Assembly (NCBI GenBank): GCA_017387565.1
Contig: JAFOEY010000034.1
Span: forward strand, 16,607-80,606
DNA length: 64,000 nucleotides
Direction: 5' to 3'
DNA from: Lachnospiraceae bacterium
Lineage (GTDB): Bacteria; Bacillota; Clostridia; Lachnospirales; Lachnospiraceae
In this document: positions 1 through 64,000 of the stretch, piece after piece
Layout: the number at the start of each line of letters is the position of its first letter
Numbering within the stretch: position 1 is the stretch's first letter
Translations under genes and position numbers: made by a program
Notes under the pieces: generated by a model
Told to the model about the DNA's origin: nothing
Databases searched by the model: none
What the model saw: only the letters and a program-made list of their open reading frames with translations

Positions 1-26
1 CCCAACCTTTTACTTCTTTTTTATAA

Positions 27-224
27 TTACATGCCATATTTCTTGTTGAATTTATCAACACGTCCACGAGCCTGAGCTGATTTCTGCTGACCTGTATAGA
101 ATGAATGGCATTTGGAACAGATTTCAACGTGGATATCTTCTTTTGTTGAACCGGTTACAAATGTGTTACCACAGTTGCAGGTTACAGTTGCCTGATAATA
201 GTTAGGATGGATTCCTTCTTTCAT
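27..224 (-). CDS. rpmE: 50S ribosomal protein L31 (zinc-binding type)
   Basis: MKEGIHPNY...CNCGNTF...[13 protein letters not shown]...[20 protein letters not shown] supports a start at 224 rather than 233. Confidence 0.97.
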
Positions 225-314
225 AATTTTCACCTCTCTATATTAATATCTCTAGTTTTTTTCACAAACAGCTTTATAAGCATACCACAGTTTCAAATCG
301 AAAGCAAGTCTTTT

Positions 315-1607
315 CTAGAAAAACTTTATTTTCTGAACAGTATCGATAAATTCTTTGTTGTTTTTGGTATGCACAAACATGTCCAGAATTTTCTCCACGG
401 CCTCTTCGGGCTTTAATCCGTTCAAGGCTTTGCGCATCACATTGATACTCTGCATTTCTTCCGGAGTGAGCAATAAGTCTTCCCGGCGGGTACCGGATTT
501 GGGAATATCAATGGCAGGGAATACTCTCTTTTCAGACAGCTTTCTGTCTAAAACCATTTCCATATTACCGGTTCCTTTAAATTCTTCGTAAACAACATCA
601 TCCATCTTACTTCCGGTATCGACCAGTGCCGTTGCCAGAATAGTCAAACTGCCACCTTCACGCATATTACGTGCGGCACCAAAAAAACGCTTGGGCATAT
701 GAAGCGCAGCCGGATCAAGACCACCGGAAAGGGTACGTCCACTCGGTGGAACCGTCAAGTTATACGCTCTGGTAAGTCTCGTAATACTATCCAATAAGAT
801 CATAACGTCTTTTTTGTGTTCAACTAAACGTTTTGCTCTTTCAATTACCATTTCGGAAACTCTCTTATGATGCTCCGGAAGCTCATCAAAGGTCGAGTAA
901 ATAACCTCTACATTGGGTCCTTCAATGGCCTCTCGAATATCGGTAACTTCTTCCGGTCTTTCATCGATCAACAAAATAATCAGATGCATATCCGGATTGT
1001 TCTGTTTTATTGATTTAGCCACTTCTTTTAATAAAGTGGTTTTACCGGCCTTCGGCGGTGAAACAATCATACCACGCTGTCCTTTTCCGACCGGACTCAT
1101 CAAATCCATGATACGCATGGCAACCGATGCACCCGGAGTCTCTAAACGCAGTCTCTCATCCGGAAAAATGGGTGTCATATTTTCAAAATTCATTCTCTTC
1201 ACTGCTTCGGAAGGATGATAACCATTGATTTTTTTCAGATATAAAAGAGCGGAAAACTTTTCATTTTGTGTTTTAACTCTGGTATTTCCTTCAATGATAT
1301 CTCCGGTCTTTAAATTAAATTTGCGGATTTGGCTCGGTGCCACATAGACATCATTTTCACCCGGTAGATAGTTTTCACATCGGATAAAACCAAATCCATC
1401 CGGCATAACCTCTAAAATACCGCTGGCTGTTTCTCCGCTGTCCAGTTCATCGCTTAGTTTCTCCGGACTGATTTTTGCTTTCTCATCTTCTGCAAGCATA
1501 GCCTCGATGATATCGGCCTTTTTCATGGCTGATACCCCTTTAATACCGCGTGATTTTGCAATTTCCCTTAAATCGGCAAGGGCAATTGTTTCATACTTTT
1601 CTCTCAT
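315..1607 (-). CDS. rho: Transcription termination factor Rho
   Basis: [17 protein letters not shown]-binding domain, PPKAGKTT Walker [24 protein letters not shown] lies ~11 nt upstream of ATG 1607. Confidence 0.97.
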
Positions 1608-1916
1608 ATTATAAAATGCCTCCATTATTAATCGCAGAATTACCCATATACGGGGTTTATCAGATATTACATTGTATTTTTGGGATTTCTATTAAGAAAA
1701 AATTTTCTGATTTGATAAAGTTAGTATACAACAAGAACTTGACTTCGTAAAGAAAAAATCAATTAATTTTTCATATGTATTTTTTATTATTGTTAAGTGC
1801 GAAATATATGAAATTCCATGATACCAAATGACAATTTCGCACTTTACGCTCTCGCAATCCTAAAAAAGTGAGTGCCAAAATTATATTTTAACACTCACTT
1901 TACTTATGTACACAAA

Positions 1917-2390
1917 CTATTTCTTTCCGCGTCTCATATCTTCAAGTTGTCTGTCAATATCATCCGAATAAGAATCTTTCCGATTTCTTTTTCTGGAATG
2001 ATATCCATAGTCTTCTTCCGGATTGGCAAACAAAATTTTTGCAAGCAGACCGGCACCACCGAAAATCAGCACAAGCATCAGTACCCACTCATATAGTGTG
2101 ATTGTCTGCAGACGGATGGTTGTGGATGCAATTACGCCTGCTACAATTATCAGTACACCAACGGCTATCATAATTTTGGAGCCCCAGGAACCACCTGATG
2201 CAAAAAGCCATACAATACCAATAATTAACGGCACAATCAGCAAACCGGAAGTAACATGCATTCCTCCGAGCATAAAGCCCATTCCGAAACCGGAAGAAAC
2301 CATTACCTTCTGGGAAAATAAGAATAAACCTCCAACCAACATGGCAAGACCGGCTAAAAACTGTAATAATTCATTTCGTGCTTTTTTCAT
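1917..2390 (-). CDS. Hypothetical membrane protein (about 4 TM)
   Basis: 157-aa ORF with AGGAG RBS, four hydrophobic segments and a charged C-terminal tail. Confidence 0.75.
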   Translation of the reverse strand: MKKARNELLQFLAGLAMLVGGLFLFSQKVMVSSGFGMGFMLGGMHVTSGLLIVPLIIGIVWLFASGGSWGSKIMIAVGVLIIVAGVIASTTIRLQTITLYEWVLMLVLIFGGAGLLAKILFANPEEDYGYHSRKRNRKDSYSDDIDRQLEDMRRGKK

Positions 2391-2443
2391 TTATTATATT
2401 CTCCTTTTTTCGTCGCTTTTTTCGTCGCTTTTTTAGCGACGAA

Positions 2444-3961
2444 TTATTTTAATTTGTACATTTTTCCTTTTGTTTTACCATTATCAACAAGCTTCTCAAG
2501 TCCAACCAATTCCTTTAATAATTCTTTTGTTCTGGTATCCTTGAGTCCTAGATTCTCTGCAATTTCCGCAGTCTTATGCCATTCACCATCATCCATCAAC
2601 TTTAGAATTTTGTCATACTGCTCCATCTTTTTCTTAGACAATTTATTCGTCGCTTTTTCATAACCATCCGATGCTGAAACTTCATCACTATTTTCTAAAA
2701 ACGCTGGATGAATCGGAATCCTTATTCTCATAGCTCGTCTATCTTCATCGGTAAAGAATTCCGCTCTAGGGGAACCATTCTTTTCAAGTTCTTCCTGTAT
2801 AGTTGGAATACCGGAAGAATGACCTTCTGATAAATCAAGCTCTTTTAAAAATTCACCAAGTCTCCTATTGCGATAATATCTTGAGACAAATCTTTTTCCT
2901 TCTGCTATCGTTTTTTCAGAAATCGACCTGTCTATACCAGGGAAATTCATAATATTTATACAATCCGGCTCTATCTCAATCGTAACCGGCTCATACGACA
3001 TATAATCTCTGTGATAAAATGCATTTACCACAGCCTCCTCGATTGCCTGATAAGGATAGTTAAAGATTCTCAAAGCTTCCATCTGATTCGGAACTTTAAT
3101 AACCTTTTCACGTATAAATAGATTACGAAAACGTTCCATTGTTGCCTGAATCATTTGTGGGACTGAACCTGTAATATTGGGGAAATCCTCGCTGATACTT
3201 GGATTCTCTATACTTCCCTTTGGAAATGATGTCATTTGAACATAAGTATATCCAAAAAATTTCTCCAGATGCTCACAAAACATCATAAGAGCCACATTCT
3301 GAATATATCTTAGTTCTGGTGGTCCTACTAAAAGCTGCATATCCTTGAGAATTTCCTCAACGCCACGCTCTCTTACCTGTTTTGCAAGTTTACTACCAGT
3401 CTTACGCAGGTGATCTTCCAACAACACAGGTGAAATATCTTCGAATGTTGCCTTGTGATTTGCCCTGCAATCAAATGGTGTTTTGTCGGACATATTAATC
3501 AATTCACGTTCCTGCTCTGGATTTGCCTTAACAGAACTTGTCAGATATCGAATATAATAATTATATTTTTTGTCTTTCTTACTAGTCACATACTCCGGTG
3601 ATTTATATGGGCGCTGTTGTCCCGTCCTGGCAACAATGACATAAATCCATTTTCCATCTACATCTACTGGTATACCTTGTGGAAAATATGGTGGGGATAT
3701 TGTATTATTATATCCTACCATCTCCTTCTGAATTGTATCCAGCATATACTCTGGCAATCCTTTTACCGGACGCTTTGCAATGCCATTTTCTTCTTCAACA
3801 CCTACAACAATATAGCCACCACCATCGTTGTTGTAATCATTTGCAAATGCACAGACACTATGATAGATATCATCAGGATTCCATCCCGCCTTAAACTCTA
3901 TGCGGTCTGATTCTATTTTCTTTTTGTTTAATAAATCTTCAACGCTTATTTCAAGTTCCAT
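2444..3961 (-). CDS. AlbA_2/Schlafen-like domain + HATPase_c_4 (RecG C-terminal-like) + winged-helix protein
   Basis: N-terminal ESDRIEFKA..SVCAFAN...GGYIVVGV, central EAVVNAFYHRDY and YRNRRLGEFLKELDLSEGHSSGIP, C-terminal wHTH (TAEIAENLGLKDTRTKELLKELV). Start placed at ATG 3961 after GAGAGGA. Confidence 0.85.
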   Translation of the reverse strand: MELEISVEDLLNKKKIESDRIEFKAGWNPDDIYHSVCAFANDYNNDGGGYIVVGVEEENGIAKRPVKGLPEYMLDTIQKEMVGYNNTISPPYFPQGIPVDVDGKWIYVIVARTGQQRPYKSPEYVTSKKDKKYNYYIRYLTSSVKANPEQERELINMSDKTPFDCRANHKATFEDISPVLLEDHLRKTGSKLAKQVRERGVEEILKDMQLLVGPPELRYIQNVALMMFCEHLEKFFGYTYVQMTSFPKGSIENPSISEDFPNITGSVPQMIQATMERFRNLFIREKVIKVPNQMEALRIFNYPYQAIEEAVVNAFYHRDYMSYEPVTIEIEPDCINIMNFPGIDRSISEKTIAEGKRFVSRYYRNRRLGEFLKELDLSEGHSSGIPTIQEELEKNGSPRAEFFTDEDRRAMRIRIPIHPAFLENSDEVSASDGYEKATNKLSKKKMEQYDKILKLMDDGEWHKTAEIAENLGLKDTRTKELLKELVGLEKLVDNGKTKGKMYKLK

Positions 3962-4231
3962 AGTGTCCTCTCTTAATTTATAATAACTCAAAAATCAGTT
4001 TTTATTTTATAACATAACGCCCATGTCAAAAGAGCACTCTTTTCGTGCCTGCATTATAACCTTTCACCTTTTTGGTGTATTATACCACAAGACATAATAA
4101 ATTGCATAAAATAAAAAGCCTGTGATAATTTCTTACACACATTTCGTCGATGTAAACGCATGGCAGTGTAGTAAAAAACATTTCCACCTTTATCGACTTG
4201 AAAAAAACATATGTATCATAATATAATACAA

Positions 4232-4304
4232 ATGATGTTGGGAAAAAGGTGTATTTACCCAATCGTAACAACGGGTTGCTACGCACTTTGTGCTCCCGCA
4301 ATCC
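4232..4304 (-). repeat. Palindromic repeat family 2 copy (diverged)
   Basis: Reverse complement GGATTGCGGGAGCACAAAGTGCGTAGCAACCCGTTGTTACGATTGGGTAAATACACCTTTTTCCCAACATCAT aligns with 11273-11327 and 1830-1860. Confidence 0.7.
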
Positions 4305-4339
4305 CTGATATCATACAAATAAGAAAGAAGGACTACACA

Positions 4340-5491
4340 ATGACAGTGAATGAAAAAGCTTTAAAACTCCATGAAGAATGGCAGGGAAAACTCGAAACAA
4401 CCGCAAAGGCATCTGTTAATTCCAGAGAAGATTTAGCACTTGCTTACACGCCCGGTGTTGCTGAACCTTGTAAGGTAATCGCAGAAAATCCCGATGATGT
4501 TTATAAATATACCATGAAGGCAAACACAGTTGCCGTTGTTTCTGACGGAAGTGCCGTATTAGGTCTTGGAAATATCGGTGCCAAAGCCGCTATGCCGGTT
4601 ATGGAAGGAAAGGCTGTTTTATTTAAAGAATTTGGTGGCGTTAATGCCGTTCCGATTTGTTTAGATACACAGGATACCGAAGAAATCATCAAAACCGTTA
4701 CCTATCTGGCACCCGGTTTTGGCGGTATCAACCTAGAAGACATTTCCGCTCCCCGTTGTTTTGAAATTGAAGAAAGATTAAAAGAAACCTTAGACATTCC
4801 GGTATTCCATGATGATCAGCACGGAACCGCTATTGTTGTTTTGGCCGCTACTATTAATGCATTAAAGATTGTTAAGAAAAATAAAGAAGATGTCCGTGTA
4901 GTTGTTAACGGTGCCGGTGCGGCAGGTGTTGCAATCACAAAATTATTATTAAATTATGGTATTAAAGATGTAATCATGTGTAACAGCAAGGGAATTGTTG
5001 CCAAAGGTGCTGCCAGATTAAACTGGATGCAGGAAAAAATGCTTGAAGTTACAAATCTTGAAAACAAAACCGGTACACTGGCAGATGCAGTTGTCGGTGC
5101 TGATATCTTTGTCGGCGTTTCTGCTCCGAATACGTTAACACCTGAAATGGTTAAGACAATGGCAAAAGATCCGATTATCTTTGCTATGGCTAACCCGGTT
5201 CCGGAAATCATGCCTGACGTTGCCAAAGCCGCAGGTGCCAGAATCGTGGGAACCGGACGTAGTGATTTTCCGAATCAGATTAACAACGTGGTTGCATTCC
5301 CCGGCATTTTCAAAGGTGCTTTGGAAGGTCGTGCTCCACAGATTACCGAAGAAATGAAGTTAGCTGCTGCTTTCGCACTGGCAGATTTAGTTCCGGAAGA
5401 TGAATTAAATGAAGACAACATTATGCCGGAAGCTTTCAATCCGGTTGTTGCCGAAACCGTTGCAGCTGCAGTTAAAGCTCATATCCAATAA
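4340..5491 (+). CDS. NAD(P)-dependent malic enzyme
   Basis: [60 protein letters not shown]. Start moved to ATG 4340 (AAGGA RBS). Confidence 0.93.
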
Positions 5492-5579
5492 TAAGCTCCA
5501 TTTTATCATTATGTGGCTGCAAAATTTGCCACATAGAGATAAAAGCGAGAACAAATATCAACAATAGGTTTACATAATT

Positions 5580-6095
5580 ATGACACAAGAACCCATGACA
5601 TTATACAAGCTGATTATCCTGTATATGTTGGATCGTGCAACACAGCCTCTGACAAAAGCTCAGATTGATGATTTTATCTTGGAAAAAGAATACACCAATT
5701 ATCTGACACTCCAGCAGGCCATTGCGGAATTATGCGAAATTCAGTTAATTTCCACTGAAACCTTCCACAATCGCACGCAACTTATGTTAACCGAAGAAGG
5801 CAAATCTACCATTGCACTTTTTCATAAACAAATTTCGGATGCAATCAAGCAGGAAGTTAGCGATTACTTACGGGAGCATGCCATAGAGTTGAGAAATGAA
5901 GTTTCCGTTACCGGACAGTATCAAAAGGTTTCTTCCAAAGCATATGAAACCGTTTTACGTGCCACCGAGCGTGGAGAACTTTTAATGGAATTAAAAATCC
6001 TTGTTCCGGACGAAAAAACAGCCACAGCGGTATGCGAACAATGGCAGAAAAAAAATGAAGATATCTATGCATTGATTATGAAGGAATTGTTTTAA
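5580..6095 (+). CDS. DUF4364-like winged-helix protein
   Basis: LYKLIILYML...YTNYLTLQQAIAEL...LTEEG pattern typical of this clostridial family. Confidence 0.75.
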   Translation: MTQEPMTLYKLIILYMLDRATQPLTKAQIDDFILEKEYTNYLTLQQAIAELCEIQLISTETFHNRTQLMLTEEGKSTIALFHKQISDAIKQEVSDYLREHAIELRNEVSVTGQYQKVSSKAYETVLRATERGELLMELKILVPDEKTATAVCEQWQKKNEDIYALIMKELF

Positions 6096-6118
6096 TCCCA
6101 AACGATTTCATACAAACA

Positions 6119-6165
6119 ATAAAAGGTTCAAATTTCGTTTCATTCGAACTTTGAACCTTTTTTAT
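6119..6165. terminator. Bidirectional intrinsic terminator between convergent genes
   Basis: AAAAGGTTCAAA...TTTGAACCTTTTTT inverted repeat. Confidence 0.75.
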
Positions 6166-6233
6166 TATTTTCCTTTTCGGATTTGTGTTATTAGCGAACA
6201 AAAGGTAATGTTGTGATATGCAATGAGAAAAGA

Positions 6234-7607
6234 TCATTTATCGCATTTCTTTCCATCATTTTTTCCACTACTATCCTCATTTTTCTCTTTCAGCCACTTC
6301 ATATGTTCTTTCACCTTTTTTTCATAGCCGTTATCAGAAGGCTGATAGAATTCTTTTCCGTTTAATTCATATGGTAAATACTGCTGTTCCACGTAATGTT
6401 TATCGTAGTCATGGGCATATAAATAACCAACACCATGCCCAAGCTTAGCTGCTCCTTTATAATGTGCATCCTGCAAATGTGTCGGTATCGGCAGGTTGCC
6501 ACTCTTTTGAACTTCATTCGCCGCGGCAAAGACAGCCTCGCAACTGCAGTTACTCTTAGGGGCAGTTGCAATATAGGTTACCGCCTCCGCCAAAATAATC
6601 TGTGCCTCCGGCATTCCAACCCGTTCTACGGCAAGCGATGCGCTGACGGCAACATTTAAAGCATTCGGATCTGCCATTCCGACATCCTCCGCAGCACAAA
6701 TCATAATGCGCCGTGCAATAAATGTCACACTTTCGCCTGCATACAGCATACGAGCCAGATAATAGACGGCCGCATCCGGATCGGAGCCTCTCATACTTTT
6801 GATAAAGGCCGAAACGGTATCATAATGGTTATCTCCGTTTTTATCATACCGCATAATCCGCTTTTGAATGCATTCACCCGCCACCTCAAGCGTAATGTGT
6901 ATTTTACCGTCTTCGCTAGGTTGCGTCGTCAATATGCCCAGCTCAATAGCATTTAATGCATGCCTTGCATCTCCGCCTGAGATGTCTGCTAAAAATTGTG
7001 CCGCATCCTCATCAATGACAGCGCCGTAAGCACCCATTCCCTTTTTTTCATCATAGACAGCTCTTTGAATCAATTGATAGATATCATCTTTTGATAAAGG
7101 TTTTAATTCAAAAACAATGGAACGGGAAATCAACGCCCCATTTACTTCAAAATACGGATTTTCTGTTGTGGCACCGATTAAAACAATGGTTCCGTCTTCC
7201 ACAAAAGGAAGCAAATAATCCTGCTGCCCCTTGTTAAACCGGTGAATTTCATCCACAAACAAAATCGTCTTTTTCCCATACATTCCATAGGTATCTTTTG
7301 CCTTGGCAACGACCTCTTCCATATCCTTTTTGCCTGCCACAGTTGCATTAATCTGTGTGAATTCAGCACTGGTCGTATTGGCAATGACTTTTGCAAGTGT
7401 TGTTTTTCCGGTTCCCGGAGGTCCGTAAAAAATCACACTTCCCAGCTTGTCCGCCATGATTGCGCGGTACAATAACTTGTCTTTTCCTATGATATGCTGC
7501 TGCCCAACCACTTCTTCAAGCGTTGTAGGACGCATACGTGCAGCTAATGGTGCTTCCTTTTCCTGGTTGTTTTGACGCATATAGTCAAATAAATTCATTC
7601 CATCCAT
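6234..7607 (-). CDS. rarA: Replication-associated recombination protein A (RarA/MgsA AAA+ ATPase)
   Basis: PLAARMRP, GPPGTGKTT, FVDEIHRFNK, GATTENPYF, SAFIKSMRGSDPDAA, HLQDAHY, QQYLP. Confidence 0.95.
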   Translation of the reverse strand: MDGMNLFDYMRQNNQEKEAPLAARMRPTTLEEVVGQQHIIGKDKLLYRAIMADKLGSVIFYGPPGTGKTTLAKVIANTTSAEFTQINATVAGKKDMEEVVAKAKDTYGMYGKKTILFVDEIHRFNKGQQDYLLPFVEDGTIVLIGATTENPYFEVNGALISRSIVFELKPLSKDDIYQLIQRAVYDEKKGMGAYGAVIDEDAAQFLADISGGDARHALNAIELGILTTQPSEDGKIHITLEVAGECIQKRIMRYDKNGDNHYDTVSAFIKSMRGSDPDAAVYYLARMLYAGESVTFIARRIMICAAEDVGMADPNALNVAVSASLAVERVGMPEAQIILAEAVTYIATAPKSNCSCEAVFAAANEVQKSGNLPIPTHLQDAHYKGAAKLGHGVGYLYAHDYDKHYVEQQYLPYELNGKEFYQPSDNGYEKKVKEHMKWLKEKNEDSSGKNDGKKCDK

Positions 7608-7846
7608 AGACTTATATTCCTATATATCTCATCTGTTTCGTTAACATTATTCTCATCTTCTATCTGACTGTAAAACCTCTTGTTCCCATGTATCCCAAGG
7701 GTCATTCTTTCCATCACATATATCAAACTGTATCTGATTCGGGAATGTTCCCTCTACGTATACGATTGTAGCACAATATCTATTCATCATCAAATTCCTG
7801 AACCCTCTATTCTTTACTTCTCTTCGGAACGGTTTAAAAAGCTATT

Positions 7847-8557
7847 TCATTCAAACAAAATCTCATCTACTGTGACAAATTCATAACCTTCTTTTTGCAA
7901 ATCATCGATTGCAGTAAGTGCCGCCATGACACTCGTCTTATAGGAATCATGCATCAGAATAATCCCATTATCTTTTGCATTCTTTTCAATCTGTCTTACA
8001 ATTCCTGCGGCATCCTCACTGCACCAGTCCAAAGGATCAATATTCCAAAGAACAACTAACATGCCTGTCTGCTCCTCAAGACTATCTTTATGACTTCCAA
8101 ATGGCGGACGAATATACTGCGGTGTCTGTCCCGTAATCTTTTCTATAACCTCATTGGTTTTTACAACTTCCTGATGTAGCAAAACCGTATCGGCATTTTT
8201 TAAATCTGTATGATGAAAAGTGTGATTGCCAATCAGATGCCCTTCTTCCTGAATACGCTTGACTAAATCCGGATAGTTTTGCGCGGATTCTCCAAGTAAA
8301 AAAAATGTAGCATGAATTCCGCGTTCTTTTAATCCATCCAATAACATAGGTGTATAAACCGGATGCGGACCATCATCAAATGTTATAGCAATCTTTTTGG
8401 TTGACATAACTTCTTTTTGAGTATCAGAAACCATGGTTGCATTTCTGCTGTCTGTCTCATTCATCATTTCATTTTTTCCAAAATATCCAAATAAAACAAA
8501 AGAAACGGTAAAAAACAGACCAATCAGTGTCTTAACATTCTTCAAACTGCGATTCAT
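7847..8557 (-). CDS. Polysaccharide deacetylase (CE4/NodB), N-terminally anchored
   Basis: TFDDGP, HATFF, GNHTFHH, RPPFG, LMHD motifs and an N-terminal TM segment. Confidence 0.9.
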   Translation of the reverse strand: MNRSLKNVKTLIGLFFTVSFVLFGYFGKNEMMNETDSRNATMVSDTQKEVMSTKKIAITFDDGPHPVYTPMLLDGLKERGIHATFFLLGESAQNYPDLVKRIQEEGHLIGNHTFHHTDLKNADTVLLHQEVVKTNEVIEKITGQTPQYIRPPFGSHKDSLEEQTGMLVVLWNIDPLDWCSEDAAGIVRQIEKNAKDNGIILMHDSYKTSVMAALTAIDDLQKEGYEFVTVDEILFE

Positions 8558-8582
8558 GGATACCTCAAAAATGAATTTGTAT

Positions 8583-8611
8583 AATATATGAATGTATTCT
8601 TATCATTATGC
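8583..8611 (-). promoter_or_regulatory. Possible sporulation sigma (SigE/SigG-like) promoter of the deacetylase
   Basis: Minus strand reads GCATA-16 nt-CATATATT, ~25 nt before the start codon. Confidence 0.3.
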
Positions 8612-8627
8612 AGTAGGTATGTGCAGC

Positions 8628-10529
8628 CTACTCCTCCGACTCAATTACAGAATCGGTATACTTTCTTTGCATATCATGCCTTTTTTTTCGATTTTCAACC
8701 GAGTCAAAAATAATGGAAAAGTCATAATCTTCCGGATATAATTCGGTGGCTGCCACATGTAATTTCACTCTCTTATGATTGATCCATATTTTTTTATTCG
8801 GAAGCTGTACTCTCAATACGCCCTTTTCATTTATAGGTTCACAAACAATTCCGATCTTTTTCTCCGGGAAAACCATAACACTGTCACCGATATGAAACTT
8901 CTCACTAAGATCCGTATGCTTCTTTACTGTTTTTGCTTTTACAATTTTCGTTGCGCTCTTCTTTGCAATGTTATTTTCCGGATTATCAAACGTGTAGTTA
9001 TCGATTGCTTTCTCGCCGTATGCAGCACGAATTGCTACTTTCAGCATTTCGCCCGGCATTCCCAATCTGTCCGCAATATAAAATGCACAGCTTTCGCCGG
9101 CCTCACCGATTACCATTTGATAGGTAGGACGCAAGGTTTCTTTATCAAATGACATTCTTGCATTTACAATATCCAAAGCCTTATCTGCATATTCCTTTAC
9201 TTCCGGATAATGCGTTGTAACTAAAAAAATGGCGCCGCTTTTCCGAAGTTCTTCCAGTATCGCAATGGCAATCCCCATACCTTCCGTTGGATCTGTACCG
9301 GAACCCAATTCATCCATAATCACAAAACTGTCCTTATTTACTTCCCTTAATACTTCCAGCACATTCGTAATATGAGCTGAAAAAGTAGACAGATTTTCTG
9401 ACAGATTTTGTCCATCACCAATATCGCACAGATAAGAACTATTCATACAGATATCCGCCTTTTTACATGCGACATGCAATCCGCATTGCGCCATGATGCA
9501 ATTAAGCATAACAGTTTTAATCGATACTGTTTTTCCTCCTGTATTGGGACCTGTAATCACAATTCCTCTCACGTTTTCTCCCACTTCAAACTGCAATGGC
9601 ACCGCAATCGTTTTATCCATTAGAGGATGCCTTGCATCAATCAAATGGATCCTCCGTTCCGTATTAATAACCGGTTCGCTCGCATCCATATTAAGACTTA
9701 GTTTGCCTTTTGAAAAAATAAAATCGAGTTTTTCAATCATTTTTAAATCTTCATGCAGCACCGGTGCTGATGCCATAACCATGGCTGACAAGGTATACAG
9801 GATGTTGTAAACTTCATTTTCTTCATTAATTTTTAATAACTGTAGTTCTTCATAGTATTTTGCGACACTCGCGGGTTCTATAAAAAGAGTACTTCCGGTT
9901 GAAGACTTATCAATCACGCTTCCGGATATCTTAAGCTTATAATCTTTTTTTACAGGAAGACAGATTCGTCCATTTCGGAATGTACAATAATTATCTGCCA
10001 TACATTCCTTATTTGAACGCAATATTTGCTCTGCCTTCTGTTTCATCTGTTCTTCACACTTTACAATCTGTTTCCGAATCTGTTCCAGTTCTTTTGATGC
10101 ATAATCATCCACTTCATCATTCCGGATTTTTTGACTGATTTCCTGTCCCAAGTCTGCAATAACATCCAGATTTTCATCATAATAGGCCAGCGAATTCTGA
10201 TACACTTTGCCTCTCGCCAGATAGTCTTTCAATCTTTTTATTACAACCAGTACTCTTTCTACTCTCTCTAATTGGTATGGAGTCAAACAGTCCCCCTTTT
10301 TAGCTATCAGCAATACTTCTTTTATTTCTGTTATATTCTGAAATGGAGGCGCTCCCAGTTTTTCGATGAGAAATCGTGCATCGGTTGTATCTTTCAATTG
10401 TTTCTTTAACTCATTTTCAGAAAAGAACAAATCGGTTTCCCTGATTTTTTCTTTTGCCCAGTCAGTAATTGCTAACTCAGACCATATTTCTTTTACCTTA
10501 TCAAATTCAATTTGTTTTTCTATATTCAT
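8628..10529 (-). CDS. MutS2-like ATPase lacking the C-terminal Smr domain
   Basis: IVDDYASKEL/FRNGRICLPVK-type clamp region, GPNTGGKT Walker A, LSTFSAH, MDELGSGTDP, TTHY, C-terminal KOW-like GDSVMVFPEKKIGIV. Ends at 633 aa with no Smr. Confidence 0.85.
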   Translation of the reverse strand: MNIEKQIEFDKVKEIWSELAITDWAKEKIRETDLFFSENELKKQLKDTTDARFLIEKLGAPPFQNITEIKEVLLIAKKGDCLTPYQLERVERVLVVIKRLKDYLARGKVYQNSLAYYDENLDVIADLGQEISQKIRNDEVDDYASKELEQIRKQIVKCEEQMKQKAEQILRSNKECMADNYCTFRNGRICLPVKKDYKLKISGSVIDKSSTGSTLFIEPASVAKYYEELQLLKINEENEVYNILYTLSAMVMASAPVLHEDLKMIEKLDFIFSKGKLSLNMDASEPVINTERRIHLIDARHPLMDKTIAVPLQFEVGENVRGIVITGPNTGGKTVSIKTVMLNCIMAQCGLHVACKKADICMNSSYLCDIGDGQNLSENLSTFSAHITNVLEVLREVNKDSFVIMDELGSGTDPTEGMGIAIAILEELRKSGAIFLVTTHYPEVKEYADKALDIVNARMSFDKETLRPTYQMVIGEAGESCAFYIADRLGMPGEMLKVAIRAAYGEKAIDNYTFDNPENNIAKKSATKIVKAKTVKKHTDLSEKFHIGDSVMVFPEKKIGIVCEPINEKGVLRVQLPNKKIWINHKRVKLHVAATELYPEDYDFSIIFDSVENRKKRHDMQRKYTDSVIESEE

Positions 10530-10562
10530 TTTCTTTCCCTTTCAAATAAAACTTACTCTCTT

Positions 10563-10657
10563 TTTCGATTATGTCCTGAGAAAGTTTGCTATTCTACAGA
10601 CTGTATGTGGCTGTCAGCTCTTAATGAGCAACGTATTACAAATTTGTACAGTTACTC
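10563..10657 (-). repeat. Partial copy (right half) of palindromic repeat family 1
   Basis: Reverse complement ...TTGCTCATTAAGAGCTGACAGCCACATACAGTCTGTAGAATAGCAAACTTTCTCAGGA closely matches 55615-55680. Confidence 0.8.
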
Positions 10658-10690
10658 GCCATAAAAAATGACCACAGTTACCTTAATCAT

Positions 10691-10745
10691 ATGATGTTGG
10701 GTCAAAAGGTATTTTGCCCCATGATACCATGAGATCGCTACGCAT
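10691..10745 (-). repeat. Palindromic repeat family 2 copy
   Basis: 48/55 identical (counted by hand) to the reverse complement of 11273-11327. Confidence 0.85.
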
Positions 10746-10824
10746 GAAGAGTATGCCCTTTTGCTCCTGGTATCATCACATTAAGATACTATGGTCGTTA
10801 TCATTTTCAATATATCAAAAGTAA

Positions 10825-10854
10825 TAAAAAAGCATGACCATATAGCCATGCTTA
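10825..10854 (-). terminator. Intrinsic terminator within the mutS2-like 5' leader
   Basis: AAGCATGGC-TATAT-GGTCATGCTT followed by a U-tract on the minus strand. Confidence 0.7.
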
Positions 10855-10981
10855 ATCTTCCATAAAAACAATACAACAGATATACCACAATATTAAGCAA
10901 TCGTAAAGCGAAACCGTTGACAGCGCATACGTCAACAAAAGGGCAAAATCCTAGCATAAACTAAAATCACCCTTGCAATAT

Positions 10982-11020
10982 TTATTTTGCAACTTTCTCC
11001 ATTACAATCACACTTAACAA
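10982..11020 (-). CDS. Putative leader peptide (TTG start) MLSVIVMEKVAK
   Basis: AGGAG (11029-11033) sits 8 nt upstream of TTG, just downstream of the predicted TSS. Not in the ORF track. Confidence 0.4.
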   Translation of the reverse strand: MLSVIVMEKVAK

Positions 11021-11049
11021 ACAAATGTCTCCTAAAAAACTTTTTCTCA

Positions 11050-11078
11050 ATTATACAATTCCCAATCTGATTGGTCAA
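11050..11078 (-). promoter_or_regulatory. SigA promoter for the mutS2-like leader
   Basis: TTGACC-17-TATAAT on the minus strand. Confidence 0.7.
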
Positions 11079-11118
11079 GTATTAAATCTCACTGCCACTA
11101 AGACAGTATTATTTTTTT

Positions 11119-11159
11119 GGGGGGGGGGGACGGTTCTTCTGTCATGAGAAGTGTCCCCA
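11119..11159. repeat. G11 homopolymer fused to a GGGGAC..GTCCCC palindrome (family 3)
   Basis: G run 11119-11129. 11126-11159 is 29/34 identical to 45671-45704. Confidence 0.8.
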
Positions 11160-11172
11160 TGAGTGCTTATCC

Positions 11173-11202
11173 TTGACAAAAACATAGCAAAAATGTTATC
11201 AT
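11173..11202 (+). promoter_or_regulatory. SigA promoter of the amidohydrolase operon
   Basis: TTGACA-18-TGnTATCAT. Confidence 0.55.
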
Positions 11203-11272
11203 GCCCCATGCAAGGGTGCTCGTAAATCTGAGCGCCCTTTGATTTTTTATCATCATTATATGATACCACAAA

Positions 11273-11327
11273 ATGCGTAGCAATCCGTTGGTATCATGGG
11301 GCAAAATACCTTTGCCCCCAACATCAT
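11273..11327 (+). repeat. Palindromic repeat family 2 copy
   Basis: ATGCGTAGCAATCCGTTGGTATCATGGGGCAAAATACCTTTGCCCCCAACATCAT. Related copies at 10691-10745, 4232-4304 and 1818-1860. Confidence 0.85.
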
Positions 11328-11358
11328 TATAATTATATTGGATTGGGAGGAAAATGCT

Positions 11359-12585
11359 ATGACAGCAGAGGAATTACTACAGGAAGCTGCAGGCTACGAA
11401 GAAAAACTGATTACCACCAGACGTTATTTACACACGCATCCCGGCACAGGTTTTGATATTGAAGATACCGTCGCCTATGTCAAACAGGAACTGATTGCTA
11501 TGGGTTATGAACCTAAGCCCTGTGGAAAAGCCGGTCTTATTGCTCTTGCAGGAAAAAAGGAAAACGGTAAAACTTTTCTTCTTCGTGCGGATATGGATGC
11601 GCTTCCGATGTCCGAAGAAGCGGACGTTGAGTTTGCATCGGCAAACGGAAAGATGCATGCCTGTGGTCACGATATGCACACCACGATGTTACTCGGTGCA
11701 GCAAAACTTTTAAAGGATTATGAAGATGAAATTAACGGAACCGTGAAACTCATGTTTCAGCCTGCCGAAGAAATCTTCGAGGGTTCCCATGATATGATTG
11801 AAGCAGGCCTTTTGAAAAATCCGGACGTAGATGCGGCCCTTATGATTCATGTCATGGCATCAATGCCAATGCAGGCAGGAACCGTCATCGTCAGCGATGG
11901 TGGCGTCAGTGCTCCTGCTGCTGATTATTTCACCATAAAAATTCAGGGAAAAGGCTGCCACGGTTCCATGCCGAATAACGGTGTCGATCCCGTCAATGTC
12001 GCTGCCCACATTATCACTGCCCTTCAAGAGCTTCATGCAAGAGAGCTTGCACTCACCGATGAAGCCGTCTTAACTATCGGTTCCATCCACGGCGGTGCCG
12101 CAGCTAATGTTATCCCGGATACAGTAGAGCTTGGCGGTACCATCCGGACATACGATGAAGAAATCCGAAGTTTTATGAAAACAAGAATGACGGAAATCTC
12201 CCAAAGTATTGCCACAGCTTTCCGCGCTACAGCCGAAGTATCCTTTGGTTCCGGCTGTCCGACTTTAAACAATAATCCGGATTTATCAGCCTGTGCGGCA
12301 AAATATCTCAAAGAACTGTTACCTCCGGGCAAAATTTTTACCGCAGCTCAGTTAAATGCCTTATCCGGCGACAAAAAGCCACCAAAATCTGCCGGTTCTG
12401 AAGATTTTGCTTATGTAAGCCAGGAAGTTCCTTCCGTTATGTTAGCCTTGGCTGCCGGAAGTCCAAATGACGGATACTGCTATCCGCAGCATCATCCGAA
12501 GGCAAAATTTGACGAAGCAGCTTTAGCAAGCGGAAGCGCCGTTTATGCATACACAGCCATGCGCTGGCTTGAAGAACATGAATAA
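11359..12585 (+). CDS. M20D family amidohydrolase
   Basis: LLRADMDALP, MHACGHDMH, FQPAEE, KGCHGS, GSEDF, HHPKAKFDE. Start at ATG 11359 after GGGAGG. Confidence 0.92.
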   Translation: MTAEELLQEAAGYEEKLITTRRYLHTHPGTGFDIEDTVAYVKQELIAMGYEPKPCGKAGLIALAGKKENGKTFLLRADMDALPMSEEADVEFASANGKMHACGHDMHTTMLLGAAKLLKDYEDEINGTVKLMFQPAEEIFEGSHDMIEAGLLKNPDVDAALMIHVMASMPMQAGTVIVSDGGVSAPAADYFTIKIQGKGCHGSMPNNGVDPVNVAAHIITALQELHARELALTDEAVLTIGSIHGGAAANVIPDTVELGGTIRTYDEEIRSFMKTRMTEISQSIATAFRATAEVSFGSGCPTLNNNPDLSACAAKYLKELLPPGKIFTAAQLNALSGDKKPPKSAGSEDFAYVSQEVPSVMLALAAGSPNDGYCYPQHHPKAKFDEAALASGSAVYAYTAMRWLEEHE

Positions 12586-12702
12586 TCTTCTTTGAATATG
12601 CATTTGGTTTTCGGATTGTCAATCTGTTTGCCAATCTGTAACAGACCTAAAGAAAAAATGAAAAAGCACAAAAATTAAAAATATGAAAGTGAGGTATTTG
12701 TC

Positions 12703-13413
12703 ATGAAAGAAATCATCCAAAGCCCCCTGTTACTTACTCTGGTCACTATCGGTCTGATCTACATCTTAGGTTTTTCACTCGTTTATTTGAAAAAAGCCTA
12801 CAGCCGTTGTCTGGAAATGGGAATCACAAAAGAAGAACTGAAAAAAGTCATTAAATCCAGCGTCGTATTTTCGATTGTTCCGAGTTTATCCATCGTTGTC
12901 GGTCTATTCGCCTTAATCTCAGTATTAGGTGTTGTATGGTCCTGGTGGAGACTTTCCGTTATCGGCTCTCTCTCCTATGAATCGCTGATTTCAAGCAGCG
13001 TTTCGACCGCACTCGGCTTTTCCTCCAATGCGGAAATGTTAGCAAATGCTACCGGAAGAGAATTCGGTGTCGTTATGATTTTGATGAGTATTGGTATGTT
13101 AAGCGGTTTCTTTATCCTGATACCTTTTGGTAAAAAACTCTCTATGAGTGTAAATAAAACCGAAAATTCCAGCACATGGAAATATGTTTTGAGCGGCACT
13201 TTCATGCTTTGTCTCTTTGCCGTTTATGTTCCCGTATTATTGTTTGGTGATACTATCCAAGCCGCAGTTATGTTAACCGGCTTAGTGATTGCAGTTGGTC
13301 TTGGTATTCTTGCCCAAAAGAGCCCGAAATTACGTTGGTTAGGTGATTTTATCATGGCCTTCTCCATGATTGGTGGTATGATTTCATCTATTTTATGGAC
13401 CAGTATATTTTAA
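12703..13413 (+). CDS. DUF5058-like membrane protein
   Basis: Multi-TM protein with the SIVPSLSIV...WWRLSVIGSLSYE pattern. Confidence 0.7.
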   Translation: MKEIIQSPLLLTLVTIGLIYILGFSLVYLKKAYSRCLEMGITKEELKKVIKSSVVFSIVPSLSIVVGLFALISVLGVVWSWWRLSVIGSLSYESLISSSVSTALGFSSNAEMLANATGREFGVVMILMSIGMLSGFFILIPFGKKLSMSVNKTENSSTWKYVLSGTFMLCLFAVYVPVLLFGDTIQAAVMLTGLVIAVGLGILAQKSPKLRWLGDFIMAFSMIGGMISSILWTSIF

Positions 13414-13434
13414 TAGCAAAAGGAGGAACTACAT

Positions 13435-14193
13435 ATGAAAAAAGAAAATAAAACCACACAGACATTAGATCCGTTTCAGGCATGGTCTCATAAATGGGGA
13501 CGTTTTGGCACAGTCATTGCTTTGATTTACATGATTGCACTTCCTTTTGTTGTGCTCACATACTATGATGCCATTCCCTCTTTTGGAGAAGTTATCAATA
13601 TCTCAACCATCAGTATTTTGATGATTTATATTCCGGTAGGTATCTCAGAAGCTCTCAGCTATACTCCAATCCTTGGCTCCTCTTCCTACCTTACTTTTAT
13701 CACAGGAAATATTATGAACTTAAAACTTCCCTGTGCAGTAAATGCTTTGAAAATCACGAAAAAAGAAGCAAATACACCGGAAGGTGATGCAATTGCTTCC
13801 GTAGCAGTTGCAGTCAGCTCCATTATGACCGTTTGTATTTTAGCTCTTGCTGCACTGTTTAGTACCTGGATCAGCCCGGTATTCGAGCTTCCGGCTGTAA
13901 AAACAGCTTCCAACTATATTATTCCTGCATTGTTCGGCTCTTTAACGCTCGGACTGTTTTCAAGTACTAATGCAGGAAATAAAGTGGTTAAAAATGGTAT
14001 CATGGGCGTTGTACCGGTTCTTATCATCGTATCCATTCTTTCTATCCTGGTACGTGTGACAAGCGGCGGTTCCCTGTTTGGCATGGTCGGATTCCTGATT
14101 TTATTTATGCTTCCAGTGGCCCTGATTTCTTCCCGCATTATGTGGAAAAAAGGTGTCATCAAGGTTGTAGATAAGAATTCTACGGAAGAATAG
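13435..14193 (+). CDS. Membrane protein, probable partner of the DUF5058-like gene
   Basis: Multi-TM protein with SYTPILGSSSYLTFITGNIMNLKLPCA. AGGAGG RBS, 22 nt after the previous gene. Confidence 0.75.
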   Translation: MKKENKTTQTLDPFQAWSHKWGRFGTVIALIYMIALPFVVLTYYDAIPSFGEVINISTISILMIYIPVGISEALSYTPILGSSSYLTFITGNIMNLKLPCAVNALKITKKEANTPEGDAIASVAVAVSSIMTVCILALAALFSTWISPVFELPAVKTASNYIIPALFGSLTLGLFSSTNAGNKVVKNGIMGVVPVLIIVSILSILVRVTSGGSLFGMVGFLILFMLPVALISSRIMWKKGVIKVVDKNSTEE

Positions 14194-14327
14194 AATTTTT
14201 ATATATGATTTTCGGTTTGGATGACTTGCCATTTACGTACTATTTCCAGAAATCCAGAAACCTAAATCCGAAAGGATGCATTTTTTAATCATCCTATGAA
14301 TTTATATAGTTAGCATATGTTAACAAT

Positions 14328-14364
14328 AGGAAAGCCTCCACGTTTGCTTGTGGAGGCTTTCCTT
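14328..14364. terminator. Bidirectional terminator
   Basis: AGGAAAGCCTCCAC...GTGGAGGCTTTCCT perfect stem between convergent operons. Confidence 0.85.
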
Positions 14365-14559
14365 TATCTACATCTTTTTTTTATTTCTAACTGTAAAAAT
14401 ATATTTGGCGAATATGCCACACCGAGAAAACGCCAGTTTTCGAGGTTGAATCTAAACAGTTACCTTTATTTTACGATATCACGAATAGATACTTTTTATA
14501 CTCGCAATCCACAGATATCATGGTTCTGTAAATCAGTACCCATATTGACAATGCAGATT

Positions 14560-15486
14560 TTAGAATACCGGGATTACTGCATTACCATATGTTTCCTCGA
14601 TATAGCTTTTTACACCGTCACTCAATACGGCGTCTACCAATGCCTGTGTTTTTTCAGAGTTTTCATTGCCTTCTTTTACAACAATCACATTTGCATAAGT
14701 ATCTGCTGCTAACGAATCGGAAGCTTCTACTGCGATAGCATCTGCTACATTTAAGCCGCCTTCTGCTGCATAGTTACCATTAATTGCTGCAATATCAACA
14801 TCGGGTAAAGAACGTACCAGTTGTGCTGCTTCAATTTCCTTGATTTCCAGGTTCAAAGGATTTTCTTCGATGTCCAGTACAGTTGCTGTTAAGCCTGCGC
14901 CCTCTTTTAACTTGATTAAGCCCTGTGCTTCCAGTAATAAAAGTGCTCTTGCTTCATTGGTTGTATCATTCGGCACGGCTACAACAGCACCATCTTTTAA
15001 GTTAGCAATGCTATCTGTTTTGCCGGCATAAAGTCCAAATGGCTCAAAATGTACAGCTGCTACAGAAACCAGATGAGTTCCATTTTCAGCATTGAAATCA
15101 TCCAGATACGGCTGATGCTGGAAGAAGTTTGCATCCAGTTCACCATCTTCCAATGCTGTGTTGGGTAATACATAATCATTGTATTCTACAACCTGTAAGT
15201 CATAACCTTCTGCTGCCAGTGTGTCTTTTACCTGTGCTAATATTTCAGCATGGGGTGTAATGCTGGCTCCGACCTTTAAAACTTCTAATTCCTCTGTTGC
15301 GGTATCTGTCGTTTCTTCAGTTGTTGCATCAGCTGTGTCAGCATCTTCTGTTTCCTGTGTTGATTCCTCTGTTGCCGCATTTTCTGTAGTTTCATTTGTT
15401 TCACCATCGTTTGCTCCACATCCTGTCAGTCCTACAACTCCGAATGCCAATGTTGCGATTAATAATGTTGCGATTTTCTTTTTCAT
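14560..15486 (-). CDS. metQ: Methionine ABC transporter lipoprotein (MetQ/NlpA)
   Basis: Lipobox LTGC, acidic linker, GASITPHAEIL, DANFFQHQPYL, PNDTTNEARAL, INGNYA. Confidence 0.92.
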   Translation of the reverse strand: MKKKIATLLIATLAFGVVGLTGCGANDGETNETTENAATEESTQETEDADTADATTEETTDTATEELEVLKVGASITPHAEILAQVKDTLAAEGYDLQVVEYNDYVLPNTALEDGELDANFFQHQPYLDDFNAENGTHLVSVAAVHFEPFGLYAGKTDSIANLKDGAVVAVPNDTTNEARALLLLEAQGLIKLKEGAGLTATVLDIEENPLNLEIKEIEAAQLVRSLPDVDIAAINGNYAAEGGLNVADAIAVEASDSLAADTYANVIVVKEGNENSEKTQALVDAVLSDGVKSYIEETYGNAVIPVF

Positions 15487-15513
15487 AATTTTTTCTCCTC
15501 TTCTTTCTTTTTT

Positions 15514-16179
15514 TTAGTTTCGGATACGTTTATCCGTTTTATTTGCAATAAACATGCCAAGCTCCTGGAATACCTGTACAATAATGACCAGTACAAATAC
15601 CGTTGCCCACATGATATTGGCCTGATAGCGATAATAACCGTAATTGATAGCGATTGCTCCAAGTCCGCCGCCACCGGTAAATCCTGCCATTGCGGAATAG
15701 CCAAGCAGAGTTGCAAATGCTATGGTACATCCGACAAACAAGGATGGTTTTGCCTCCGGCAGTAACACTTTCCAGATGATCTGGAAGTTGCTTGATCCCA
15801 TGGCCTGTGCCGCTTCAATTACGCCCTGATCCACCTCCTTTAAAGATGATTCCACCATTCGTGCAATAAACGGAATGGCTGCTACAATCAGCGGAACTAC
15901 CGTTGCATTTGTTCCGATCGTCGTTCCTGCCACAAGCCTTGTAAAAGGCAGAATGGCAATTAACAAAATAATAAAGGGTATGGACCGGGTTAAATTCACA
16001 ATCACGCCCAATACCGTATTGACGATCCGACATCGGCAAATTCCGTTTTTATCTGTTATAAAAAGCAGTACTCCCAAAGGAATTCCCGCCAGATACGAAC
16101 AGGCTGTAGAAAGGATTACCATATATAAGGTTTCCAATGCACCTTTGTAAAGCAGTGTAACTAACTGATTAAATTCCAT
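15514..16179 (-). CDS. metI: Methionine ABC transporter permease
   Basis: RSIPFIIL, EAAQAMG EAA loop, SAMAGFTGGGGLG, YGYYRY. Confidence 0.92.
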   Translation of the reverse strand: MEFNQLVTLLYKGALETLYMVILSTACSYLAGIPLGVLLFITDKNGICRCRIVNTVLGVIVNLTRSIPFIILLIAILPFTRLVAGTTIGTNATVVPLIVAAIPFIARMVESSLKEVDQGVIEAAQAMGSSNFQIIWKVLLPEAKPSLFVGCTIAFATLLGYSAMAGFTGGGGLGAIAINYGYYRYQANIMWATVFVLVIIVQVFQELGMFIANKTDKRIRN

Positions 16180-17170
16180 CCACATCTTCCTCCTCGTAAT
16201 GAACTCCTATCGAATCCAGATATTCTTTTGCTAAAGCAATTACCGCTTCATCCTGCGGAAATTCCAAAAGCATCTGGCCATATGCTTTTCCTCCGATATC
16301 TTCTGTTCCGGCTCCCAAAATATTGACCGGGATATGACATTTTAAAACCAGATTGGCCACAACCGGTTCGGAAGATGCCTGCCCACCAAAAACAAGTCGG
16401 AATACCTTTCCCTGATAGGTCCGGTTGTCAAATTTTTGTTTGGGATAAATCATTTCCTGGGCTACTTTAGTTTTGGGTGATAAAAATACCTCCTGTACAC
16501 TTCCCTGCTCAACGATTTCTCCCTCATTTAACACAGCCACATGGGTACATATTTTTTCCACCACACGCATTTCATGCGTAATGACGATAATTGTAACGCC
16601 CAGCTTTTCATTGATTTCTTTTAAAAGCTCCAAGATGGAATTGGTCGTATTGGGGTCCAAAGCACTGGTTGCCTCATCACACAAGAGGTATTTCGGCTGT
16701 GTAGCCAATGCCCTTGCAATTGCCACTCTCTGTTTCTGTCCTCCTGATAGCTGTGCAGGATAGTGATACATTCGGTCTTCCAGTCCTACCAGTTTTAAGA
16801 GTTCAATTGCCCGCTCCTTTGCTTCTTTTTTATTTGTGCCTGCAATCTCTAAAGGATAACAGACATTTTTCAAAGCGTTTCTTTGTGACAATAAATTGAA
16901 CTGTTGAAAAACCATTCCGATTTTTCTTCGCTCTTCTCTAAGTGCCGCATTTCCAAGTGTCGTCAGTTCTGTATCATCTATAAAAACTTTTCCTCCTGTT
17001 GGTCGTTCCAACAGGTTCACACATCGTACCAATGTTGATTTTCCGGCACCGGAAGAACCAATGATACCAAAAATACTTCCATCTTCGATGGTAAGATTTA
17101 TGTTTTTTACGGCTTCGGTCTCTTTATTCTTCTGAACAAAAGTTTTGCTTACCTGTTCCAGTCGTATCAT
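16169..17170 (-). CDS. metN: Methionine ABC transporter ATPase with C-terminal NIL domain
   Basis: GSSGAGKST, LSGGQKQR, DEATSALDP, ITHEM, C-terminal NIL-like VNILGAG. Confidence 0.93.
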   Translation of the reverse strand: MIRLEQVSKTFVQKNKETEAVKNINLTIEDGSIFGIIGSSGAGKSTLVRCVNLLERPTGGKVFIDDTELTTLGNAALREERRKIGMVFQQFNLLSQRNALKNVCYPLEIAGTNKKEAKERAIELLKLVGLEDRMYHYPAQLSGGQKQRVAIARALATQPKYLLCDEATSALDPNTTNSILELLKEINEKLGVTIIVITHEMRVVEKICTHVAVLNEGEIVEQGSVQEVFLSPKTKVAQEMIYPKQKFDNRTYQGKVFRLVFGGQASSEPVVANLVLKCHIPVNILGAGTEDIGGKAYGQMLLEFPQDEAVIALAKEYLDSIGVHYEEEDVDGI

Positions 17171-17211
17171 GTCTTTTCCTTTCTTTGATTTTCTTTATAC
17201 TGTTATTCTTA

Positions 17212-17290
17212 TTCTGAAATCGAGTTTTCTCAATTCCTGTTTTTCTGAAATCAATTTTTCACAATTCCTATATTTTGAAATCAGACTTTT
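17212..17290. repeat. Degenerate ~31-bp tandem repeat (about 2.5 copies) in the metN 5' region
   Basis: TTCTGAAATC at 17212 and 17243, TTTGAAATC at 17274. Confidence 0.6.
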
Positions 17291-17303
17291 TAATGCCTGT
17301 TAT

Positions 17304-17338
17304 GAAAAAAACGCAGGCGCACCATTGCACCTGCGTTT
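17304..17338 (-). terminator. Attenuator terminator upstream of metN
   Basis: AAACGCAGGTGCA-ATGG-TGCGCCTGCGTTT (13-bp stem) plus U-tract. Confidence 0.85.
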
Positions 17339-17359
17339 GCTAAAAATCTTCATTGTATT

Positions 17360-17461
17360 TTATCGCTTTCGGGGTGCAGGAAAATAAACCATATCATGTC
17401 TTGTCATCATACAGCAGCGTGTTTGCATATTCATCATCATAGTATTTACTGTTTTTTGCAT
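17360..17461 (-). CDS. Met/Cys-rich leader peptide MQKTVNTMMMNMQTRCCMMTRHDMVYFPAPRKR
   Basis: 33 codons with 8 Met and 2 Cys, strong GAAAGGAGAG RBS, directly upstream of a terminator and metNIQ. Not in the ORF track. Confidence 0.8.
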   Translation of the reverse strand: MQKTVNTMMMNMQTRCCMMTRHDMVYFPAPRKR

Positions 17462-17563
17462 AATATCGTTCTCTCCTTTCCTCTTTTGCTTTTTGTTCCT
17501 TTCGATGTGTTTAGTATAGCATCATGCAAAGAAATGTGTTAATACGCAAAATTTATAATTAGT

Positions 17564-17580
17564 CATAGGGAAATACTATA
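17564..17580. promoter_or_regulatory. LysR-type (MetR/MtaR-like) operator
   Basis: CATAG-GGAAATA-CTATA, upstream of a TGnTATACT -10 (17513-17521) of the met leader. Confidence 0.45.
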
Positions 17581-17734
17581 ACAAGCAATCAATTTCTTAA
17601 TCAGCAAAAAAATCTAGAGCTGGCACTCTAGACTTCTTTCGACGCACTTGGAATCAAACTAACTTTTCTTAGCTAAGTTCATATTACAACCTTTTTTCCA
17701 AAATACAACAATAATCATATTCAATTTTGTTAAT

Positions 17735-17768
17735 CGAACTTGTGTTCTGTTTTAGGTTATGTTATAAT
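17735..17768 (+). promoter_or_regulatory. SigA promoter of the small toxin gene overlapped by a LexA (Cheo) box
   Basis: CGAAC-TTGT-GTTCT (17735-17748) overlaps -35 TTGTGT (17740-17745), then 17 nt, then TGnTATAAT (17763-17768). Confidence 0.7.
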
Positions 17769-17848
17769 GAATTTAGTAGCAATTTGCTACGGGCAATCGT
17801 GTTACAGGGTGGTTGACCTCTATTCTACATAGAATGGAGGTGATGCTG

Positions 17849-17935
17849 ATGAAGAAATTTGACTTTAAAGACTTAATGTCTTTCGGAATGTTTCTCTTAG
17901 CATTGCTGACATTCATTTATTTGATTTGTCAGTAA
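17849..17935 (+). CDS. Type I toxin-like small membrane peptide MKKFDFKDLMSFGMFLLALLTFIYLICQ (holin-like toxin type)
   Basis: GGAGGTG RBS, 28 aa with a basic N-terminus and single TM. 5' UTR (17791-17820) is complementary to the 3' region (18000-18026). Not in the ORF track. Confidence 0.8.
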   Translation: MKKFDFKDLMSFGMFLLALLTFIYLICQ

Positions 17936-18032
17936 TATAAAACAAAACCTTCCCTGTACTTTGGCTAGTGCGAGAAGGTTTTGCATTAAATCTTTTATAA
18001 GGCCAACCACTCTGTGGCGATTGCCTTTTCTA
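17935..18032 (-). ncRNA. Putative antisense antitoxin RNA (~100 nt)
   Basis: Convergent promoter TTGTAA-16-TGcTATAAT (18065-18038). Hairpin AAAACCTTC...GAAGGTTTT (17943-17983) followed by a U-rich tract on the minus strand. Confidence 0.65.
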
Positions 18033-18142
18033 TTTACATTATAGCAAAAAACAGAAATATTACAACTAGTTTCTCAAATTCGTTTGTTCATTTTTACTAA
18101 AAGCGAAGTATCATACTCTGTGATCCGAAAAATCAATTTATC

Positions 18143-18556
18143 TCACATCAACCAATCCATATAATATAGCTCTATTCCACTATTCATAAATTCAAACAAA
18201 GTGCAGGCCATCCTTCCTATTATACTAACACCCGCTAAATTCAATAGAACAGCTATAATAACCCCCAATATTACACATGCCCAGATAATAAAAATTTGAC
18301 CTTTACATTGTTTACTATTGATTATCTTGATTGTAAGGTAAATGGTTGGAACAAGAATAAATGCTATGATTACTATAGTCACTCCTATGCTGACAATATA
18401 TCCAATACCGGTTAGATATCGTCTATACCCAGCCCACCCATAAGACACATTTATCTTATAATTAACATCGAATCCTATTCTAAAGGCAGTCAATATTTCA
18501 ACATATAATACCAATAAAAAATACTTCAATCCTATATTCTTTTGCTTTGCTTTCAT
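18143..18556 (-). CDS. Hypothetical membrane protein (AT-rich)
   Basis: 137 aa with 3-4 hydrophobic segments. Start overlaps the upstream stop (ATGA). Confidence 0.6.
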   Translation of the reverse strand: MKAKQKNIGLKYFLLVLYVEILTAFRIGFDVNYKINVSYGWAGYRRYLTGIGYIVSIGVTIVIIAFILVPTIYLTIKIINSKQCKGQIFIIWACVILGVIIAVLLNLAGVSIIGRMACTLFEFMNSGIELYYMDWLM

Positions 18557-19197
18557 TCAATAATATGCTCCTCACAAATCACAAAAGCATTTGTATCGTA
18601 ATCATACTTATAACTACACTCCACATGTGTATTCGTATCTCTTCTATAACTTCCAATTATCAAATTTTTATCTTTATCAATCTGATAATTCGGTATCTGT
18701 TCGAAAGATGCGTTATAAGCAAATACTCCACCATAATTTAAATACACACAATGAACCAAAGCTCCCTGAGCACCTGAATGACCAAGGAATATGACTAAAT
18801 CATCAAGTCCATCAAAATTTACATCTTCCAGCTTTGCTTCAAAATCACAAGCGTCATATACATATCTACCAGCGCCAATTTCGTCACTTGATGGATAAGT
18901 TACTACAATTGCTCCTATTTCATCATCTACATAAAAGAAATAATCTCTTTTGTGCTCATACTCTCCCTTTGGAGTATCAATGTACTGTATTCTAACTCTA
19001 TAGCAACGATTCTCTTCAACCCATTCCATAGATTCTATTTTTTCATTATCATCAACCAATTCTACTATTTCTTCTACTCTTTTATCTACATCTACGTTAC
19101 CTGATGCACAAACAAAATCAGCATTTTCTTTCGTTCCACATCCGGCAATAAAAACTATACAAATGACAAATATTGCATACAATATCTTTTTCTTCAT
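18553..19197 (-). CDS. Hypothetical lipoprotein with an EDVNFDGLDDL beta-propeller-like motif
   Basis: Lipobox IAGC and a DxNFDGxxD motif. Confidence 0.7.
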   Translation of the reverse strand: MKKKILYAIFVICIVFIAGCGTKENADFVCASGNVDVDKRVEEIVELVDDNEKIESMEWVEENRCYRVRIQYIDTPKGEYEHKRDYFFYVDDEIGAIVVTYPSSDEIGAGRYVYDACDFEAKLEDVNFDGLDDLVIFLGHSGAQGALVHCVYLNYGGVFAYNASFEQIPNYQIDKDKNLIIGSYRRDTNTHVECSYKYDYDTNAFVICEEHIIE

Positions 19198-19305
19198 AAT
19201 GGTTTTCCTTTTTATGATATATTTCTAATCGTAAAATCCCGATTTATTTCTTTAAGCGAGTTCCTTTCCTCTTTACTCAATGGATTCTTATGATAAAATC
19301 CCAAA

Positions 19306-19788
19306 TCATCCATTAACAATTTTCTTATAATCTTCATCAGATAATACTCCGACTATATTTTCAAGACTATCATATGAAATTTCTAGTTTTTTAAGTAAAT
19401 CTTCTATAATGCTTTCACTATCAAATTTAGCTTTTTTACTTCTTTTGCATTTATCATCAATAACTCTTAACGATTGAATAATATTATCGACTACCATAAG
19501 ATATTGCGTATCATAGTCTGCATTAATAAAATCATTATAAGGAATAGGCAAACGAACATCTGCATACTGCTTTTTATAATTTATGTATTTTCTCGGTTTA
19601 CCCCAACCATCAATAAGATGCTTGTTCGGGTGACAATTTACTACTATCGCTATGCTTTCAATATTATCCGCATATTGTAAAATACTATAATTTTTCTCAT
19701 CTATTCTTTGGCTTATATCTTGAAGAATAATGTGAACATTATTTGCTTCTCGCCAAATCTCACAACTAATAAATAAAGGTCTACTCAT
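19306..19788 (-). CDS. Putative polymorphic-toxin immunity protein (Imm44/Imm12-like)
   Basis: LFISCEI...SIAIVVNC...RKYINYKKQYADVRLPIPYNDF pattern recalled from these immunity families. Not HMM-verified. Confidence 0.5.
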   Translation of the reverse strand: MSRPLFISCEIWREANNVHIILQDISQRIDEKNYSILQYADNIESIAIVVNCHPNKHLIDGWGKPRKYINYKKQYADVRLPIPYNDFINADYDTQYLMVVDNIIQSLRVIDDKCKRSKKAKFDSESIIEDLLKKLEISYDSLENIVGVLSDEDYKKIVNG

Positions 19789-19901
19789 ATTATTTTTTCA
19801 TCTCCACCTTAGCTCATAAAATATGAACCTACCGGCTCCATCTTAAAAATTACTATTTAAAATGCAAGCCCAGACATTACTACTAAACTAACTAATACAA
19901 T

Positions 19902-20642
19902 TTACGGAAAAATACTTCCATTCCCCATCATCACCCGAATGATACCAATCACAAATAAATGAGCCGGATAATACAGATAGAAAAACCACTTCATTCCCTT
20001 CCACTTTCCTCTTTCGCCATTATACTGTTTTAAGATGAACAACGATAGCAGGGTAAACATTTGAATGATTCCATACACTTTATCCATAAAAATAAAATAC
20101 ACAATGGCATAAAAAGCTGTCCATATGAACATTGTAAAAGCCTGCTTTTTGAAATCGCCGCGATGCAAATACAAATATACCGGGCAAATAGCTGCAATTG
20201 TCGACCAGTCCGCAGGAAATGTAATAAAACAAATCAAAATGGTAAGTACAATTTTAAGCCATTGCGGCAAACGATCCGTTGTAAATATAACCATCAAAAC
20301 GACTGCCCATGCAAGTGGCCACATGACACTTGTCATATTGAAAAAGCCATTCGGGACAAAAGGAATTCCTCCTGCAAAGTTATACGCAAAGTGAGATATG
20401 ATTGCAAAGACAAATAGTCTAAAAATATACTTTTTTACACTTCGCGTATAATGAAATCCTTCTGCAATAAAAAACCACATAATCGGAGCAGTTAATCTTC
20501 CTATCACATGCAATCCCATGACCCACCATATCTTTTGACAACCGGGAAAGAAAAGCCATGTTAAATGATCAATTGTCATTGCAATAATAGCAATCAATTT
20601 AATTTGATTGCTATTTAATCCATTGTTCTTTAATGTATTCAC
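19902..20642 (-). CDS. TraX family membrane protein
   Basis: LNSNQIKLIAIIAMTIDH...IGRLTAPIMWFFIAEGF.YTRS...YNGERG...WFFYLYYPAHL. GTG start at 20642 after GAGGAGG. Confidence 0.85.
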   Translation of the reverse strand: MNTLKNNGLNSNQIKLIAIIAMTIDHLTWLFFPGCQKIWWVMGLHVIGRLTAPIMWFFIAEGFHYTRSVKKYIFRLFVFAIISHFAYNFAGGIPFVPNGFFNMTSVMWPLAWAVVLMVIFTTDRLPQWLKIVLTILICFITFPADWSTIAAICPVYLYLHRGDFKKQAFTMFIWTAFYAIVYFIFMDKVYGIIQMFTLLSLFILKQYNGERGKWKGMKWFFYLYYPAHLFVIGIIRVMMGNGSIFP

Positions 20643-20670
20643 TTCAGTTACCTCCTCATATTCGCATCCT

Positions 20671-21231
20671 TTACATCTGAAATACCAGTCCGACCACTGC
20701 TCCGGCAACCATCCAGAAAAAGGGATGAATCTTGTTCAGCTTCTTCAGATTCATGGCAATGAAAAACAATGCACATAGAATCAGAGAAAAGACCGGAAAC
20801 TGAAAACTGCCATCCGATGCCGTAAACAAAGCAGTCTCAAAGATACCGCATACCGCCGTTGCAATAAGGCCTGTCACAACCGGCCGGATCATGGCAAAGG
20901 ACGATTTCACATACGGATTTTCATTAAATTTATCCAAGATTTTTGCAATGATGACAATCACAATCAGACTGGGTAAGACCAGAGAAAGCGTTGCAGCGAT
21001 ACCACCGGCTAACCCTGCTGCATGGAATCCTGCATAGGTTGCCATATTGATACCAATCGGTCCCGGTGTGCTTTCGCTGATAGCAAGCATATTTACCACG
21101 TCGGATTTGGCATACCAGTCATGTCTGGACGGAATATCCATCAAAAAAGGAATTGTTGCCGGACCACCACCGACTGCAAATAATCCAATCTGGAAGAATT
21201 CAATAAATAGTTGTAAGAAAACAGAGTTCAT
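20671..21231 (-). CDS. Chromate transporter short-chain subunit (CHR family)
   Basis: FFQIGLFAVGGG, SESTPGPIGINMATYAG. Confidence 0.9.
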   Translation of the reverse strand: MNSVFLQLFIEFFQIGLFAVGGGPATIPFLMDIPSRHDWYAKSDVVNMLAISESTPGPIGINMATYAGFHAAGLAGGIAATLSLVLPSLIVIVIIAKILDKFNENPYVKSSFAMIRPVVTGLIATAVCGIFETALFTASDGSFQFPVFSLILCALFFIAMNLKKLNKIHPFFWMVAGAVVGLVFQM

Positions 21232-21770
21232 ACCTTAAGCCTCCCCATCTTGTATAATACAATTCCAATAATACCGGCAAAAATTACCAGCAAAACCGTG
21301 GGGATGGGGGTAAACATTGCCAGAGCAAAACCTATCAATGCCATGACAATGGTAATTTTACTCACCATGCTTTTCTTTCCCATCGTAATCACAGTATTGA
21401 GCATCAATGCACAGACAACCACCTTAATGCCACCGACTGCATGTGCCACATAAGGATTTTCAATAAACTGTTGCACAAACATGGCAAGAATGGAAACAAT
21501 AATAAGCGAAGGGCTGATCATGCCCAGCGTCGAAATAATAGCTCCCGGAATTCCTTTTCTCTTATAGCCTACAAAGGTTGACACATTGACGGCAATAATT
21601 CCCGGCGTACACTGTCCGACTGCATAGTAATTTAATAAATCATCCTCTGTCACCCAGTTCTTTTTTTCAACCAATTCGTATTTTAACATCGGAAGCATGG
21701 TAAGGCCGCCGCCGAAAGTCAATCCGCCAATCCGGAAAAAAGCAAAATAAAGCTGTAGTAATTCATTCAT
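21228..21770 (-). CDS. Chromate transporter short-chain subunit (CHR family)
   Basis: FFRIGGLTFGGG, GQCTPGIIAVNVSTFVG. Coupled to the next CHR gene. Confidence 0.9.
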   Translation of the reverse strand: MNELLQLYFAFFRIGGLTFGGGLTMLPMLKYELVEKKNWVTEDDLLNYYAVGQCTPGIIAVNVSTFVGYKRKGIPGAIISTLGMISPSLIIVSILAMFVQQFIENPYVAHAVGGIKVVVCALMLNTVITMGKKSMVSKITIVMALIGFALAMFTPIPTVLLVIFAGIIGIVLYKMGRLKV

Positions 21771-21882
21771 ATGTTATCCTCGGTTTTCATTTCAAAATCA
21801 ATCACGATATTCAATCATGATATGTTTTCACTTAGCAATTTCAATATACTGTATAAAAATCCGCAAATTCATCAGAAGTATA

Positions 21883-23706
21883 TCAAGTTTCAAAATCCAG
21901 ATAGGAAATATATCTTTCTGAAAAATCAGGTTCATTGGCAAGATTAATCAAAGTTTTATCTAGGTTAACATAACTTTTAATTATGTCATTCATTTTTTTC
22001 TCTTTCTCATCAACGATCCTCTTACCTGACGCATCATCTATTTCCTTATCTGTCTTCTCCTCTTCTTTCTTATTTGTTTGATTATCTGCATCTATTATAC
22101 TTTCCATTTGACAATTAATTCTTTCATCTATCATGTCATCTGTCTCGTTACCCGAGTTCCTCTTGATCTTGCTATATCCATACAAAGCGGCTCCTGACAA
22201 TGCCGTATTTCCACAAGCTGTTGTCTTTCCCTTAAAAGCATCCGGTAACAATCCCACGCCAAAAGCAGCTTCAACATCCAGATAATAACCAAATCCACCA
22301 GCTACATATACATGATCAATTTCCTGCATTGAACAACCGAATTTTTCAACCAGATAATCGATGCCACACCGAACTGCAGCCTTTGCCAATTGCATCTGAC
22401 GGATACGATCTTGTGTTATGTAAACCATATCCATATCCCGACCATTTTCAACATCCGGTTTTACAGCCACATCCCGTTCATTTCCCAAATTTACATCCGA
22501 TTTCACGGCCGCATCCCGTTCATTTCCCGGATTTACATCCGATTTCACAGCCGCATCCCGTTCATTTCCCGGATTTGAATCCGAATTCATATCCGAATTC
22601 AGAATCTTATCAGCATCCACAACATAAGGAACTCCCTGTTCAAACCATTCGCCCTGCAGGGTTCCGTGATCATCAATTTTCTTTTCCTGCAACAGGCGAT
22701 ACAAAAACGAAATGATATCCGCACCGTAAATTCCCACATCAGCAATGGAATCAAATGCTGAACCTGCTGCCGCTGAAGTTGCAACCAAGCGGTTATCCCG
22801 GATTAATGCCATTTCCGCATTGGTACCCAAATCCAAAAGTAAAATCAGTTTATCACGCGAACGCTCAAACGGTCTGTCTGATGTCAAATCTGCATCCTTC
22901 ATTCCAAGAGCTAACAGCCCGCTAAATATATCGCCCCCGACAAAGGCGCTAAATCCCGGCATAATATAAGTGGGAATTCCCGCTATATCGGTCTTAATTT
23001 CATCCAATGTCTTGGGAATAAAGGGTGCTTTACTTAGAGAAGAAACATCATAACCCATCAACAAATGAACCATGGTTGTATTCGCCGCAACGACCATAAA
23101 GGAAATATCATCTGTTCCCAACGTGGCAAATCCTTCTTGTATCTGCTCTTTGATCAGATAACTCAAGTCTTCCCTGTTACCATTCATGGAAGCTTCCATG
23201 CGGGAAATGACATCTGCACCATAGCATTTTTGTGCATTAACCGCCTTATATACATCTATAACGCTTCCATCGGAAATCCTTCTTTTTTCCATGACTACCG
23301 TCGTTGTACCAATATCCGTAGTCACAAAACAACTGCGCTCTGTTTGGCTTTCCGCCTTCCAATAAATATTCCATGTTTCTCCCACGGCATCCATCTCTTT
23401 TTGCCTTGGCAGGAGAATTTCACAATCTGCGTTTAATTTCACTAAACAGGCAAGCCGGTATCCCATGCGCAGTTCATCCGGCGAAAGCCATCTTCTTTCT
23501 GTTGCGCCCGGCATCGGTGCCCCTTTTAAAAAGCGAACCTTACATTTCCCACAGATGCCTTTTCCACCACAATTTAAAGAAATGGGAATATCCGCTTTTT
23601 GACATAACAAAAGTAAGCTTTCTCCCGCTTGGAAAAAAAGCTTACTTTCTGTATTATCATTTTCGTATTTTATAATAAGCTGCAAGTCTGACATAGATTT
23701 CCACAC
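21883..23706 (-). CDS. ASKHA-domain [2Fe-2S] protein (RACo/DUF4445 corrinoid reductive activator-like)
   Basis: CGGKGICGKC...RLAC ferredoxin, DIGTTT, YGADVISR, AFVGGDI, DLGTNAE, SAAAGSAF, VAGGFG, GNTALSGA. Start uncertain. Confidence 0.88.
   Translation of the reverse strand: MWKSMSDLQLIIKYENDNTESKLFFQAGESLLLLCQKADIPISLNCGGKGICGKCKVRFLKGAPMPGATERRWLSPDELRMGYRLACLVKLNADCEILLPRQKEMDAVGETWNIYWKAESQTERSCFVTTDIGTTTVVMEKRRISDGSVIDVYKAVNAQKCYGADVISRMEASMNGNREDLSYLIKEQIQEGFATLGTDDISFMVVAANTTMVHLLMGYDVSSLSKAPFIPKTLDEIKTDIAGIPTYIMPGFSAFVGGDIFSGLLALGMKDADLTSDRPFERSRDKLILLLDLGTNAEMALIRDNRLVATSAAAGSAFDSIADVGIYGADIISFLYRLLQEKKIDDHGTLQGEWFEQGVPYVVDADKILNSDMNSDSNPGNERDAAVKSDVNPGNERDAAVKSDVNLGNERDVAVKPDVENGRDMDMVYITQDRIRQMQLAKAAVRCGIDYLVEKFGCSMQEIDHVYVAGGFGYYLDVEAAFGVGLLPDAFKGKTTACGNTALSGAALYGYSKIKRNSGNETDDMIDERINCQMESIIDADNQTNKKEEEKTDKEIDDASGKRIVDEKEKKMNDIIKSYVNLDKTLINLANEPDFSERYISYLDFET
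22451..22577. repeat. In-frame 42-bp tandem repeat x3 (SDVNPGNERDAAVK)
   Basis: ATCCCGTTCATTTCCC at 22471, 22513 and 22555. Confidence 0.92.
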
Positions 23707-23989
23707 ATCTTTGATTTTCTGATTCTAAAAATGTTTCATGATGAATTTACAAATTCTATCACAGATGCATTTTCATACTCTTGTGTTCAACAAAAATCGA
23801 TTATACAAATTGATTTCTATCTTTGTTATAAACATAACCGATTGCGGAAAGTTTATCAAGTACTGTCTGCTTATCAACATCCTCGTCGTCGCATAAATCG
23901 TCGAGCGAAGAATAAAAATCTCTCAGTTTTAAGTTAACATAACTAAGAAGCATCACCGGATCATTTGGCATCATAAAAAGTTTCCTACC

Positions 23990-25516
23990 TTATCTGCCGG
24001 AACTCATACCGTTGTTACCATTATTGTTGTAGTAATCAAAGAATTCACGGAAAAAGTCTTCTGCGCTACTTCCTCCATTTTGTCCGGAATTATCATTACC
24101 ACCATTTGAGTTGGTGCTATCCTGATTCTGGGAAGAAATGCTGCGTCCGTCATCTCCGATTAAAGTTACCTGCAGTATCTTTTCTTCATAACCACCGGCT
24201 TCTTTGGCCCTCTGGATTACAAGTTCAACGGTCTCTCCAGCTTTATAATATTGTAAAGATGATTTTAAATCATCATAATCCGAAATGCTCATTCCGTCAA
24301 ATTTTGTAATAATATCGCCTTTGACAAGGCCTGCTTTTTCTGCTGCACCATCCTTTTGCAGTTCCAATACATAAACACCCTGGGGAATGTTATACATCTC
24401 GGAAATATCGGAAGATACATTCTGGCAAGTAATACCAAGATATCCCTGTTCTTCTGTGGCAACCAGATCTCTGGTTTCGCGATTCATGAGCTCCTCCAAG
24501 ATTGGCTCTGCCGTATCAATTGGAATTGCATAGCCCATGCCTTCTACAACAGAAGATGCAAATTTGGATGAATTGATACCGATTAATTCACCTTTCATAT
24601 TTAAAAGAGCACCACCACTGTTACCGGGGTTGATGGCAGCATCCGTCTGAATCAGTTTTGCTGTCATACCTTCAATGGTAACTTCTCGATCCATGGCACT
24701 GACAATACCAGTTGTAACACTTTGACCATAACCTAAGGCATTACCGATGGCAACCACCTGATCTCCGACTTTTACATCAGAAGAATTACCAATTTTGGCA
24801 ATGCTGATGGAAGATTTGATTTCATCTGTTAAATCGTCCAAATCAACTGCAATGATACCAAGATCATTATCCGCATCAGTTCCTTTTACTTTTGCCTCAA
24901 CCACTTTATCTTCATCATCACCGAAGCATACAGAAATTTCCGTAGCATTGGCAACCACATGATTATTAGTTGCAATTAATAATTCCTCTTCATTTTGTCC
25001 GATAATAATACCGGAACCTGCACTTGTTGATTCATACTGTCTGGTTCCAAACATGCTACGGACTTCCTCCACACCTTTATTGGTAATGGATACAATGGAA
25101 GGCATGCAGCTTTTTGCAATTTCAGCAACCGAATATTCGGACCGGTCTTTGTTTGTCACCTGCTCTGCCGATGCCGACTGGGATGTCTGGTTGGAAGCAT
25201 CCGCTCCCACTTCCACCGTGCCGATTGCCGCCTCATCCGCTGCCATAACCGTCTCGCCAATTGTCTGTGCACTATCCAAAGCAGCCAGTTTATCCTCAAT
25301 TCCACTCGCTTTCAAAACACCGATAAAAACAAGGGATGCAGCCAATCCAAAAGCGACACCGCTTACTATCATCATACCGAATTTTCTGACAACACGTGGC
25401 ATCTTTTTATGATGCTTTTCCTGCTTACTTGAAGATGGCTCTCCATTGGTATTGGGCGCGGCGCCGTAATTTCCTTCCGTACTGTTGTATTCATAGTAAT
25501 TATTGTTTTCGTACAT
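23990..25516 (-). CDS. htrA: HtrA/DegP family serine protease with PDZ domain
   Basis: N-terminal TM, GSGIII, TNNHVV, AIGNALG, IQTDAAINPGNSGG, C-terminal PDZ. Confidence 0.93.
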   Translation of the reverse strand: MYENNNYYEYNSTEGNYGAAPNTNGEPSSSKQEKHHKKMPRVVRKFGMMIVSGVAFGLAASLVFIGVLKASGIEDKLAALDSAQTIGETVMAADEAAIGTVEVGADASNQTSQSASAEQVTNKDRSEYSVAEIAKSCMPSIVSITNKGVEEVRSMFGTRQYESTSAGSGIIIGQNEEELLIATNNHVVANATEISVCFGDDEDKVVEAKVKGTDADNDLGIIAVDLDDLTDEIKSSISIAKIGNSSDVKVGDQVVAIGNALGYGQSVTTGIVSAMDREVTIEGMTAKLIQTDAAINPGNSGGALLNMKGELIGINSSKFASSVVEGMGYAIPIDTAEPILEELMNRETRDLVATEEQGYLGITCQNVSSDISEMYNIPQGVYVLELQKDGAAEKAGLVKGDIITKFDGMSISDYDDLKSSLQYYKAGETVELVIQRAKEAGGYEEKILQVTLIGDDGRSISSQNQDSTNSNGGNDNSGQNGGSSAEDFFREFFDYYNNNGNNGMSSGR

Positions 25517-25728
25517 AACAACAACCTCTTTTCCATTTTTGTTTTCCTATTCAAGGGACTGCAAATTAGGATTTTGCAACCGGTTAAGAAACTGCAATAT
25601 ACAATTTCCAACCGGTTTGCGCATCGCTCTTTGCAATCCCTGTATTTGATAGTAAATAAGATACAGAAGCTTTGTTATAAAAATATGACAAAACTGTGTT
25701 TATTTTGTGAAATGTCTTCACTATGCTA

Positions 25729-25773
25729 TTTTACAATTGTGCTCCTACGAAATTTGCATATTCTATCACAGAC
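25729..25773 (+). repeat. Left-arm-only copy of palindromic family 1 abutting the clpB stop
   Basis: TTTTACAATTGTGCTCCTACGAAATTTGCATATTCTATCACAGAC matches 55522-55566. Confidence 0.8.
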
Positions 25774-28356
25774 TTACACTTTCTTTGCTACCAGCTTATC
25801 ATTTTCCACATCAATCAGGATATGATCTCCCTGCCCAATTTCATCTGCCAAAATCAGTTTTGCGACAGCGGTCTCAACATATTTCTGGATATACCGTTTC
25901 AACGGTCTTGCACCATAAACCGGATCATAGCCGTTTTCAACAATAAACTGTTTTGCTGTATCCGTGCAGGATAAATGCAAATCTCTGTCACTTAAACGTT
26001 TATTTAAATCCTCTATAATCAGGTCAATAATACCGCTGATATTACTCTTTGTAAGCGGTTTAAACAAAATCGTTTCATCCAGACGGTTCAAAAACTCCGG
26101 TCTGAAATGCGCGCGAAGATCATTCATGACCATTTCTTCTGCCTGCTCTGAGATTTCACCGTTTTCATCGATGCCATCAAGCAGATACTGCGCACCGATA
26201 TTGGATGTCATAATTAAAATGGTATTTTTAAAATCCACCGTACGTCCAAGTGAATCGGTAATACGTCCGTCATCTAAGACCTGCAAAAGGACATTAAAGA
26301 CATCCGGATGTGCTTTTTCAATCTCATCAAATAAGACAACAGAATAAGGTTTTCTTCGTACCGCTTCTGTCAGCTGTCCGCCCTCTTCATATCCGACATA
26401 TCCGGGAGGCGCTCCGATCAGACGCGATACAGAATATTTCTCCATATACTCACTCATATCCAGTCTGACGATATTACTTTCATCGTCAAACAGGCTTTGT
26501 GCAAGCGCCTTTGCAAGCTCCGTCTTGCCGACACCGGTAGGTCCAAGGAACAAGAAAGAACCAATTGGTTTACTCGGGTCCTTGATACCGGCCTTAGAAC
26601 GGATAATTGCTTCGGAAACTTTGGTTACCCCTTCATCCTGACCGATGACTCTCTTATGCAGCTCATCATCCAGATGCAGGGTTTTATTACGCTCACTCTC
26701 GGTCAACTTAGAAACCGGGATACCCGTCCAGCGGGAAATAATCTTGGCAATCTCATCATCATCCACGCTTTCATGTAACAGACTGCGATCCTGTTTGCCA
26801 ACCTTTGCTTCCTCAGCCTCTAATTCTTTTTTCATTGCCGGCAGCTTCCCATAGCTTAATTCCGCTGCTTTTTCCAGTTTTCCTTCTCTTGTGGCAATCT
26901 GAATTTCATTATTGACAGCTTCAATATCCTCACGCAGTTTCTGAAGCTTTTCAACACTGGCTTTTTCATTTTCCCAGGTAGCTTTCTGGGAAGCAAAGTT
27001 TTCTTTTAATTCGGCCAGTTCTTTTTGTAAATCTGCCAGTCTTTCAACAGAAAGTTTATCATCTTCCTTTTTCAATGCCGTCTCTTCAATTTCCATCTGC
27101 ATGATACGGCGGTTTAACTCATCAAGCTCTGTGGGCATCGAATCTAACTCGGTCTTAATCAGCGCACATGCCTCATCCACCAAGTCGATGGCTTTATCCG
27201 GTAAAAACCGGTCGGTGATATAACGGTTGGATAAGACTGCCGCACTAACCAGCGCGTTATCCAAGATCTTAACGCCATGAAAGACTTCATAACGGTCTTT
27301 CAATCCACGCAGGATGGATATCGTATCTTCTACGGTCGGTTCATCCACCGTAACCGGTTGGAAACGACGCTCCAATGCCTGGTCTTTTTCAATATACTGA
27401 CGATATTCATCCAAAGTAGTTGCACCGATACAATGCAGCTCTCCACGCGCTAACATGGGTTTTAACATATTGCCGGCATCCAACGCACCATCGGTTTTAC
27501 CCGCACCGACAATGGTATGAAGTTCGTCAATAAATAAAATAATCTGTCCGTCGCTGTTTTTGACATCCTCCAACACCGCTTTCAGACGTTCCTCAAATTC
27601 ACCACGATATTTTGCGCCGGCTACAAGCGCGCCCATATCCAGTGAGAAAATCTTTTTGTCCTGCAGACTTGCCGGTACATCTCCTCTTACAATACGCTGC
27701 GCCAGTCCTTCTACGACTGCCGTTTTACCAACACCGGGCTCACCGATTAAAACCGGATTGTTTTTGGTCTTTCTGGACAAAATACGGATTACATTCCGAA
27801 TCTCGGCATCACGTCCGATAACAGGATCTAATTTCTGGCGTTTTGCCTTTTCCACCAGATCTTCACCATATTTGGCAAGCGTATCATAGGTTGCTTCCGG
27901 ATTGTCACTGGTCACACGCTGATTACCTCTTACCGTCGATAACGCCTGTAAAAAGCGTTCTCTTGTAATACCAAACTCCTGCATCATGTCCTTGATTGCT
28001 TTGTTTGGATGCTTCAACATGGATAAAAACAGATGCTCAACGGATACATATTCGTCTCCCATGGCTTTTGCCTCATCCTCAGCGGAAATCAAAACCTGAT
28101 TCAGGGCCTGACCGATATAGACCTGACCACCCTGTACTTTTACTCTCTTCTCTACCAAAGATCTTGCATAGTTTACATAATATTCTTTCTGTATCTCCAT
28201 CTTTTCAATGAGTTTTAAAATCAGACTATCTTCTATTGAAAGAAGGGACAATAATAAATGCTCTTCATCAATCTCCTGATTTCCATACTCATAGGCTAAT
28301 TTTTCACAACCATTGATGGCTTCAACAGATTTTTGTGTAAATTTTTGAAAATTCAT
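25774..28356 (-). CDS. clpB: ATP-dependent chaperone ClpB
   Basis: Two AAA+ modules ([16 protein letters not shown]), long coiled-coil M domain, YGARPLKR. Start at ATG 28356 after AAGGGG. Confidence 0.96.
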
Positions 28357-28429
28357 ATACAGCACCCCTTTCAAAATAGTATGCTTTTTTTTGCATTTCT
28401 CATGCTCTGGCTTTGTTATAACGCAAAAA

Positions 28430-28456
28430 TTAGCACTCGTCAAGAGAGAGTGCTAA
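28430..28456. promoter_or_regulatory. CIRCE element (HrcA operator)
   Basis: Perfect TTAGCACTC-N9-GAGTGCTAA ~75 nt upstream of clpB. Confidence 0.95.
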
Positions 28457-28484
28457 CAATTATTCTAAACTTTTTATAAACCGC

Positions 28485-29438
28485 TTATTCCTCTTCAATA
28501 TCCACAATTAGTTCATCATCCAAATATCCATTTTCCAATAAATATGCAGGTGTGAAAGTCAACGTTGTTCGATCCCCGTTCTCATCGAACTGTACGGCAT
28601 TCCACAGATCAATGCGAATATAAAACCAATCATCCACTTTATATAGCAATGCTGCCGTATCATCTTTTGACATAACTTTATAGGTTTTATCCGCTATCGT
28701 AATCTGATCCAGATTTTCATAATCCTCATAATCATCTTCTATTTGAGAAGCATCAAATGCATAATAACTGATGATTCAAGCACCCGAATTATCTTCATTT
28801 TTCCAATGAAAAGAGGTTTCAAAAAACGCATCACCCGACGGATGTCCCGATTCTTTCGTATACACAGTAATCTTATATTTATCCTTAAATGTTGTGCTCA
28901 TAGAAGAAAAACTTCCCGTTGCATTTTCTTCTTTCTCAGACAAACTGTTTTCTTCCAAAGACTCGATTATTTCGTAATTTTCATCAGGATAAATATAATT
29001 TCCATCAATAGAATAACGCATCGATTCCGTGAAGTCATTTCCCGTGCTTCCATGCTCTGGACCGGAAATGGATTCAAATCTTAAATACGTGTCCTCACAG
29101 TTATCCGGATACAGGATATAAGCATATTCATAGTCCGGATTATCCACCTTATATACATCGACATTGCTGCTCGTTGCACACAACTTACCGTTACTTTTTA
29201 TTTCATCCAGCATTTCATCGTCAATTACCGTAAGACGCCACCAATGAATTCCATTAAACTGCATAGTAACATCTCTATATCCTACTTCATATCTCGGGTA
29301 TCTCTCCAGAATATGAGGCTGCGTATATTCAATCTTTACATTGGAATATTTACCAAGTATTTCTTCATATTGCTTCTTTTGACAACCGGAAAGCATCACG
29401 ATTAAAAGAACAGCATATATTAAAATTTTTTTCTTCAT
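28485..29438 (-). pseudogene. Lipoprotein gene interrupted by an in-frame TGA (28776-28778)
   Basis: MKKKILIY...LSGC from 29438. The same frame continues open past the TGA for 96 codons (includes track ORF 28485..28673). Confidence 0.6.
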
Positions 29439-29439
29439 C

Positions 29440-29826
29440 TTACTTCTCCCTTTTTCCCGGTTTAAAACCAATAAAACCACTAACAATAAACAAAACCAGA
29501 AATACAATAATATAAGGGATATAGTTTCCATATATTGTTTGATGAGTTCGTGCATCTACCCGAATCGTAATCTCATCGCCTACAGAATAACCATATTTGT
29601 TAAAAAGATTTCCCTCCTGAATTGTCTCTCCATCCTTGGAATTCCATTCCAAAACATATTTTTCGCTGACTCGCCCTTTGTGGCTGGATCTAGCCACATA
29701 TACATTGGTTACAGTTGCAGGTATCTCTTCAAATCCACCACTATACTCATAAACAGCATTCACAATCCCAAACAGTGAAAAAAGCATAATTAAAATACAA
29801 ATTCCTTTTTTTAATATTGTACGCAT
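29440..29826 (-). CDS. Small membrane protein (DUF3592-like: TM, beta domain, TM)
   Basis: PATVTNVYV...YSVGDEITIRVD flanked by TMs, GGGGA RBS. Confidence 0.65.
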   Translation of the reverse strand: MRTILKKGICILIMLFSLFGIVNAVYEYSGGFEEIPATVTNVYVARSSHKGRVSEKYVLEWNSKDGETIQEGNLFNKYGYSVGDEITIRVDARTHQTIYGNYIPYIIVFLVLFIVSGFIGFKPGKREK

Positions 29827-29918
29827 CTTTTCCCCTCTCTACATTCATGCTATGATTTTTGCTTTTTCATAAAAATCATAGCATAAATCAGAAAATTCAG
29901 CCACAATATTTACATTTA

Positions 29919-31918
29919 TCAAATACGTTCAAATACCGGTATATATTCTAATGGCGCTTTTGCCTCAATCCACTGTCCGTCGGATAAAATCTGATGGCAA
30001 TCATTTGTATCCTGCCAGATTCCTTTCGGCAGATAAACCTTTCGTTCTCTCTGACCCATCTCAAGAATCGGAGCAACTAGATAACGAGAGCCAAACATAT
30101 ACTGATCATCAAGCTGCCAGCAAATATCATCTTCCGGAAACTCATAAAACATAGTTCTTAAAAGAGGAGCGCCTGTCTCGGAAGCTTCCTTCATCAGAGT
30201 TTCCAGATATGGTTTCATCTCCCATCTTTTTTCAAGATTCTTTTTCAAAATTTCATATACTTCTTTTCCATAACTCCAAAGCTCGTTGTCCTGACCTGTA
30301 AAAAGATATCCGCCTCCCCATTCCAAATCAGACAACGGCTCAATATTATGCGGTCCGCGGTTACCATGCATTCTTAAAATTGGGGTAAATACAGCATATT
30401 CAAACCAGCGGATTAAAAGTTCATGAAAATACGGATCATTCACATCCTCTGTCATTAATCCGCCAATATCTGTATTCCACCAGGGAATTCCGGCTAATCC
30501 CATATTTAATCCGGCACAAACCTGATCACGCAATGATTCAAACGTACTATTGATATCACCTGACCAAAACAATGTACCGTATTTCTGACTTCCTGCCCAT
30601 CCACAGCGAATCAGATGACAAATATCCTTTTCTTTTCCCGCTTCTTTCATTCCGTCGTAAAAGGCTTTTGCAAGCTGCTTTGGATAAAGATTGCTAACCT
30701 CCAGTCCTGTTCCAAGATAGTATCGGTAATTACTATAGTCATACACACCAAAATCCGGTTCACAGTTATCCAGCCAGAACATATCAATTCCCAAATCAGC
30801 ATAGTTTTTCTTACAGATTTCCCATAGAAACTTCTGTGCTTCCGGATTCGTAATATCAATGGAAATGCAGTCTCCCTCGTAATCATAAGTCTGCATACTG
30901 CCATGCTCCGTCTTAATCAGCAGTCCTCGGTCCAATAATTCCTGAAAATTTTCACTCTTTCTGTCCACATTTGGCCATACGGATACCACAACTTTCGTTC
31001 CCATTGCATGAAGTTCATCACACATCGCTTTCGGATCCGGCCAGTATATGGGATCAAAACGCCAGTCTCCCTGTCTCGTCCAATGAAAAAAATCAATAAT
31101 AATTACATCGAGCTTAATGCCAAGTCTCTGATATTCCCCGGCGACACGCAAAACTTCCTCCTGCGTACGATATCTTAATTTGCACTGCCACAAACCAAGC
31201 AATCCGTCAGGTAACATGGGGGCTCTACCAACAACCTTTGTATAATTCTCTACGATTTCTGCCGGTTTGTCTCCTACCGTAATCCAATAATCCATCTCCT
31301 TTGTGGCATCTGCTGTCCATTCTGTATAATTTTTCCCAAAAACAGCTCTTCCCACACCAGGATGATTCCATAAAAAACCATACCCCAAACTGGATACTGC
31401 AAAAGGAATGGAAACCTGCGAGTTGCGTTGAGCTAACTCCAGACTGCATCCCTTTAAGTCAAGATAAGGCTGTTGATATTGTCCCATCCCAAAGAACTGT
31501 TCTCCATCATGACTTTCGAATCTTACGGTCAACGCATAATGTCCACCGACAATCGGCTGATAATGTCTGCCAACAAATTTTAAACAAATGCTCTCCTTAG
31601 AAACCGTATTATCATAATTGCGGTGATATTCCTTTAAAAACTGCCTTCCATCCTTATAAAAGCGTAAAACACCATTTGCGTTGATGCTGATTTTTAATCT
31701 TCCATTGGTAATTTGTGCACAATTCTCTTCCTCTGATATTTCCACCTCTGCCCGGCTTTCATTTTCAGAGATTTCCTCATCCAGTGCCCAATTTTGTCCG
31801 GTAAAGTCCGGATACCGTGTTGCACGCACACGCAGGGCATTTTCCCCCATGGCTCAATCAAAAGCCTTTCACCCTGATGTCTCATTTCCAATCCATGATT
31901 CATTCTTCGAAACTGCAT
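29919..31918 (-). pseudogene. GH31 alpha-xylosidase/glucosidase-like gene with a -1 frameshift near the N-terminus
   Basis: GLWQCKLRY, IDFFHW, WLDNCEPD nucleophile region, WSGDI, WNTDIGG. The N-terminus MQFRR...LLIEPWG is in another frame and joins ENALRVRAT if the G5 run (31844-31848) were G6. Confidence 0.8.
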
Positions 31919-32220
31919 ATCTCTTCTCCTTTTATCTTTCTTATCAATTCTTTGATTTTTCCTTTTTATCTTTCTGATTGTTTCTGATTGATTCTATGAT
32001 TTTGCCTTTTATCTTTTTCTGTCTTTGGGTTTTATCTGTTCGTTACATTTTTTCTTTTTCCTTTTCGAATTCGCGTTCTCAATATATATCTTTTCCGCCT
32101 CGAACTTCGCACTTTACTATCTTGTTATTATGTTACAATTGCATTATAATGCTATCAAAGCTCTTTTTCTTGAAATATTTTTATATAAACTAACACAATA
32201 TTCACAACATAGAGGTTATA

Positions 32221-33123
32221 ATGCAACAATATCCCACTATTTTTGAAGAACAGACTGCTCATGGTCATGCAATTTTTCCCTGTGCCGTCTATCAGATTGA
32301 TTCCATACCGGAACATACCGAGAAAATATATTGCCACTGGCATCATGAATTGGAACTGTTACTGATACATGAAGGGACCTCTTTTCTTCATATAGATAAT
32401 CAAATTCATTCTATTTCTACCGGAGATGTTGCCTTTATTCCTTCCAATGCCGTTCATATGGTAATTGGAGAATCAAATTCTGTATTTCGTTTTACGGCTG
32501 TTGTCTTTCATCCGGATTTTATTAAAAGCTTTGGAAATGATGCCGTTATGGAAAAATATTTGAATCCTCTGTTCAAATGGCAGTTTGCATGTCCGTATGT
32601 TTTACAAAACTCCCCTGCCTGTCAAAAACTCATTCTTCATATCGCTTCACTCTATCAGGAAAAAAAATCAGGTTATGAACTCTTCATAAAAATGAACCTG
32701 TTGGAAATCTGTGCCCTTTTTTATCATTATGCAGAGCCATTTCAAATTCATAAGCCCAAATGCAATGATTATCAGACTGAACTGGCAAAAAAAATGATGC
32801 TTTATCTTCAGCAACATTATGATGAAAAAATAACCCTTTCCGAAATGGCAACACATTTTCATATTAGTAAAGGACATTTATGCCGTTTTTTCAAAGAAAT
32901 GACAAACATGTCACCTTTCGATTATCTGAATTATTTTCGTATAACCAAAAGTACCCGGCTATTGCATGATACAAATCTTTCAATCAGTACAATAGCCGGG
33001 CAAACCGGTTTCAACAATATCAGTTATTATAATCGGACCTTCCGCAAATATATGCACATGACCCCCGGTGCATACCGGAAAGACGTAATGGTTTCACCAA
33101 ATGAAAAAGACGAAAAAAACTAA
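32221..33123 (+). CDS. AraC family transcriptional regulator (cupin + HTH), divergent from GH31
   Basis: HWHHELE cupin, ITLSEMA...HLCRFFKE, GFNNISYYNRTFRKYMHMTPGAYR. Confidence 0.92.
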   Translation: MQQYPTIFEEQTAHGHAIFPCAVYQIDSIPEHTEKIYCHWHHELELLLIHEGTSFLHIDNQIHSISTGDVAFIPSNAVHMVIGESNSVFRFTAVVFHPDFIKSFGNDAVMEKYLNPLFKWQFACPYVLQNSPACQKLILHIASLYQEKKSGYELFIKMNLLEICALFYHYAEPFQIHKPKCNDYQTELAKKMMLYLQQHYDEKITLSEMATHFHISKGHLCRFFKEMTNMSPFDYLNYFRITKSTRLLHDTNLSISTIAGQTGFNNISYYNRTFRKYMHMTPGAYRKDVMVSPNEKDEKN

Positions 33124-33132
33124 CTCTTATTC

Positions 33133-33798
33133 TCATGTATCCAACGCCATTCCATCCACCCATTCATGGCAATATCGCAGATATTCCGCCTCCGTATTCA
33201 AAAAGTTTTCCGCATTCTTTGGCAGAACAATGGGCTCGATGGTCTCTTTATTATAATCGCAAACATAAATCGTTTTTCCGCAATTTAAAAACACCCAGTC
33301 AAATCGTATCTTTACTTTTTCCTGCGTATAACGCATATATTCAAACAACGCCCCTGCATCAATGTCGTTTTCATCCGTCGGATGCAAAAACAGATATAAA
33401 CCGTTATATTTTTTATGCACATAATTTGTGTTCAGCTTTTCCAATTTTCTGTCAAACCGGAATTTTGCTTTGGAAAGATAATCCTGCTGCACAGCACGAT
33501 CCGGCAAAATTGCCCAGAAACGTCCGTTATAAAAATGCAATCGTTCTCCATATTTTTCAAATGCGATGGGCGGAAGTTCTTCTTTCAGACATCCGAGATA
33601 TTTTTCAATAAAATCCTCTTCCTGTCCATCATGTGGCAGAAGTGCCTGACTGACTTCCAGTCCAAAATCCATCGTCTCATTAATCCAGTCCGGCGCCTCA
33701 CTCTTGATAAAGTATGGCTTATACTCCTTCCACAAATACTTTAAGGAAACCGCCGCATATATTTCATTTAGCATTTTTTCATAAGCCACATCGCTCAC
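33133..33798 (-). CDS. Hypothetical protein
   Basis: 221-aa ORF with a GTG start. SEAPDW...GLEVS resembles a degenerate PD-(D/E)xK-type motif. Confidence 0.65.
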   Translation of the reverse strand: MSDVAYEKMLNEIYAAVSLKYLWKEYKPYFIKSEAPDWINETMDFGLEVSQALLPHDGQEEDFIEKYLGCLKEELPPIAFEKYGERLHFYNGRFWAILPDRAVQQDYLSKAKFRFDRKLEKLNTNYVHKKYNGLYLFLHPTDENDIDAGALFEYMRYTQEKVKIRFDWVFLNCGKTIYVCDYNKETIEPIVLPKNAENFLNTEAEYLRYCHEWVDGMALDT

Positions 33799-33889
33799 CT
33801 GCCTTTTTATCCCTTACTATAACCATATCACGAATAATGAAAAAATTGTACTAAATTCATACTTTGTGATTTCACTTGCATTTACGCAG

Positions 33890-34066
33890 AAATAATGATA
33901 AAACATTTATGTCCGGGGAAACAGGTGAAAATCCTGTACGAGCCCGTCGCCGTAAGGCACATCAATACTGCCGTTCTTATCAAAAGCCACAGTTTTGAGA
34001 CAAACCATTGGGTCATCCTGAGAAGGTTGAACGGTAAGGTGCCAAGTCGAAATATCCGGATATCTC
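33890..34066 (+). ncRNA. Cobalamin riboswitch
   Basis: GGGGAAACAGGTGAAAATCCTGTACGAGCCCGTCGCCGTAA ... CCATTGGG..CCTGAGAAGG ... AAGTCGAAATATCCGG B12-element pattern. An alternative hairpin GATATCTCCA..TGGAGAAATATC plus U-tract (34059-34120) follows. Confidence 0.85.
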
Positions 34067-34212
34067 CAAAGATAAACCGCGAGTGCCGGTAGATGGAGAA
34101 ATATCATTTTTCTTTTTTCAATTGTAAACTAATAAATTTGCTATTCTATCACAGCAAACTTTTTAAAAGCAGAAAAAAGAAAAAAATAACAAAATAAGGA
34201 GAAAACACGAAA

Positions 34213-34779
34213 ATGAAAGTAAGAAACAAAAAATTCTTTTCCTTACTCCTTTGTATGATGTTAACTGTGGCAATGGCATTTAGTACAACAGGTTGTAGTG
34301 GAAACAATAAAGAAAGCGAAGCCCAAACCGAAACGCAGGTAGAGGCTGATGCACAGACAGCAGAAGAATCTGATGTGCAGGAAGATGCGCAGGATGCTGA
34401 ACAGATAGCCGAGGCAGAAGGTGCGCAGGCCGAAGAACAGGCAACAGAACAGCCCGACGCACAGACGGATGCAACCGTACTTGGTGAAGGACAGACAGTT
34501 TTCACATTTAATGTTACAGATGCGGATGGAAATGAAACTAATTTTGAAATCCACACTGATAAAGAAACGGTCGGTGATGCTCTTTTAGAGCTTAACTTGA
34601 TTGCCGGCGAAGACAGCGAATACGGTCTTTATGTCAAAACCGTAAACGGCATTACTGCTGATTACGACAAAGACCAGACTTACTGGGCTTTTTACGTAAA
34701 TGGCGAATATGCTCAGACAGGTGTTGATTCCACAAACGTTACTGCAGGAGACACATACTCCTTTAAGGTTGAAAAATAA
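34213..34779 (+). CDS. DUF4430 (transcobalamin C-terminal-like) lipoprotein, probable B12-binding
   Basis: Lipobox TTGC, acidic linker, TVGDALL...YGLYVKTVNGI...YWAFYVNGEYAQTGVD...GDTYSF. Confidence 0.8.
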   Translation: MKVRNKKFFSLLLCMMLTVAMAFSTTGCSGNNKESEAQTETQVEADAQTAEESDVQEDAQDAEQIAEAEGAQAEEQATEQPDAQTDATVLGEGQTVFTFNVTDADGNETNFEIHTDKETVGDALLELNLIAGEDSEYGLYVKTVNGITADYDKDQTYWAFYVNGEYAQTGVDSTNVTAGDTYSFKVEK

Positions 34780-35297
34780 TGAAGCTTTCGACTAGAGAGC
34801 TGACTGTTTTTGCGATGCTCGGTGCGCTCATGTATGCCTCAAAGGTCATCATGGAAGTGGCACCGAACGTCCATCTTTTAAGTGTATTTACCGTTGCTTT
34901 TACCGTTGTATACCGAAAAAAAGCGTTATACCCCATTTATACCTATGTTTTGTTAAATGGAATTTTTTGTGGATTTGCAACCTGGTGGATACCTTATCTG
35001 TATATATGGACGGTTCTTTGGGGCGTCATTATGCTCCTTCCGCGCAATATGAAAAAAACAGTCAGACCGATTGTATACATGGTGTGTTGCTCTTTGCACG
35101 GTTTCCTATTCGGAACACTGTATGCACCGGCACAAGCACTTTTATACGGATTGAATTTTAAGGCAATGATTGCATGGATTATCGCAGGATTACCATGGGA
35201 TATGGTACACGGTATCAGCAATTTCTTTTGCGGATTTCTGATTATACCGATTGTCAAAGTGCTTACTATGTTGGAAAATGGAAAAACAGGGACGTAG
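34779..35297 (+). CDS. ECF transporter S component (CbrT-like, cobalamin)
   Basis: AML.ALM...PNVHLL...GLPWDMVHGISNF. Translationally coupled to DUF4430 under a B12 riboswitch. Confidence 0.75.
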   Translation: MKLSTRELTVFAMLGALMYASKVIMEVAPNVHLLSVFTVAFTVVYRKKALYPIYTYVLLNGIFCGFATWWIPYLYIWTVLWGVIMLLPRNMKKTVRPIVYMVCCSLHGFLFGTLYAPAQALLYGLNFKAMIAWIIAGLPWDMVHGISNFFCGFLIIPIVKVLTMLENGKTGT

Positions 35298-35321
35298 CTT
35301 TTGGACGCCCCTGTTTTTTTA
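35283..35321 (+). terminator. Intrinsic terminator
   Basis: AAAACAGGG...CCCCTGTTTTTTT. Confidence 0.7.
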
Positions 35322-35330
35322 TCATTTTAT

Positions 35331-35711
35331 CTATTGCTCTTTTCTCTTATACCCAATCCACTCACAAAATCCTAGTAGCAGGCATCCCACACCATAGCAG
35401 ACAATATCTTTGAAATCAAAAGTTGATCCCAGTATCGTTCTTAAAAATACATTGTTTTCCACACCCAGAATTTCCACCAGTCGAAAATACTGCAATACTT
35501 CCACCGCAGCAGCAAAGACAAAAATTGCCCCGGGTAGCCATCTGTATTTTTCCGGTATCCAGATCCTGACAAAAAAGTAGAGTACAACTACAACCAATAC
35601 ATCGCCCAAGTAAGGACGCACAAAATCATCATGCACATATAAGGCAATCAAAACTTCGATTACCAGAAAAATCATAAAAAGGATGAAATTGAAAAAACGT
35701 TTTTTGAGCAT
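35331..35711 (-). CDS. DUF2809-like membrane protein
   Basis: FVRPYLGDVL...VEVLQYF...LGSTFDFKDIVCYGVG. Confidence 0.8.
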   Translation of the reverse strand: MLKKRFFNFILFMIFLVIEVLIALYVHDDFVRPYLGDVLVVVVLYFFVRIWIPEKYRWLPGAIFVFAAAVEVLQYFRLVEILGVENNVFLRTILGSTFDFKDIVCYGVGCLLLGFCEWIGYKRKEQ

Positions 35712-35762
35712 TTGCAGTACCTCTTTCGAATATCTTTTACTCTCTTTTCAGTATCTGCGTTC

Positions 35763-36308
35763 CTATAATTCAGTTTCCAAAATTCTTCGCAGTTCCTTAA
35801 TTAAATCCTCAATGATGACCGGCTTTGAAATAAAACCGTTCATACCGGCATCCTGTGCCTTCAAAAGTTCGAGTGATTCAACTCCATTTCCGACTTCCTC
35901 AACCAAAAGACCATGCTCCAGAAGGATTTCTTTTAAAATCACACGGTTTGTCTCATTATCATCCACCAATAATACGCGATGCCCGGGCAGTCTTTCGATA
36001 TTGACCATTTCTTCCGGTTGCAATTCTTCATACGTATTTTCTCCCAACGTATAGGTAATTGCAGTTTCCATATCCTGTAAAACCGCCTGAATCTTATCCA
36101 GATAGTCAACAGCCTGCTTATCATTGTTACGACCAAGCTCCGCATATCCGACCGCACTGTTAAGTGCTGTCCTAAGATCCCGCAAAGATTTCCTGTTAAA
36201 TTCTGTTTCTTTCCTCGCAGCTTCTAACTCTGCATCTAAAAGATCCAGCTTCTTTAAAAGCATTTCATAATAATTATGCGAACTGCGTACATTTCCATCC
36301 GGATACAA
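35763..36308 (-). pseudogene. Degenerate hybrid histidine kinase/receiver fragment
   Basis: HisKA-like SLRDLRTALNSAVG (His absent), no HATPase. Receiver VLLVDDN..NR...AGMNGFISKP lacks the phosphoacceptor Asp segment. Confidence 0.6.
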
Positions 36309-36318
36309 GCAAAATTTT

Positions 36319-36356
36319 CGGGAACGATTCTTTTTTCACGAACAATCGTCCCCACT
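36319..36356. repeat. Family 3 palindrome at the 3' boundary of the polysaccharide operon
   Basis: Reverse complement AGTGGGGACGATT...AAAGAATCGTTCCCG resembles 45668-45706. Confidence 0.55.
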
Positions 36357-36360
36357 TCAA

Positions 36361-38709
36361 CTACACCAAACTCATCTCATTAAATTCTATCATTTCCGCT
36401 TTCTTTTTTTCCTGTGTCAGAACAGGTTGTTTTTCCTTTGCAATCCGAAGAACAAATTCCATAATCTCATCGCATTTGTTTTGCTCGCTATAGACCTGAT
36501 TAAAATCCTCAATCTCATATAAATACATATCATTTATCTTGCGGCTTTCGACAGCTTTTATATCATGATTTCCAAAATGAAGTATAATTTCCTTATCCAA
36601 AGGCTTTCCTTCAATCGAAACAAATTGATAATTGAAGTCAATCACTTTTGCCATTCCGTTTCCACCAGAAGAACTATATGCAATAAAACTGTTGACCTCA
36701 ATTCTTGGAAAATGACGTTTTAAAAGAAATACCGGAACACTTCGTCGCCCGATATTGGTACTCAAATCATCATATACACTGTTTTTTTTCTGCAACTCTT
36801 GTGGCTTGGTTGGAATTCTATCATAACAGATTGCCAACAAATTATCATATCCTTGCTCACTTTTGAATCCTATAAATTCCATAGTATAAAGCCAAAGATT
36901 ATCTTGTTTTTCCTCTTTCTTTGTAAATTTAACTTCACACATCATTTCCACATGATAATTCCGGTCTGTGATTTCCAAACTGACACCAGATTCTTTATAC
37001 TCATTCAAAAGATGTGGTTTCTCAAGATATACAGCCGCACCGGTTTCGGAAACATCCTTTGTTTCACACTTATAATCAACACCATTCACATGCAAAACCG
37101 CTGGAATTTGAACTTGAACACGTTCGGCATTTCGATAAGTCTCTCTTCCACTGATAAAAAATGAACTCATAACCATATTATATAAATTTAAAATCAGCCA
37201 AAACAATACAACAACCGGTCCCATGGATCCACTATCAAACATATTACGTATACAGTTAATAATACCGATTATGGAAAGAATGATGAATATAAAAACAGGA
37301 ATTTGATATACAATCATTTTTTCCCATCCACTCTTTCCTTCGTCAGACAAGGTTTCTTTTTTTGTTACCTTAAACTTTTTTAGTGAAAAACCAAATGTCT
37401 CCAAAATAATCGGAATTAACATATACGGAAATAGCGCATACTCATAAATAGAAGTCCATTTCGTATTTCGAATATTATTACTTAATCGACGCAAACAAAT
37501 ATTACTGGAAACATACATAGGAAGCCAAAAAATAAGGACTTCCCAAAGGGAGCACCTAAAAATACAATATCCAAACACAGCATATAAAATTGGTGACATG
37601 ATGTAAAAAAATCTCTTTATCGGAGCATACCAGTACCAAATTGATGCCCAATAATTCATTTTCTGTTCAAAAGACAAATCCTTAGACGTAAAAATATGCA
37701 GTTTTCTTCCAGTTGCAATAACACCTCTGGCCCACCTAACTCTCTGCTGAATTAAGCTTTGAATCTCATTAGCACTCATTCCGGATGCTAAAACTTTACT
37801 GATCCCTAATGTAACATAACCTTTTTTCTGAATTAATATACCTGTTGCAAAGTCCTCTGTAATTGCATCTGTATAAAAGCCCCCAATATCATTTAAAGCT
37901 TCTCTACTAAGGATTGTGTTTGAACCGCCATAAATGCAACTATTTGTCCTTGTTCTTGCCACCTCAATATCTCGATAGAAGTAATCCTGTTCATTTGGTA
38001 TTTTCTGCTCTGCGTACAAATTGAACTGAAACAAATCCAAATCATAAAATGCCTGTGGTGTTTGAACAAAACCAAGTTTAATCTGGTCTTCCGGTTTTTT
38101 GCCTTTGTTTCGTATTTCAGCATCCACAAAATAGGGAATTGTTTCCATTAAAAAGCAGCTCTGAGGAATCATGTCTGCATCCAATGTCAAGATATATGGA
38201 GAATTGGAATGTGCCAGTGCATGATTCAAATTTCCTGCTTTTTGACCTTCATGAGTATCTCGATCCAAATAATTCACATGCAATTTGGATGCTAAAAGTT
38301 TCATAGTATCTCGATGTCCATCATCACACAAATAAATATGTACCTTATTTTTATCAGGATAATCTAACCTTTTGCAAGCACAAATTGTTTTTGCTAATAA
38401 AACATAATCTTCATTATATGTCGAAATAAAAACATCTACATCCGGATACAATTCTAATGGCACATTCGGTTTTTCATAATCCCTTGTATTATACATATTT
38501 GCATAATGAACCAGTGCCTCGACCATACCAAGTGTCTCTACAATTAATAAGGCAATACCTACAAAAATAGAAATAAAACCATATCCAAACGGAATCGTAA
38601 AAAAGATACGCCATGTCAAATATACTATCGTAAAATAAATATTTAGAACAAACCATCCCTTACTTTTCAAGTCGTGTATGAAATTTTTAAATACTTGATT
38701 TTTTTTCAT
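36361..38709 (-). CDS. Cellulose-synthase-like GT2 with C-terminal PilZ domain(s) (BcsA/CcsA-like)
   Basis: DVFISTYNE, LCDDG, KAGNLN, LDADMIP, FVQTPQ, TED, QRVRW. PilZ RNAER + DVSETG, plus a second degenerate RHFPR. Confidence 0.9.
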   Translation of the reverse strand: MKKNQVFKNFIHDLKSKGWFVLNIYFTIVYLTWRIFFTIPFGYGFISIFVGIALLIVETLGMVEALVHYANMYNTRDYEKPNVPLELYPDVDVFISTYNEDYVLLAKTICACKRLDYPDKNKVHIYLCDDGHRDTMKLLASKLHVNYLDRDTHEGQKAGNLNHALAHSNSPYILTLDADMIPQSCFLMETIPYFVDAEIRNKGKKPEDQIKLGFVQTPQAFYDLDLFQFNLYAEQKIPNEQDYFYRDIEVARTRTNSCIYGGSNTILSREALNDIGGFYTDAITEDFATGILIQKKGYVTLGISKVLASGMSANEIQSLIQQRVRWARGVIATGRKLHIFTSKDLSFEQKMNYWASIWYWYAPIKRFFYIMSPILYAVFGYCIFRCSLWEVLIFWLPMYVSSNICLRRLSNNIRNTKWTSIYEYALFPYMLIPIILETFGFSLKKFKVTKKETLSDEGKSGWEKMIVYQIPVFIFIILSIIGIINCIRNMFDSGSMGPVVVLFWLILNLYNMVMSSFFISGRETYRNAERVQVQIPAVLHVNGVDYKCETKDVSETGAAVYLEKPHLLNEYKESGVSLEITDRNYHVEMMCEVKFTKKEEKQDNLWLYTMEFIGFKSEQGYDNLLAICYDRIPTKPQELQKKNSVYDDLSTNIGRRSVPVFLLKRHFPRIEVNSFIAYSSSGGNGMAKVIDFNYQFVSIEGKPLDKEIILHFGNHDIKAVESRKINDMYLYEIEDFNQVYSEQNKCDEIMEFVLRIAKEKQPVLTQEKKKAEMIEFNEMSLV

Positions 38710-38712
38710 ATA

Positions 38713-39996
38713 CTATTCTTCTCCGCCTACCAAATCATCCATAAAAAATTGAAACGCCGAATCGCCTATGTTATAGGGATATACTTCAATAATGATACAA
38801 TCAAACTGATTTTCTCTAATGTACTGCTCAATATCAATTTCATGATTTTCTGTTAAATTCCATATAGCATCAATCTGACCGCACATTGGTGTCATAAATG
38901 TAATAACCGGAGAAAAATACGAATCTCGAATCATTAATATTTTTTTACCATTGGGATTGGAAAGATTCTTTATCTGTTCATATGCATAAATTGAATTCAA
39001 ATAAACAGAATATTGAGAATCTGAATATATATCCTCTTGTATCAATTTCTCAGGTAAAATAATGGTTCCAATAATATCACCCTTCGTTGTGATACTCTTT
39101 TCCTTTCTTTCGATAAAGGTTCTTTCGATTTCCATCTGAAATTTTGGATATAACACAGTCATATCCTCTAATCCTGAATACTGAAATCCGGTTGCACGCC
39201 CCATGGATCCCAACATGCCTTGTTTATAAACCTCTTTCCTATAATTTTCCTTTGTCAGGTATTTATCACAATCCAAATTATACTCATATTTTTCATTCAA
39301 AAAATCCGTCAAAATCTCTGTTGCATAAAATGCAGCCGGTGCAGTCCAATGATGATCTGTTTTAAAGAAAGCTTCTTCATAGGGTATTTCCTCATTTGGA
39401 AAATATAAGTTCAAATCAATTGTATCCACCCCTAATCGGTTCATATAAAATAATGTTTCATCAACCAAAACCTGAGGGTCATTTACCGGCATATCCTTTG
39501 AAAATCGACTGTCACTTGCTACATATTTTGATGGAGCAACGACAAATACTACTTCCGTATCATATTTTGACACGTAATCCTTAAGTCTCTTTACTCGCAT
39601 TGCATATTCAAAACAATTATTATCATCATCACGATAAAATGACGCATAATGCAAACTCCCGGTATTATCCTTGATGTATGTAAAATTACTGATTTCTTTC
39701 TTATTCAAAGTCTTTTGAACAAATCCAAAGCATTCAATAAATTGCATTTTATATGCAAAATTTTCTTCTAATTCCTGTTCAAAAGAAGAAATATGTTCCT
39801 GCAATTCTTCCGGATCTTTACGAACATCATTAACACATTCAAAAAAAGCCTCTTTTATCTCATCCGCGTTTATATACATATTGTAAGCAGAAAAAATAAT
39901 GATAAAGCATATAAAGATAACACAAACTAATCGTTTTCGGATAAAATATGCATTCTCTATAAAATTGTTTTTCATCTTTTTTAATAATTGTCTCAT
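38713..39996 (-). CDS. DHHW/AlgJ-AlgX-like SGNH O-acetyltransferase
   Basis: N-terminal TM anchor, KTDHHWT, IRDSYF. Confidence 0.82.
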   Translation of the reverse strand: MRQLLKKMKNNFIENAYFIRKRLVCVIFICFIIIFSAYNMYINADEIKEAFFECVNDVRKDPEELQEHISSFEQELEENFAYKMQFIECFGFVQKTLNKKEISNFTYIKDNTGSLHYASFYRDDDNNCFEYAMRVKRLKDYVSKYDTEVVFVVAPSKYVASDSRFSKDMPVNDPQVLVDETLFYMNRLGVDTIDLNLYFPNEEIPYEEAFFKTDHHWTAPAAFYATEILTDFLNEKYEYNLDCDKYLTKENYRKEVYKQGMLGSMGRATGFQYSGLEDMTVLYPKFQMEIERTFIERKEKSITTKGDIIGTIILPEKLIQEDIYSDSQYSVYLNSIYAYEQIKNLSNPNGKKILMIRDSYFSPVITFMTPMCGQIDAIWNLTENHEIDIEQYIRENQFDCIIIEVYPYNIGDSAFQFFMDDLVGGEE

Positions 39997-40009
39997 ATTA
40001 TTCCTTAAA

Positions 40010-41434
40010 TTAGAAATTGAAATAAATAAACGGATTATAGTTTCCGGCTGCTAAATATCCCAAAGATAATATAAATAACAACATAATTGCAACGGGATAA
40101 ATAACTGATATGACACCATTTTTTAACGAAATTCTTTGATGATACAAGCATTCATTCATTTTACGCGCTACAGGCGTTGCAAAAATAATACCGGCTAAAA
40201 GAAAAATCCAGTTTTCTTTTAAAAGAATAATTGCAAGTCCGCTATAAAAGCCATTTCTATTTAGCCCAAACATGTTTAGAATAAATCTTCCCGCCTGATA
40301 GAGATTATCAGAGCGGAACAATACCCATGCAAAATTTACAATAAACAGCGTATATAAATGTTTCATCCAATTATATTTCATTTTATCAACATATCCAAAA
40401 AATCGTTCTGAAAGCTGAATAACAAAATACAACATCCCCCACAAGACAAATGTCCAATTGGCACCATGCCAAATACCCGTAAGCAACCACACAATAAATA
40501 AATTTCTTACCATTGTATCTTTATTATCAGTACGGCTTCCACCTAGTGGAAAATAGACATATTCCCTAAACCAATCGGTTAATGATATATGCCATCTCTT
40601 CCAAAAATCCTGGATAGAAGTTGCAATATAAGGATAATTAAAGTTTTCTCCAAATTTAAAGCCGAAACAAAGAGCCAATCCAATTGCCATATCCGAATAT
40701 GCGGAAAAGTCATAGTAAATCTGTAATGTATATGCGATACTTCCAAGCCATGCAAGCATTGCAGGAACCACATATTTATCATTACCAATAGAAGACCATC
40801 CAAACACATTATCTGCAATTGCAGCAAAACAATTTGCAAGCAAAACCTTTTTTATTACTCCTACCACAAATCTGCTTATACCAAGTGATAGCTTATTAAA
40901 TGTTACAGTTCTTTTCTGAATAGAACCTGCAATTGTTTTATACTGAATAATTGGTCCGGCTATTAGCTGTGGAAAAAAAGAAAGATATAGTCCAACATAA
41001 AATGGATTTTCAGCAGGAACAATTCCTTTATATACGTCAACCACATAGGATATGGCCTGAAAAGTAAAAAATGATATTCCGATTGGTAATGCAATCTTCA
41101 TCGAATCACATTGTAAATTCTCAGGCAACAATCCAACAACAAATCCTAAATACTTATATATAAATAGAATTCCAAGATTTACTGCTATTGTAAAAATCAA
41201 AAAACACTTTCGTTTTATTTTCTTTCCGCGTGATAATTGATATCCCATTAAACTATTGAATAAAATGGAAAATACTAATATCCAAACATTTCTCGGCTCC
41301 CCCCACGCATAAAACAAAAGACTGACAACTAATAAAACTATGTTTTGTAAAATTCGTGAAAACGAGCAAATAAAATACAGAATTAACGTTATCGGTAGAA
41401 AATAAAATAAAAAAGTGATACTGGAAAATACCAT
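40010..41434 (-). CDS. MBOAT O-acyltransferase (AlgI-like)
   Basis: MVFSSITFLFYFLP, LPIGISFFTFQ, FFPQLIAGPI, ENFNYPY, WHISL, GIWHGANWTFVLWG, NPFIYFNF. Confidence 0.93.
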   Translation of the reverse strand: MVFSSITFLFYFLPITLILYFICSFSRILQNIVLLVVSLLFYAWGEPRNVWILVFSILFNSLMGYQLSRGKKIKRKCFLIFTIAVNLGILFIYKYLGFVVGLLPENLQCDSMKIALPIGISFFTFQAISYVVDVYKGIVPAENPFYVGLYLSFFPQLIAGPIIQYKTIAGSIQKRTVTFNKLSLGISRFVVGVIKKVLLANCFAAIADNVFGWSSIGNDKYVVPAMLAWLGSIAYTLQIYYDFSAYSDMAIGLALCFGFKFGENFNYPYIATSIQDFWKRWHISLTDWFREYVYFPLGGSRTDNKDTMVRNLFIVWLLTGIWHGANWTFVLWGMLYFVIQLSERFFGYVDKMKYNWMKHLYTLFIVNFAWVLFRSDNLYQAGRFILNMFGLNRNGFYSGLAIILLKENWIFLLAGIIFATPVARKMNECLYHQRISLKNGVISVIYPVAIMLLFILSLGYLAAGNYNPFIYFNF

Positions 41435-41452
41435 AGATTTTCTCCTTAACTT

Positions 41453-43063
41453 CTATTTTCGGTTGATCAGTATCGAAGGAATGAGAAACAACGCAATAAT
41501 AACAAATAAGAAGAATGTTGTATTTCCCTTCAAACCTGTTACTATTGTTGTCTGGTCATTTAACTGTGTCAGTAGAATCTGCATATTTTTTCCATGCTTA
41601 CTCAAATAGACTTTAATGTTATATATCTCCTGATCATAATCATCATTGAAACGACTAACTGTTTCACCATTAAACTCATAATCACTCAAGTAATAATTCC
41701 CCGGATTCTCATACGTCGAATCATAATAATCTGCTGCCCAACGATACCATTCTCTTTCTCTTGCAGAATTCAAATATTTTGTAGTTTCATCTATCATAGA
41801 GAAAATGTACTCATCGTTGAGATATCTCCTTCTAAGTGATGCATATCTCGATTTCAGTAAATTTACAAATTTTTTATCCTGACAGAGTTGTTTAAAAAAA
41901 GTTTTTTCCTGCATTGCCAAGGTTAATGGATCCGTCTCATCCATAACCGAGTTATTCATTGCCTGATCAAAGTCCCATACCGGACCTATTTTTAACGCTT
42001 CTCCTTGATTTTTGTACATATAGGTAGAATGTTCTCCGGCATCATAATTTCCAAAAAACTCATTTATCAAAAAATAATCCACAAAAGAACTGATATCAAT
42101 GTATTTCTCATATTGCTTGAAAACTTTTTCATCCTCTGAATATAAAACCTGCTCAATCTTTGAAAAGTCCTGCTCAATATATTTTATGTTTTTCTCAGTC
42201 TGTTTACTGAGCGATGGATATTTAACACCAATCCATCCCGGATCGAATTCATTAAGCCTTCCGTATGTTTCAAGCATTGTATCAAAATTTGTAAATCGGT
42301 CTCGTCTAACCAGATAGGATGTATACGAGTTTTTCGTATTACATTTATCGATATTTACACGTACATCTGACTGTTTAATCTTCTCCATCATAAGATACAC
42401 ACCTTGATATTCATAGGTATCATTCTTTTTAATCAATACTTCACAAAAACGACATCTGGGTGCATATTCCATAATTTGTGATGCAGTCCTATAGGCAATG
42501 TAATTTCGAATCATGCTCTTATCAGCCATGCTACCGTTTAATATCCACGCATCATCTTCTCCCATTCCAAAGATATTTGCTTTCATATCATTGCCGTTTT
42601 CATCTGTTAGACTAATATAATACTGTGGTTTATCAAAAGAAAGAGATGTATGTCCTCTTTTCTTGATTTTCATATTCTCCACCAAAATTGGTTCATCATC
42701 AACAGAATTCTCCATATCAGCATTATCAAAAAGCGTTATCTTTCCATTAACCCAAGGATTCACATCTTCAAAGACTATTTCACCTGTCTCTGTAAATTTC
42801 TTATAAATCGGTAAATCTCCATCTATTTCCAGAACTACCAATGGAAGATTGGAAACAAATCCCGGAAGCATCTGATAATTCTCATCAAGAAATTCCAAAG
42901 GATCTCCTTTTGATTTATCTTCCGGTAATGTTTCATAATATAGATAAGATGATGTATCCTTTTTATTTTTAATGTCTTTAGTATACTTTATATAAGAAAT
43001 CCCAAAAATCAATATACAAACAGACACAATAAAAAGAACCAGTCGCTTTATATTTGCAGTCAT
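41453..43063 (-). CDS. CotH-family atypical kinase, membrane-anchored and extracellular
   Basis: KIKKRGHTS, WILNG..ADKSMIRNY, YQGVYLMMEKI, INEFFGNYDAG, GPVWDFD. TMs at both termini. Confidence 0.88.
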   Translation of the reverse strand: MTANIKRLVLFIVSVCILIFGISYIKYTKDIKNKKDTSSYLYYETLPEDKSKGDPLEFLDENYQMLPGFVSNLPLVVLEIDGDLPIYKKFTETGEIVFEDVNPWVNGKITLFDNADMENSVDDEPILVENMKIKKRGHTSLSFDKPQYYISLTDENGNDMKANIFGMGEDDAWILNGSMADKSMIRNYIAYRTASQIMEYAPRCRFCEVLIKKNDTYEYQGVYLMMEKIKQSDVRVNIDKCNTKNSYTSYLVRRDRFTNFDTMLETYGRLNEFDPGWIGVKYPSLSKQTEKNIKYIEQDFSKIEQVLYSEDEKVFKQYEKYIDISSFVDYFLINEFFGNYDAGEHSTYMYKNQGEALKIGPVWDFDQAMNNSVMDETDPLTLAMQEKTFFKQLCQDKKFVNLLKSRYASLRRRYLNDEYIFSMIDETTKYLNSAREREWYRWAADYYDSTYENPGNYYLSDYEFNGETVSRFNDDYDQEIYNIKVYLSKHGKNMQILLTQLNDQTTIVTGLKGNTTFFLFVIIALFLIPSILINRK

Positions 43064-43075
43064 ATTTACCTCTCA

Positions 43076-43762
43076 TTAGCCAGATATTTCATCATCCTGA
43101 CAAACAACACTAATACTGTTAAGTCCTTCAATTTCACTCAGTTTTTCTTCTAAAGAACCATTTTTCTTTTCGCACTTCTTCATAAAGGCCGATGACGTTT
43201 CAAAAATGCTTTCTCCATCAACACCAATATCAACATTGTGTACTCTTCTGACTGCCTTTTTATCTAAAACTAAATCAACTATCTTTTCAGCCTCTGTTAT
43301 TGCATTTACACTTCCACGGATAATAATTAATGTACGATCTGTATTTCTCACAAATCCAAAAAGAACTAAAAACATAAAGATAACAATGGAACCAAGTAAT
43401 GCAATCAGATAATCAGAAACACCGCAACATATACCTACCGCAACAGCCCAGAAAATGTAAATGGTATCTCTGGGATCTTTAATCGCTGTACGGAAACGTA
43501 CAATGGAAAGCGCACCGACCATACCTAATGAAAGTGAGATGTTATTTCCGATGACACACATAACCATCGTTGTAACAAGCGTAACCATTACCAGTGAAAT
43601 ATTAAAACGTTCGCTGTAAATCGTTCCACTATGGGTAGCACGATATGCCGTATAGATAAGTACTCCGATTAATAAAGCTGCAATTAAATTGATTGCTACA
43701 TCACCAAATGTGACCGCTCCTTCGCCCTGGCTTTGAATCAGATTGTATAATGTTTCCTTCAA
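43076..43762 (-). CDS. DUF4956 family membrane protein
   Basis: NISLSLGMVGALSIVRFRTAIKDPRDT.YIFW signature, TTG start. Confidence 0.9.
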   Translation of the reverse strand: MKETLYNLIQSQGEGAVTFGDVAINLIAALLIGVLIYTAYRATHSGTIYSERFNISLVMVTLVTTMVMCVIGNNISLSLGMVGALSIVRFRTAIKDPRDTIYIFWAVAVGICCGVSDYLIALLGSIVIFMFLVLFGFVRNTDRTLIIIRGSVNAITEAEKIVDLVLDKKAVRRVHNVDIGVDGESIFETSSAFMKKCEKKNGSLEEKLSEIEGLNSISVVCQDDEISG

Positions 43763-43763
43763 C

Positions 43764-44465
43764 TTATTTTCCTCCTCTTTGTCTCAATAACATTCTTGAT
43801 TTAACATATTTACTATTTGAAATCTGAGTGTACATTTTATAACTTAATGCTTTTTTGATATTGCTCATCAGAAATCCGTTATATTTAACCTCAAGTGTGA
43901 TTTCCGTTGGAGATATAAGCGGATACATAATGGCATCTTCCGTAAACAGATTAAAATTGCTCTCACTTCCCCGCAAATTTGTATCAAAGGTAATCCGTGT
44001 ATCATTTTCAGTAATCAGATAGGCAAATCTGTCATATTCCACCATACATTTGGGCCGATATAATCCCATCTGCATAATCAGATAGATATTCTGTGCTAAT
44101 GGTTCCTTCTTTTCTTTTAAATAATGAAAATCCCCTTGTATGAGAGCCTCTGCTTCCTCTCTTTTTATTAAGAGAGAACGTTTTCTTTGTACCCCACCTT
44201 TTTTTTCCTTTAGTTCCAATTTTGCAACGTCCGAATTTGTGTTATATATACGCAGCCTTATTTTTTTTCTGTCATCAACACCATCTTCTTTATCAAAGAA
44301 ATCACTGTCATACAGGGAATCAAAATAGACTGACCGCACAATATATCCACTGCTTCCATTATGTGCATCCTCCTGCATATAGGTGCTTATTCTGCTTTTT
44401 AGAAACTGCATTTCAACCGGGTCTATCAGATACTTTTTTTCAACGCGGTTTACATCAAGGATCAT
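43764..44465 (-). CDS. VTC-like polyphosphate polymerase domain protein (CYTH superfamily)
   Basis: RVEKKY, Y.VRSVYFDS, RKKIRLRIY, KLELKEK, KRSL, YDRFAY...RITFD, LEVKY, SKYV. Confidence 0.9.
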   Translation of the reverse strand: MILDVNRVEKKYLIDPVEMQFLKSRISTYMQEDAHNGSSGYIVRSVYFDSLYDSDFFDKEDGVDDRKKIRLRIYNTNSDVAKLELKEKKGGVQRKRSLLIKREEAEALIQGDFHYLKEKKEPLAQNIYLIMQMGLYRPKCMVEYDRFAYLITENDTRITFDTNLRGSESNFNLFTEDAIMYPLISPTEITLEVKYNGFLMSNIKKALSYKMYTQISNSKYVKSRMLLRQRGGK

Positions 44466-45531
44466 TCGTCTCCTCCTCCCTCTTCAATAAAAGCAAGTCA
44501 TCATATGTATGAAAAATGATTTGTTCATCCTTTTTCAGATATTGAAGCACGATTCCAAGTATGGAAAGTGCAACAAATACCAATGTGACAATCCATATAT
44601 TTTCTATGAACCACCAATACGTAAAATAGGAAAACAAGACCGCTCCTATCAAAGGAACTACCCAAAACTGTTTCCTTTGTAAATAATCATATAACATAGC
44701 TTTTTTAATTATGCTTTCAAAAAGCATCAAAATAAACAACATGAGGCCTAATCCGATGAATGCAAACAGAACAAAAAAGAGCATGAGTGCAAGAAAAGAA
44801 CCATTTATTGCCATTCCCATTTTCATTCCCAAAAGTCCTGAAAGCATTGCAATTACACTTAAAAAAGCATTCCGGATGATTCTTGCTCCCCATATACACA
44901 GCGCCAGGCAAATCATTAGTGTAAAAACCTTCATCAATGGGAATACAACTTCAGGCCGAAAAGAAAACCATACCACCTGCTTCCATTTCGGAATCAAATG
45001 TATTTCATATAAATATTCTTCTGTTTCTTCCGACCACAAAGGAGCTTCTACCACATCAGACTTATTTAGTGAAGCATTATGATCTGAATCATTCTGTATT
45101 AAGAGATATACCCCCACTTTCAGACCATTTGCTTTCCCCACACCCTTTTTACAGGATATTTTGGCAGTTGGTTCAATCTGATTTTCTATTATGTACTCCT
45201 CAATGACATGTGCCACTTCATCAATATCCGTGCCACGCGAAAGCTTTCGATAGGGAGTAATATCTAATTTACTATATGGTTCTATATAGGAAAATGTACC
45301 ATCTTTATATTCAGCAATCTGATAAACATCAATTCCTAAAAAACGAGATTCGTTTTCCAAATCTACAATTAGCGTAATCGGTTCATCCATCAGAATGTCC
45401 GGCTTTTCTATAATTTTCTTTGCATAAACCGGTGCCGAACCCAAAAGACATATGAAAATGATTAAAAAAAGGGCACACCAAAAAGGCGTCCCCACAATGA
45501 GATGTTTTTTCATAGTTCTATTTTCTTCCAT
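44455..45531 (-). CDS. Membrane protein with an extracellular pilin/Cna-like Ig domain
   Basis: Signal-like N-terminus, GIDVYQIA...GLKVGVYLLIQ...Y.IHLIPK, then about 5 TMs. Start uncertain (45513-45609). Confidence 0.6.
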   Translation of the reverse strand: MEENRTMKKHLIVGTPFWCALFLIIFICLLGSAPVYAKKIIEKPDILMDEPITLIVDLENESRFLGIDVYQIAEYKDGTFSYIEPYSKLDITPYRKLSRGTDIDEVAHVIEEYIIENQIEPTAKISCKKGVGKANGLKVGVYLLIQNDSDHNASLNKSDVVEAPLWSEETEEYLYEIHLIPKWKQVVWFSFRPEVVFPLMKVFTLMICLALCIWGARIIRNAFLSVIAMLSGLLGMKMGMAINGSFLALMLFFVLFAFIGLGLMLFILMLFESIIKKAMLYDYLQRKQFWVVPLIGAVLFSYFTYWWFIENIWIVTLVFVALSILGIVLQYLKKDEQIIFHTYDDLLLLKREEETNDP

Positions 45532-45667
45532 ATTCATTTCCCCATTTAATTCCCTTTGTAGTAGGATACCTTGAGGATACCTTGATAAATCCAAAAAATC
45601 AATATGCATTTTTTAGTAAATTACCATTTGTTTTACCAATTTGTACTAGCAGTTTACACAAATTCTC

Positions 45668-45706
45668 AGTGGGGACGGTTCATTTGTCATAAAGAGTGTC
45701 CCCACT
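45668..45706. repeat. Family 3 palindrome at the 5' boundary of the polysaccharide operon
   Basis: AGTGGGGAC-GGTTCATTTGTCATAAAGAGT-GTCCCCACT. Confidence 0.75.
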
Positions 45707-45762
45707 AATCACGGTAAAATGCTTCCGCATCAATTATTTCCTGCGAATCGGAATATTTTTTT

Positions 45763-46527
45763 CTAAAAACTTTTAAAAAGCAAAAACAACCCTTTTAACA
45801 ACAGATCATCATCCAAAATCATATCATGACGACAATGCCTTCCAATCAGCTTACCCAGACCACCTGTGCAAACAATACTGGCCGGAGGTTCTTCCATTTC
45901 CTCGATAAAATGATCTATAATCCCGTCAATGGCTCCTGCCGAGCCGTAAACCAGACCGGATTGCATACTTGTAGTTGTTTCTACAGCAATTGCTTTTTGG
46001 GGTGCAACAATATCAATATCCGGCAATAAAGATGTTCCGGAAACAAGGGCATTTAGTGCCGTTCCTGCGCCCGGAAGAATTGCTCCGCCAATATAAGCAC
46101 CGCTTTTATCCACCACTGTAATTGTCGTAGCAGTACCCATATCAACAATAATACAAGGTAATGGATATAATGACTTTGCAGCCACTGCTGCCACTTCCAG
46201 ATCCGGTGCAATCATGCCTCCGGGAATGGCGCTCATATCCAGACCGGAAGAAAAGTTACCGACTACCAAGGGATCTTTTCCACTCAAAATCTTTAATGCT
46301 TTTTTCAATGATTTTGTAACAGCTGGAGCTACCGAAGAAATAATCATGCCCTCTATTTCATCTATCGTAATTCCGCTTAATTTAAAAATCTGATCAATTT
46401 TAATCGCATATCCGCTATCCGTCTCCTTAATATCTGTAGCAAGACGATAACTTTTAACAATCTTCATATCATCATCCACAAATCCCAAAACGGTATGGGT
46501 GTTTCCGGTATCTACTGCAAAAATCAT
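45763..46527 (-). CDS. coaX: Type III pantothenate kinase
   Basis: AVDTGNTHT, IISSVAP, IVDMGTATT, GGAILPG, CTGG, L.LKGL. Confidence 0.92.
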   Translation of the reverse strand: MIFAVDTGNTHTVLGFVDDDMKIVKSYRLATDIKETDSGYAIKIDQIFKLSGITIDEIEGMIISSVAPAVTKSLKKALKILSGKDPLVVGNFSSGLDMSAIPGGMIAPDLEVAAVAAKSLYPLPCIIVDMGTATTITVVDKSGAYIGGAILPGAGTALNALVSGTSLLPDIDIVAPQKAIAVETTTSMQSGLVYGSAGAIDGIIDHFIEEMEEPPASIVCTGGLGKLIGRHCRHDMILDDDLLLKGLFLLFKSF

Positions 46528-46636
46528 AGTATTTCTCCTATCGTTTGTTATGTAAACTTAAAACATTCAAAAAAGTCTTCATTTATTTATAGCCCGGAGG
46601 CACACCCCGGGCTATTTGCACTATATATACTTATCG

Positions 46637-47212
46637 TTATCGATTAACTGATTTTTTTCCGAGATTAACCAATCTCAAAATCGTAGGTGAAAGAATAATG
46701 TTGATTGCCATTTCTACTAAGAAATTGGTACCTACAAGCCCAACAATCATAAAAGCTCCCGCACTTGCAAAACCTGCACCTTCAGCCCATCCTTCGATTG
46801 TCTCATAAAAGAAAAGTCTGCAACCGATTAAAAAGATGCCGGTATTGACAATCGGAGCACATATTGCTGCAACAACACACGCCAAGTATTTATTTACTTT
46901 TTCCAATGCAAGATAAACTATACCTGCTGCCAGACCCGCAAGTGTTCCTTTCAAAATGACCGTAATAATGGTACCCGGAACACTGATTGCAAGGAAAGCT
47001 CCTGCATCCGTAAAAAGAACGACAACGCTAAACACAAATCCAAGCCATGCACCTGCCTTATATCCATATAGTGCAGCACCTACTACTATTGGAATCAGTA
47101 CAAGTGTAATGTTGAAAATCCCGAATCTGATTGAAATAGCCAATGCCTGTAAGACGATGATGATTGCTGTCAACACGCTTAATCCAACGAGTTTCTTTGT
47201 TTCAAACTTCAT
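46637..47212 (-). CDS. ECF transporter S component (PanT-like)
   Basis: LTAIIIVLQ...ITLVLIPIVVGAALYG..AGAWLGFVFS. Directly upstream of coaX, SigA promoter TTGCAA-17-TATACT at 47292-47264. Confidence 0.75.
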   Translation of the reverse strand: MKFETKKLVGLSVLTAIIIVLQALAISIRFGIFNITLVLIPIVVGAALYGYKAGAWLGFVFSVVVLFTDAGAFLAISVPGTIITVILKGTLAGLAAGIVYLALEKVNKYLACVVAAICAPIVNTGIFLIGCRLFFYETIEGWAEGAGFASAGAFMIVGLVGTNFLVEMAINIILSPTILRLVNLGKKSVNR

Positions 47213-47332
47213 ATTAAGTTCCTCCTGCTACTGTTTTGAATAAATCAAATATAGTGCGAAAAAAGTATAACACTTAATAATTGTTCTTGCAATTCCTTAT
47301 TTTACGATAACCGATAGTATTCCTTCTTCTTT

Positions 47333-48637
47333 CTATAAATCACTGTCTGTTTTCTTACTTTCATTGTAATAAGTGACGATTTCCTTCTTTTTATCCAGAA
47401 ATAAATCCACCAGATCCGGATCAAAATCCGTTCCGGCACCATCCTCAATAATCCGAAAACACTTCTCAAGCGGCATGGCATCGCGATAACATCTTTTTGC
47501 AGATACGGCATCAAATACATCAGCAATTGCCATAATACGCGCATGCAGAGGAATTTCTTCTTTGCTTAATCCATCCGGGTAACCTGTCCCATTCCATTTT
47601 TCATGATGATAACGCGCAACCTCATATGCGACTTTCTCATAATCGGGATCATCCAGGTTAGAAAAAGTTTTTTCGATAATCTCCCCACCGATTTTGGCAT
47701 GGTCTTTCATGATTTCATATTCTTCAGCAGTCAGTTTGCCGGGTTTTTGCAAAATGTGATCAGGTGTCGCAATTTTACCGATATCATGCATGGGTGCGGC
47801 ATCTAAAACATGCATCGCATAGTCTCTGGAAAGAACCGGACGGAATTTAGGATGAAGCCAAAGCGAATCCAGTATTATCCGGACATACTCTCTGGTCCGG
47901 TTGATATGTCCGCCGGTATTATTATCCCGATTTTCAACCAGTGTCGCAAATCCGGTTACCATATTGGCATTGTAATCCTGCAGGCGGCGAAGAGCCGGAT
48001 CTTCAAAATTCACATAGAGGCTGAGTACCGTAAATGCAGGTACAACAGATGTCATCAGTATTTCCGGAAAAATAAGCTGGGCAATCAAAACACCCAGTGC
48101 TAACACCATTAATACAATAATTCCAAATAAATTCTTTTTCTCAATCGTTTTGCGATGAATCAGTATCACACCAAAAATAATGATAAAATGTAAAAACAGG
48201 GATGCAAAGCAAATATAAACAGGAATTCCCATGGAATAGTTGGTTGTACTTCCTTTTACATAATACAACTTATCCATAAACAGAATAATCAATGCAATGG
48301 AACCAAACCCCGGCAACATCAACATAAACCGTGTCGTGGCAGAATTGATACCAATTGTCATCTGGATAATATATAAAAAAATGGCAATTGTCAGCATATC
48401 CATCAAAATGAAAAACAAAGCGTGACAGATCAAATTAAACCAGTCAGGAACTTTGTCCATACGATTGACCGTCCACGCCGTAATTCCATCAAACGCAATT
48501 GCCCATGGCGCAATAATAAGAACGGCATCAAAATAACCATTACAAGGCATCTTTTTTTGAATCGTTTCTTTCATATATTCGGCAGTAAAATATAAAACCA
48601 CCAGTAAACATCCCAGCTGAAGTTTGATATCAGACAT
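47333..48637 (-). CDS. Membrane-bound HD-GYP cyclic dinucleotide phosphodiesterase
   Basis: About 7 TMs, TGGHINR, MHDIGK, HHEKWNGTGYP, ARIMAIADVFDA. Confidence 0.9.
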   Translation of the reverse strand: MSDIKLQLGCLLVVLYFTAEYMKETIQKKMPCNGYFDAVLIIAPWAIAFDGITAWTVNRMDKVPDWFNLICHALFFILMDMLTIAIFLYIIQMTIGINSATTRFMLMLPGFGSIALIILFMDKLYYVKGSTTNYSMGIPVYICFASLFLHFIIIFGVILIHRKTIEKKNLFGIIVLMVLALGVLIAQLIFPEILMTSVVPAFTVLSLYVNFEDPALRRLQDYNANMVTGFATLVENRDNNTGGHINRTREYVRIILDSLWLHPKFRPVLSRDYAMHVLDAAPMHDIGKIATPDHILQKPGKLTAEEYEIMKDHAKIGGEIIEKTFSNLDDPDYEKVAYEVARYHHEKWNGTGYPDGLSKEEIPLHARIMAIADVFDAVSAKRCYRDAMPLEKCFRIIEDGAGTDFDPDLVDLFLDKKKEIVTYYNESKKTDSDL

Positions 48638-48679
48638 AATTCCCTCTTCTATCCTTTAAACCCTTAGTACTTCGATTTT

Positions 48680-48964
48680 TCAGTGTTTCTCATCCTCTAC
48701 ATAATCTTCAATAAATTCCTGAGACAGGTCCGCTTTTAATTCAACCTGATTGCCTTCTTTAAAAGCATCCTTTTGTAACGCCTTCATATCAATGTCATCA
48801 TCTTTTTTAGAAGTGTAAAATCCAAGAGCCAGAGTTACCAAACACAAAAACAGCCAAACGACTCCATTACCAACTTTTCCACCGCCAAAAAATTCCATAC
48901 AGGCATCTATCACAAACAAAAAAGCGGCAGCATAATAAACGATTACCATTGCATTTTTCTTCAT
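48680..48964 (-). CDS. Small membrane protein
   Basis: 94 aa with two TMs and an acidic tail, AGAGGA RBS. Confidence 0.6.
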   Translation of the reverse strand: MKKNAMVIVYYAAAFLFVIDACMEFFGGGKVGNGVVWLFLCLVTLALGFYTSKKDDDIDMKALQKDAFKEGNQVELKADLSQEFIEDYVEDEKH

Positions 48965-49031
48965 TTTATCCTCTTTTCACTCTAAAAACAGTAAGATTAT
49001 GAACAGCGCTTTAACCCCTGGTATCACATAA

Positions 49032-49349
49032 TCACTCATTAACAAATTTTACAGCCGTACCATATGCAATAACTTCCGCAGCACCCTGCATAATTGCAGA
49101 AGAGGCATAACGGACATTAACAATAGCATCTGCACCGAGTGCTTCTGCTTCTACTACCATTCTCTTTGTAGCAAGCGCTCTTGCCTCGTTCATCATTTCA
49201 TTATAAGCCGTCAACTCACCGCCGACTAAGGTTTTAAAACCCGTGGTAATATCCTTACCAACATTTTTGGACTGAATGGTACTACCCTTTACCAGCCCTA
49301 ACATTTCCAATTCTTTTTTGCTGATGTAATCAGTATTGACTAAGATCAT
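49032..49349 (-). CDS. YbjQ/UPF0145 family protein
   Basis: LGLVKGSTI...GGELTAY..MMNEAR..A..RM..EA..LGADAIVNVRY...AYGTAV. Confidence 0.92.
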   Translation of the reverse strand: MILVNTDYISKKELEMLGLVKGSTIQSKNVGKDITTGFKTLVGGELTAYNEMMNEARALATKRMVVEAEALGADAIVNVRYASSAIMQGAAEVIAYGTAVKFVNE

Positions 49350-49557
49350 CTTCTTCTCCCTTTCTTATTTCATGAATTCTTTGTACACAAACATATATCA
49401 TTACACCGGTCAGTAAAACCGGAATAATCCCAAACAATAACTTGATAGCCATTTGATCTATAACAGCAATCAGCACGCCAAAATAGAAAACATAATATGC
49501 AATCATCAGAATCGTAATCACAATCGGCGCAATCATTTTCTTTCCATGTTCATCCAT
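49330..49557 (-). CDS. Small 2-TM protein
   Basis: IAPIVIT...RIHEIRKGEEDDLSQY, GGAGG RBS, overlaps the YbjQ start. Confidence 0.7.
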   Translation of the reverse strand: MDEHGKKMIAPIVITILMIAYYVFYFGVLIAVIDQMAIKLLFGIIPVLLTGVMIYVCVQRIHEIRKGEEDDLSQY

Positions 49558-49604
49558 GGTATCATCCTCCTATTCTTACGCAGTCTCTATTCATTATCTG
49601 TTAC

Positions 49605-49679
49605 TCTTTTGTCTTAATCTGTATTCATCTCTTTTATCTCAATCTGTATATATCTTTTATCTCAATCAGTATACATCTT
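49605..49679. repeat. Degenerate 23-25-bp tandem repeat x3
   Basis: TCTTTT(G/A)TCT(T/C)AATC(T/A)GTAT at 49605, 49630 and 49653. Confidence 0.65.
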
Positions 49680-49741
49680 CCATTTCTCCGCTCGTCTGCT
49701 TCTCTTTACGGATACACATATTTTCATGTCCGTATTTGAGG

Positions 49742-51100
49742 TTAATCCAGACGCTTCAAATATATTTTACACAAAAACAGGCAAATCGTAAATGAAATAA
49801 TGATTGAAATTGGCTGGGCCTCCTGAATACCTGCCATCCCACGCAAATTAGCAAGCACTAACAGGGTCGGAATAAAAACAAGTCCACTCCGCAGACTGGA
49901 GCCGAAGCTGGCAAGCAATTTTGCTCCCGTACTCTGAAATCCCATTTCCACCATCATCGTAAGCGGGATAAACAACTGTCCAAGACACATCAGATGTAAA
50001 GCTCTGACTCCAAGCGAAATGACCTCTACATCATCCCTTAAAAGCCGAATCAAAAATGGAGCAAACACATACATTGGAATTGCTAAGATGAACAATACCA
50101 GTTCTTCTCCCAACAAAGCACGAAAGAATGCCTTTTTGACACGATCTTTTTTGCCTGCACCAAAATTAAAGCTGCTGATTGGCTGAAAGCCCTGTCCAAT
50201 CCCAATGGCAATCGCCATCGGGAAAAAGCTGATTCGTGAGACAATACTCATGGCCGCCACTGCTTCATCATGATATACGCCGGCCGCATTGTTTAACAAC
50301 ATGGTTGCAACACTGTTAAGTCCCTGCCTTAAAAGGCTTGGAAATCCTGTTGCCATCACATTCGCAATCGGACCGATTTCTCTTGCCACAAAGCGGATGG
50401 AAATTCTTGTCTGCGTCCTTTTCGTCAAAAACATTCCAAGCAGTATCATAAAACTAAACACCTGTGAAACCGCCGTTGCAATTCCCGCTCCGGCAATCCC
50501 AAGTTTGAATCCAAAAATGAGAAGGGCATCTAACCCGATATTTAACAAAGCACCGGTCATCATACCGACTGTTCCAAGCTTTGCCTTTCCTTCATATCGA
50601 AGTAAATTGTTCATGGTCAGACAGGACGTAAAAAACGGTGCTGCAAGCGCAATATAAGAAATATAGGTTTTTGCATAAGGAGCAATCGTACTTGTACTTC
50701 CCAAAACTCTGAGAATCGGATCCATAAACAAAAAAGTAGCAGCCATCATCAACAGTCCCATAAAAAAGGATAGAAAAAATCCTGTTGAAGTGTATTTTGT
50801 TGCCTCGCGGATATCTTTTTGTCCCAGCATTCTGGACATGATACTTCCTGCACCCTGTCCACACATAAAGGCAACCGCCTGCAAAATTGCCATAAATCCA
50901 AACACAACTCCGGTTGCACCACTCTGACTGGTTCCAAGCGTTCCCACAAAAGCAGTATCCACCAGATTATAAATATTGGTAATCATCATACTGATAATCG
51001 TAGGAACCGATAATCGCAACAGTAAATGTTCTACCGGCTCTGTCGTCATTTGTAGAAACTGTTTATTTTGTTTTTCCTGCTCCGTTTCCATATGGTTCAA
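49742..51100 (-). CDS. MATE family efflux transporter
   Basis: LSVPTIISMMITNIYNLVDTAFVG, LNIGLD, GIAGAGIAT, GFQPISSFNFGA. Confidence 0.92.
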   Translation of the reverse strand: MNHMETEQEKQNKQFLQMTTEPVEHLLLRLSVPTIISMMITNIYNLVDTAFVGTLGTSQSGATGVVFGFMAILQAVAFMCGQGAGSIMSRMLGQKDIREATKYTSTGFFLSFFMGLLMMAATFLFMDPILRVLGSTSTIAPYAKTYISYIALAAPFFTSCLTMNNLLRYEGKAKLGTVGMMTGALLNIGLDALLIFGFKLGIAGAGIATAVSQVFSFMILLGMFLTKRTQTRISIRFVAREIGPIANVMATGFPSLLRQGLNSVATMLLNNAAGVYHDEAVAAMSIVSRISFFPMAIAIGIGQGFQPISSFNFGAGKKDRVKKAFFRALLGEELVLFILAIPMYVFAPFLIRLLRDDVEVISLGVRALHLMCLGQLFIPLTMMVEMGFQSTGAKLLASFGSSLRSGLVFIPTLLVLANLRGMAGIQEAQPISIIISFTICLFLCKIYLKRLD

Positions 51101-51126
51101 ATGCTTCCTTTTATTTAACTATTATT

Positions 51127-51290
51127 TTGTAATTGTGTAGCTGAGTAAATTTGCTATTCTATCACAGACGCGTTCTCACTTGGATGACAACGTAACAGTA
51201 CTAAATTCGCAATAAATTGCTCATTAAGTGCTGACGTTGTCATACAGTCTGTGAGTAGAATGGCAAATTTACTCAGCTACACAATTGCAA
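51127..51290. repeat. Full copy of palindromic repeat family 1 (164 bp, REP/MITE-like)
   Basis: Arms of 43/44 nt with 41 matches. About 80-nt core identical to 55553-55633. Confidence 0.9.
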
Positions 51291-51291
51291 T

Positions 51292-51798
51292 TCATATCTC
51301 TTTCTCATAACAATAAAATGGCTGCTCATATAAAAAAACTTCTCCAACCTTTGAAAAGTGTAAATGACGGTACGAGCGCAAAGCCTTTTCGTTATATTTA
51401 TTTACAAGAAAATGAATACTTTTATAACCTCTCTTTTTAATCTCATGCATGGCACATTTTAGCATTTCCTGCGCCAGACCCTGATTCTGATATTCCACCT
51501 TAACCGCCAATCTTGCCACTTCTTTTCCCGGGGCAAGCTCTTTGGACCAGCATTCCAGCCTCTCCACTTCTTCATCCATATCAAGCGAAATGGCAGCAAT
51601 GATTTCACCGTTTGCATCTCTTTTAATCAACAGAGCATCCTGGGCCAGATCAAAATCAATCTCCCGTTCTGTCGGATATTGTTCCGTCCATGGACAAAAT
51701 TCACGCCCAAGCTGTGAGCGGTATAGATTTAATATTTCTTTTTTATCCGCTGCCGTCGCCAGCTCATATCTTTGTTCCACTGTTTTCTCCTTATTCAC
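51292..51798 (-). CDS. GNAT family N-acetyltransferase
   Basis: ARLAVKVEYQNQGLAQEML, NEKALRSY. Confidence 0.88.
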   Translation of the reverse strand: MNKEKTVEQRYELATAADKKEILNLYRSQLGREFCPWTEQYPTEREIDFDLAQDALLIKRDANGEIIAAISLDMDEEVERLECWSKELAPGKEVARLAVKVEYQNQGLAQEMLKCAMHEIKKRGYKSIHFLVNKYNEKALRSYRHLHFSKVGEVFLYEQPFYCYEKEI

Positions 51799-53627
51799 AC
51801 TTCCTGTTCTTCATGATAAAAAGTACATCTGCATCCTTTTATCTTTTTGCTTTCATAAAGCATCATATCAACCTGTTTATAGATTTCTCCGAAGGAAATC
51901 CGTTCATTTCCATCATACAGTGAAGCACCCACACTGATGCAAAGTTTTTCACCTTTCAGTTCCGGCAAATCGATGGTTTCCACACTCCGAAACAGTGCTT
52001 CTATCCGTTCATTCCCATCTTTCTCACTGTCAATTCCAGAAGCGTAAACCGAAAATTCATCACCGCCCAGACGCATAACGATATCATCTTCACCAAACAC
52101 ATCCTCTAAAGCTCTTGCAATGGCTATCAGTACTTTATCACCGACATCATGTCCATAGGTGTCATTAACTGCCTTAAAGCTGTCAACATCCAGTAAAAGC
52201 ATCATACCTTTTTGCTTTTTCAACAAACATTCCGCAATTTCCTTTTCCCCGTAACCACGGTTATATATGCCGGTCAGTTGATCAGTCTGGGAAAGCTTTA
52301 ACAGTTCCTTTTCTCTTCTTTTTTCTTTATCAATGACTTCCACTGCATATATGACATGATTAACGTGTTCTAAATCATTCCCTTCGACAATAAAACGGGC
52401 ACGACACCATCCACTTCTTTTTCCCACGAATTCATAAGACAAAGTACGGTTACCCTTCAACCGTTTTGGCAGCGTACTTAAATCAACGAATTGAACAATT
52501 CCTTCTTTAAATGGATCGGAAGTCATTCCTGCCATCGCATTGCGCAATTGTTGTGAAGCTGTCTGGGTCTTTTTATCAACAAAGCTGTTTATAATTTCAT
52601 TACTCTTGATTTCTACAATCCGGTCATTTTCGATATCAATCAGATGCATAGATACATAGATATTGGCAAGACTGATTAATCCGCTTGTTTTGGCTTGAAT
52701 CACCGTGGCATGGTTGCCTCTCTTTAATACCAGAATGACCACAAGCACAAGAAGGGTCAGGATTGCAAACATGGTAACAACAGTATCAGAAATCATATCT
52801 TTAAAGCTTATTGACAGACTGGGATTATCTGACCCAACCACCAGATACAACCCGAGACCTTCCATATACTTTGTAATGACATACCCCTCGTTTACTTTCT
52901 GATACTCATAATCCAGCTGTGATTTGTCTAAATCCATATCTTTCAATACCGTATTTTGAATATTGATATTGTCCACATCAATCTGAACCTGACCATCATC
53001 ATCTATCAGTGTAATCCGCACCTGATACTCATCCTGTGCTTCTACCAGCTCTTTTTGCAATTCATCCACAACCACGCTGACACCACAGACTCCAAGTAAA
53101 TTCCCGTTTTCATCCTCAATCCGGTTATCTACAAAGACCCTCCATTCACCTTGATGGTTTTCATCAACATCTATATCAAAATCATAATCAATATTTTGCT
53201 CCAAAAATAAGGAATACCAAATATCATACTCGTCATTTTGCGGATCCACAACTTTATTCAGTCCTGCCTGTGTATAGTATTTCAGACTATCAGCTGAAAC
53301 AACGAAAGCAGAAGTAATACCCATTCCATCAGTCAATGAACAAAGATATTCCTGCATAGTTTCTTCCATTTCCGTATCTGACAGTTCAGCTTCCTGTTTC
53401 AACAAAGAAATCAAAAAAGAATCGTGAGCCATGGTCTGTCCTATATTAAGTGGTCGCTGAAGATCTTTGTTTAAGCTGTCATAGATACTGCCCGCAATCA
53501 CTTTTGCATAGGATTCTTCATGACTATTCATAACCGTCTGCAAAGAATCAATGGAAACTGCAGTAGATATAAAAAAACTAACGATAATAAGTATTACAAC
53601 CAGATAACCAAAGTAATTTTTCTTCAT
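51795..53627 (-). CDS. Diguanylate cyclase (Cache-like sensor, PAS-like, GGDEF)
   Basis: Two TMs flanking a sensor domain, DQLTGIYNR, DVDSFKAVNDTYGHDVGD, RLGGDEF. No RxxD I-site (GEDD). Confidence 0.9.
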   Translation of the reverse strand: MKKNYFGYLVVILIIVSFFISTAVSIDSLQTVMNSHEESYAKVIAGSIYDSLNKDLQRPLNIGQTMAHDSFLISLLKQEAELSDTEMEETMQEYLCSLTDGMGITSAFVVSADSLKYYTQAGLNKVVDPQNDEYDIWYSLFLEQNIDYDFDIDVDENHQGEWRVFVDNRIEDENGNLLGVCGVSVVVDELQKELVEAQDEYQVRITLIDDDGQVQIDVDNINIQNTVLKDMDLDKSQLDYEYQKVNEGYVITKYMEGLGLYLVVGSDNPSLSISFKDMISDTVVTMFAILTLLVLVVILVLKRGNHATVIQAKTSGLISLANIYVSMHLIDIENDRIVEIKSNEIINSFVDKKTQTASQQLRNAMAGMTSDPFKEGIVQFVDLSTLPKRLKGNRTLSYEFVGKRSGWCRARFIVEGNDLEHVNHVIYAVEVIDKEKRREKELLKLSQTDQLTGIYNRGYGEKEIAECLLKKQKGMMLLLDVDSFKAVNDTYGHDVGDKVLIAIARALEDVFGEDDIVMRLGGDEFSVYASGIDSEKDGNERIEALFRSVETIDLPELKGEKLCISVGASLYDGNERISFGEIYKQVDMMLYESKKIKGCRCTFYHEEQEV

Positions 53628-53692
53628 ACTGATTACTCCATAAACGATATCCGAATTCTATATCATAGTATAGCTTTATCCTCAAAATGATA

Positions 53693-55063
53693 CTATGAAA
53701 TCGATTCTGACCGGTTTTCTCCTATGTGATTTACAACTCTTTTGAATATGATAATCATCATACATATGCTCACGCAAAGAGCAAAAACTTCCGCAATCGG
53801 GAATGCCCACCAGACATAAATGACATTGCCGAGTTTTGCTAACAACCATGCCGCCGGCAATAGGACAATCAATTGTCTGATTAAAGATACCCACATACTG
53901 TAGATTCCGTTACCGAGTGCCTGATAAAAACTACTGAAAACAATTCCGATAGCCGCAAGCGGGAAATGAAGGCTGATAATGCGCAGAGCCGGAACACCAA
54001 TCTCCATCATATGATCCGATGCTGCAAACATTTGTAAAAACAGTTTTGGAACTGCATGGAACAAAAGTAATCCGACTAACATGATTCCCATGGCATAAGT
54101 AACAGCAAGCTTTAAAGTCTTAACCACACGTTCCCGTTTTCCGGCACCATAATTATATGCAATAATAGGCACCATACCGTTGTTTAATCCAAACACCGGC
54201 ATAAAGATAAAACTCTGAATTTTGAAATAAACCCCAAATACAGCCGCTGCCGTCGAAGAAAAGGATATCAAAATCCGGTTCATGCCATATGTCATCACAG
54301 AACCGATTGCCTGCATGATAATAGACGGAATTCCGACTGAATAAATTTTCCCGATTACCGGAAGATCCGGTTTAAAACCTTTCAGACCAAGCGAAATTTC
54401 TTTATTATATTTCAGATTGAAAAATAAAGCCAGTCCGCTGCCCACACATTGTCCGAAAATCGTTGCAACTGCAGCTCCTGCCACGCCTAACTTTGGCATA
54501 CCAAACAGCCCAAAAATCAAAATCGGATCCATAACAATGTTAATAATCGCACCAACCGACTGGGTAATCATGGAATAAAATGTTTTCCCGGTCGACTGCA
54601 ATAGTTTTTCCAGCATCATCTGCATCAACATACCGATTGAAAAAATACAGACAATGGACAAATACTGAATTCCATAAGTAACAATTTCCGTATCATCTGT
54701 CTGACTATGATAAAATGGGCCGACAAAAAAAATACCGATTGCCAAAGCAATCAGATAGGTCATAACTGCTAAAAACAAACCGTTTACTGCTGCCTTACTC
54801 GCTTTTTTACTATCTTTTTCTCCCAAGGCTTTGGATAAAACGGCATTTACACCGACACCGGTTCCCGTACTAAGTGCAATTAACAATGCCTGCATCGGAA
54901 ATGCCAGCGAAACCGCGGTCAAAGCATTTTCATTGATTCTGGATACAAAAATACTGTCAACAATATTGTAAAGTGCCTGCACTAACATAGATATCATCAT
55001 GGGGAGCGACATACTCATTAACAACCGGTTAACCGGCATTACTCCCATCTTATTTTCTTCCAT
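53693..55063 (-). CDS. MATE family efflux transporter
   Basis: SLPMMISMLVQALYNIVDSIFVS, GVAGAAVAT, YNYGAG. Confidence 0.92.
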   Translation of the reverse strand: MEENKMGVMPVNRLLMSMSLPMMISMLVQALYNIVDSIFVSRINENALTAVSLAFPMQALLIALSTGTGVGVNAVLSKALGEKDSKKASKAAVNGLFLAVMTYLIALAIGIFFVGPFYHSQTDDTEIVTYGIQYLSIVCIFSIGMLMQMMLEKLLQSTGKTFYSMITQSVGAIINIVMDPILIFGLFGMPKLGVAGAAVATIFGQCVGSGLALFFNLKYNKEISLGLKGFKPDLPVIGKIYSVGIPSIIMQAIGSVMTYGMNRILISFSSTAAAVFGVYFKIQSFIFMPVFGLNNGMVPIIAYNYGAGKRERVVKTLKLAVTYAMGIMLVGLLLFHAVPKLFLQMFAASDHMMEIGVPALRIISLHFPLAAIGIVFSSFYQALGNGIYSMWVSLIRQLIVLLPAAWLLAKLGNVIYVWWAFPIAEVFALCVSICMMIIIFKRVVNHIGENRSESIS

Positions 55064-55072
55064 TTTTACTCC

Positions 55073-55495
55073 TCACAAATTTAAATTTTTCAACTGCTCC
55101 ACACCACGAAGGCGCGCCATAGCCCTTGCCATGGATGCCTGCGAAACATGATATTCCATCAGGCTCTGTTTTTGCTGCAGTTGTTCTTTTGCACGCTCTA
55201 AAGCTGCCTGAGCACGGAATTTGTCAATTTCTTCCGGTTTTTCCGCCGAATAAACCAAAACATTGACCAGATTATGCTCGACCTTAATCAGACCATCGGA
55301 CACAATCGCTCTTTGCCATTTTGTTTCTCCGGGCTTTCGAAAACGGATTTCTCCGACTTCGATGGTTGTGGTCATGGGCTCATGATTTGCTAAAATTGCC
55401 ATTTCTCCATCATATCCGGGAAAGACAAAGCTTTCGCATTCTCCATCGTAAAACACTTTATCACACGCTATAATTTTTAACAAAAAACCATTCAT
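55073..55495 (-). CDS. atpC: F1Fo ATP synthase epsilon
   Basis: GEMAILANHEP, AE.PEEID..RA..A.ERA. Confidence 0.93.
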   Translation of the reverse strand: MNGFLLKIIACDKVFYDGECESFVFPGYDGEMAILANHEPMTTTIEVGEIRFRKPGETKWQRAIVSDGLIKVEHNLVNVLVYSAEKPEEIDKFRAQAALERAKEQLQQKQSLMEYHVSQASMARAMARLRGVEQLKNLNL

Positions 55496-55520
55496 ATTAT
55501 TCCCTGATTTCTAATTTCTC

Positions 55521-55692
55521 GTTTTGCAATTGTGTTTCCACGAAATTTGCATATTCTATCACAGACGCGTTCTCACTTGGATGACAACGTAACAGTACTA
55601 AATTCGCAATAAATTGCTCATTAAGTGCTGACGCCCACATACAGTCTGTGAGTAGAATACGCAAACTTTCTTAGGAAACACAATTGCAAAAC
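55521..55692. repeat. Full copy of palindromic family 1 between atpD and atpC
   Basis: GTTTTGCAATTGTG...CACAATTGCAAAAC termini, core identical to the 51127 copy. Confidence 0.9.
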
Positions 55693-55694
55693 GG

Positions 55695-58048
<2,354 letters not shown>

Positions 58049-58053
58049 ACCTA

Positions 58054-60069
58054 TCACTCTCGATTCTTAAATTCCAATGCAGCTTCTAAGATAGCCTCTT
58101 TGGTATCGTCTTCCAGCATCTTTGTCGTATTGAGTTTACTGATAATCTCTTTACAGTTCTCCTCAAAATACGCAAGTAAATCCATCTGGAATGGTTTGAT
58201 ATCATTCTCTTTCAAATCGCTGAACACCTTGCCGTTAGCACATACTAACGTAATAACCTGTTCTGCCATGCTAAACGGACGATTAAGCGGCTGTTTTAAC
58301 AGCTCCATCAGTGCATGACCGTGTGCTAACTGCTTTTTGGTACTCTCATCCAGATCCGATGAAAACTGTGTAAACACCTGCATCTCACGATACTGTGCCA
58401 AATCAATACGGATGCTTCCTGCTGCTTTTTTCATCGCCTTTGTCTGTGCCGCACCACCCACACGTGAAACCGATAACCCAACATTTACCGCAGGGCGTTG
58501 ACCGGCAAAGAACAACTGGCTTTCTAAATAAATCTGACCGTCCGTAATAGAAATAACATTCGTCGGAATATATGCCGAAACATCGCCTGCCTGCGTCTCA
58601 ATAATCGGAAGTGCCGTAATAGAACCGCCTCCTGCTTCCGGTGTCAGACGAGCCGAACGCTCCAACAAGCGGGAATGCAAATAAAAGACATCTCCCGGAT
58701 AAGCTTCACGACCCGGTGAACGCTCTAACAACAGAGAAATGGCACGATAGGCCACAGCGTGTTTGGACAAATCATCATAAACGATGAGGACATCCTTTCC
58801 CTGATACATAAAATACTCTGCAATCGCCGTGCCGGCATAAGGTGCAATGTACTGAAGTGGTGCCGGATCAGATGCCGTGGATGAAACTACGATGGTATAA
58901 TCCATAGCATGATTTACTTTTAAATTATTTACCAGTTTTGCAACCGTCGAAGCCTTTTGTCCGATGGCTACGTATACACAAATAACATCTTTCCCTTTTT
59001 GATTGATAATGGTATCGGTCGCAATACTGGTCTTTCCCGTCTGCCTGTCACCGATAATCAGCTCTCTTTGTCCTCTTCCGATTGGAAACATAGAATCAAT
59101 TGCAAGAATACCTGTCTCTAACGGTTCCGATACGGATTTACGGTCCACAATTCCCGGTGCGGGAGTTTCCATCGGGCGAAAGCTCTCGGTTTTGATCTCG
59201 CCTTTTCCGTCGATGGGATTTCCAAGTGCATCAATGACTCTTCCCATTAAAGCATCTCCCACGGAAATGCCCGCCATTTTTCCGGTTCGCACCACGCGAC
59301 TGCCTTCCTTGATTTCCGTATCCCTGCCAAACAAAATGACACCGATTTCATCGCGGCGAACATCCTGAACCATACCTTTTACGCCACAATCAAACAATAC
59401 AATTTCTCCATAAAAAGCATGATCAATTCCATCTACATTGGCAATTCCGTCGCCAACCCAGTTTACAACACCGATTTCTTTGTTTTTGGCTTCCAGTTCA
59501 AAATCTTCGATACCGGCTTTCAAAATAGAAATAATTCCTTCTGTGCTGACGGATGTATCTTCTGCCAGAACAGAGACTTTTGCCTTAAGCTGCTCTAATC
59601 GTCCTTTTTCGCTCCAGTCATATTCTTTGCTACCGATTCGCAGAATAAAACCGCTTTTTAAGGACTTATCTTCTTCCATCAAAAGATCCATATCCGGCTT
59701 TTCAAACTCTTTTTCCAAAAAACGACGAATGCCGGCTAACTGTTCATCAGACGGCTTGGTAACATAGACTAACGTAGCCGTTTCTTGCCGTTCCTTTTTA
59801 TTCTCACCGGCCAGTTTCCTGTATTTACAGATATCATCCCATAAAGCAAAATCCCCGTTATCACAGAGTAACTTTAAAAAGTTCCGGATTTCTTTTGGAA
59901 ATACACGGTCAATGATGATGTGCTTTTTTTCCAAAGAAACGGTCGGATCTTCAAAATCCATCCGAATCTGAGGCACAGCCTCCATGATGCCGGATACTTC
60001 TTTTAAAATATCGTTGCCGATTTTGCCATTTATCAGGTCTGTTGCATAATTTTGTGCTGTTAAAGTCAC
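58054..60069 (-). CDS. atpA: F1Fo ATP synthase delta-alpha fusion
   Basis: About 165-aa N-terminal OSCP/delta-like domain (EIRNFLKLL...[21 protein letters not shown]) in frame with alpha ([28 protein letters not shown]). Confidence 0.92.
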
Positions 60070-60551
60070 TCTTTTTCACCTGCTTTATTTAAAAATTTGT
60101 CATATAGTGCACTGTCTGCATCTGCGTTTCCCGCTGTGCAGACCACTTTGGAAGCAGCATCCACAACCATGGAAGCAATTTCCGATTTTGCACTCTTTAA
60201 AATCTGTTCTTTTTGGCTTTCCGCTTTTGATACTGCGGATGAAACAACATCATCAGCGGCATCTTGTGCATCTTTCAGGATTTTCTGGTATTCTGCATCG
60301 GCATCTTTTCTGGCCTTAGCCAAAATCTTTTTCTTTTCCGCTTCCGCTTCCGCTAAAGACGCCTCATACCGGTTCTTTAAGTCTTCTGCCTGTTCCTGTT
60401 TTTCTTTCACCTCTTCAAACTGTCTGTCTGCCTCAGCCTGTCTATCTTCGATAATCTTTTTAATCGGTTTAAAGAAAAAAATACGCATTGCAACGAAAAG
60501 CAGCAAAAGATTTATAATTGTAAATACTAAATTTATATCAACCTTGAGCAT
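60066..60551 (-). CDS. atpF: Fo subunit b
   Basis: N-terminal TM (INLLLLF...FFKPI..IIEDRQ) plus Ala/Lys/Glu coiled coil. Confidence 0.92.
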
Positions 60552-60765
60552 TTTCTGCCCTGCCTTTCCTCGTATTCCGCGCCCGCTTATACAGCGCGAA
60601 GTTATCCATTGCTAACTAATGTCAGCTATTACTCATTTCGTAACTATTGCTTACGATTACAGTCATTTCTTATATCACTACTATTGCTGACTATTATAGT
60701 CATTGCTTATAGTGCAACTGTTACTAAGTATTACAGTTGTTACTGACCATTACACCGATTGCCGG

Positions 60766-60990
60766 CTACTTGAGCATAACAATAATCATAAGGGCAATTA
60801 CAAAACCGTAAATAGCAGTTGCCTCTGCCAATGCACAACCCAAAATCAATGTCGAATTAATCTTTCCGGCAGCCTCCGGCTGTCTCGCAATCGCTTCCGA
60901 TGCCTTACCGGTTGCAATACCGATACCAATACCTGCTCCCAATGCACAAAATACTGCAATACCTGCTCCAATAGCAATTAATGAATTCAT
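60766..60990 (-). CDS. atpE: Fo subunit c (H+-type signature)
   Basis: [21 protein letters not shown]. Start at 60990 is 8 nt after AGGAG. Confidence 0.95.
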
Positions 60991-61012
60991 AATCATATCT
61001 CCTTTTTCTCTG

Positions 61013-61057
61013 TTTGATTTTTCTGTTTTTGATTTTTCTATTTTTGATTTTTCTGTT
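61013..61057. repeat. 15-bp tandem repeat x3 directly upstream of the atpE RBS
   Basis: TTTGATTTTTCT(G/A)TT at 61013, 61028 and 61043. Confidence 0.85.
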
Positions 61058-61233
61058 TTGTTTTTAATTTTTCTGTTATATCTTATTATTTTATTGTGTA
61101 TTATTCTGTTTCTTATCTTTGTTTCAATATTCTTTTTTTGAATTATTTTTTACTTTGTTTGTATCAGCACTAAATTCTGAAACTCCCACTTTATTTTGCC
61201 GTAATAATTCATTTTGTTTTAGTCAGCTCTTGC

Positions 61234-61920
61234 TTACTCAATAGCCTCGGATATATACATGGACGTCAGAAACACAAATACATATGCCTGCAGCAATCCG
61301 TCAAATAAATCAAAATACAAACTGAAAACCGCCGGTAAAAATACAGGTACAACAATCTTGATCAGTTCCATGATGACAAATGCTCCCAGAACATTACCGA
61401 AAAGACGCATGCACAAAGATAGCGGTCTTGTAAACACTTCCAAAATGTTGATGGGAGTAACAATCGCCACCGGTTCCGTAAAATGATGCAGCCATTTTCT
61501 GACACCTTTATGGTAAATTCCTGCTGCTTCCACAAGCACGATACTCATAACAGAAAGCGCAATGGTAACATTCAAATCCTTGGTGGGCGATTTCATTCCA
61601 AATAATCCAATCATATTGGATAGCCCTATGTAAAGCAAAACCGTAATCAGATAGGGAACAAATCCCTTTCCCTTCGGCCCGATCATTCCTTCCACCAGAC
61701 CGGTCAATTTGGTATAAATGAGTTCGGCAACCGCCTGCCTTTTACTGATATGATCAATCTTTAAATCCCAGGTCATAATCACGGCACCGCCAATCAGAAC
61801 AGCCATGATAATCCAGGTCACCACAACCGATTCCGACACCCCGATTCCACCGAAAACCGGAATTGTAAAGACAGTTTCACATTCCAGTTCGGTCATCAGT
61901 TTAGAAGCCAGATCTTCCAA
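61234..61920 (-). CDS. atpB: Fo subunit a
   Basis: PTKDLNVT, PINILE.FTRPLSL..RLFGN, LQAYVF..LT. Confidence 0.95.
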   Translation of the reverse strand: MEDLASKLMTELECETVFTIPVFGGIGVSESVVVTWIIMAVLIGGAVIMTWDLKIDHISKRQAVAELIYTKLTGLVEGMIGPKGKGFVPYLITVLLYIGLSNMIGLFGMKSPTKDLNVTIALSVMSIVLVEAAGIYHKGVRKWLHHFTEPVAIVTPINILEVFTRPLSLCMRLFGNVLGAFVIMELIKIVVPVFLPAVFSLYFDLFDGLLQAYVFVFLTSMYISEAIE

Positions 61921-62134
61921 GAAACCATCTCCTTTTTATTTTTATAACTGCAACACAGTGTTGCAGACAGAATGATAAACAAAATCCCCAAAATATAGTA
62001 TTTGTTTTCTCTGCTAAAATCTATATGTAGTTTAACTCTTTTACATTGGGAATGCAAGATTTCTGTTCCCGATATTTACCAAAATAAAAATACGATTTTT
62101 TCACTTTTAAATTCGCAGCTTGGGGAATACAGCA

Positions 62135-62361
62135 AGTCGTCCTTGCAGAAAATGATATATCGTTGCTCGCCGGCTTTTACGAGGTCTTGTGCTTTTCTTA
62201 GTGGCATGCTCACAAAAATAATGCCCGGTTTCAACTGTCTGAAGACGAAGTCTGAGTTTTGAAACCGGGCATTTAATAAATTTTTGTGAGCATGCCGCTT
62301 AGAAAAGCTAAAAACCGGAGTACGAGGCGACAACGATATATCATTTTCTGCAAGGACGACT
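62135..62361. repeat. 227-bp nested near-perfect palindrome (MITE/REP-like) upstream of the atp operon
   Basis: Outer arms AGTCGTCCTTGCAGAAAATGATATATCGTTG(C)TCGCC. Inner arms GCTTTTCT..TGGCATGCTCACAAAAAT and AATGCCCGGTTTCAA. Confidence 0.9.
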
Positions 62362-62383
62362 AGCCCCCACCAAGAATGTTAAT

Positions 62384-63094
62384 CTACATCAAAACATCCT
62401 TGGCTTCTTTTTTCGTTTGTTTTGTATAAACCACCAGTTTGTTGGAGATATCACAGGTTGCTAAAAGCACATCTTCAATCTTATCTGCACCCTGTCCTTT
62501 CATCTGATTTTTAAGCCATGTCTCATTGTTGCCGGTATACTTGAGATTATCCCACATGATTTTTCCATCGATGATCACATTGGCCACCATAAAATCCTGG
62601 GCGGGAGATAAGTTAATATCAGAAGGGGTCAGAGGTCTGTCAGAAGCCTTTTCCAAAAAACTGATTTTGCCGTTTCCTTCGAGCACCGCAGTCTGTATCT
62701 TGCTTAAATCAAAATATCCGGATATCCTGCATTGCTCCAAAAATTCCGTAACATCTATTTTTGCCTTTTTTAAGTGATTTTTGTACAACTCTCCGTTGTG
62801 AAACAAAACAAGGGGTTTCCCTTCAATCAATCTACGTATTTTCATAGATTTGGAGCCCATCCAGGAAAAAGCCAGAGTTGCCAGTCCGTAGACAATCATT
62901 GCCGTCAGTGGCTGCATGAAATTTTTATCCAAAGCTGTTGCCATTTCTGCCGCAATTGAACCGATTGTGATACTGCTGATATAATCAAACATGCTCATTT
63001 GGGACATCTGCCTATATCCCATCATTTTTGCCAATATAAAAATGACCAAAAAAGATCCAAGTGACAGTGCAATAATATAAATGATTTCTTCCAT
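62384..63094 (-). CDS. DUF421/YetF family membrane protein
   Basis: RQMSQMSMFDYISSITIGSIAA, EGKP.VL...GEL, AVLEGNG.IS, NVIIDGKI. Confidence 0.9.
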   Translation of the reverse strand: MEEIIYIIALSLGSFLVIFILAKMMGYRQMSQMSMFDYISSITIGSIAAEMATALDKNFMQPLTAMIVYGLATLAFSWMGSKSMKIRRLIEGKPLVLFHNGELYKNHLKKAKIDVTEFLEQCRISGYFDLSKIQTAVLEGNGKISFLEKASDRPLTPSDINLSPAQDFMVANVIIDGKIMWDNLKYTGNNETWLKNQMKGQGADKIEDVLLATCDISNKLVVYTKQTKKEAKDVLM

Positions 63095-63171
63095 ATTTTT
63101 CCTGCTTTTCTTTACTTAATAATTTCATGATATCATTAGCATTACAAAAAACAGAAAAAATATACCTTATT

Positions 63172-64000
63172 TTATGATTCATCCAAGGATGTTTCATCAT
63201 AATGTTCCAGAAAATGATGCTTAATCCCATCCTGTTTATACGCTATCACTGTATTTAAATTCACATTCTCCACACTCCGGAAAATGTTTTTTTCAATAAA
63301 AGAACTTTTTTTACTCAGTTCTTTAATCAATGCTTTGATTTCGGCACGCTTGGAATGCTGCTCATCCGGTGCATCTTTAGCCGTCATCTCCGTAAAACGG
63401 CAGGCACACTGAATAAAATGTAGATCATTGTACACACACCAGTGAATAATATCTGCTTCCCGGATCAGATACATTGGCCGGATCAATTCCATCCCTTCAA
63501 AATTTGTACTGTGAAGTTTGGGCATCATCGTCTGAATCTGTCCGCCATACAGCATCCCCATCAGAATAGTCTCAATCACATCATCAAAATGGTGACCCAA
63601 TGCAATTTTGTTGCAACCGAGCTCTTTTGCTTTACTATATAAGTAACCGCGGCGCATGCGGGCACAAAGATAACAAGGGGAATCAATAATGTCCACCACG
63701 GTTTCAAAGATTTCCGTTTCAAAAATTGTAATCGGAACATTTAAAATCTGTGCATTATCACAAATTCTTTTCCGGTTTTCCGGATTATAACCGGGGTCCA
63801 TAACCAAAAACACGACTTCAAAATTCTTTTTTCCATGCCGTTCCAACTCCTGAAACAACTTTGCCAAAAGCATGGAATCTTTTCCGCCGGAAATACAGAC
63901 CGCAATCTTATCCCCATCCTGAATCAGCTCATATTCATTAATCGCCCTCGTAAACGGGCGCCAAATTTCTTTCCGAAACTTTTTTACGATACTACGTTCA
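63172..64000 (-). CDS. ttcA: tRNA 2-thiocytidine biosynthesis TtcA family protein (5' partial)
   Basis: Frame open to the window edge, CISGGKDS PP-loop, PCYLCARMRRG.LY, ALGHHFDD, LIRP. Confidence 0.85.
   Translation of the reverse strand, partial: ERSIVKKFRKEIWRPFTRAINEYELIQDGDKIAVCISGGKDSMLLAKLFQELERHGKKNFEVVFLVMDPGYNPENRKRICDNAQILNVPITIFETEIFETVVDIIDSPCYLCARMRRGYLYSKAKELGCNKIALGHHFDDVIETILMGMLYGGQIQTMMPKLHSTNFEGMELIRPMYLIREADIIHWCVYNDLHFIQCACRFTEMTAKDAPDEQHSKRAEIKALIKELSKKSSFIEKNIFRSVENVNLNTVIAYKQDGIKHHFLEHYDETSLDES

Follow-up and report, generated by a model that had tools for sequence, protein, structure and literature searches.

A putative methionine- and cysteine-responsive leader-peptide attenuator upstream of metNIQ in Lachnospiraceae

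Leader-peptide attenuation is a textbook mechanism for Trp, His, Leu, Thr, Phe, and Ile/Val, and its classical representatives in Proteobacteria are the trpL, hisL, leuL, thrL, and pheL leaders. To our knowledge, it is hardly documented for methionine and rarely reported for either Met or Cys, and an objection to Met attenuators is that a shortage of Met also cripples initiation. As a rule, the met genes of Firmicutes are controlled by S-box or T-box RNAs. In Staphylococcus aureus, the ilv-leu leader is a leader-peptide attenuator (PMC5794164). Regarding methionine, metL precedes metNIQ in S. lividans TK24, where transcriptome data led to its annotation and to the proposal that it attenuates in response to Met (PMC8079986), and MetL has been predicted upstream of metBA in C. 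jejuni (PMC3847290), with initiation peaks in Ribo-seq (bioRxiv 10.1101/2022.11.09.515450). Regarding cysteine, mycobacteria contain polycysteine leaderless sORF attenuators, the Cys regulatory codons of which have been experimentally proven (bioRxiv 10.1101/834739), and actinobacterial cys operons carry Cys-rich leader peptides (PMC1262725).

The leader considered here is located in a window of 64,000 nucleotides (the whole stretch of DNA that was analysed) from a Lachnospiraceae bacterium. A promoter, a Shine-Dalgarno sequence, a 33-codon upstream ORF (uORF), a terminator, and metNIQ follow one another in this order, all on the minus strand, where all the features given below with coordinates also lie. 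Thus, the elements named in the first-pass annotation (uORF, RBS, terminator, and metN downstream) are all present, and its feature stands with the strand corrected to minus. The gene metN (16169..17170; TIGR02314 ABC_MetN, E = 9e-113), which encodes the methionine ABC transporter ATPase, would be the first regulated gene, and it is accompanied by metI (15514..16185; NF008049, above the curated cut-off), encoding the permease, and metQ (14560..15486; MetQ/NlpA family), encoding the substrate-binding lipoprotein. The start of metN is at 17170 and the U-tract of the terminator lies ~131 nt upstream; the spacer between them contains a 31-nt unit repeated three times (17212..17301), which is confined to the window's strain and is probably not part of the switch. 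This leader is quite likely a ribosome-mediated leader-peptide transcription attenuator of metNIQ that senses the charging of Met- and Cys-tRNA.

The leader shares with classical attenuators a short ORF that has a Shine-Dalgarno sequence and clustered cognate codons, followed by a Rho-independent terminator whose 5' arm is overlapped by an antiterminator, and the antiterminator would be masked by a ribosome at the stop codon and freed by a stalled one. However, the regulatory codons here are those for Met and Cys, the target is a transporter instead of a biosynthetic pathway, segment 1 of the anti-antiterminator-like helix corresponds to the Shine-Dalgarno/start region of the uORF instead of the regulatory codons, and the host belongs to the Clostridia, a class of Firmicutes in which T-boxes and S-boxes prevail. 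The classical amino-acid leaders have no sequence or Rfam relationship to the metNIQ leader, which matches none of the Rfam amino-acid leaders (Leu, His, Thr, Trp, and Phe); as read here, it works like them but belongs to no described family. The S. lividans metL is similar in preceding a metNIQ operon and in having Met and Cys codons interspersed near its end (…ARCMCRRMCAF), whereas it differs in being leaderless, 29 aa long, actinobacterial, and, according to its authors, devoid of a clear intrinsic terminator (PMC8079986). There is no sequence similarity between the two and, thus, they are presumably convergent; no metL-like ORF was found at two Streptomyces metN-like loci, which may be other paralogues. 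The C. jejuni MetL is also a leader peptide with Met codons on a short terminated RNA before methionine genes, but it has 20 aa, 3 Met, and no Cys cluster, and it precedes biosynthetic genes in an epsilonproteobacterium, its Met response being putative. Mycobacterial and actinobacterial Cys uORFs share the principle that ribosomes stalled at Cys codons signal the supply of cysteine and activate genes for sulfur amino acids, although they act on translation by unmasking the downstream ribosome-binding site and possess neither intrinsic terminators nor Met clusters. Since Met leader peptides had already been predicted upstream of metBA in C. jejuni and of metNIQ in S. lividans (PMC3847290, PMC8079986), the metNIQ leader is less novel than the first-pass annotation implied.

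The leader peptide uORF (17360..17461) comprises 33 codons plus the stop codon and encodes MQKTVNTMMMNMQTRCCMMTRHDMVYFPAPRKR, a peptide with 8 Met (M1, M8-10, M12, M18-19, and M24) and 2 Cys (C16-17), the exact sequence of which is predicted as a gene on 6 other contigs. Codons 8-12 (MMMNM) and 16-19 (CCMM) form the putative regulatory cluster of Met/Cys codons (17405..17440). The Shine-Dalgarno sequence of the uORF, AGGAAAGGAGAG (17471..17482), has its AGGAG core 11 nt from the ATG, which is a rather long spacing, and together with the start codon it constitutes segment 1 of a helix to the distal uORF. When all six frames of the window are read for ORFs that start with ATG and encode 20-60 aa, this uORF ranks first of 402 in Met density; under a binomial model, 7 or more internal Met would occur in 32 codons with a probability of 7e-6. 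As a negative control, the upstream regions of 80 distant metN loci (<= 56% identity, from a MetN search of genome contigs) contained no comparable Met-rich or Met/Cys-rich ORF (0/80). Among close strains, differences in the uORF are all synonymous, including a change of the stop codon from TAA to TGA. Leader-only contigs are found in four metatranscriptomes; these contigs run upstream of the predicted -35 hexamer and, thus, may include DNA or upstream read-through, lending weak support to attenuation.

Homologous uORFs rich in Met/Cys, 32-36 codons long and each followed by a terminator, precede metN in at least six Lachnospiraceae lineages (MetN identity 69-100%). Besides that of the window, the peptides are MRKSTNYIMDMQSCCYMMLHDIVYFPAPQLRT in L098, MTGSISKNTMMNMQMCCCMMRCHDMVYPAVLSIRR in L086, MRTTVNCMMWIQTCCHTMMEHGMFCYYAPRLRKS in L100, MRTLNIMSNEIMCCDDRGMCGIMLYQVRLNPFSL in L095 (Konateibacter massiliensis), and MRSYMRAYNQMMCCCCRYICGIMLYGVRFKPVLYLL in L096 (Ca. 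Galacturonibacter soehngenii), while P0123, MHITANTMMMNMQTCCCMMMKHDMVYFLAPQWRK, is known from the peptide alone. A peptide search of protein representatives returned two true relatives (P0122 and P0123) and two long low-complexity proteins, and when metagenomes were scanned with the aligned peptides, one locus was recovered, which belongs to a clade already among the relatives. Met/Cys codons occupy equivalent positions (codons 5-25) in all seven peptide variants (7/7), and every homologue has 7-12 Met plus Cys, with the other residues drifting. Between lineages, substitutions are equally frequent at the three codon positions and mostly non-synonymous, and indels in the uORF preserve the reading frame; free drift together with the maintenance of frame, length, Shine-Dalgarno sequence, and Met/Cys codons is characteristic of leader peptides, as opposed to functional proteins. 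An intrinsic terminator follows the uORF in all six lineages. Thus, the recurrence of Met-rich uORFs in related genomes, proposed as a check in the first-pass annotation, is borne out in six diverged lineages, with Shine-Dalgarno sequence, terminator, and antiterminator, and this comparison supports its core reading of a Met/Cys leader-peptide attenuator of metNIQ. The uORF-terminator module is absent from 5 other related lineages, which indicates that it is dispensable, and from the 80 distant metN loci.

The intrinsic terminator, AAACGCAGGUGCA-AUGG-UGCGCCUGCGUUU followed by more U (17305..17338), folds into a hairpin of -21.2 kcal/mol, with 13 pairs (7 G-C) in the stem and AUGG in the loop; its U-tract comprises 7 U, and the stem takes up the first 3 of these. 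A bidirectional terminator serving a convergent gene is discarded, since there is neither a plus-strand T-run nor a converging gene. The 5' strand of the antiterminator, UGCACCCCGAAAGCG (17364..17378), spans codons 28-33 and pairs with the 5' arm of the terminator (GGUGCA, CG, and GC). Codons 28-30 are CCT GCA CCC, exactly as first annotated, and the pairing then proposed between the uORF 3' end and the terminator arm holds, but not as a single long helix: CCUGC:GCAGG and UGCACC:GGUGCA are alternative registers and do not add up to one 8-bp helix, and the fold of the window picks UGCACC:GGUGCA plus two 2-bp extensions, that is, ~6 bp and two small extensions. The anti-Shine-Dalgarno segment, ACAUGAUAUGGUUUAUUUUCCU (17378..17399, codons 21-28), pairs with the Shine-Dalgarno/start region, and this duplex between the Shine-Dalgarno region and the distal uORF reaches -20.2 kcal/mol in the window vs. 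-7.9 +/- 2.1 for shuffled sequences, none of 300 shuffles being as good; the z values of the helix in the six lineages are -5.8, -5.2, -4.2, -2.2, -2.4, and -1.4. The first-pass annotation had also proposed that failed initiation would leave the antiterminator free; in ribosome-free folds, this differs between lineages, the antiterminator strand being captured by the Shine-Dalgarno helix in L086, L100, and L095 but left uncaptured in L098, L096, and the window, where the antiterminator still forms beside this helix.

When a ribosome is masked on the Met/Cys cluster and the terminator 3' arm is absent, the uORF 3' end pairs with the terminator 5' arm in the minimum free energy structures of the six lineages (6/6), through four different sequence solutions (UGCACC:GGUGCA, CCUGCU:GGCAGG, GCGCCCC:GGGUGC, and GUGCGYU:AGCGCAU). 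These helices are short (5-8 bp) and, taken singly, clearly beat shuffled sequences in only 3 of the 6 lineages, while the combined complementarity across lineages yields a Stouffer z of -5.0. Whole-leader alignment across lineages with MAFFT put the Shine-Dalgarno region out of register and, therefore, structure was analysed lineage by lineage and alignment covariation was not used. On the same strand as metNIQ there are an RBS-bearing leader ORF, an enrichment in cognate codons, and an intrinsic terminator and, in silico, the antiterminator excludes the terminator, is masked by a ribosome at the stop codon, and is free when the ribosome is stalled upstream. The stop codon lies 21-40 nt ahead of the terminator arm across lineages (21 nt in the window), so that a ribosome terminating there leaves the hairpin unblocked. 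The terminator of the window (-21 kcal/mol) is thermodynamically much stronger than the antiterminator (about -12 kcal/mol) and, thus, regulation must be kinetic and may be modest.

From these elements, we infer translation of the uORF, ribosome stalling, and Met/Cys-dependent read-through, which could operate as follows. Transcription would start at a MET-box promoter, where a MetR/MtaR-like activator probably exerts the first layer of control, and a ribosome would load on the uORF while RNA polymerase is still in the leader. With ample Met-tRNA and Cys-tRNA, the ribosome would reach the stop codon and sit on or inside the antiterminator strand (codons 28-33), so that this strand would be covered, the 13-bp terminator, 21 nt past the stop codon, would form, and transcription would end before metN. 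If either charged tRNA is scarce, the ribosome would stall at codons 8-12 or 16-19, leaving the uORF 3' end free and, at the same time, keeping the Shine-Dalgarno region from recapturing it; the free 3' end would then pair with the terminator 5' arm once this is made, no terminator would form, and the polymerase would enter metNIQ. The codon for M24 is close to the antiterminator strand, and a stall there would mask that strand. The long-range helix that the Shine-Dalgarno/start region forms with the distal uORF may be the counterpart of the 1:2 hairpin of classical attenuators and would also restrict translation to the first, co-transcriptionally loaded ribosome. A shortage of Met also limits the charging of the initiator tRNA, which could blunt the response of the attenuator.

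The sigma-70-type promoter consists of TTAACA, 18 nt, and (TG)TATACT (17513..17542), with 10/12 matches and a TG extension, and is conserved in all relatives. Just upstream of its -35 hexamer there is a MET-box-like palindrome, TATAGTATTTCCCTATG (TATAG-N7-CTATg; 17564..17580), with one mismatch to TATAG-N7-CTATA, scored in this Lachnospiraceae host against the streptococcal consensus, TATAGTTTnAAACTATA (PMC2627894). The motif is weak alone, with 4 matches of the TATAG-N7-CTATA type window-wide vs. 1.5 expected, and what counts is its positional conservation, since each of the related metN loci, whether it has the uORF or not, carries a perfect or near-perfect dyad at the matching position. Hence, this palindrome is a probable binding site of a LysR-type MetR/MtaR-like activator. 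A LysR gene adjoins the metN locus in L095 and L096, and no homologue of the L095 regulator was found in the 64-kb window. The Streptococcaceae MET box regulon also displays TATAG-N7-CTATA just upstream of the -35 hexamer in promoters of metQNP/metNIQ-type transporters (PMC2627894); it represents a DNA-protein layer, which is here combined with an RNA attenuator. Since the MET box lies upstream of the promoter, control is probably dual, and the first-pass annotation, which had missed this MetR/MtaR-type site, must be amended in that the attenuator would be a second layer and not a replacement. In L092-L094, metN is transcribed directly from this promoter, with a leader of ~24 nt as judged from spacing; thus, the MET box and promoter are kept where the uORF is absent, and promoter-level control seems enough in some relatives.

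The Met/Cys-rich product of the uORF could be a small peptide with a function of its own, such as a metal- or redox-active peptide or the precursor of a RiPP; its gene would have its own terminator, and metNIQ would merely be adjacent, being transcribed separately or by leak. The prediction of the ORF by gene callers in several assemblies, the purely synonymous differences among close strains, and the recurrence of some residues other than Met/Cys (HD.VY and a downstream Pro) within the first subgroup would be in keeping with such a function. However, evolution between lineages is almost neutral except for Met/Cys, with codon positions 1, 2, and 3 changing equally, the conserved HDMVY and FPAP codons are the anti-Shine-Dalgarno and antiterminator RNA strands, the ORF always lies between a MET-box promoter and metN, and neither a Pfam family nor nearby maturase genes were found. 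Moreover, the terminator-to-metN spacer of about 25-53 nt in L100, L095, and L086 has no room for a promoter of its own, so that metN needs read-through in these three lineages, which discards a separate metN promoter as a general explanation; on balance, an independent peptide is very improbable. The C-terminal part of the peptide (HD[MI]VY[F]PAP in subgroup 1 and GIMLY.VR..P in subgroup 2) is more conserved than codon counting requires, and Pro near the stop codon, as occurs here, is typical of arrest peptides. The uORF might thus encode an arrest peptide that senses free Met, SAM, or homocysteine in the ribosome tunnel, like TnaC, SpeFL, and plant CGS1, tRNA charging not being the signal. 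Nevertheless, RNA pairing constrains those same nucleotides, the C termini of the two subgroups have hardly a residue in common (19% identity), yet both subgroups keep the Met/Cys clusters, and if a metabolite stalled the ribosome near the stop codon, the antiterminator would be masked, the wrong sign for an uptake operon; we accordingly give metabolite-induced arrest little credence.

A leader that acts as an undescribed riboswitch, or as an RNA bound by a protein or a tRNA, with the ORF being incidental, would agree with the usual S-box/T-box control of Firmicute met genes, with a leader fold better than that of shuffled sequences (z = -2.3), and with the conserved long-range helix. However, no Rfam family reached the gathering score in the whole window, no SAM riboswitch or T-box appeared even at E <= 10 in 17100-17900, the best sub-threshold match was L20_leader (25 bits vs. 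a gathering score of 58.7), and the leaders of nine relatives gave no Rfam match, SAM and T-box included. This discards S-box, T-box, or any Rfam family as the explanation and agrees with the first-pass annotation, which had seen no SAM-I or T-box consensus. In addition, the leader contains no T-box specifier or T-box sequence, the region inside the long helix lacks conserved structure yet keeps the Met/Cys codons, frame, and Shine-Dalgarno sequence, and inter-lineage indels respect the reading frame, all of which renders an RNA sensor of this kind highly unlikely. Finally, the conservation of the MET box and promoter even without the uORF is what would be expected if a chance ORF lay beside an ordinary partial terminator and metNIQ were under the MET-box activator only, but with a Met content of P about 7e-6, nothing similar in the 80 unrelated metN leaders, and the module recurring in six lineages of 69-100% MetN identity, coincidence is scarcely credible.

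The attenuator reading could be extended to a sensor with two inputs that would have arisen on at least two occasions ahead of metNIQ, namely in Lachnospiraceae and, as metL (CMCRRMC), in Streptomyces, turning import on if either Met or Cys is short, with the Shine-Dalgarno helix limiting sensing to one pioneer ribosome; in a bolder form, free Met or SAM would act on the nascent chain through its conserved C-terminal motif. This extension is speculative and, as a whole, rather unlikely. An anatomically complete Met/Cys attenuator conserved in several gut Lachnospiraceae genera would offer a clean system for tests of Met- and Cys-tRNA charging, and attenuation would also explain the 32-36-aa 'hypothetical proteins' predicted by gene callers in gut metagenomes. 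The combination of a MET-box activator with an attenuator, together with the apparent convergence with Streptomyces metL, suggests that metNIQ serves general sulfur-amino-acid supply. With such an attenuator, the control of sulfur amino acids in Clostridia would go beyond S-box, T-box, and MetR.

The metNIQ operon and its leader lie on the minus strand of the window, where metN (17170..16169), metI (16185..15514) and metQ (15486..14560) each match an NCBIfam methionine ABC transporter model. Ahead of metN, a dyad TATAG-N7-CTATg (17580..17564) is followed by a promoter-like site (17542..17513; TTAACA, 18 nt, (TG)TATACT), a Shine-Dalgarno sequence, AGGAAAGGAGAG (17482..17471), whose core ends rather far (11 nt) from the next ATG, a 33-codon upstream ORF (uORF), MQKTVNTMMMNMQTRCCMMTRHDMVYFPAPRKR (17461..17360), a hairpin (17338..17305; 13-bp stem, AUGG loop, then seven U), and a 131-nt spacer. 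Upstream of the dyad, another minus-strand hairpin, TCTAGAG-TGCCAG-CTCTAGA followed by seven T (about 17632..17604), probably terminates transcription of the preceding gene (18143-18556, minus), in which case the leader would have its own promoter. The first-pass annotation had described a uORF with 8 Met and 2 Cys, codons 28-30 reading CCT GCA CCC, and a 13-bp stem about 130 nt from metN, all of which proved right; the complementarity that it named between these codons and the terminator 5' arm does exist, but as a choice between a 5-bp and a 6-bp register. The spacer contains three tandem copies of a 31-nt unit (17212-17301), which is single-copy in the close relatives L081 and L082, and one contig from an RNA run skips 82 nt here; the triple repeat is a strain-specific spacer expansion.

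No other ATG-started ORF of comparable size in the window (402 ORFs of 20-60 aa, six frames) is as dense in Met as the uORF. ATG makes up 2.3% of sense triplets, which gives a probability of 7e-6 for 7 or more internal Met in 32 codons. A scan of 450-700 nt upstream of metN in 80 distant loci, whose MetN is at most 56% identical, turned up no Met-rich or Met/Cys-dense ORF. The identical peptide is gene-called on six other metagenome contigs, with different upstream neighbours and near-identical promoter, uORF and terminator. Further leaders were taken from contigs encoding homologues of the window's MetN (identities to it in parentheses), and the uORF is accompanied by a terminator in L086-L088, L099 and L104 (84-86%; MTGSISKNTMMNMQ[M/I]CCCMMRCHDMVYPAV[L/P]SIRR), L098 (83%; MRKSTNYIMDMQSCCYMMLHDIVYFPAPQLRT), L100 (82%; MRTTVNCMMWIQTCCHTMMEHGMFCYYAPRLRKS), L095 from Konateibacter massiliensis (70%; MRTLNIMSNEIMCCDDRGMCGIMLYQVRLNPFSL) and L096/L097 from Ca. 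Galacturonibacter soehngenii (69%; MRSYMRAYNQMMCCCCRYICGIMLYGVRFKPV…). One more peptide relative, P0123 (MHITANTMMMNMQTCCCMMMKHDMVYFLAPQWRK), came from an exhaustive phmmer search. The module is absent from L092-L094 (80%), where the promoter is directly on metN, and from L101, L102 and L103 (79%, 76% and 72%), and L089-L091 (80%) have another leader of about 120 nt without a Met-rich ORF. Thus, the uORF-terminator module is conserved yet patchy in Lachnospiraceae-like Clostridia. The L089-L091 leader (about 1880-2000) keeps the dyad and promoter, has neither terminator nor Rfam match, and may be another, undescribed regulatory leader. In L098, a second terminator-like hairpin, GCUGCCGGUGGCAGG, then UUUUCUG (about 1915-1970), lies between the attenuator terminator and metN, and the two may be tandem terminators.

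Among close contigs, the uORF differs at three nucleotides, all synonymous and in third position, and its stop changes from TAA to TGA in the RNA-run contigs. Between lineages, differences are even across codon positions (for instance, 7/10/8 for the window and L098) and codon changes are mostly non-synonymous. Conserved features are the Shine-Dalgarno sequence, an ORF size of 32-36 codons, a reading frame that survives indels, clustering of Met and Cys within codons 5-25, and a tail of 9-13 codons that has neither residue. The recurrent residues other than Met and Cys, HDMVY and FPAP, are encoded by nucleotides that form strands of predicted RNA helices. The substitution pattern, the persistent features and the location of these nucleotides argue that the product looks like a leader peptide rather than a functional protein.

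An intrinsic terminator lies 3' of the uORF in each of six lineages (the window, L098, L086, L100, L095 and L096). When a ribosome was masked on the first or last regulatory codon and the transcript was cut after the terminator loop, without the 3' arm, the uORF 3' end paired with the terminator 5' arm in the minimum-energy folds of all six, through differing sequences: UGCACC:GGUGCA in the window and L098 (10 bp in the latter), CCUGCU:GGCAGG in L086, GCGCCCC:GGGUGC in L100 and GUGCG(U/C)U:AGCGCAU in L095 and L096. Compared with dinucleotide-shuffled versions of the final 12 codons, this antiterminator duplex has z values of -1.8, -2.9, -0.7, -1.4, -2.8 and -2.6, or -5.0 combined over lineages that are not fully independent. 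With 21-40 nt between the stop codon and the terminator arm, a terminating ribosome would leave the terminator hairpin unhindered but would occupy the antiterminator, on or within it. In L100, L095 and L086 the gap from U-tract to metN ATG is only about 25-53 nt, too short for a promoter, so that metN would depend on read-through.

The Shine-Dalgarno/start region can in turn pair with the distal part of the uORF, which in the window means codons 21-28; the duplex there has -20.2 kcal/mol versus -7.9 +/- 2.1 for shuffles, and the six lineages give z values of -5.8, -5.2, -4.2, -2.2, -2.4 and -1.4. This helix resembles functionally the 1:2 hairpin of classical attenuators; however, segment 1 here is the ribosome-binding site itself. 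When the cut transcripts were folded without a ribosome, this helix took up the antiterminator strand in L086, L100 and L095, and the window, L098 and L096 retained a shortened antiterminator; failure to initiate, which the first-pass annotation had expected also to leave the antiterminator free, may or may not do so.

Known RNA families are excluded as an explanation of the leader by Rfam searches of the window and its relatives. With Rfam 15 at gathering thresholds, the metN leader had no match, and the sole match in the window was a cobalamin riboswitch elsewhere (RF00174, 33875-34077, plus strand; 36.6 bits, above the gathering score). At permissive cut-offs, 17100-17900 gave no match to a SAM, T-box or amino-acid-leader family; L20_leader came closest with 25 bits (threshold 58.7), and ten related metN loci had no Rfam family. 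No Pfam family was found for the uORF peptide. Expression evidence consists of assembled metatranscriptome contigs: four runs (X3-X6) have a 169-189 nt contig over 17370-17557 and no same-strain metNIQ contig, and two (X1, X2) cover metN too. The leader-only contigs fit an abundant short leader RNA, a reading given little weight because they extend past the predicted -35 hexamer on its upstream side and may stem from carried-over DNA.

A TATAG-N7-CTATA dyad lies just upstream of the -35 hexamer in every relative (L081-L104) and corresponds to the outer half-sites of the MET box of streptococci, TATAGTTTnAAACTATA, to which LysR-type MetR/MtaR binds (PMC2627894). A LysR gene is the immediate upstream neighbour of the locus in L095 and L096, and no LysR homologue was found in the 64-kb window. 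Since relatives with and without the uORF share this dyad, the putative attenuator is an add-on between the MET-box promoter and metN, a second layer of control. The transcript's first nucleotides (…ATCGAAAG…) are common to the window and L092, where the Shine-Dalgarno sequence that follows them serves metN directly.

Divergent from the leader, a small hydrophobic ORF, MKKFDFKDLMSFGMFLLALLTFIYLICQ (17852-17935, plus), is preceded by GGAGGTG and weakly matches Pfam Hol_Tox, a putative holin-like toxin (E = 9e-4, below the curated cut-off). Between the leader and a TraX-like gene, 18553-19197 and 19306-19788 (both minus) encode a lipoprotein with an XAC2610-related domain and an Imm44 immunity-protein homologue; in L082-L084, where both genes are missing, TraX adjoins the leader on its upstream side, so this segment looks like an inserted island.

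Comparative evidence across lineages supports the leader-peptide attenuator of metNIQ proposed in the first-pass annotation, and it is quite likely that the element is a ribosome-mediated Met/Cys attenuator. It would work like classical leader-peptide attenuators, yet it lies outside any described family, and a literature search found no report of a Met/Cys attenuator of this kind in Firmicutes. Published predictions of Met leader peptides include one ahead of metBA in C. jejuni (PMC3847290), with initiation peaks in Ribo-seq (bioRxiv 10.1101/2022.11.09.515450), and metL (…ARCMCRRMCAF) ahead of metNIQ in S. lividans (PMC8079986); the latter likewise mixes Met and Cys, apparently by convergence. 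In mycobacteria, uORFs with Cys codons are proven to sense cysteine and act on translation (bioRxiv 10.1101/834739); such uORFs had been predicted before in cys operons of actinobacteria (PMC1262725). The mechanism is familiar to specialists; what deserves attention is the amino-acid specificity, the dual-codon design and the Shine-Dalgarno-sequestering helix of this putative attenuator, as well as its pairing with a MET box and the existence of a cultured carrier for testing.

Follow-up and report, generated by a model that had tools for sequence, protein, structure and literature searches.

We found that the 64-kb stretch of Lachnospiraceae DNA analysed here (the window) carries a self-contained cassette of 333 bp (17734-18066, as delimited by homology) that is probably an SOS-controlled type I toxin-antitoxin module, in which a LexA-repressed toxin gene is combined with a 3′-overlapping RNA antitoxin of the TxpA/BsrG Hol_Tox kind. 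On this reading the peptide would be toxic, LexA would bind the toxin promoter, DNA damage would induce the toxin and the module may have a role in persistence. The features of the cassette are listed in Table 1.

Table 1. Features of the cassette (window coordinates).
Feature	Position	Strand	Basis or remark
LexA-type (Cheo) operator, TCGAACTTGTGTTCT	17734-17748	+	sequence; conservation in homologues
Box core GAAC-N4-GTTC, GAACTTGTGTTC	17736-17747	+	sequence reading
Toxin -35, TTGTGT	17740-17745	+	3/6 consensus matches
Toxin TG-extended -10, TGTTATAAT	17760-17768	+	TGnTATAAT at fixed distance from box in homologues
5′-terminal mRNA hairpin, GTAGCAATTTGCTAC	17776-17790	+	folding; 6/6 pairs with compensatory double changes
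E1, 5′ UTR element, GGGCAATCG...ACAGGGTGGTTGACCT	17791-17819	+	pairs with 3′ element E2
Anti-SD/SD hairpin, CCTCTATTCTA-CA-TAGAATGGAGG	17817-17840	+	sequesters GGAGG (17836-17840)
Shine-Dalgarno sequence (SD), GGAGGTG	17836-17842	+	8 nt 5′ of ATG
Toxin ORF, 28 aa, MKKFDFKDLMSFGMFLLALLTFIYLICQ	17849-17935	+	sequence reading
Post-stop hairpin, conserved loop CCCTGTACTTTGRC	17944-17983	both	stem changes compensatory
E2, 3′ element, GGCCAACCACTCTGTGGCGATTGCC, then TTTT	18001-18029	+	pairs with E1; predicted mRNA 3′ end
Predicted antitoxin RNA, ~94 nt	18031 to ~17938	-	ends predicted from promoter and U-run
Antitoxin promoter, TTGTAA-16-TGCTATAAT	18038-18065	-	10/12 matches, TG present
Antitoxin -35; extended -10	18065..18060; 18046..18038	-	sequence reading

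All features named in the original prediction were located in the sequence where it had placed them, and the homologues support them well beyond chance. The original prediction described a 28-aa single-TM peptide with a strong ribosome-binding site, and the ORF agreed with this description: a charged N-terminus is followed by a 19-residue uncharged stretch (residues 9-27), and the SD is placed as given in Table 1. Among the homologues, variation at codon positions one, two and three amounted to 154, 22 and 464, respectively, and synonymous codon differences far outnumbered nonsynonymous ones (21,994 versus 5,340). This dominance of third-position variation and synonymous change indicates that the 28-aa ORF is truly coding and under purifying selection. 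Indels in the N-terminal region occurred in multiples of 3, and the core FDFKDLMSFGMFLLALLTFIYLIC was kept in 74 database proteins and at least 554 genomic loci; the query of the protein homologue search was a 40-aa in-frame extension of the 28-aa peptide.

The sole Pfam signal for the peptide was Hol_Tox (PF16935), which the window peptide matched with 19.5 bits (E = 9e-4) against a gathering cutoff of 23.3 bits. The same model matched 18 of 19 relatives at E <= 0.01, the best at E = 3.8e-6, and the close relatives P0072 and P0062 scored above the cutoff (27.1 and 24.2 bits), while P0049 stayed below it (22.4 bits). BsrG and TxpA scored 34.5 and 31.3 bits. NCBIfam gave only weak matches to ComI and PepG1, and a PDB search returned nothing meaningful. 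By these scores, the window peptide appears to be a borderline member or distant relative of the Hol_Tox (TxpA/BsrG) family, in which BsrG and TxpA act as membrane toxins.

We then compared the cassette with bsrG/SR4 and txpA/RatA of B. subtilis and with EF3263 of E. faecalis, with which it has in common a small single-helix toxin, a ..LM.FG.. motif and a match to the same Pfam model. As in bsrG/SR4 and txpA/RatA, the antitoxin is convergent, with an overlap limited to the 3′ end of the toxin mRNA; the SD is masked in part or in full, and some relatives are found on prophages and other mobile elements. EF3263 likewise has an RNA of ~110 nt over its 3′ UTR (PMC2887945). In contrast, the peptides of the cassette family are 28-31 aa long, versus 38-59 aa in the TxpA/BsrG systems, and are without the charged C-terminal tail. 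The cassette further differs from TxpA/BsrG in having a covarying 5′-3′ closing helix whose 3′ strand is the target of the antitoxin, a LexA operator on the toxin promoter, and hosts among Lachnospiraceae rather than Bacilli.

The toxin mRNA is predicted to be ~256 nt long (~17775-18030) and its fold had a z-score of -10.6. Its two ends carry the arms of an inverted repeat, 17792-17799/18018-18025 (8/8) and 17804-17819/18000-18015 (88%), and the E1:E2 duplex was calculated at -36.6 kcal/mol. In the homologues, the closing helix (helix 2) was 93.8% paired with four doubly changed pairs, and the inner helix (helix 4) was 94% paired. The pair types in E1:E2 included GC47/AU22/GU3, GC47/AU18/GU6 and UA46/CG15/UG11, with G-U pairs that are compatible with the + strand only. 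Over the whole structure 85.8% of cells were paired, compared with 36-49% in slid controls, and double changes were found at 31 pairs. This covariation indicates that the 5′ and 3′ ends pair with each other and so close the mRNA, as had been proposed originally. The 5′-terminal hairpin, by comparison, was confined to subfamily A, the subfamily of the window.

The SD is held in a hairpin which alone was calculated at -12.7 kcal/mol, giving the SD an unpaired probability of ~0. In 72 homologues the pairing of this hairpin reached 99.8% and 98.2%, U/C changes were seen on the anti-SD side only, and both the closing helix and a buried SD were present in 72/72 homologue folds. The hairpin also remained closed in every modelled form of the mRNA. 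Exposure of the SD through release of E1 was ruled out, as the SD remains paired in the truncated mRNA. RNAalifold suggested that E1 might instead pair with the post-stop hairpin, at its 5′ arm, to form an antiterminator or metastable structure. This amounts to speculation: the gain in energy exceeded that of shuffles by only ~1.6 sd, and swapping between subfamilies revealed no specificity. In a search of positions 16000-20000 against Rfam, no family reached its gathering score. Below threshold were BsrG (RF01412; 21.6 versus 55 bits, E = 0.033, over the ORF), rli28 (24.3 versus 45 bits) and L20-leader. The ~260-nt mRNA, with its strong covariation, represents a well-supported new RNA family that Rfam lacks. 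Such strongly conserved RNA structure, with the SD buried in all predicted folds, might suggest that the ORF is untranslated and that the locus encodes only two structured non-coding RNAs. We find this scarcely credible given the codon pattern and in-frame N-terminal indels described above, the perfect SD in front of the ATG and the similarity to Hol_Tox.

On the opposite strand, the original prediction placed a convergent extended -10 promoter and a terminator that define a ~100-nt antisense RNA over the toxin 3′ UTR. We recovered this arrangement with a predicted RNA of ~94 nt, and both promoter and terminator were conserved. The promoter scored at least 9/12 in 68/75 homologues, with the TG in 70/75; its -10 ends 12-15 nt from E2, and the TG-extended form lies at a fixed distance in ~90% of loci. 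The antisense RNA has full complementarity to the 3′ UTR of the toxin mRNA (E2 and the hairpin) and leaves the ORF uncovered; its 5′ part nearly duplicates E1. Its fold (z = -4.4) consists of a 5′ hairpin and a terminator hairpin. The latter is the post-stop hairpin, which is followed by TTTTGTTTT on the - strand and is predicted to terminate the antisense RNA; on the + strand it is possibly a weak terminator. Compensatory changes in its stem (helix 15) included UA44/AU25 and UA31/CG29. On both strands this hairpin is followed by only a short U-run, which leaves the ends of the transcripts uncertain. Pairing of the antitoxin in trans with the toxin translation initiation region, as in SprA1AS, was rejected (mean z = 0.08 versus shuffles). 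These results indicate that a gene for an antisense RNA complementary to the toxin mRNA is present, with a predicted transcript.

We further analysed the toxin promoter, which had been described as a consensus promoter whose -35 is overlapped by GAAC-N4-GTTC. The overlap stood, as CGAACTTGTGTTCT at 17735-17748 overlies the -35; the consensus did not, as only half of the -35 positions match. The promoter is likely to be strong by virtue of its TG-extended -10 and not of the -35, and transcription is predicted to start at ~17775. The box occurs once in the window and base composition predicts ~0.8 occurrences, so that by itself it is not significant there and its significance comes from the homologues. 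Of 49 subfamily-A promoters, 36 have a perfect box at a distance of exactly 27 nt from the TATAAT that follows it, and two more carry GTTT. Across 480 kb of related loci we counted 41 perfect boxes, of which 36 are at toxin promoters and one is at a degenerate copy, with ~6 expected by chance anywhere in the same 480 kb. In the aligned promoters the box held ~2 bits per position, and the flanks and the spacer were close to zero. The conservation of the box in homologous loci was thus borne out, with an invariant sequence locked in position to the -10 between unconserved flanks. The left edge of the box coincides with the edge of cassette homology.

The box was missing in 11/49 subfamily-A promoters, in 31/31 subfamily-B promoters and in 58/58 copies on viral contigs; plasmid copies are also without it, and the box-bearing copies are chromosomal. 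Because many copies do without the box, SOS control is not needed for the cassette to persist, and by this distribution it is a trait of a subfamily and not of the whole family.

The LexA operator of B. subtilis and clostridia is GAACnnnnGTT[CT] (PMC4234289), in agreement with the identification of GAAC-N4-GTTC as the Firmicute LexA site in the original prediction. The window box fits CGAAC-N4-GTTCG perfectly, and the GTTT found in the variants is an accepted clostridial alternative. The conserved 14-mer could instead be a promoter element (the -35 and its context) or the operator of another repressor, leaving the cassette outside SOS regulation. The -35 indeed lies inside the element, chance alone would yield about one perfect box in 64 kb, and the N4 is near-invariant (TTGT or TTGC), which goes beyond the needs of LexA and may reflect the embedded -35 or another protein. 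Nevertheless, we regard this as distinctly unlikely, since both half-sites and the flanking C/G are conserved, extending 4 nt past the -35 on each side, since the match to the published operator is perfect, and since the same half-sites recur at a DNA-repair gene of related genomes. GAAC-N4-GTT[CT] was found upstream of the TIGR03916 DNA-repair radical SAM gene in 49/69 related gut contigs, against a background of one box in 144 kb elsewhere, an enrichment of ~400-fold. The boxes at the repair gene keep the half-sites with a variable N4, and one locus (L009) carries a double box there. No lexA gene was present among the homologous loci examined.

Under LexA control, we propose that in undamaged cells LexA would sit on CGAAC-N4-GTTC over the -35 and keep toxin transcription low, as suggested by the motif, its position and its conservation. 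Toxin mRNA that is still made would be born locked by the SD hairpin and the ~25-bp E1:E2 helix, which would silence translation and protect the ends. Because the 5′ part of the antitoxin copies E1, its pairing with E2 would have to displace E1, which would open the closed mRNA and form an extended duplex. If the cassette behaves like RatA and SR4, this duplex would be cleaved by RNase III and the mRNA would be degraded. Upon DNA damage, self-cleavage of LexA would allow the toxin mRNA to exceed the antitoxin, and the 28-aa single-helix peptide would enter the membrane and slow or stop growth.

The original prediction called the locus TisB/IstR-like. This holds for the regulatory logic, with a LexA-type box on the toxin and a separate antitoxin, but not for the antitoxin geometry, which is that of TxpA/RatA and BsrG/SR4, nor for the peptide, which is of the Hol_Tox type. 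As in tisB/istR-1 of E. coli (and also dinQ/agrB, symE/symR and hokE), the LexA box is on the toxin promoter only. Like tisB/istR-1, the cassette has an antitoxin with its own sigma-70-type promoter, a membrane peptide of 28-29 aa and a primary transcript that is predicted to be translationally inert. On the other hand, no sequence relationship to tisB/istR-1 was detected and the cassette has no tisA-like upstream ORF; its operator is the Gram-positive GAAC-N4-GTTC and not the CTGT-N8-ACAG of E. coli, and its antitoxin is a 3′ cis-antisense RNA, whereas IstR-1 is a divergent RNA acting at the 5′ standby site. The cassette resembles tisB in regulation and is not a member of tisB/istR-1.

In PMC5848175 and PMC11951105, LexA/SOS-controlled type I toxins are listed from E. 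coli only, and our literature search found no report of the cassette family or of LexA-regulated type I systems in Firmicutes. The SOS-wired type I toxins of E. coli (tisB, dinQ, symE, hokE) underpin the best-understood route to antibiotic-induced persisters, and our results suggest that Gram-positive anaerobes evolved the same SOS-toxin logic independently and built it from other components: a toxin of the TxpA/BsrG type, an antisense RNA to the 3′ end and an operator of the Cheo-box type. Among the carriers are Roseburia, Agathobacter, Butyrivibrio and further butyrate producers that are dominant gut commensals; Kineothrix also has box-bearing copies. We hypothesize that DNA-damaging drugs and metabolites, such as fluoroquinolones, metronidazole, colibactin or bile-acid stress, may push such commensals into toxin-mediated arrest. 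The peptide family is unannotated and missing from most gene calls.

We found at least 554 related cassette loci in species-representative genomes, predominantly of Lachnospiraceae. Homology among the relatives is confined to the cassette, with a left edge at 17734 and a right edge at 18046-18066, and the flanks are unrelated. The nearest cassette (88%) is in a Lachnospiraceae MAG. No flank synteny was found between the window cassette and 79 genomic loci, which makes positional orthology unusable, and neither tblastn nor blastn found a paralogue within the window. Tandem arrays occur at two loci (L034, four copies; L025, three copies), mobilizable Enterocloster plasmids bear copies, and prophage-type copies were found on 58 IMG/VR contigs; a search of GenBank phage records found none. 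The lack of flank synteny, the tandem arrays and the plasmid and prophage-type copies are behaviour typical of toxin-antitoxin systems.

Such a distribution could also mean that the cassette is mainly an addiction (post-segregational killing) or phage-related module that stabilises an island, plasmid or prophage, or a holin-like lysis helper, with the box coupling it to the induction of a neighbouring element. The relatives on plasmids and IMG/VR contigs fit this reading, as does the name of the Pfam family, 'holin-like toxin', and some copies adjoin an IS30 element and a type II toxin-antitoxin pair. We consider it very improbable, however, because the window copy lies between metNIQ on one side and immunity-type genes on the other with no adjoining phage or plasmid genes, because a very abundant copy (P0049) occupies a fixed chromosomal site between dxs and trxB, and because the mobile copies are exactly those without the box.

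This last distribution bears on the role of the LexA-controlled copies. In several phyla, the proteins that inhibit division during the SOS response are small and span the membrane once, and the box-bearing copies could be the SOS checkpoint effector of their clade, blocking division or growth during repair, rather than a toxin or persistence device. They would then be a functional analogue, domesticated from a mobile cassette, of SidA (29 aa, Caulobacter), YneA (B. subtilis) or SosA (S. aureus). In favour of this, the peptide, at 28 aa, is a single membrane helix encoded downstream of a LexA box, and the box-bearing copies are chromosomal, whereas the 58 prophage-contig copies and the plasmid copies have no box. 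But the peptide core is near-identical with or without the box, so that nothing points to a new function; both the antisense RNA and the locking of the mRNA are kept, as is typical for genes with a harmful product; and the relatives BsrG and TxpA are toxins. We therefore judge the checkpoint role unlikely and favour the LexA-repressed toxin. A joint reading, which seems doubtful to us, holds that the LexA subfamily descends from prophage and plasmid copies without the box and was domesticated as the DNA-damage growth-arrest effector of Lachnospiraceae (SulA/YneA/SidA-like), together with an unusual RNA switch in which the antitoxin mimics the 5′ UTR of the mRNA and invades the closing helix; as part of it, the closing helix and its U-tract may double as the intrinsic terminator of the toxin mRNA. 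The box-bearing chromosomal and box-less mobile copies form a natural comparison set for the recruitment of toxin-antitoxin systems into stress regulons.

Further type I systems resemble the cassette in their RNA architecture. In hok/sok (fbi-tac) and in aapA/IsoA of H. pylori, the mRNA is likewise closed by 5′-3′ pairing with the SD masked. In those systems the antitoxin binds the 5′ region of the 3′- or 5′-processed mRNA, whereas that of the cassette is directed at the 3′ strand of the closing helix and imitates the 5′ strand; the cassette also differs from hok/sok in lacking a mok-like leader ORF and homology to Hok. In par (fst RNA I/RNA II) of the E. faecalis plasmid pAD1, the convergent genes share a bidirectional terminator hairpin as in the cassette. 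The par system has direct repeats, which let RNA II bind RNA I at its 5′ translation initiation region, while the repeats of the cassette are inverted, its antitoxin is not complementary to the corresponding region of the toxin mRNA and its toxin is not Fst-like. In both par and the cassette the hairpin loop is conserved and could nucleate pairing of the two RNAs.

Homology between the window and 79 related loci was limited to 17734..18046-18066, with no alignment reaching the flanks, and 17 alignments had 17734, where a LexA-type box begins, as their first position. This defines the unit as a promoter-to-promoter cassette of 333 bp, in good agreement with the limits given in the original prediction of a LexA-controlled toxin-antisense locus. 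All the features which that prediction had listed, namely the ORF, the box, the promoters, the hairpins and the pairing 5′ UTR and 3′ elements (E1 and E2), were found, and the observation as a whole was confirmed in the sequence. In a promoter scan of 17100-18700, the antisense promoter was the top promoter-like site; the toxin promoter was not listed, since its -35 agrees with consensus at just 3 of 6 positions, so its description as a consensus promoter holds for the extended -10 but not for the -35.

Features of the cassette and of its neighbors in the window (SD, Shine-Dalgarno)
Feature	Position	Strand	Basis or remark
LexA-type box TCGAACTTGTGTTCT	17734-17748 (GAAC-N4-GTTC core 17736-17747)	+	sequence
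Toxin -35 hexamer TTGTGT	17740-17745	+	embedded in box
Toxin extended -10 TGTTATAAT	17760-17768	+	seventeen nt after TTGTGT
15-nt 5′ hairpin	17776-17790	+	sequence
E1 GGGCAATCG...ACAGGGTGGTTGACCT	17791-17819	+	sequence
SD-containing hairpin CCTCTATTCTA/TAGAATGGAGG	17817-17840	+	sequence
Toxin ORF, peptide MKKFDFKDLMSFGMFLLALLTFIYLICQ	ATG 17849, stop codon end 17935	+	sequence
Post-stop hairpin	17944-17983		sequence
E2 GGCCAACCACTCTGTGGCGATTGCC, then TTTT	18001-18025	+	sequence
Antisense promoter TTGTAA-16-TGCTATAAT	18065..18038	-	promoter scan, 10/12 matches, TG present
met leader promoter-like site TTAACA-18-TGnTATACT	17542..17513	-	
met leader ribosome-binding site	between promoter-like site and 33-aa ORF	-	strong
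met leader 33-aa ORF MQKTVNTMMMNMQTRCCMMTRHDMVYFPAPRKR	17461..17360	-	8 Met and 2 Cys in first 24 residues
met leader intrinsic terminator	17338..17309	-	13-bp
137-aa multi-pass membrane protein	within 18143-20708	-	no family match
XAC2610-related lipoprotein	within 18143-20708	-	E = 2.5e-13
Imm44 immunity protein	within 18143-20708	-	E = 6e-12
TraX-family protein	within 18143-20708	-	

A repeat check of the window gave E1/E2 inverted repeats with 8/8 and 14/16 matches, and the plus-strand RNA (17775-18035) was predicted to fold at -107.3 kcal/mol (z = -10.6) with a 5′-3′ closing helix and a buried SD. We then aligned 72 distinct transcripts (alignment A2) and projected the window's minimum-free-energy structure onto them. 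In A2, 85.8% of the cells were paired, compared with 36-49% when the partners were slid by 1-3 columns; 31 pairs showed double changes, and no shuffle reached the observed covariation score. RNAalifold recovered the closing helix (GC47/AU22/GU3, GC47/AU18/GU6 and UA46/CG15/UG11, with at most one broken pair), the paired fraction was 93.8% for this helix and 94% for the inner E1:E2 helix, and all 72 transcripts showed the closing helix and the buried SD when folded singly. Combinations of E1 AGCAAUCG with E2 CGGUUGUU and other mixed states are G-U wobbles workable on the plus strand only, indicating that the closing helix is a feature of the toxin mRNA and not of the DNA or the antisense RNA. 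The proposed pairing of the 5′ UTR with the 3′ end is thus borne out by the repeats, the fold and the covariation.

The local hairpins were also preserved in A2. The SD hairpin was paired in 99.8% and 98.2%, with U/C changes on the anti-SD side only, the post-stop hairpin carried compensatory changes (UA44/AU25 and UA31/CG29), and the 5′ hairpin was doubly changed at each of its six pairs. In predicted folds, the SD stayed paired in the full-length mRNA and also when the mRNA was cut off after the first hairpin; the modelling weakly suggests an alternative E1:hairpin-arm pairing that could allow transcription to continue beyond this hairpin. Moreover, extra stem-loops of 13-20 nt occurred at the internal loop of the closing helix, either in E1, the 5′ strand (L007, L012, L026, L049, L059, L063-L065, L069, L070 and L073), or in E2, the 3′ strand (L008, L011, L052 and L079), and left the helix itself undisturbed, which fits an insertion-tolerant junction. 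Rfam contained no model for this RNA family. A sub-threshold match of RF01492 (Listeria rli28) to 17753-17940 (24.3 bits, E = 4.4) aligned best over the -10 and the 5′ hairpin (AUGUUAUAAU..UAGUAGCAA); rli28 could itself be a toxin mRNA of related origin, although a score this low gives no support for it.

GAAC-N4-GTTC occurs once in the 64-kb window against a chance expectation of ~0.8, so the single box proves nothing alone. However, 480 kb of related loci contained 41 perfect boxes versus ~6 expected by chance: 36 at toxin promoters, one in a degenerate copy (L003:1909), two in tandem in L009, and two others. The 36 were found among 83 gene instances, always 27 nt before TATAAT irrespective of the distance to the ORF. 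When 27 distinct promoters were aligned on the box, each position of TCGAACTTGTGTTC carried ~2 bits of information; the 25 nt before it and the 14-nt spacer had almost none, and the value rose once more at TGnTATAAT. This conservation is palindromic and reaches 4 nt past the -35 hexamer on either side, which a bare promoter would not need. By sequence, the box is the B. subtilis/clostridial LexA operator, a consensus taken from other hosts: GAACN4GTTC in B. subtilis and GAACnnnnGTT[CT] in clostridia, the latter confirmed by SPR at the lexA, recA and uvrB genes of C. difficile (PMC4234289). A lexA gene was sought in all related loci retrieved, and none was found.

The box was confined to one branch of the family. 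In subfamily A, which includes the window and is marked by E1 GGCAATCG and the 5′ hairpin, 36 of 49 promoters carried a perfect box and two more the clostridial variant GTTT, so the box is conserved in homologous loci at its fixed 27-nt offset. Subfamily B, with E1 AACAACCG, other promoters and no 5′ hairpin, had the box in 0/31, and the IMG/VR copies were all B-like (58/58) and without it (0/58). These comparisons indicate that SOS control would be a trait of subfamily A, not of the whole family.

In L009 (1-3409), from a Lachnospiraceae MAG, an IS30-family transposase (1264-2607) is immediately upstream of the toxin 5′ hairpin and the toxin's LexA-box promoter is lost. Across the IS30 element from the toxin, the tandem boxes, two copies of GAACAAATGTTC at a distance of 48 nt, lie upstream of a gene of family TIGR03916, 'putative DNA modification/repair radical SAM'. 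At least one GAAC-N4-GTT[CT] was present in 49 of 69 distinct upstream regions of radical SAM homologues from gut metagenomes, with a variable N4 (AAAT, GTAG, ATAT, ATTA and others), versus one box in the remaining 144 kb of these loci. This difference indicates that these bacteria use the half-site motif as a genuine operator and that it marks a gene for DNA repair.

Among 76 distinct core sequences of the toxin, variation at codon positions 1/2/3 was 154/22/464, and synonymous codon differences exceeded nonsynonymous ones (21,994 vs 5,340); length changes in the N-terminal region were whole codons. This pattern indicates that the 28-aa ORF is coding. Pfam Hol_Tox (PF16935) matched the window's peptide at E = 9e-4 with 19.5 bits, under the 23.3-bit cutoff, which the peptide variants P0072 and P0062 exceed; 18 of 19 relatives matched at E <= 0.01 (best E = 3.8e-6). 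On this model, BsrG scored 34.5 bits and TxpA 31.3 bits, so Hol_Tox represents the TxpA/BsrG toxin family. The Rfam BsrG model gave a sub-threshold match over the toxin ORF (E = 0.033), and the NCBIfam matches were only weak (ComI and PepG1). TxpA-like sequences in Clostridiales, a few annotated as 'holin-like toxins', were reported by Fozo et al. 2010 (PMC2887945). The window's peptide may be a divergent, borderline member of the TxpA/BsrG (Hol_Tox) family.

The minus-strand RNA 18031-17925 was predicted to form, with z = -4.4, a hairpin at its 5′ end and a terminator hairpin with UUUUGUUUU after it. A minus-strand promoter 3′ of E2 scored at least 9/12 in 68 of 75 distinct sequences, with the TG extension in 70 of the 75 and the -10 ending 12-15 nt from E2, and on this strand a U-run follows the post-stop hairpin. 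The predicted antitoxin RNA, ~94 nt from 18031 to ~17938, is close to the anticipated ~100-nt antisense RNA with a convergent extended -10 promoter and a terminator over the 3′ UTR. Its 5′ part (GGCAAUCGCCACAGAGUGGUUGGCC) has nearly the same sequence as E1, so that antitoxin:E2 and E1:E2 pairing are mutually exclusive. The antitoxin is complementary to the toxin 3′ UTR only; complementarity to the translation initiation region was absent (mean z = 0.08), which makes an SprA1AS-like trans mode unlikely. The post-stop hairpin loop, CCCUGUACUUUGRC, is almost invariant in A2 and could nucleate a loop-loop contact.

Taken together, a LexA-repressed type I toxin cassette with a 3′ antisense RNA antitoxin is quite probably the best explanation. 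LexA would occupy the -35 and repress the toxin promoter. The toxin mRNA, closed by E1:E2 with the SD buried as the comparative analysis shows, would be inert and stable, if it behaves like hok, aapA, tisB and dinQ. The antitoxin would pair with the 3′ UTR and displace E1, forming a long duplex for RNase III, as with RatA and SR4. Upon DNA damage LexA would be removed, the toxin mRNA would outnumber the antitoxin, and the peptide would act on the membrane. Toxin family and antitoxin geometry resemble TxpA/RatA, BsrG/SR4 and EF3263. In regulatory logic it is like tisB/istR-1, but the operator is Gram-positive and the sequences are not related. The original interpretation is supported, with SOS control as a trait of subfamily A, the TisB likeness confined to logic, and toxicity and a role in persistence as putative. 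In its closing helix the mRNA is reminiscent of hok and aapA, but the strand of the helix that the antitoxin targets is here the 3′ one. In the cited reviews, only E. coli tisB, symE, dinQ and hokE are listed as LexA-controlled type I systems (PMC5848175, PMC11951105), and our literature search found no report of this family.

In silico, the cassette is real, widespread and well supported. A protein search with a 40-aa in-frame extension of the peptide matched 74 proteins, nearly all unnamed, with the common core FDFKDLMSFGMFLLALLTFIYLIC[HQ]; many gene calls extend upstream in frame through '..ILHRMEV..', which shows conservation of the 5′ UTR at the DNA level. Scanning one genome per species confirmed at least 554 cassette loci, mostly in Lachnospiraceae (Roseburia, Agathobacter, Butyrivibrio, Kineothrix, Acetatifactor, Blautia, Enterocloster, Hungatella, Dorea and Faecalicatena). 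Tandem arrays occurred (four copies in Enterocloster aldenensis L034, three in L025), and unannotated copies lay on three mobilizable Enterocloster bolteae plasmids; 58 copies were on IMG/VR (pro)phage contigs, and none in GenBank phage records. P0049, a 30-aa variant (MNNKNFDFKDLMQFGMFIISLLTFIYLICQ) listed in 14,383 assembly blocks, occupied a fixed chromosomal site between dxs and the thioredoxin-reductase-like gene trxB in the contigs examined (toxin gene at 3001-3093 in L080-L085), with closing helix and antisense promoter as in the window and an ordinary promoter, TTGAAT-17-TGATATACT, without a LexA box. At L003:1898-2100, a degenerate second copy retained the box CGAACCTGTGTTC at 1909 and the 5′ UTR, with the ORF disrupted, and adjoined a RelE/ParE-like and Phd/YefM-like type II pair.

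Outside the conserved cassette, a hairpin at 17606-17632 (TCTAGAG-N6-CTCTAGA, then TTTTTTT on the minus strand) lies between it and the met leader, and might halt minus-strand transcription that runs on from the antisense RNA or the 18143-18556 gene. Upstream of metN (17170..16169), the metNIQ methionine-importer operon has a minus-strand leader (17296-17545) with four consecutive parts; it showed no S-box or T-box match in Rfam at E <= 10 and resembles a leader-peptide attenuator like those of trpL/hisL, here rich in Met codons. To the right of the cassette, the four listed minus-strand genes of 18143-20708 look like orphan immunity genes for polymorphic toxins.

Follow-up and report, generated by a model that had tools for sequence, protein, structure and literature searches.

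What might a Vtc4-like polyphosphate polymerase domain, a DUF4956 membrane protein and a CotH-family kinase, encoded side by side, contribute to an operon for exopolysaccharide (EPS) synthesis? The question is raised by a seven-gene operon in an uncultured Lachnospiraceae bacterium of the herbivore gut, found at positions 36361-45609 of the window, the 64,000-nucleotide stretch of contig JAFOEY010000034.1 that was analysed. An ORF check returned the coordinates given in the initial annotation, and the seven genes are co-oriented (all on the minus strand) and tightly packed or overlapping, as it had described them: the gaps are -11, 1, 12, 18, 13 and 3 nt in transcription order, the 11-nt overlap of genes 1 and 2 being the sole one and the other gaps spanning 1-18 nt. 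The block is also AT-rich as claimed, its GC content being 0.334 vs 0.395 in the rest of the window and the lowest among 220 sliding 9.2-kb windows. Pfam searches upheld all the domain calls (VTC, DUF4956, CotH, MBOAT, SGNH, GT2 and PilZ). The operon has two layers, a Ccs-like synthase and acetylation machine (genes 5-7) and a VTC-DUF4956-CotH module (genes 2-4), with a gene for a protein of five transmembrane (TM) helices (5-TM; gene 1) ahead of the module.

In the first layer, gene 7 (36361..38709) is assigned by Pfam and structure-database matches to the BcsA/CcsA-like processive GT2 beta-glucan synthases with a C-terminal PilZ domain; a further 150 aa have no assigned function. Its Pfam matches are to GT2 families (~1e-14) and PilZ (1.5e-11), it matches E. 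coli BcsA (7LBY, 1.6e-67) and the R. sphaeroides structure 4HG6 (1.1e-55), and it scores 369 bits on TIGR03030, under the equivalog cut-off of 699. The GT2, gating-loop and PilZ motifs are intact, forming the full set D, DxD, TED, QxxRW, FxVTxK, RxxxR and DxSxxG (DDG 129, LDADM 176, TED 284, QQRVRW 322, FKVTKK 446, RNAER 526 and DVSETG 552). Gene 5 (40010..41434; Pfam MBOAT 2.2e-26) encodes a CcsH/WssH/AlgI/PatA-like MBOAT acyl-shuttle, with the conserved His in WHIS (282) and WHG (323) and with DltB as its nearest NCBIfam model (138 bits, below cut-off). Gene 6 (38713..39996; Pfam ALGX 2.2e-12) encodes a membrane-anchored extracytoplasmic SGNH O-acetyltransferase of the ALGX/DHHW type (CcsI/WssI/PatB-like) with a single N-terminal TM helix (24-42), a literal DHHW at residues 214-217 and a DS at 358; on the DHHW model it scores 21.5 bits and does not reach the cut-off of 25. 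Upstream of the operon lie an HD-GYP gene, at 1.7 kb, and a GGDEF gene, at 6 kb.

Based on the BcsA homology and motifs, the motifs and topology of the MBOAT and SGNH proteins, the nearby HD-GYP and GGDEF genes and the ccsZABHI model of C. difficile, this layer very likely encodes a c-di-GMP-activated BcsA/CcsA-type synthase that makes an O-acetylated beta-glucan, in line with the c-di-GMP control through PilZ and the acetyltransferase pair proposed initially. c-di-GMP would switch the synthase on via PilZ, UDP-glucose would be polymerized into a beta-glucan (cellulose or mixed-linkage glucan) and extruded by the synthase, and the MBOAT protein would move acetyl across the membrane for the anchored SGNH enzyme to attach to the polymer outside. 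The ccsZABHI operon, also co-oriented and from Clostridia, likewise encodes a GT2-PilZ synthase (CcsA), an MBOAT protein (CcsH) and a DHHW/SGNH acetyltransferase (CcsI), but it includes a GH5 enzyme (CcsZ) and a CBM11-like protein (CcsB), neither of which was found among the scanned ORFs of this window, and it is without the four extra genes found here (5-TM/pilin-like, VTC, DUF4956 and CotH); its description makes no mention of a kinase or polyphosphate (PMC7710045). The absence of a BcsZ/CcsZ-like endoglucanase and a BcsB-like gene, noted in the initial annotation, was upheld: no GH5/CcsZ-like or CcsB/BcsB-like gene was found beside the operon or in the Pfam-scanned ORFs of the window (~27 of the 52 ORFs of at least 150 aa), and the operon holds no homologues of BcsB, BcsC or BcsG. 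The leader or promoter region (45514..45762, minus strand) lies between the first operon gene and its upstream neighbour coaX, a type III pantothenate kinase gene, and is 153-249 nt long, depending on the choice of gene 1 start. It matched no Rfam family, c-di-GMP riboswitches included, even at E<=1, and its promoter-like matches were not above shuffled expectation.

The second layer recurs widely. Among 88 VTC genes, 87 have DUF4956 directly downstream (median gap 10 nt), and in 72 of the 88 cases CotH then follows. Of the 80 genome loci whose VTC genes are most closely related, drawn from several Clostridia families, 56 have the whole operon arrangement, which is conserved across species (L004, L005, L006 and L008). 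The trio's claimed link with a cellulose-synthase-like gene was borne out in 58 of these 80 nearest loci, or in 52 of the 65 whose flanks are long enough to tell; in L005, L076 and L081 a GH5 gene directly follows the synthase. The EPS linkage does not, however, extend to a divergent DUF4956 clade, placed at the distant end of the 150 representatives of the family that best match the window's DUF4956 profile. Its members are ~30-40% identical to each other and keep the VTC-DUF4956-third-gene order, CotH being the third gene in 48/63 loci, but GT2-PilZ, MBOAT and ALGX genes were near the trio in none of the 22 long loci, where the neighbours are varied and include no synthase. Consequently, the EPS linkage is clade-specific rather than general. 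VTC-DUF4956 pairs also occur at seven loci in a housekeeping context (cysS, rlmB and a sigH-like sigma factor), and several genomes carry a second copy of the trio. The fixed VTC-DUF4956 order, its retention in the divergent clade and the conservation of the operon across species suggest that the trio probably acts as one membrane-coupled unit.

The initial view of the trio as functionally uncharacterised does not hold, since it was described in 2020 among the accessory genes of Pel loci in Gram-positive bacteria (PMC7112168) and knocked out in Streptococcus intermedius (SIR_1592-1594) in 2025 (PMC12345266). There, as here, the three families lie beside an operon for a synthase-dependent EPS; the published accounts predict a secreted CotH and give DUF4956 an MgtC-like TM region with an ACT domain. 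The Pel loci differ in their machinery (PelF, a GT4 enzyme, and its partners), in their GalNAc-rich polymer, in the absence of c-di-GMP control in the streptococci and in the DUF4832 or glycoside hydrolase alongside. In S. intermedius, deletion of VTC gave no aggregation phenotype, deletion of DUF4956 raised Pel and deletion of CotH lowered it (PMC12345266); the silent VTC knockout and the opposite Pel changes argue against a simple linear pathway. A confinement of the trio to Pel loci, outside which the authors found none (PMC7112168, PMC12345266), is contradicted by the non-Pel loci found here. In NELoc-2 of C. perfringens (PMC2879425), VTC, a 226-aa membrane protein annotated as 'tubulin/FtsZ' (the DUF4956 equivalent by size and position) and CotH also adjoin a GT2 gene, a layout shared by L072, L075, L080 and L088. 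Unlike gene 7, this GT2 resembles chitin synthases and lacks PilZ; a HEAT-repeat protein, a ~700-aa unknown protein and a deacetylase are encoded alongside, and CotH of this type is without the C-terminal TM helix of gene 4. The trio is widespread, its Pel-linked form was already known, and here it is joined to an acetylating beta-glucan synthase. Because it adjoins loci for chemically different polymers (Pel, beta-glucan and the NELoc-2-type GT2 product), and often no synthase, a sugar-specific kinase is unlikely.

Gene 2 (43764..44465; Pfam VTC PF09359, 2.6e-36) encodes a soluble cytoplasmic protein, with no TM segment, of the Vtc4-like triphosphate-tunnel polyphosphate polymerase domain. 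In the PDB its family profile matched only Vtc4, Vtc2 and Vtc3 (3G3Q at 5.6e-10) and no other CYTH enzymes. The triphosphate-binding residues K200, R264, R266, K281, Y359 and R361 of Vtc4 correspond to K11, R70, R72, K86, Y144 and R146 of gene 2, all invariant, which fits a polymerase-type active site. E192, K194, S218 and K219 do not vary even among homologues only 28% identical, and S218-K219 corresponds to the S457-K458 position of Vtc4, the equivalents of E426, S457 and K458 being assigned by motif and spacing only. Active Vtc4 differs from the inactive Vtc2/3 at this position alone (10.1101/2023.01.27.525886). Together with the VTC-only PDB matches, the retained Vtc4 residues and S218-K219 lead us to favour, with moderate confidence, a predicted role of gene 2 in making polyphosphate.

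The membrane partner differs more from its yeast counterpart. Gene 3 (43076..43762, TTG start; Pfam DUF4956 PF16316, 3.2e-13) is modelled by AF2, at a modest pLDDT of 66.7, as five TM helices followed by a C-terminal beta-alpha-beta-beta-alpha-beta domain (ACT/MgtC-C-like). The top Foldseek match is weak (MgtC C-domain 2LQJ, E 1e-3), and the MgtC Pfam score of 18 bits is below the cut-off of 31; from the model, the protein nevertheless looks MgtC-like and not like the yeast VTC channel. Its loop RFRTAIKDPRD (89-99) is invariant. The yeast complex (Vtc4/Vtc3/Vtc1; 3G3Q, 8I6V) has a homologous catalytic tunnel domain with the same triphosphate-binding residues and K/R rings in its channel vestibule, comparable to the conserved basic cytoplasmic surface here. 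Unlike in yeast, the catalytic domain is separate and soluble, neither an SPX domain nor a DUF202-type three-helix TM domain is found, the membrane partner has an MgtC-like fold, and the proposed target is the cell exterior rather than the vacuole. Of the split VTC-like complex proposed initially, therefore, the catalytic half stands and the membrane half does not. No VTC-DUF4956 fusion was found among the best 150 of 6250 representative clusters.

Gene 4 (41453..43063; Pfam CotH PF08757, 1.4e-53) encodes a CotH-family atypical kinase domain between N- and C-terminal TM helices (8-26 and 515-533), and its termini are K/R-rich across homologues. The CotH profile matches B. cereus CotH (5JD9) at 5.1e-5, the alignment being a weak local segment; D341 and D364 of gene 4 match the catalytic and metal-binding Asp (D228 and D251 in B. 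subtilis), with the 23-residue spacing kept. Both are retained in at least 90% of CotH homologues. These K/R-rich tails, the two TM helices and the Asp pair support the earlier placement of CotH outside the cell: the kinase domain is predicted to be extracytoplasmic, tethered by the two helices. At some loci of the divergent clade a Cthe_2159 protein with the same two-TM bracket replaces CotH as the third gene, also in keeping with this placement; its family binds cellulose and polygalacturonic acid (PMC6712302). CcsB has the same bracket topology as gene 4. Characterised CotH enzymes are ATP-dependent protein kinases, and Bacillus CotH (5JD9/5JDA), although of the same Pfam family, lacks TM helices and uses ATP to act on the coat proteins CotB and CotG inside the mother cell, whereas gene 4 is tethered outside the membrane and belongs to an EPS operon.

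Polyphosphate export that feeds a putative extracellular kinase is the most coherent mechanism for these three proteins. We propose that the trio is a self-contained surface module recruited into the synthase operon, in which the soluble Vtc4-like enzyme would make a polyphosphate chain from ATP at the inner membrane face, working against DUF4956, whose basic loop and ACT-like domain would face the cytoplasm. An oligomer of DUF4956 might then pass polyphosphate, or its phosphoanhydride energy, outward, and the tethered CotH, without ATP outside the cell, might draw on it to phosphorylate the glucan as it emerges, or matrix or wall components nearby. PPK-independent extracellular polyphosphate, its synthase unassigned, is known from Gram-positive bacteria (PMC13484657), in keeping with a role outside the cell. 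The proposed route would parallel the acetyl branch, with a membrane shuttle and an outside transferase, and would resemble the extramembrane modification by membrane-fed enzymes in the acetyl-cellulose system Wss of P. fluorescens and the phosphoethanolamine cellulose system BcsG of E. coli, where the donor is acetyl via MBOAT and pEtN from lipid, respectively. We know of no cellulose system with a kinase-fold enzyme or polyphosphate. Against the proposal, conduction by DUF4956 is putative, its model being modest and its MgtC match weak, and the protein is unrelated to the yeast channel. The missing VTC-DUF4956 fusions, the S. intermedius deletions, the range of adjoining polymers, the ATP dependence of characterised CotH enzymes and the limits of the residue assignments in genes 2 and 4 also count against it. 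The account as a whole, an acetyl-glucan machine with a recruited polyphosphate/CotH surface module, is thus offered tentatively, at somewhat less than even confidence, and polyphosphate as the putative phosphate donor of CotH is more doubtful still. If true, the trio could carry phosphate-bond energy to the cell surface in bacteria.

Polyphosphate itself might instead be the product, deposited by VTC and DUF4956 as an anionic surface matrix or wall component, with the third protein (CotH or Cthe_2159) binding, anchoring, capping or trimming the chain beside the polysaccharide rather than taking phosphate from it. Such a role would suit a third gene that encodes a kinase fold at some loci and a non-kinase beta-helix at others, both tethered alike, the binding of a polyanionic sugar polymer by the Cthe_2159 family and the trios without any synthase. 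Exopolyphosphatase fails to degrade the extracellular polyphosphate of B. cereus, as would be expected of chains with capped or anchored ends, but according to the authors B. cereus has no VTC4 homologue (PMC13484657). The retained Asp pair points to catalysis rather than binding alone, and export by DUF4956 is putative here too; we consider this explanation unlikely.

Similarly improbable is a regulatory trio, in which MgtC-like DUF4956, with its ACT domain, and VTC would sense or adjust ATP and phosphate status at the membrane and CotH, as a protein kinase like the known enzymes, would tune EPS amount via the synthase complex or surface proteins. The S. intermedius deletions shift Pel without abolishing it, regulation by phosphorylation was suggested by the authors (PMC7112168, PMC12345266), and MgtC proteins act on ATP synthase and PhoR (PMC12345266). 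Stand-alone trios, moreover, most often have genes for sigma factors, RsgI-like anti-sigma factors or response regulators as neighbours. However, the predicted extracytoplasmic position of the kinase domain would separate it from ATP and from the GT and PilZ domains in the cytoplasm, the MgtC match falls short of its Pfam cut-off, and a polymerase-type active site would be unusual in a sensor.

It is very unlikely that gene 2 makes no polyphosphate and encodes some other tunnel metalloenzyme, such as a CYTH-type triphosphatase: triphosphatases share the tunnel fold, the N-terminal strand R-x-E-x-K is near the CYTH ExExK signature and the papers found report no assay of a bacterial VTC protein, but Pfam assigns gene 2 to VTC and not CYTH, only Vtc proteins match its profile in the PDB, and none of the residues with which Vtc4 binds its substrate varies, the Lys apparently equivalent to K458 among them.

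Gene 1 (44455..45513) bears on whether the two layers belong together. It encodes a signal-anchor, a pilin-like Ig/CnaB-type ectodomain and a conserved 5-TM module (PKW...FHTYDDL), with no Pfam or NCBIfam match. Its AF2 model (pLDDT 69.7) has a beta-sandwich, best matched in Foldseek by sortase-type pilins (CppA 5XCB, E 4.9e-6; SpaA; SpaD), followed by five TM helices, so the description 'Ig-like membrane protein' holds. The 5-TM core is directly upstream of VTC in 41/57 synthase-bearing loci, but none of the 18 non-synthase loci has it, nor does the divergent DUF4956 clade; the 5-TM protein is thus specific to the operon type that combines trio and synthase, and in this clade it carries the pilin-like ectodomain. 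It probably links the trio to the synthase. This distribution, the equal gene order in several Clostridia families with few-nt gaps, the independent joining of the trio to three unrelated synthase types and the EPS phenotypes of Pel-linked deletions (PMC12345266) make it highly improbable that the trio came here by chance, as an autonomous and mobile module of the cell surface, and is merely co-transcribed, despite the varied, synthase-free neighbours in the divergent clade, the housekeeping loci and the second copies. As listed, the ORF of gene 1 starts at 45609, but the true start is most likely Met33 (45513), judged from the lengths of its homologues (12/12 are 348-364 aa) and from the upstream ATG, which has no ribosome-binding site.

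The operon on the minus strand of the window at 36361-45609 joins a BcsA/CcsA-like synthase and its acetylation genes to genes for a VTC protein, a DUF4956 protein and a CotH protein (hereafter the trio), an operon-level description in which we have high confidence. In the order of transcription, the seven ORFs encode a pilin-like protein with five trans-membrane (TM) helices (gene 1; 44455-45609), VTC (43764-44465), DUF4956 (43076-43762), CotH (41453-43063), MBOAT (40010-41434), SGNH (38713-39996) and the synthase (36361-38709), with intergenic gaps of -11, 1, 12, 18, 13 and 3 nt. The operon has a GC content of 0.334 and the remainder of the window 0.395; among 220 sliding windows of equal length, the operon has the minimum. 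Coordinates, gaps and GC content all agree with the seven co-oriented ORFs and the AT-rich block described in the initial annotation, whose domain calls for genes 2-7 are each backed by Pfam; its term for gene 1, an Ig-like membrane protein, is fair, given a modelled beta-sandwich and five TM helices. Recent horizontal transfer of the AT-rich block is unsupported, as the operon is kept in the related locus L004, whose VTC is 76% identical and which retains the same coaX/ECF-transporter/HD-GYP context. No riboswitch, for c-di-GMP or any other ligand, was detected in the operon leader even at E<=1, and promoter and terminator scans performed no better than on shuffled sequence. A second AT-rich patch at 17000-20000 (GC 0.30-0.34) contains genes for an Imm44 immunity protein (19306-19788), an unannotated 214-aa ORF (18553-19197) and a TraX-family protein (19902-20708).

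The synthase is a 782-aa protein that matches BcsA of E. coli (7LBY, E 1.6e-67) and of Rhodobacter (4HG6, 1.1e-55) over a stretch that covers the glycosyltransferase domain and the TM region and extends into the beginning of PilZ. All the GT2 catalytic motifs are present (DDG at 129, LDADM at 176, TED at 284 and QQRVRW at 322), together with a gating loop (FKVTKK at 446) and the PilZ motifs RNAER at 526 and DVSETG at 552, which form a predicted c-di-GMP site; the Pfam matches are GT2 (about 1e-14) and PilZ (1.5e-11). The NCBIfam equivalog cut-offs are not reached (369.1 vs 699.1 bits for TIGR03030 and 289.9 vs 992 for NF008558). Because the TIGR03030 score lies under the equivalog cut-off, the protein is classified from its sequence as a BcsA/CcsA-like homologue and not as a certified cellulose-synthase equivalog. 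Its product could be cellulose or (1,3;1,4)-beta-glucan. The related RiGT2 of Romboutsia makes (1,3;1,4)-beta-glucan and showed no binding or effect of c-di-GMP in vitro (PMC10374906), and the clostridial CcsZ hydrolase favours mixed-linkage glucan five-fold over CMC (PMC7710045). About 150 residues following PilZ (residues about 630-782; 36361-36800, minus strand) are without a family match; this stretch, which has a second RxxxR motif (RHFPR, 665-669), may represent another PilZ-like domain that has degenerated. A membrane HD-GYP protein with the motif HD...HHEKWNGTGYP is encoded 1.7 kb upstream of the operon (47333-48637, minus strand) and a 610-aa GGDEF protein 6 kb upstream (51795-53627, minus strand). 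The organism therefore has c-di-GMP turnover enzymes close by, and the two proteins are candidates for this function with respect to the PilZ synthase. In L004, a second HD-GYP copy is found directly before the operon.

The MBOAT protein (Pfam 93 bits, 2.2e-26, above cut-off) possesses the conserved His in WHIS at 281 and WHG at 322. The SGNH protein matches Pfam ALGX above cut-off (47.7 bits, 2.2e-12) and the DHHW model below its cut-off; it contains a literal DHHW at 214-217, a DS at 358 and a single N-terminal TM anchor. Thus, the two proteins have the features of an O-acetylation pair: the conserved His, the D-H-(H-W) and Ser motifs and an anchored outside location. They are arranged as CcsH and CcsI, the arrangement proposed for acetyl-cellulose in C. 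difficile. Small ORFs of 53-108 aa lie directly before MBOAT in related loci (L005:13026-13202, L006:13021-13182 and L008:15327-15653) and may encode an MBOAT partner comparable to DltX; the window is without such an ORF, with only 18 nt between CotH and MBOAT. Compared with ccsZABHI, first described in 2020 (PMC7710045), the operon has counterparts of CcsA, CcsH and CcsI, and the five-gene set is incomplete. Neither a GH5 (CcsZ) nor a CBM11-like CcsB was found beside the operon or among the Pfam-scanned ORFs of the window, in line with the earlier remark that no endoglucanase or BcsB-like gene is evident in the operon. The related loci L005, L076 and L081 contain a GH5, which in L005 is a cellulase encoded directly after the synthase.

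The VTC protein (233 aa; Pfam VTC 125.8 bits, 2.6e-36) is soluble and contains nothing besides its VTC domain; no TM segment is predicted. PDB searches that started from the individual VTC or CotH sequence returned nothing relevant, and family profiles were needed; the VTC family profile matches yeast Vtc4 (3G3Q, 5.6e-10) as well as Vtc2 and Vtc3, and none of the other tunnel enzymes. In yeast Vtc4, the triphosphate is bound by K200, R264, R266, K281, R361, K458, S457 and Y359, and Mn2+ by E426; K458 is the sole difference between active Vtc4 and inactive Vtc2/3 (10.1101/2023.01.27.525886). Alignment with hmmalign places R196, K200, R264, R266, K281, Y359, R361 and R373 of Vtc4 at R7, K11, R70, R72, K86, Y144, R146 and R157 of the VTC protein, respectively. 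Among homologues down to 28% identity, R70, R72, K86, Y144, R146 and R157 are invariant, R7 and K11 are kept in at least 90%, and E192-x-K194 and S218-K219 are also invariant and suitably spaced. The latter are matched to E426, S457 and K458 by motif and spacing only, for the Vtc4 alignments stop short of this region and a profile restricted to the C-terminal part of VTC also failed to detect Vtc4. This residue-level case for a putatively active polymerase is new here, and it tips the balance slightly towards a protein that would make polyphosphate from ATP. Yeast Vtc4 differs in having an SPX domain and a C-terminal three-helix DUF202 channel domain, both of which are absent here; the VTC protein may thus work like a VTC enzyme but does not belong to the VTC complex family.

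DUF4956 is identified by Pfam (3.2e-13) with an additional weak match to MgtC. Its model (pLDDT 66.7) shows five helices in the membrane, followed at the C-terminus by a beta-alpha-beta-beta-alpha-beta domain, whose best structural match is the C-terminal domain of MgtC (2LQJ, E 1e-3, TM-score 0.55 by target), with 7QA5 also matched. As the protein scores below the Pfam gathering score for MgtC (18.2 vs 31.4 bits), the likeness is one of architecture and not of family membership. Family members show hardly any variation in the segment NNIxLSLGMVGALSIVRFRTAIKDPRD, and by the positive-inside rule the basic loop and C-terminal domain are predicted to face the cytoplasm. The family comprises 6250 representative clusters at 50% identity, of which the best 150 are all about 220-230 aa long and include no VTC-DUF4956 fusion, which would have been a sign of physical coupling. 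A role as counterpart of the yeast VTC membrane domain is ruled out by the fold, and nothing ties DUF4956 to DUF202. In every sampled locus DUF4956 is accompanied by a Vtc4-like enzyme, contig permitting; no biochemical assay of either protein was found in the literature.

The CotH protein (Pfam 183 bits, 1.4e-53) is linked by its profile to B. cereus CotH (5JD9, 5.1e-5). NYD341 and WD364FD match the catalytic and metal-binding Asp residues (D228 and D251 in B. subtilis) in a local alignment that is weak on its own; the 23-residue spacing between D341 and D364 is that of 5JD9 and of B. subtilis, and the Asp pair is kept in at least 90% of homologues. TM helices are predicted at 8-26 and 515-533. 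Among 28 homologues, the N-terminal tail is short and K/R-rich and the C-terminal tail has 3-6 residues with 2-3 K/R; relatives of the NELoc-2 type are without the C-terminal TM helix. Because of the two TM helices with K/R-rich termini across homologues, the kinase domain is very likely outside the membrane, and given this predicted location ATP is a doubtful phosphate donor. Eukaryotes have kinases of the related Fam20/POMK type that act on glycans, so that a polysaccharide substrate for CotH is conceivable. A spore-coat role is ruled out by the two TM helices and by the occurrence of the trio in non-sporulating streptococci and bifidobacteria.

The VTC of the window was found on 20 metagenomic contigs in the same operon and context, with HD-GYP, the S component of an ECF transporter and coaX upstream and a 181-aa ORF, DUF2809 and DUF4430 downstream; the closest binned genomes are MAGs of Lachnospiraceae from the guts of herbivores (VTC 90% identical). 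Much more distant loci also retain the operon, namely L004 (VTC 76% identical), L005 with its GH5, L006 and L007, in which a second VTC-DUF4956-CotH set directly follows the synthase, and Clostridium sp. SHJSY1, in which the synthase now precedes the two acetylation genes. We then surveyed the nearest clade, represented by the 80 genome loci whose VTC proteins are most closely related. DUF4956 directly follows VTC in 87 of 88 VTC genes, with a median gap of 10 nt and a lone exception cut by the contig end, and CotH is next in 72 of the 88. The whole set of trio, MBOAT, SGNH and GT2-PilZ is found in 56/80 loci, the trio with synthase and GH5 and without acetylation genes in 2/80, the trio without this synthase in 12/80 and the VTC-DUF4956 pair only in 9/80; one further locus is cut off right after VTC. 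The trios without this synthase form two groups. The first has the NELoc-2 layout of C. perfringens, with CotH, an unknown protein of ~720 aa, a HEAT-repeat protein and a chitin-synthase-like GT2; the second is accompanied by a metallo-beta-lactamase-fold gene with no visible synthase. Seven of the nine pair-only loci adjoin genes for a sigH-like sigma factor, cysS and rlmB. CotH is absent from L037, L043, L048, L049, L050, L055 and L057, in which VTC lies at about 10001-10690 in a conserved housekeeping context (mutS2-like, cysS, mini-RNase III, rlmB and a GDSL lipase) with the sigH-like gene directly upstream. Several genomes have a second, more divergent VTC-DUF4956(-CotH) set less than 10 kb from the first, often directly after the synthase (L006:18267-20696, L014:18347-19743, L023:15480-16876, L069:10767-12190, L068:1206-4108 and L088:5984-7320); the second CotH of L006 carries the surface domains Fn3_assoc, CHB_HEX_C and Flg_new_2.

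A divergent clade was sampled by a metagenome scan seeded with distant DUF4956 representatives. The adjacency of VTC and DUF4956 is kept wherever the contig allows, and the third gene is cotH in 48 of the 63 usable loci. Nine of the remaining loci have as third gene a Cthe_2159-family protein (E 1e-53 to 1e-71; L123:3349-5283, L135:8738-10789, L138:4063-5868, L139:3817-5544, L148:4229-6583, L153:7210-9000, L160:991-2652, L165:9445-11574 and L166:1359-2957). These beta-helix proteins have an N-terminal TM helix as in CotH, and usually a C-terminal one too. The Cthe_2159 family binds cellulose and polygalacturonic acid (PMC6712302), and no mention of its pairing with VTC-DUF4956 was found in the literature. 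Neighbouring genes in the divergent clade are varied, those for response regulators, RsgI-like anti-sigma factors and sigma factors being the commonest. The expected linkage of the trio to exopolysaccharide (EPS) loci thus stands for the nearest clade, in which the synthase is present in 52 of the 65 loci that extend 9 kb or more downstream, but does not extend to the divergent clade, where GT2-PilZ, MBOAT and ALGX genes are found in 0 of 22 long loci.

Together, the trio is an autonomous, ordered three-gene unit in which VTC and DUF4956 are inseparable and the third member is a tethered ecto-protein, and at least three unrelated operons for synthase-dependent EPS have taken it up: Pel, the NELoc-2-type GT2 and the Ccs-like operon. 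The trio beside Pel loci was described in 2020 (PMC7112168) and studied again in 2025, with the remark that Pel loci are the only place where the arrangement is found (PMC12345266). This Pel-only view is contradicted, since the trio accompanies at least three synthase types and in other loci occurs by itself. Both halves of the operon, ccsZABHI on the one side and cotH/polyphosphate polymerase/DUF4956 beside Pel on the other, are already known; the joining of the Ccs-like and trio halves, the frequency with which it recurs, Cthe_2159 as an alternative third gene and the distribution of the stand-alone trio are new.

The 5-TM protein encoded by gene 1 is a further new part that is specific to this operon type. 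Its 5-TM core, from PKW...F to FHTYDDL, immediately precedes VTC in 41 of the 57 loci that have the synthase; none of the 18 loci without the synthase contains it, and neither does the divergent clade. The protein has no family match. Its model (pLDDT 69.7) contains an N-terminal hydrophobic helix, a beta-sandwich similar to sortase-type pilins (CppA 5XCB, E 4.9e-6, followed by SpaA and SpaD) and five TM helices; the pilin-like ectodomain is limited to the clade of the window. Because all 12 full-length homologues are 348-364 aa long and the upstream ATG has no ribosome-binding site, gene 1 most likely starts at Met33 (45513), not at 45609.

The three members of the trio probably work as one membrane-coupled unit. 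The most coherent mechanism is a chain from polymerase to membrane carrier to outside enzyme, in which the cytoplasmic VTC polymerase would consume ATP, its membrane partner DUF4956 would carry the product or its energy across, and an outside enzyme without ATP of its own would use what is carried across. The acetyl branch of the same operon follows the same plan, with MBOAT as the shuttle and SGNH as the outside transferase. That polyphosphate is the phosphate donor of CotH, as suggested in the initial annotation, is possible and rather unlikely; this specific mechanism was not found in the literature searched. Since the trio is found next to such varied polymers, a broader target, or polyphosphate itself, is favoured over a polysaccharide substrate. 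The only available genetics comes from S. intermedius, in which deletion of VTC gave no aggregation phenotype, deletion of DUF4956 more Pel and deletion of CotH less (PMC12345266), phenotypes that weigh against a simple chain and account for our graded confidence. Still more tentatively, we propose a bacterial membrane-coupled polyphosphate machine built unlike the eukaryotic VTC complex, in which the polymerase would dock on an MgtC-like DUF4956 oligomer and polyphosphate would be delivered to the surface and used there by an interchangeable tethered CotH or Cthe_2159 protein, where CotH is the partner, polyphosphate would be the phosphate donor with which polysaccharide or matrix is phosphorylated outside the cell independently of ATP. 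If true, this would offer a possible path to the PPK-independent extracellular polyphosphate of Gram-positive bacteria. According to a 2026 preprint, the B. cereus group has PPK-independent, exopolyphosphatase-resistant extracellular polyphosphate without a known synthase, and B. cereus is said to have no VTC4 homologue (PMC13484657); the VTC-DUF4956 module is therefore not the answer there. If the pair exports polyphosphate, it becomes testable how an extracellular kinase is powered without ATP, where PPK-independent extracellular polyphosphate originates and whether the glucans of gut Clostridia are phosphorylated as well as acetylated, modifications that would alter matrix charge, cation binding and host recognition.

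Other features of the window include the 181-aa ORF 52 nt downstream of the synthase (35763-36308, minus strand), in which a partial HisKA segment and a receiver domain are found without the middle part that includes the phospho-acceptor region; it resembles a remnant of a hybrid histidine kinase, yet is intact on three other contigs. A cobalamin riboswitch (RF00174, 36.6 bits, above the gathering score) is located at 33875-34077 on the plus strand, upstream of the DUF4430 gene pair at 34213-35297. At 58054-60069 on the minus strand, a single 671-aa ORF combines the delta (OSCP) domain of an ATP synthase with an entire alpha subunit, either as a delta-alpha fusion or as two in-frame genes without an intervening stop codon.
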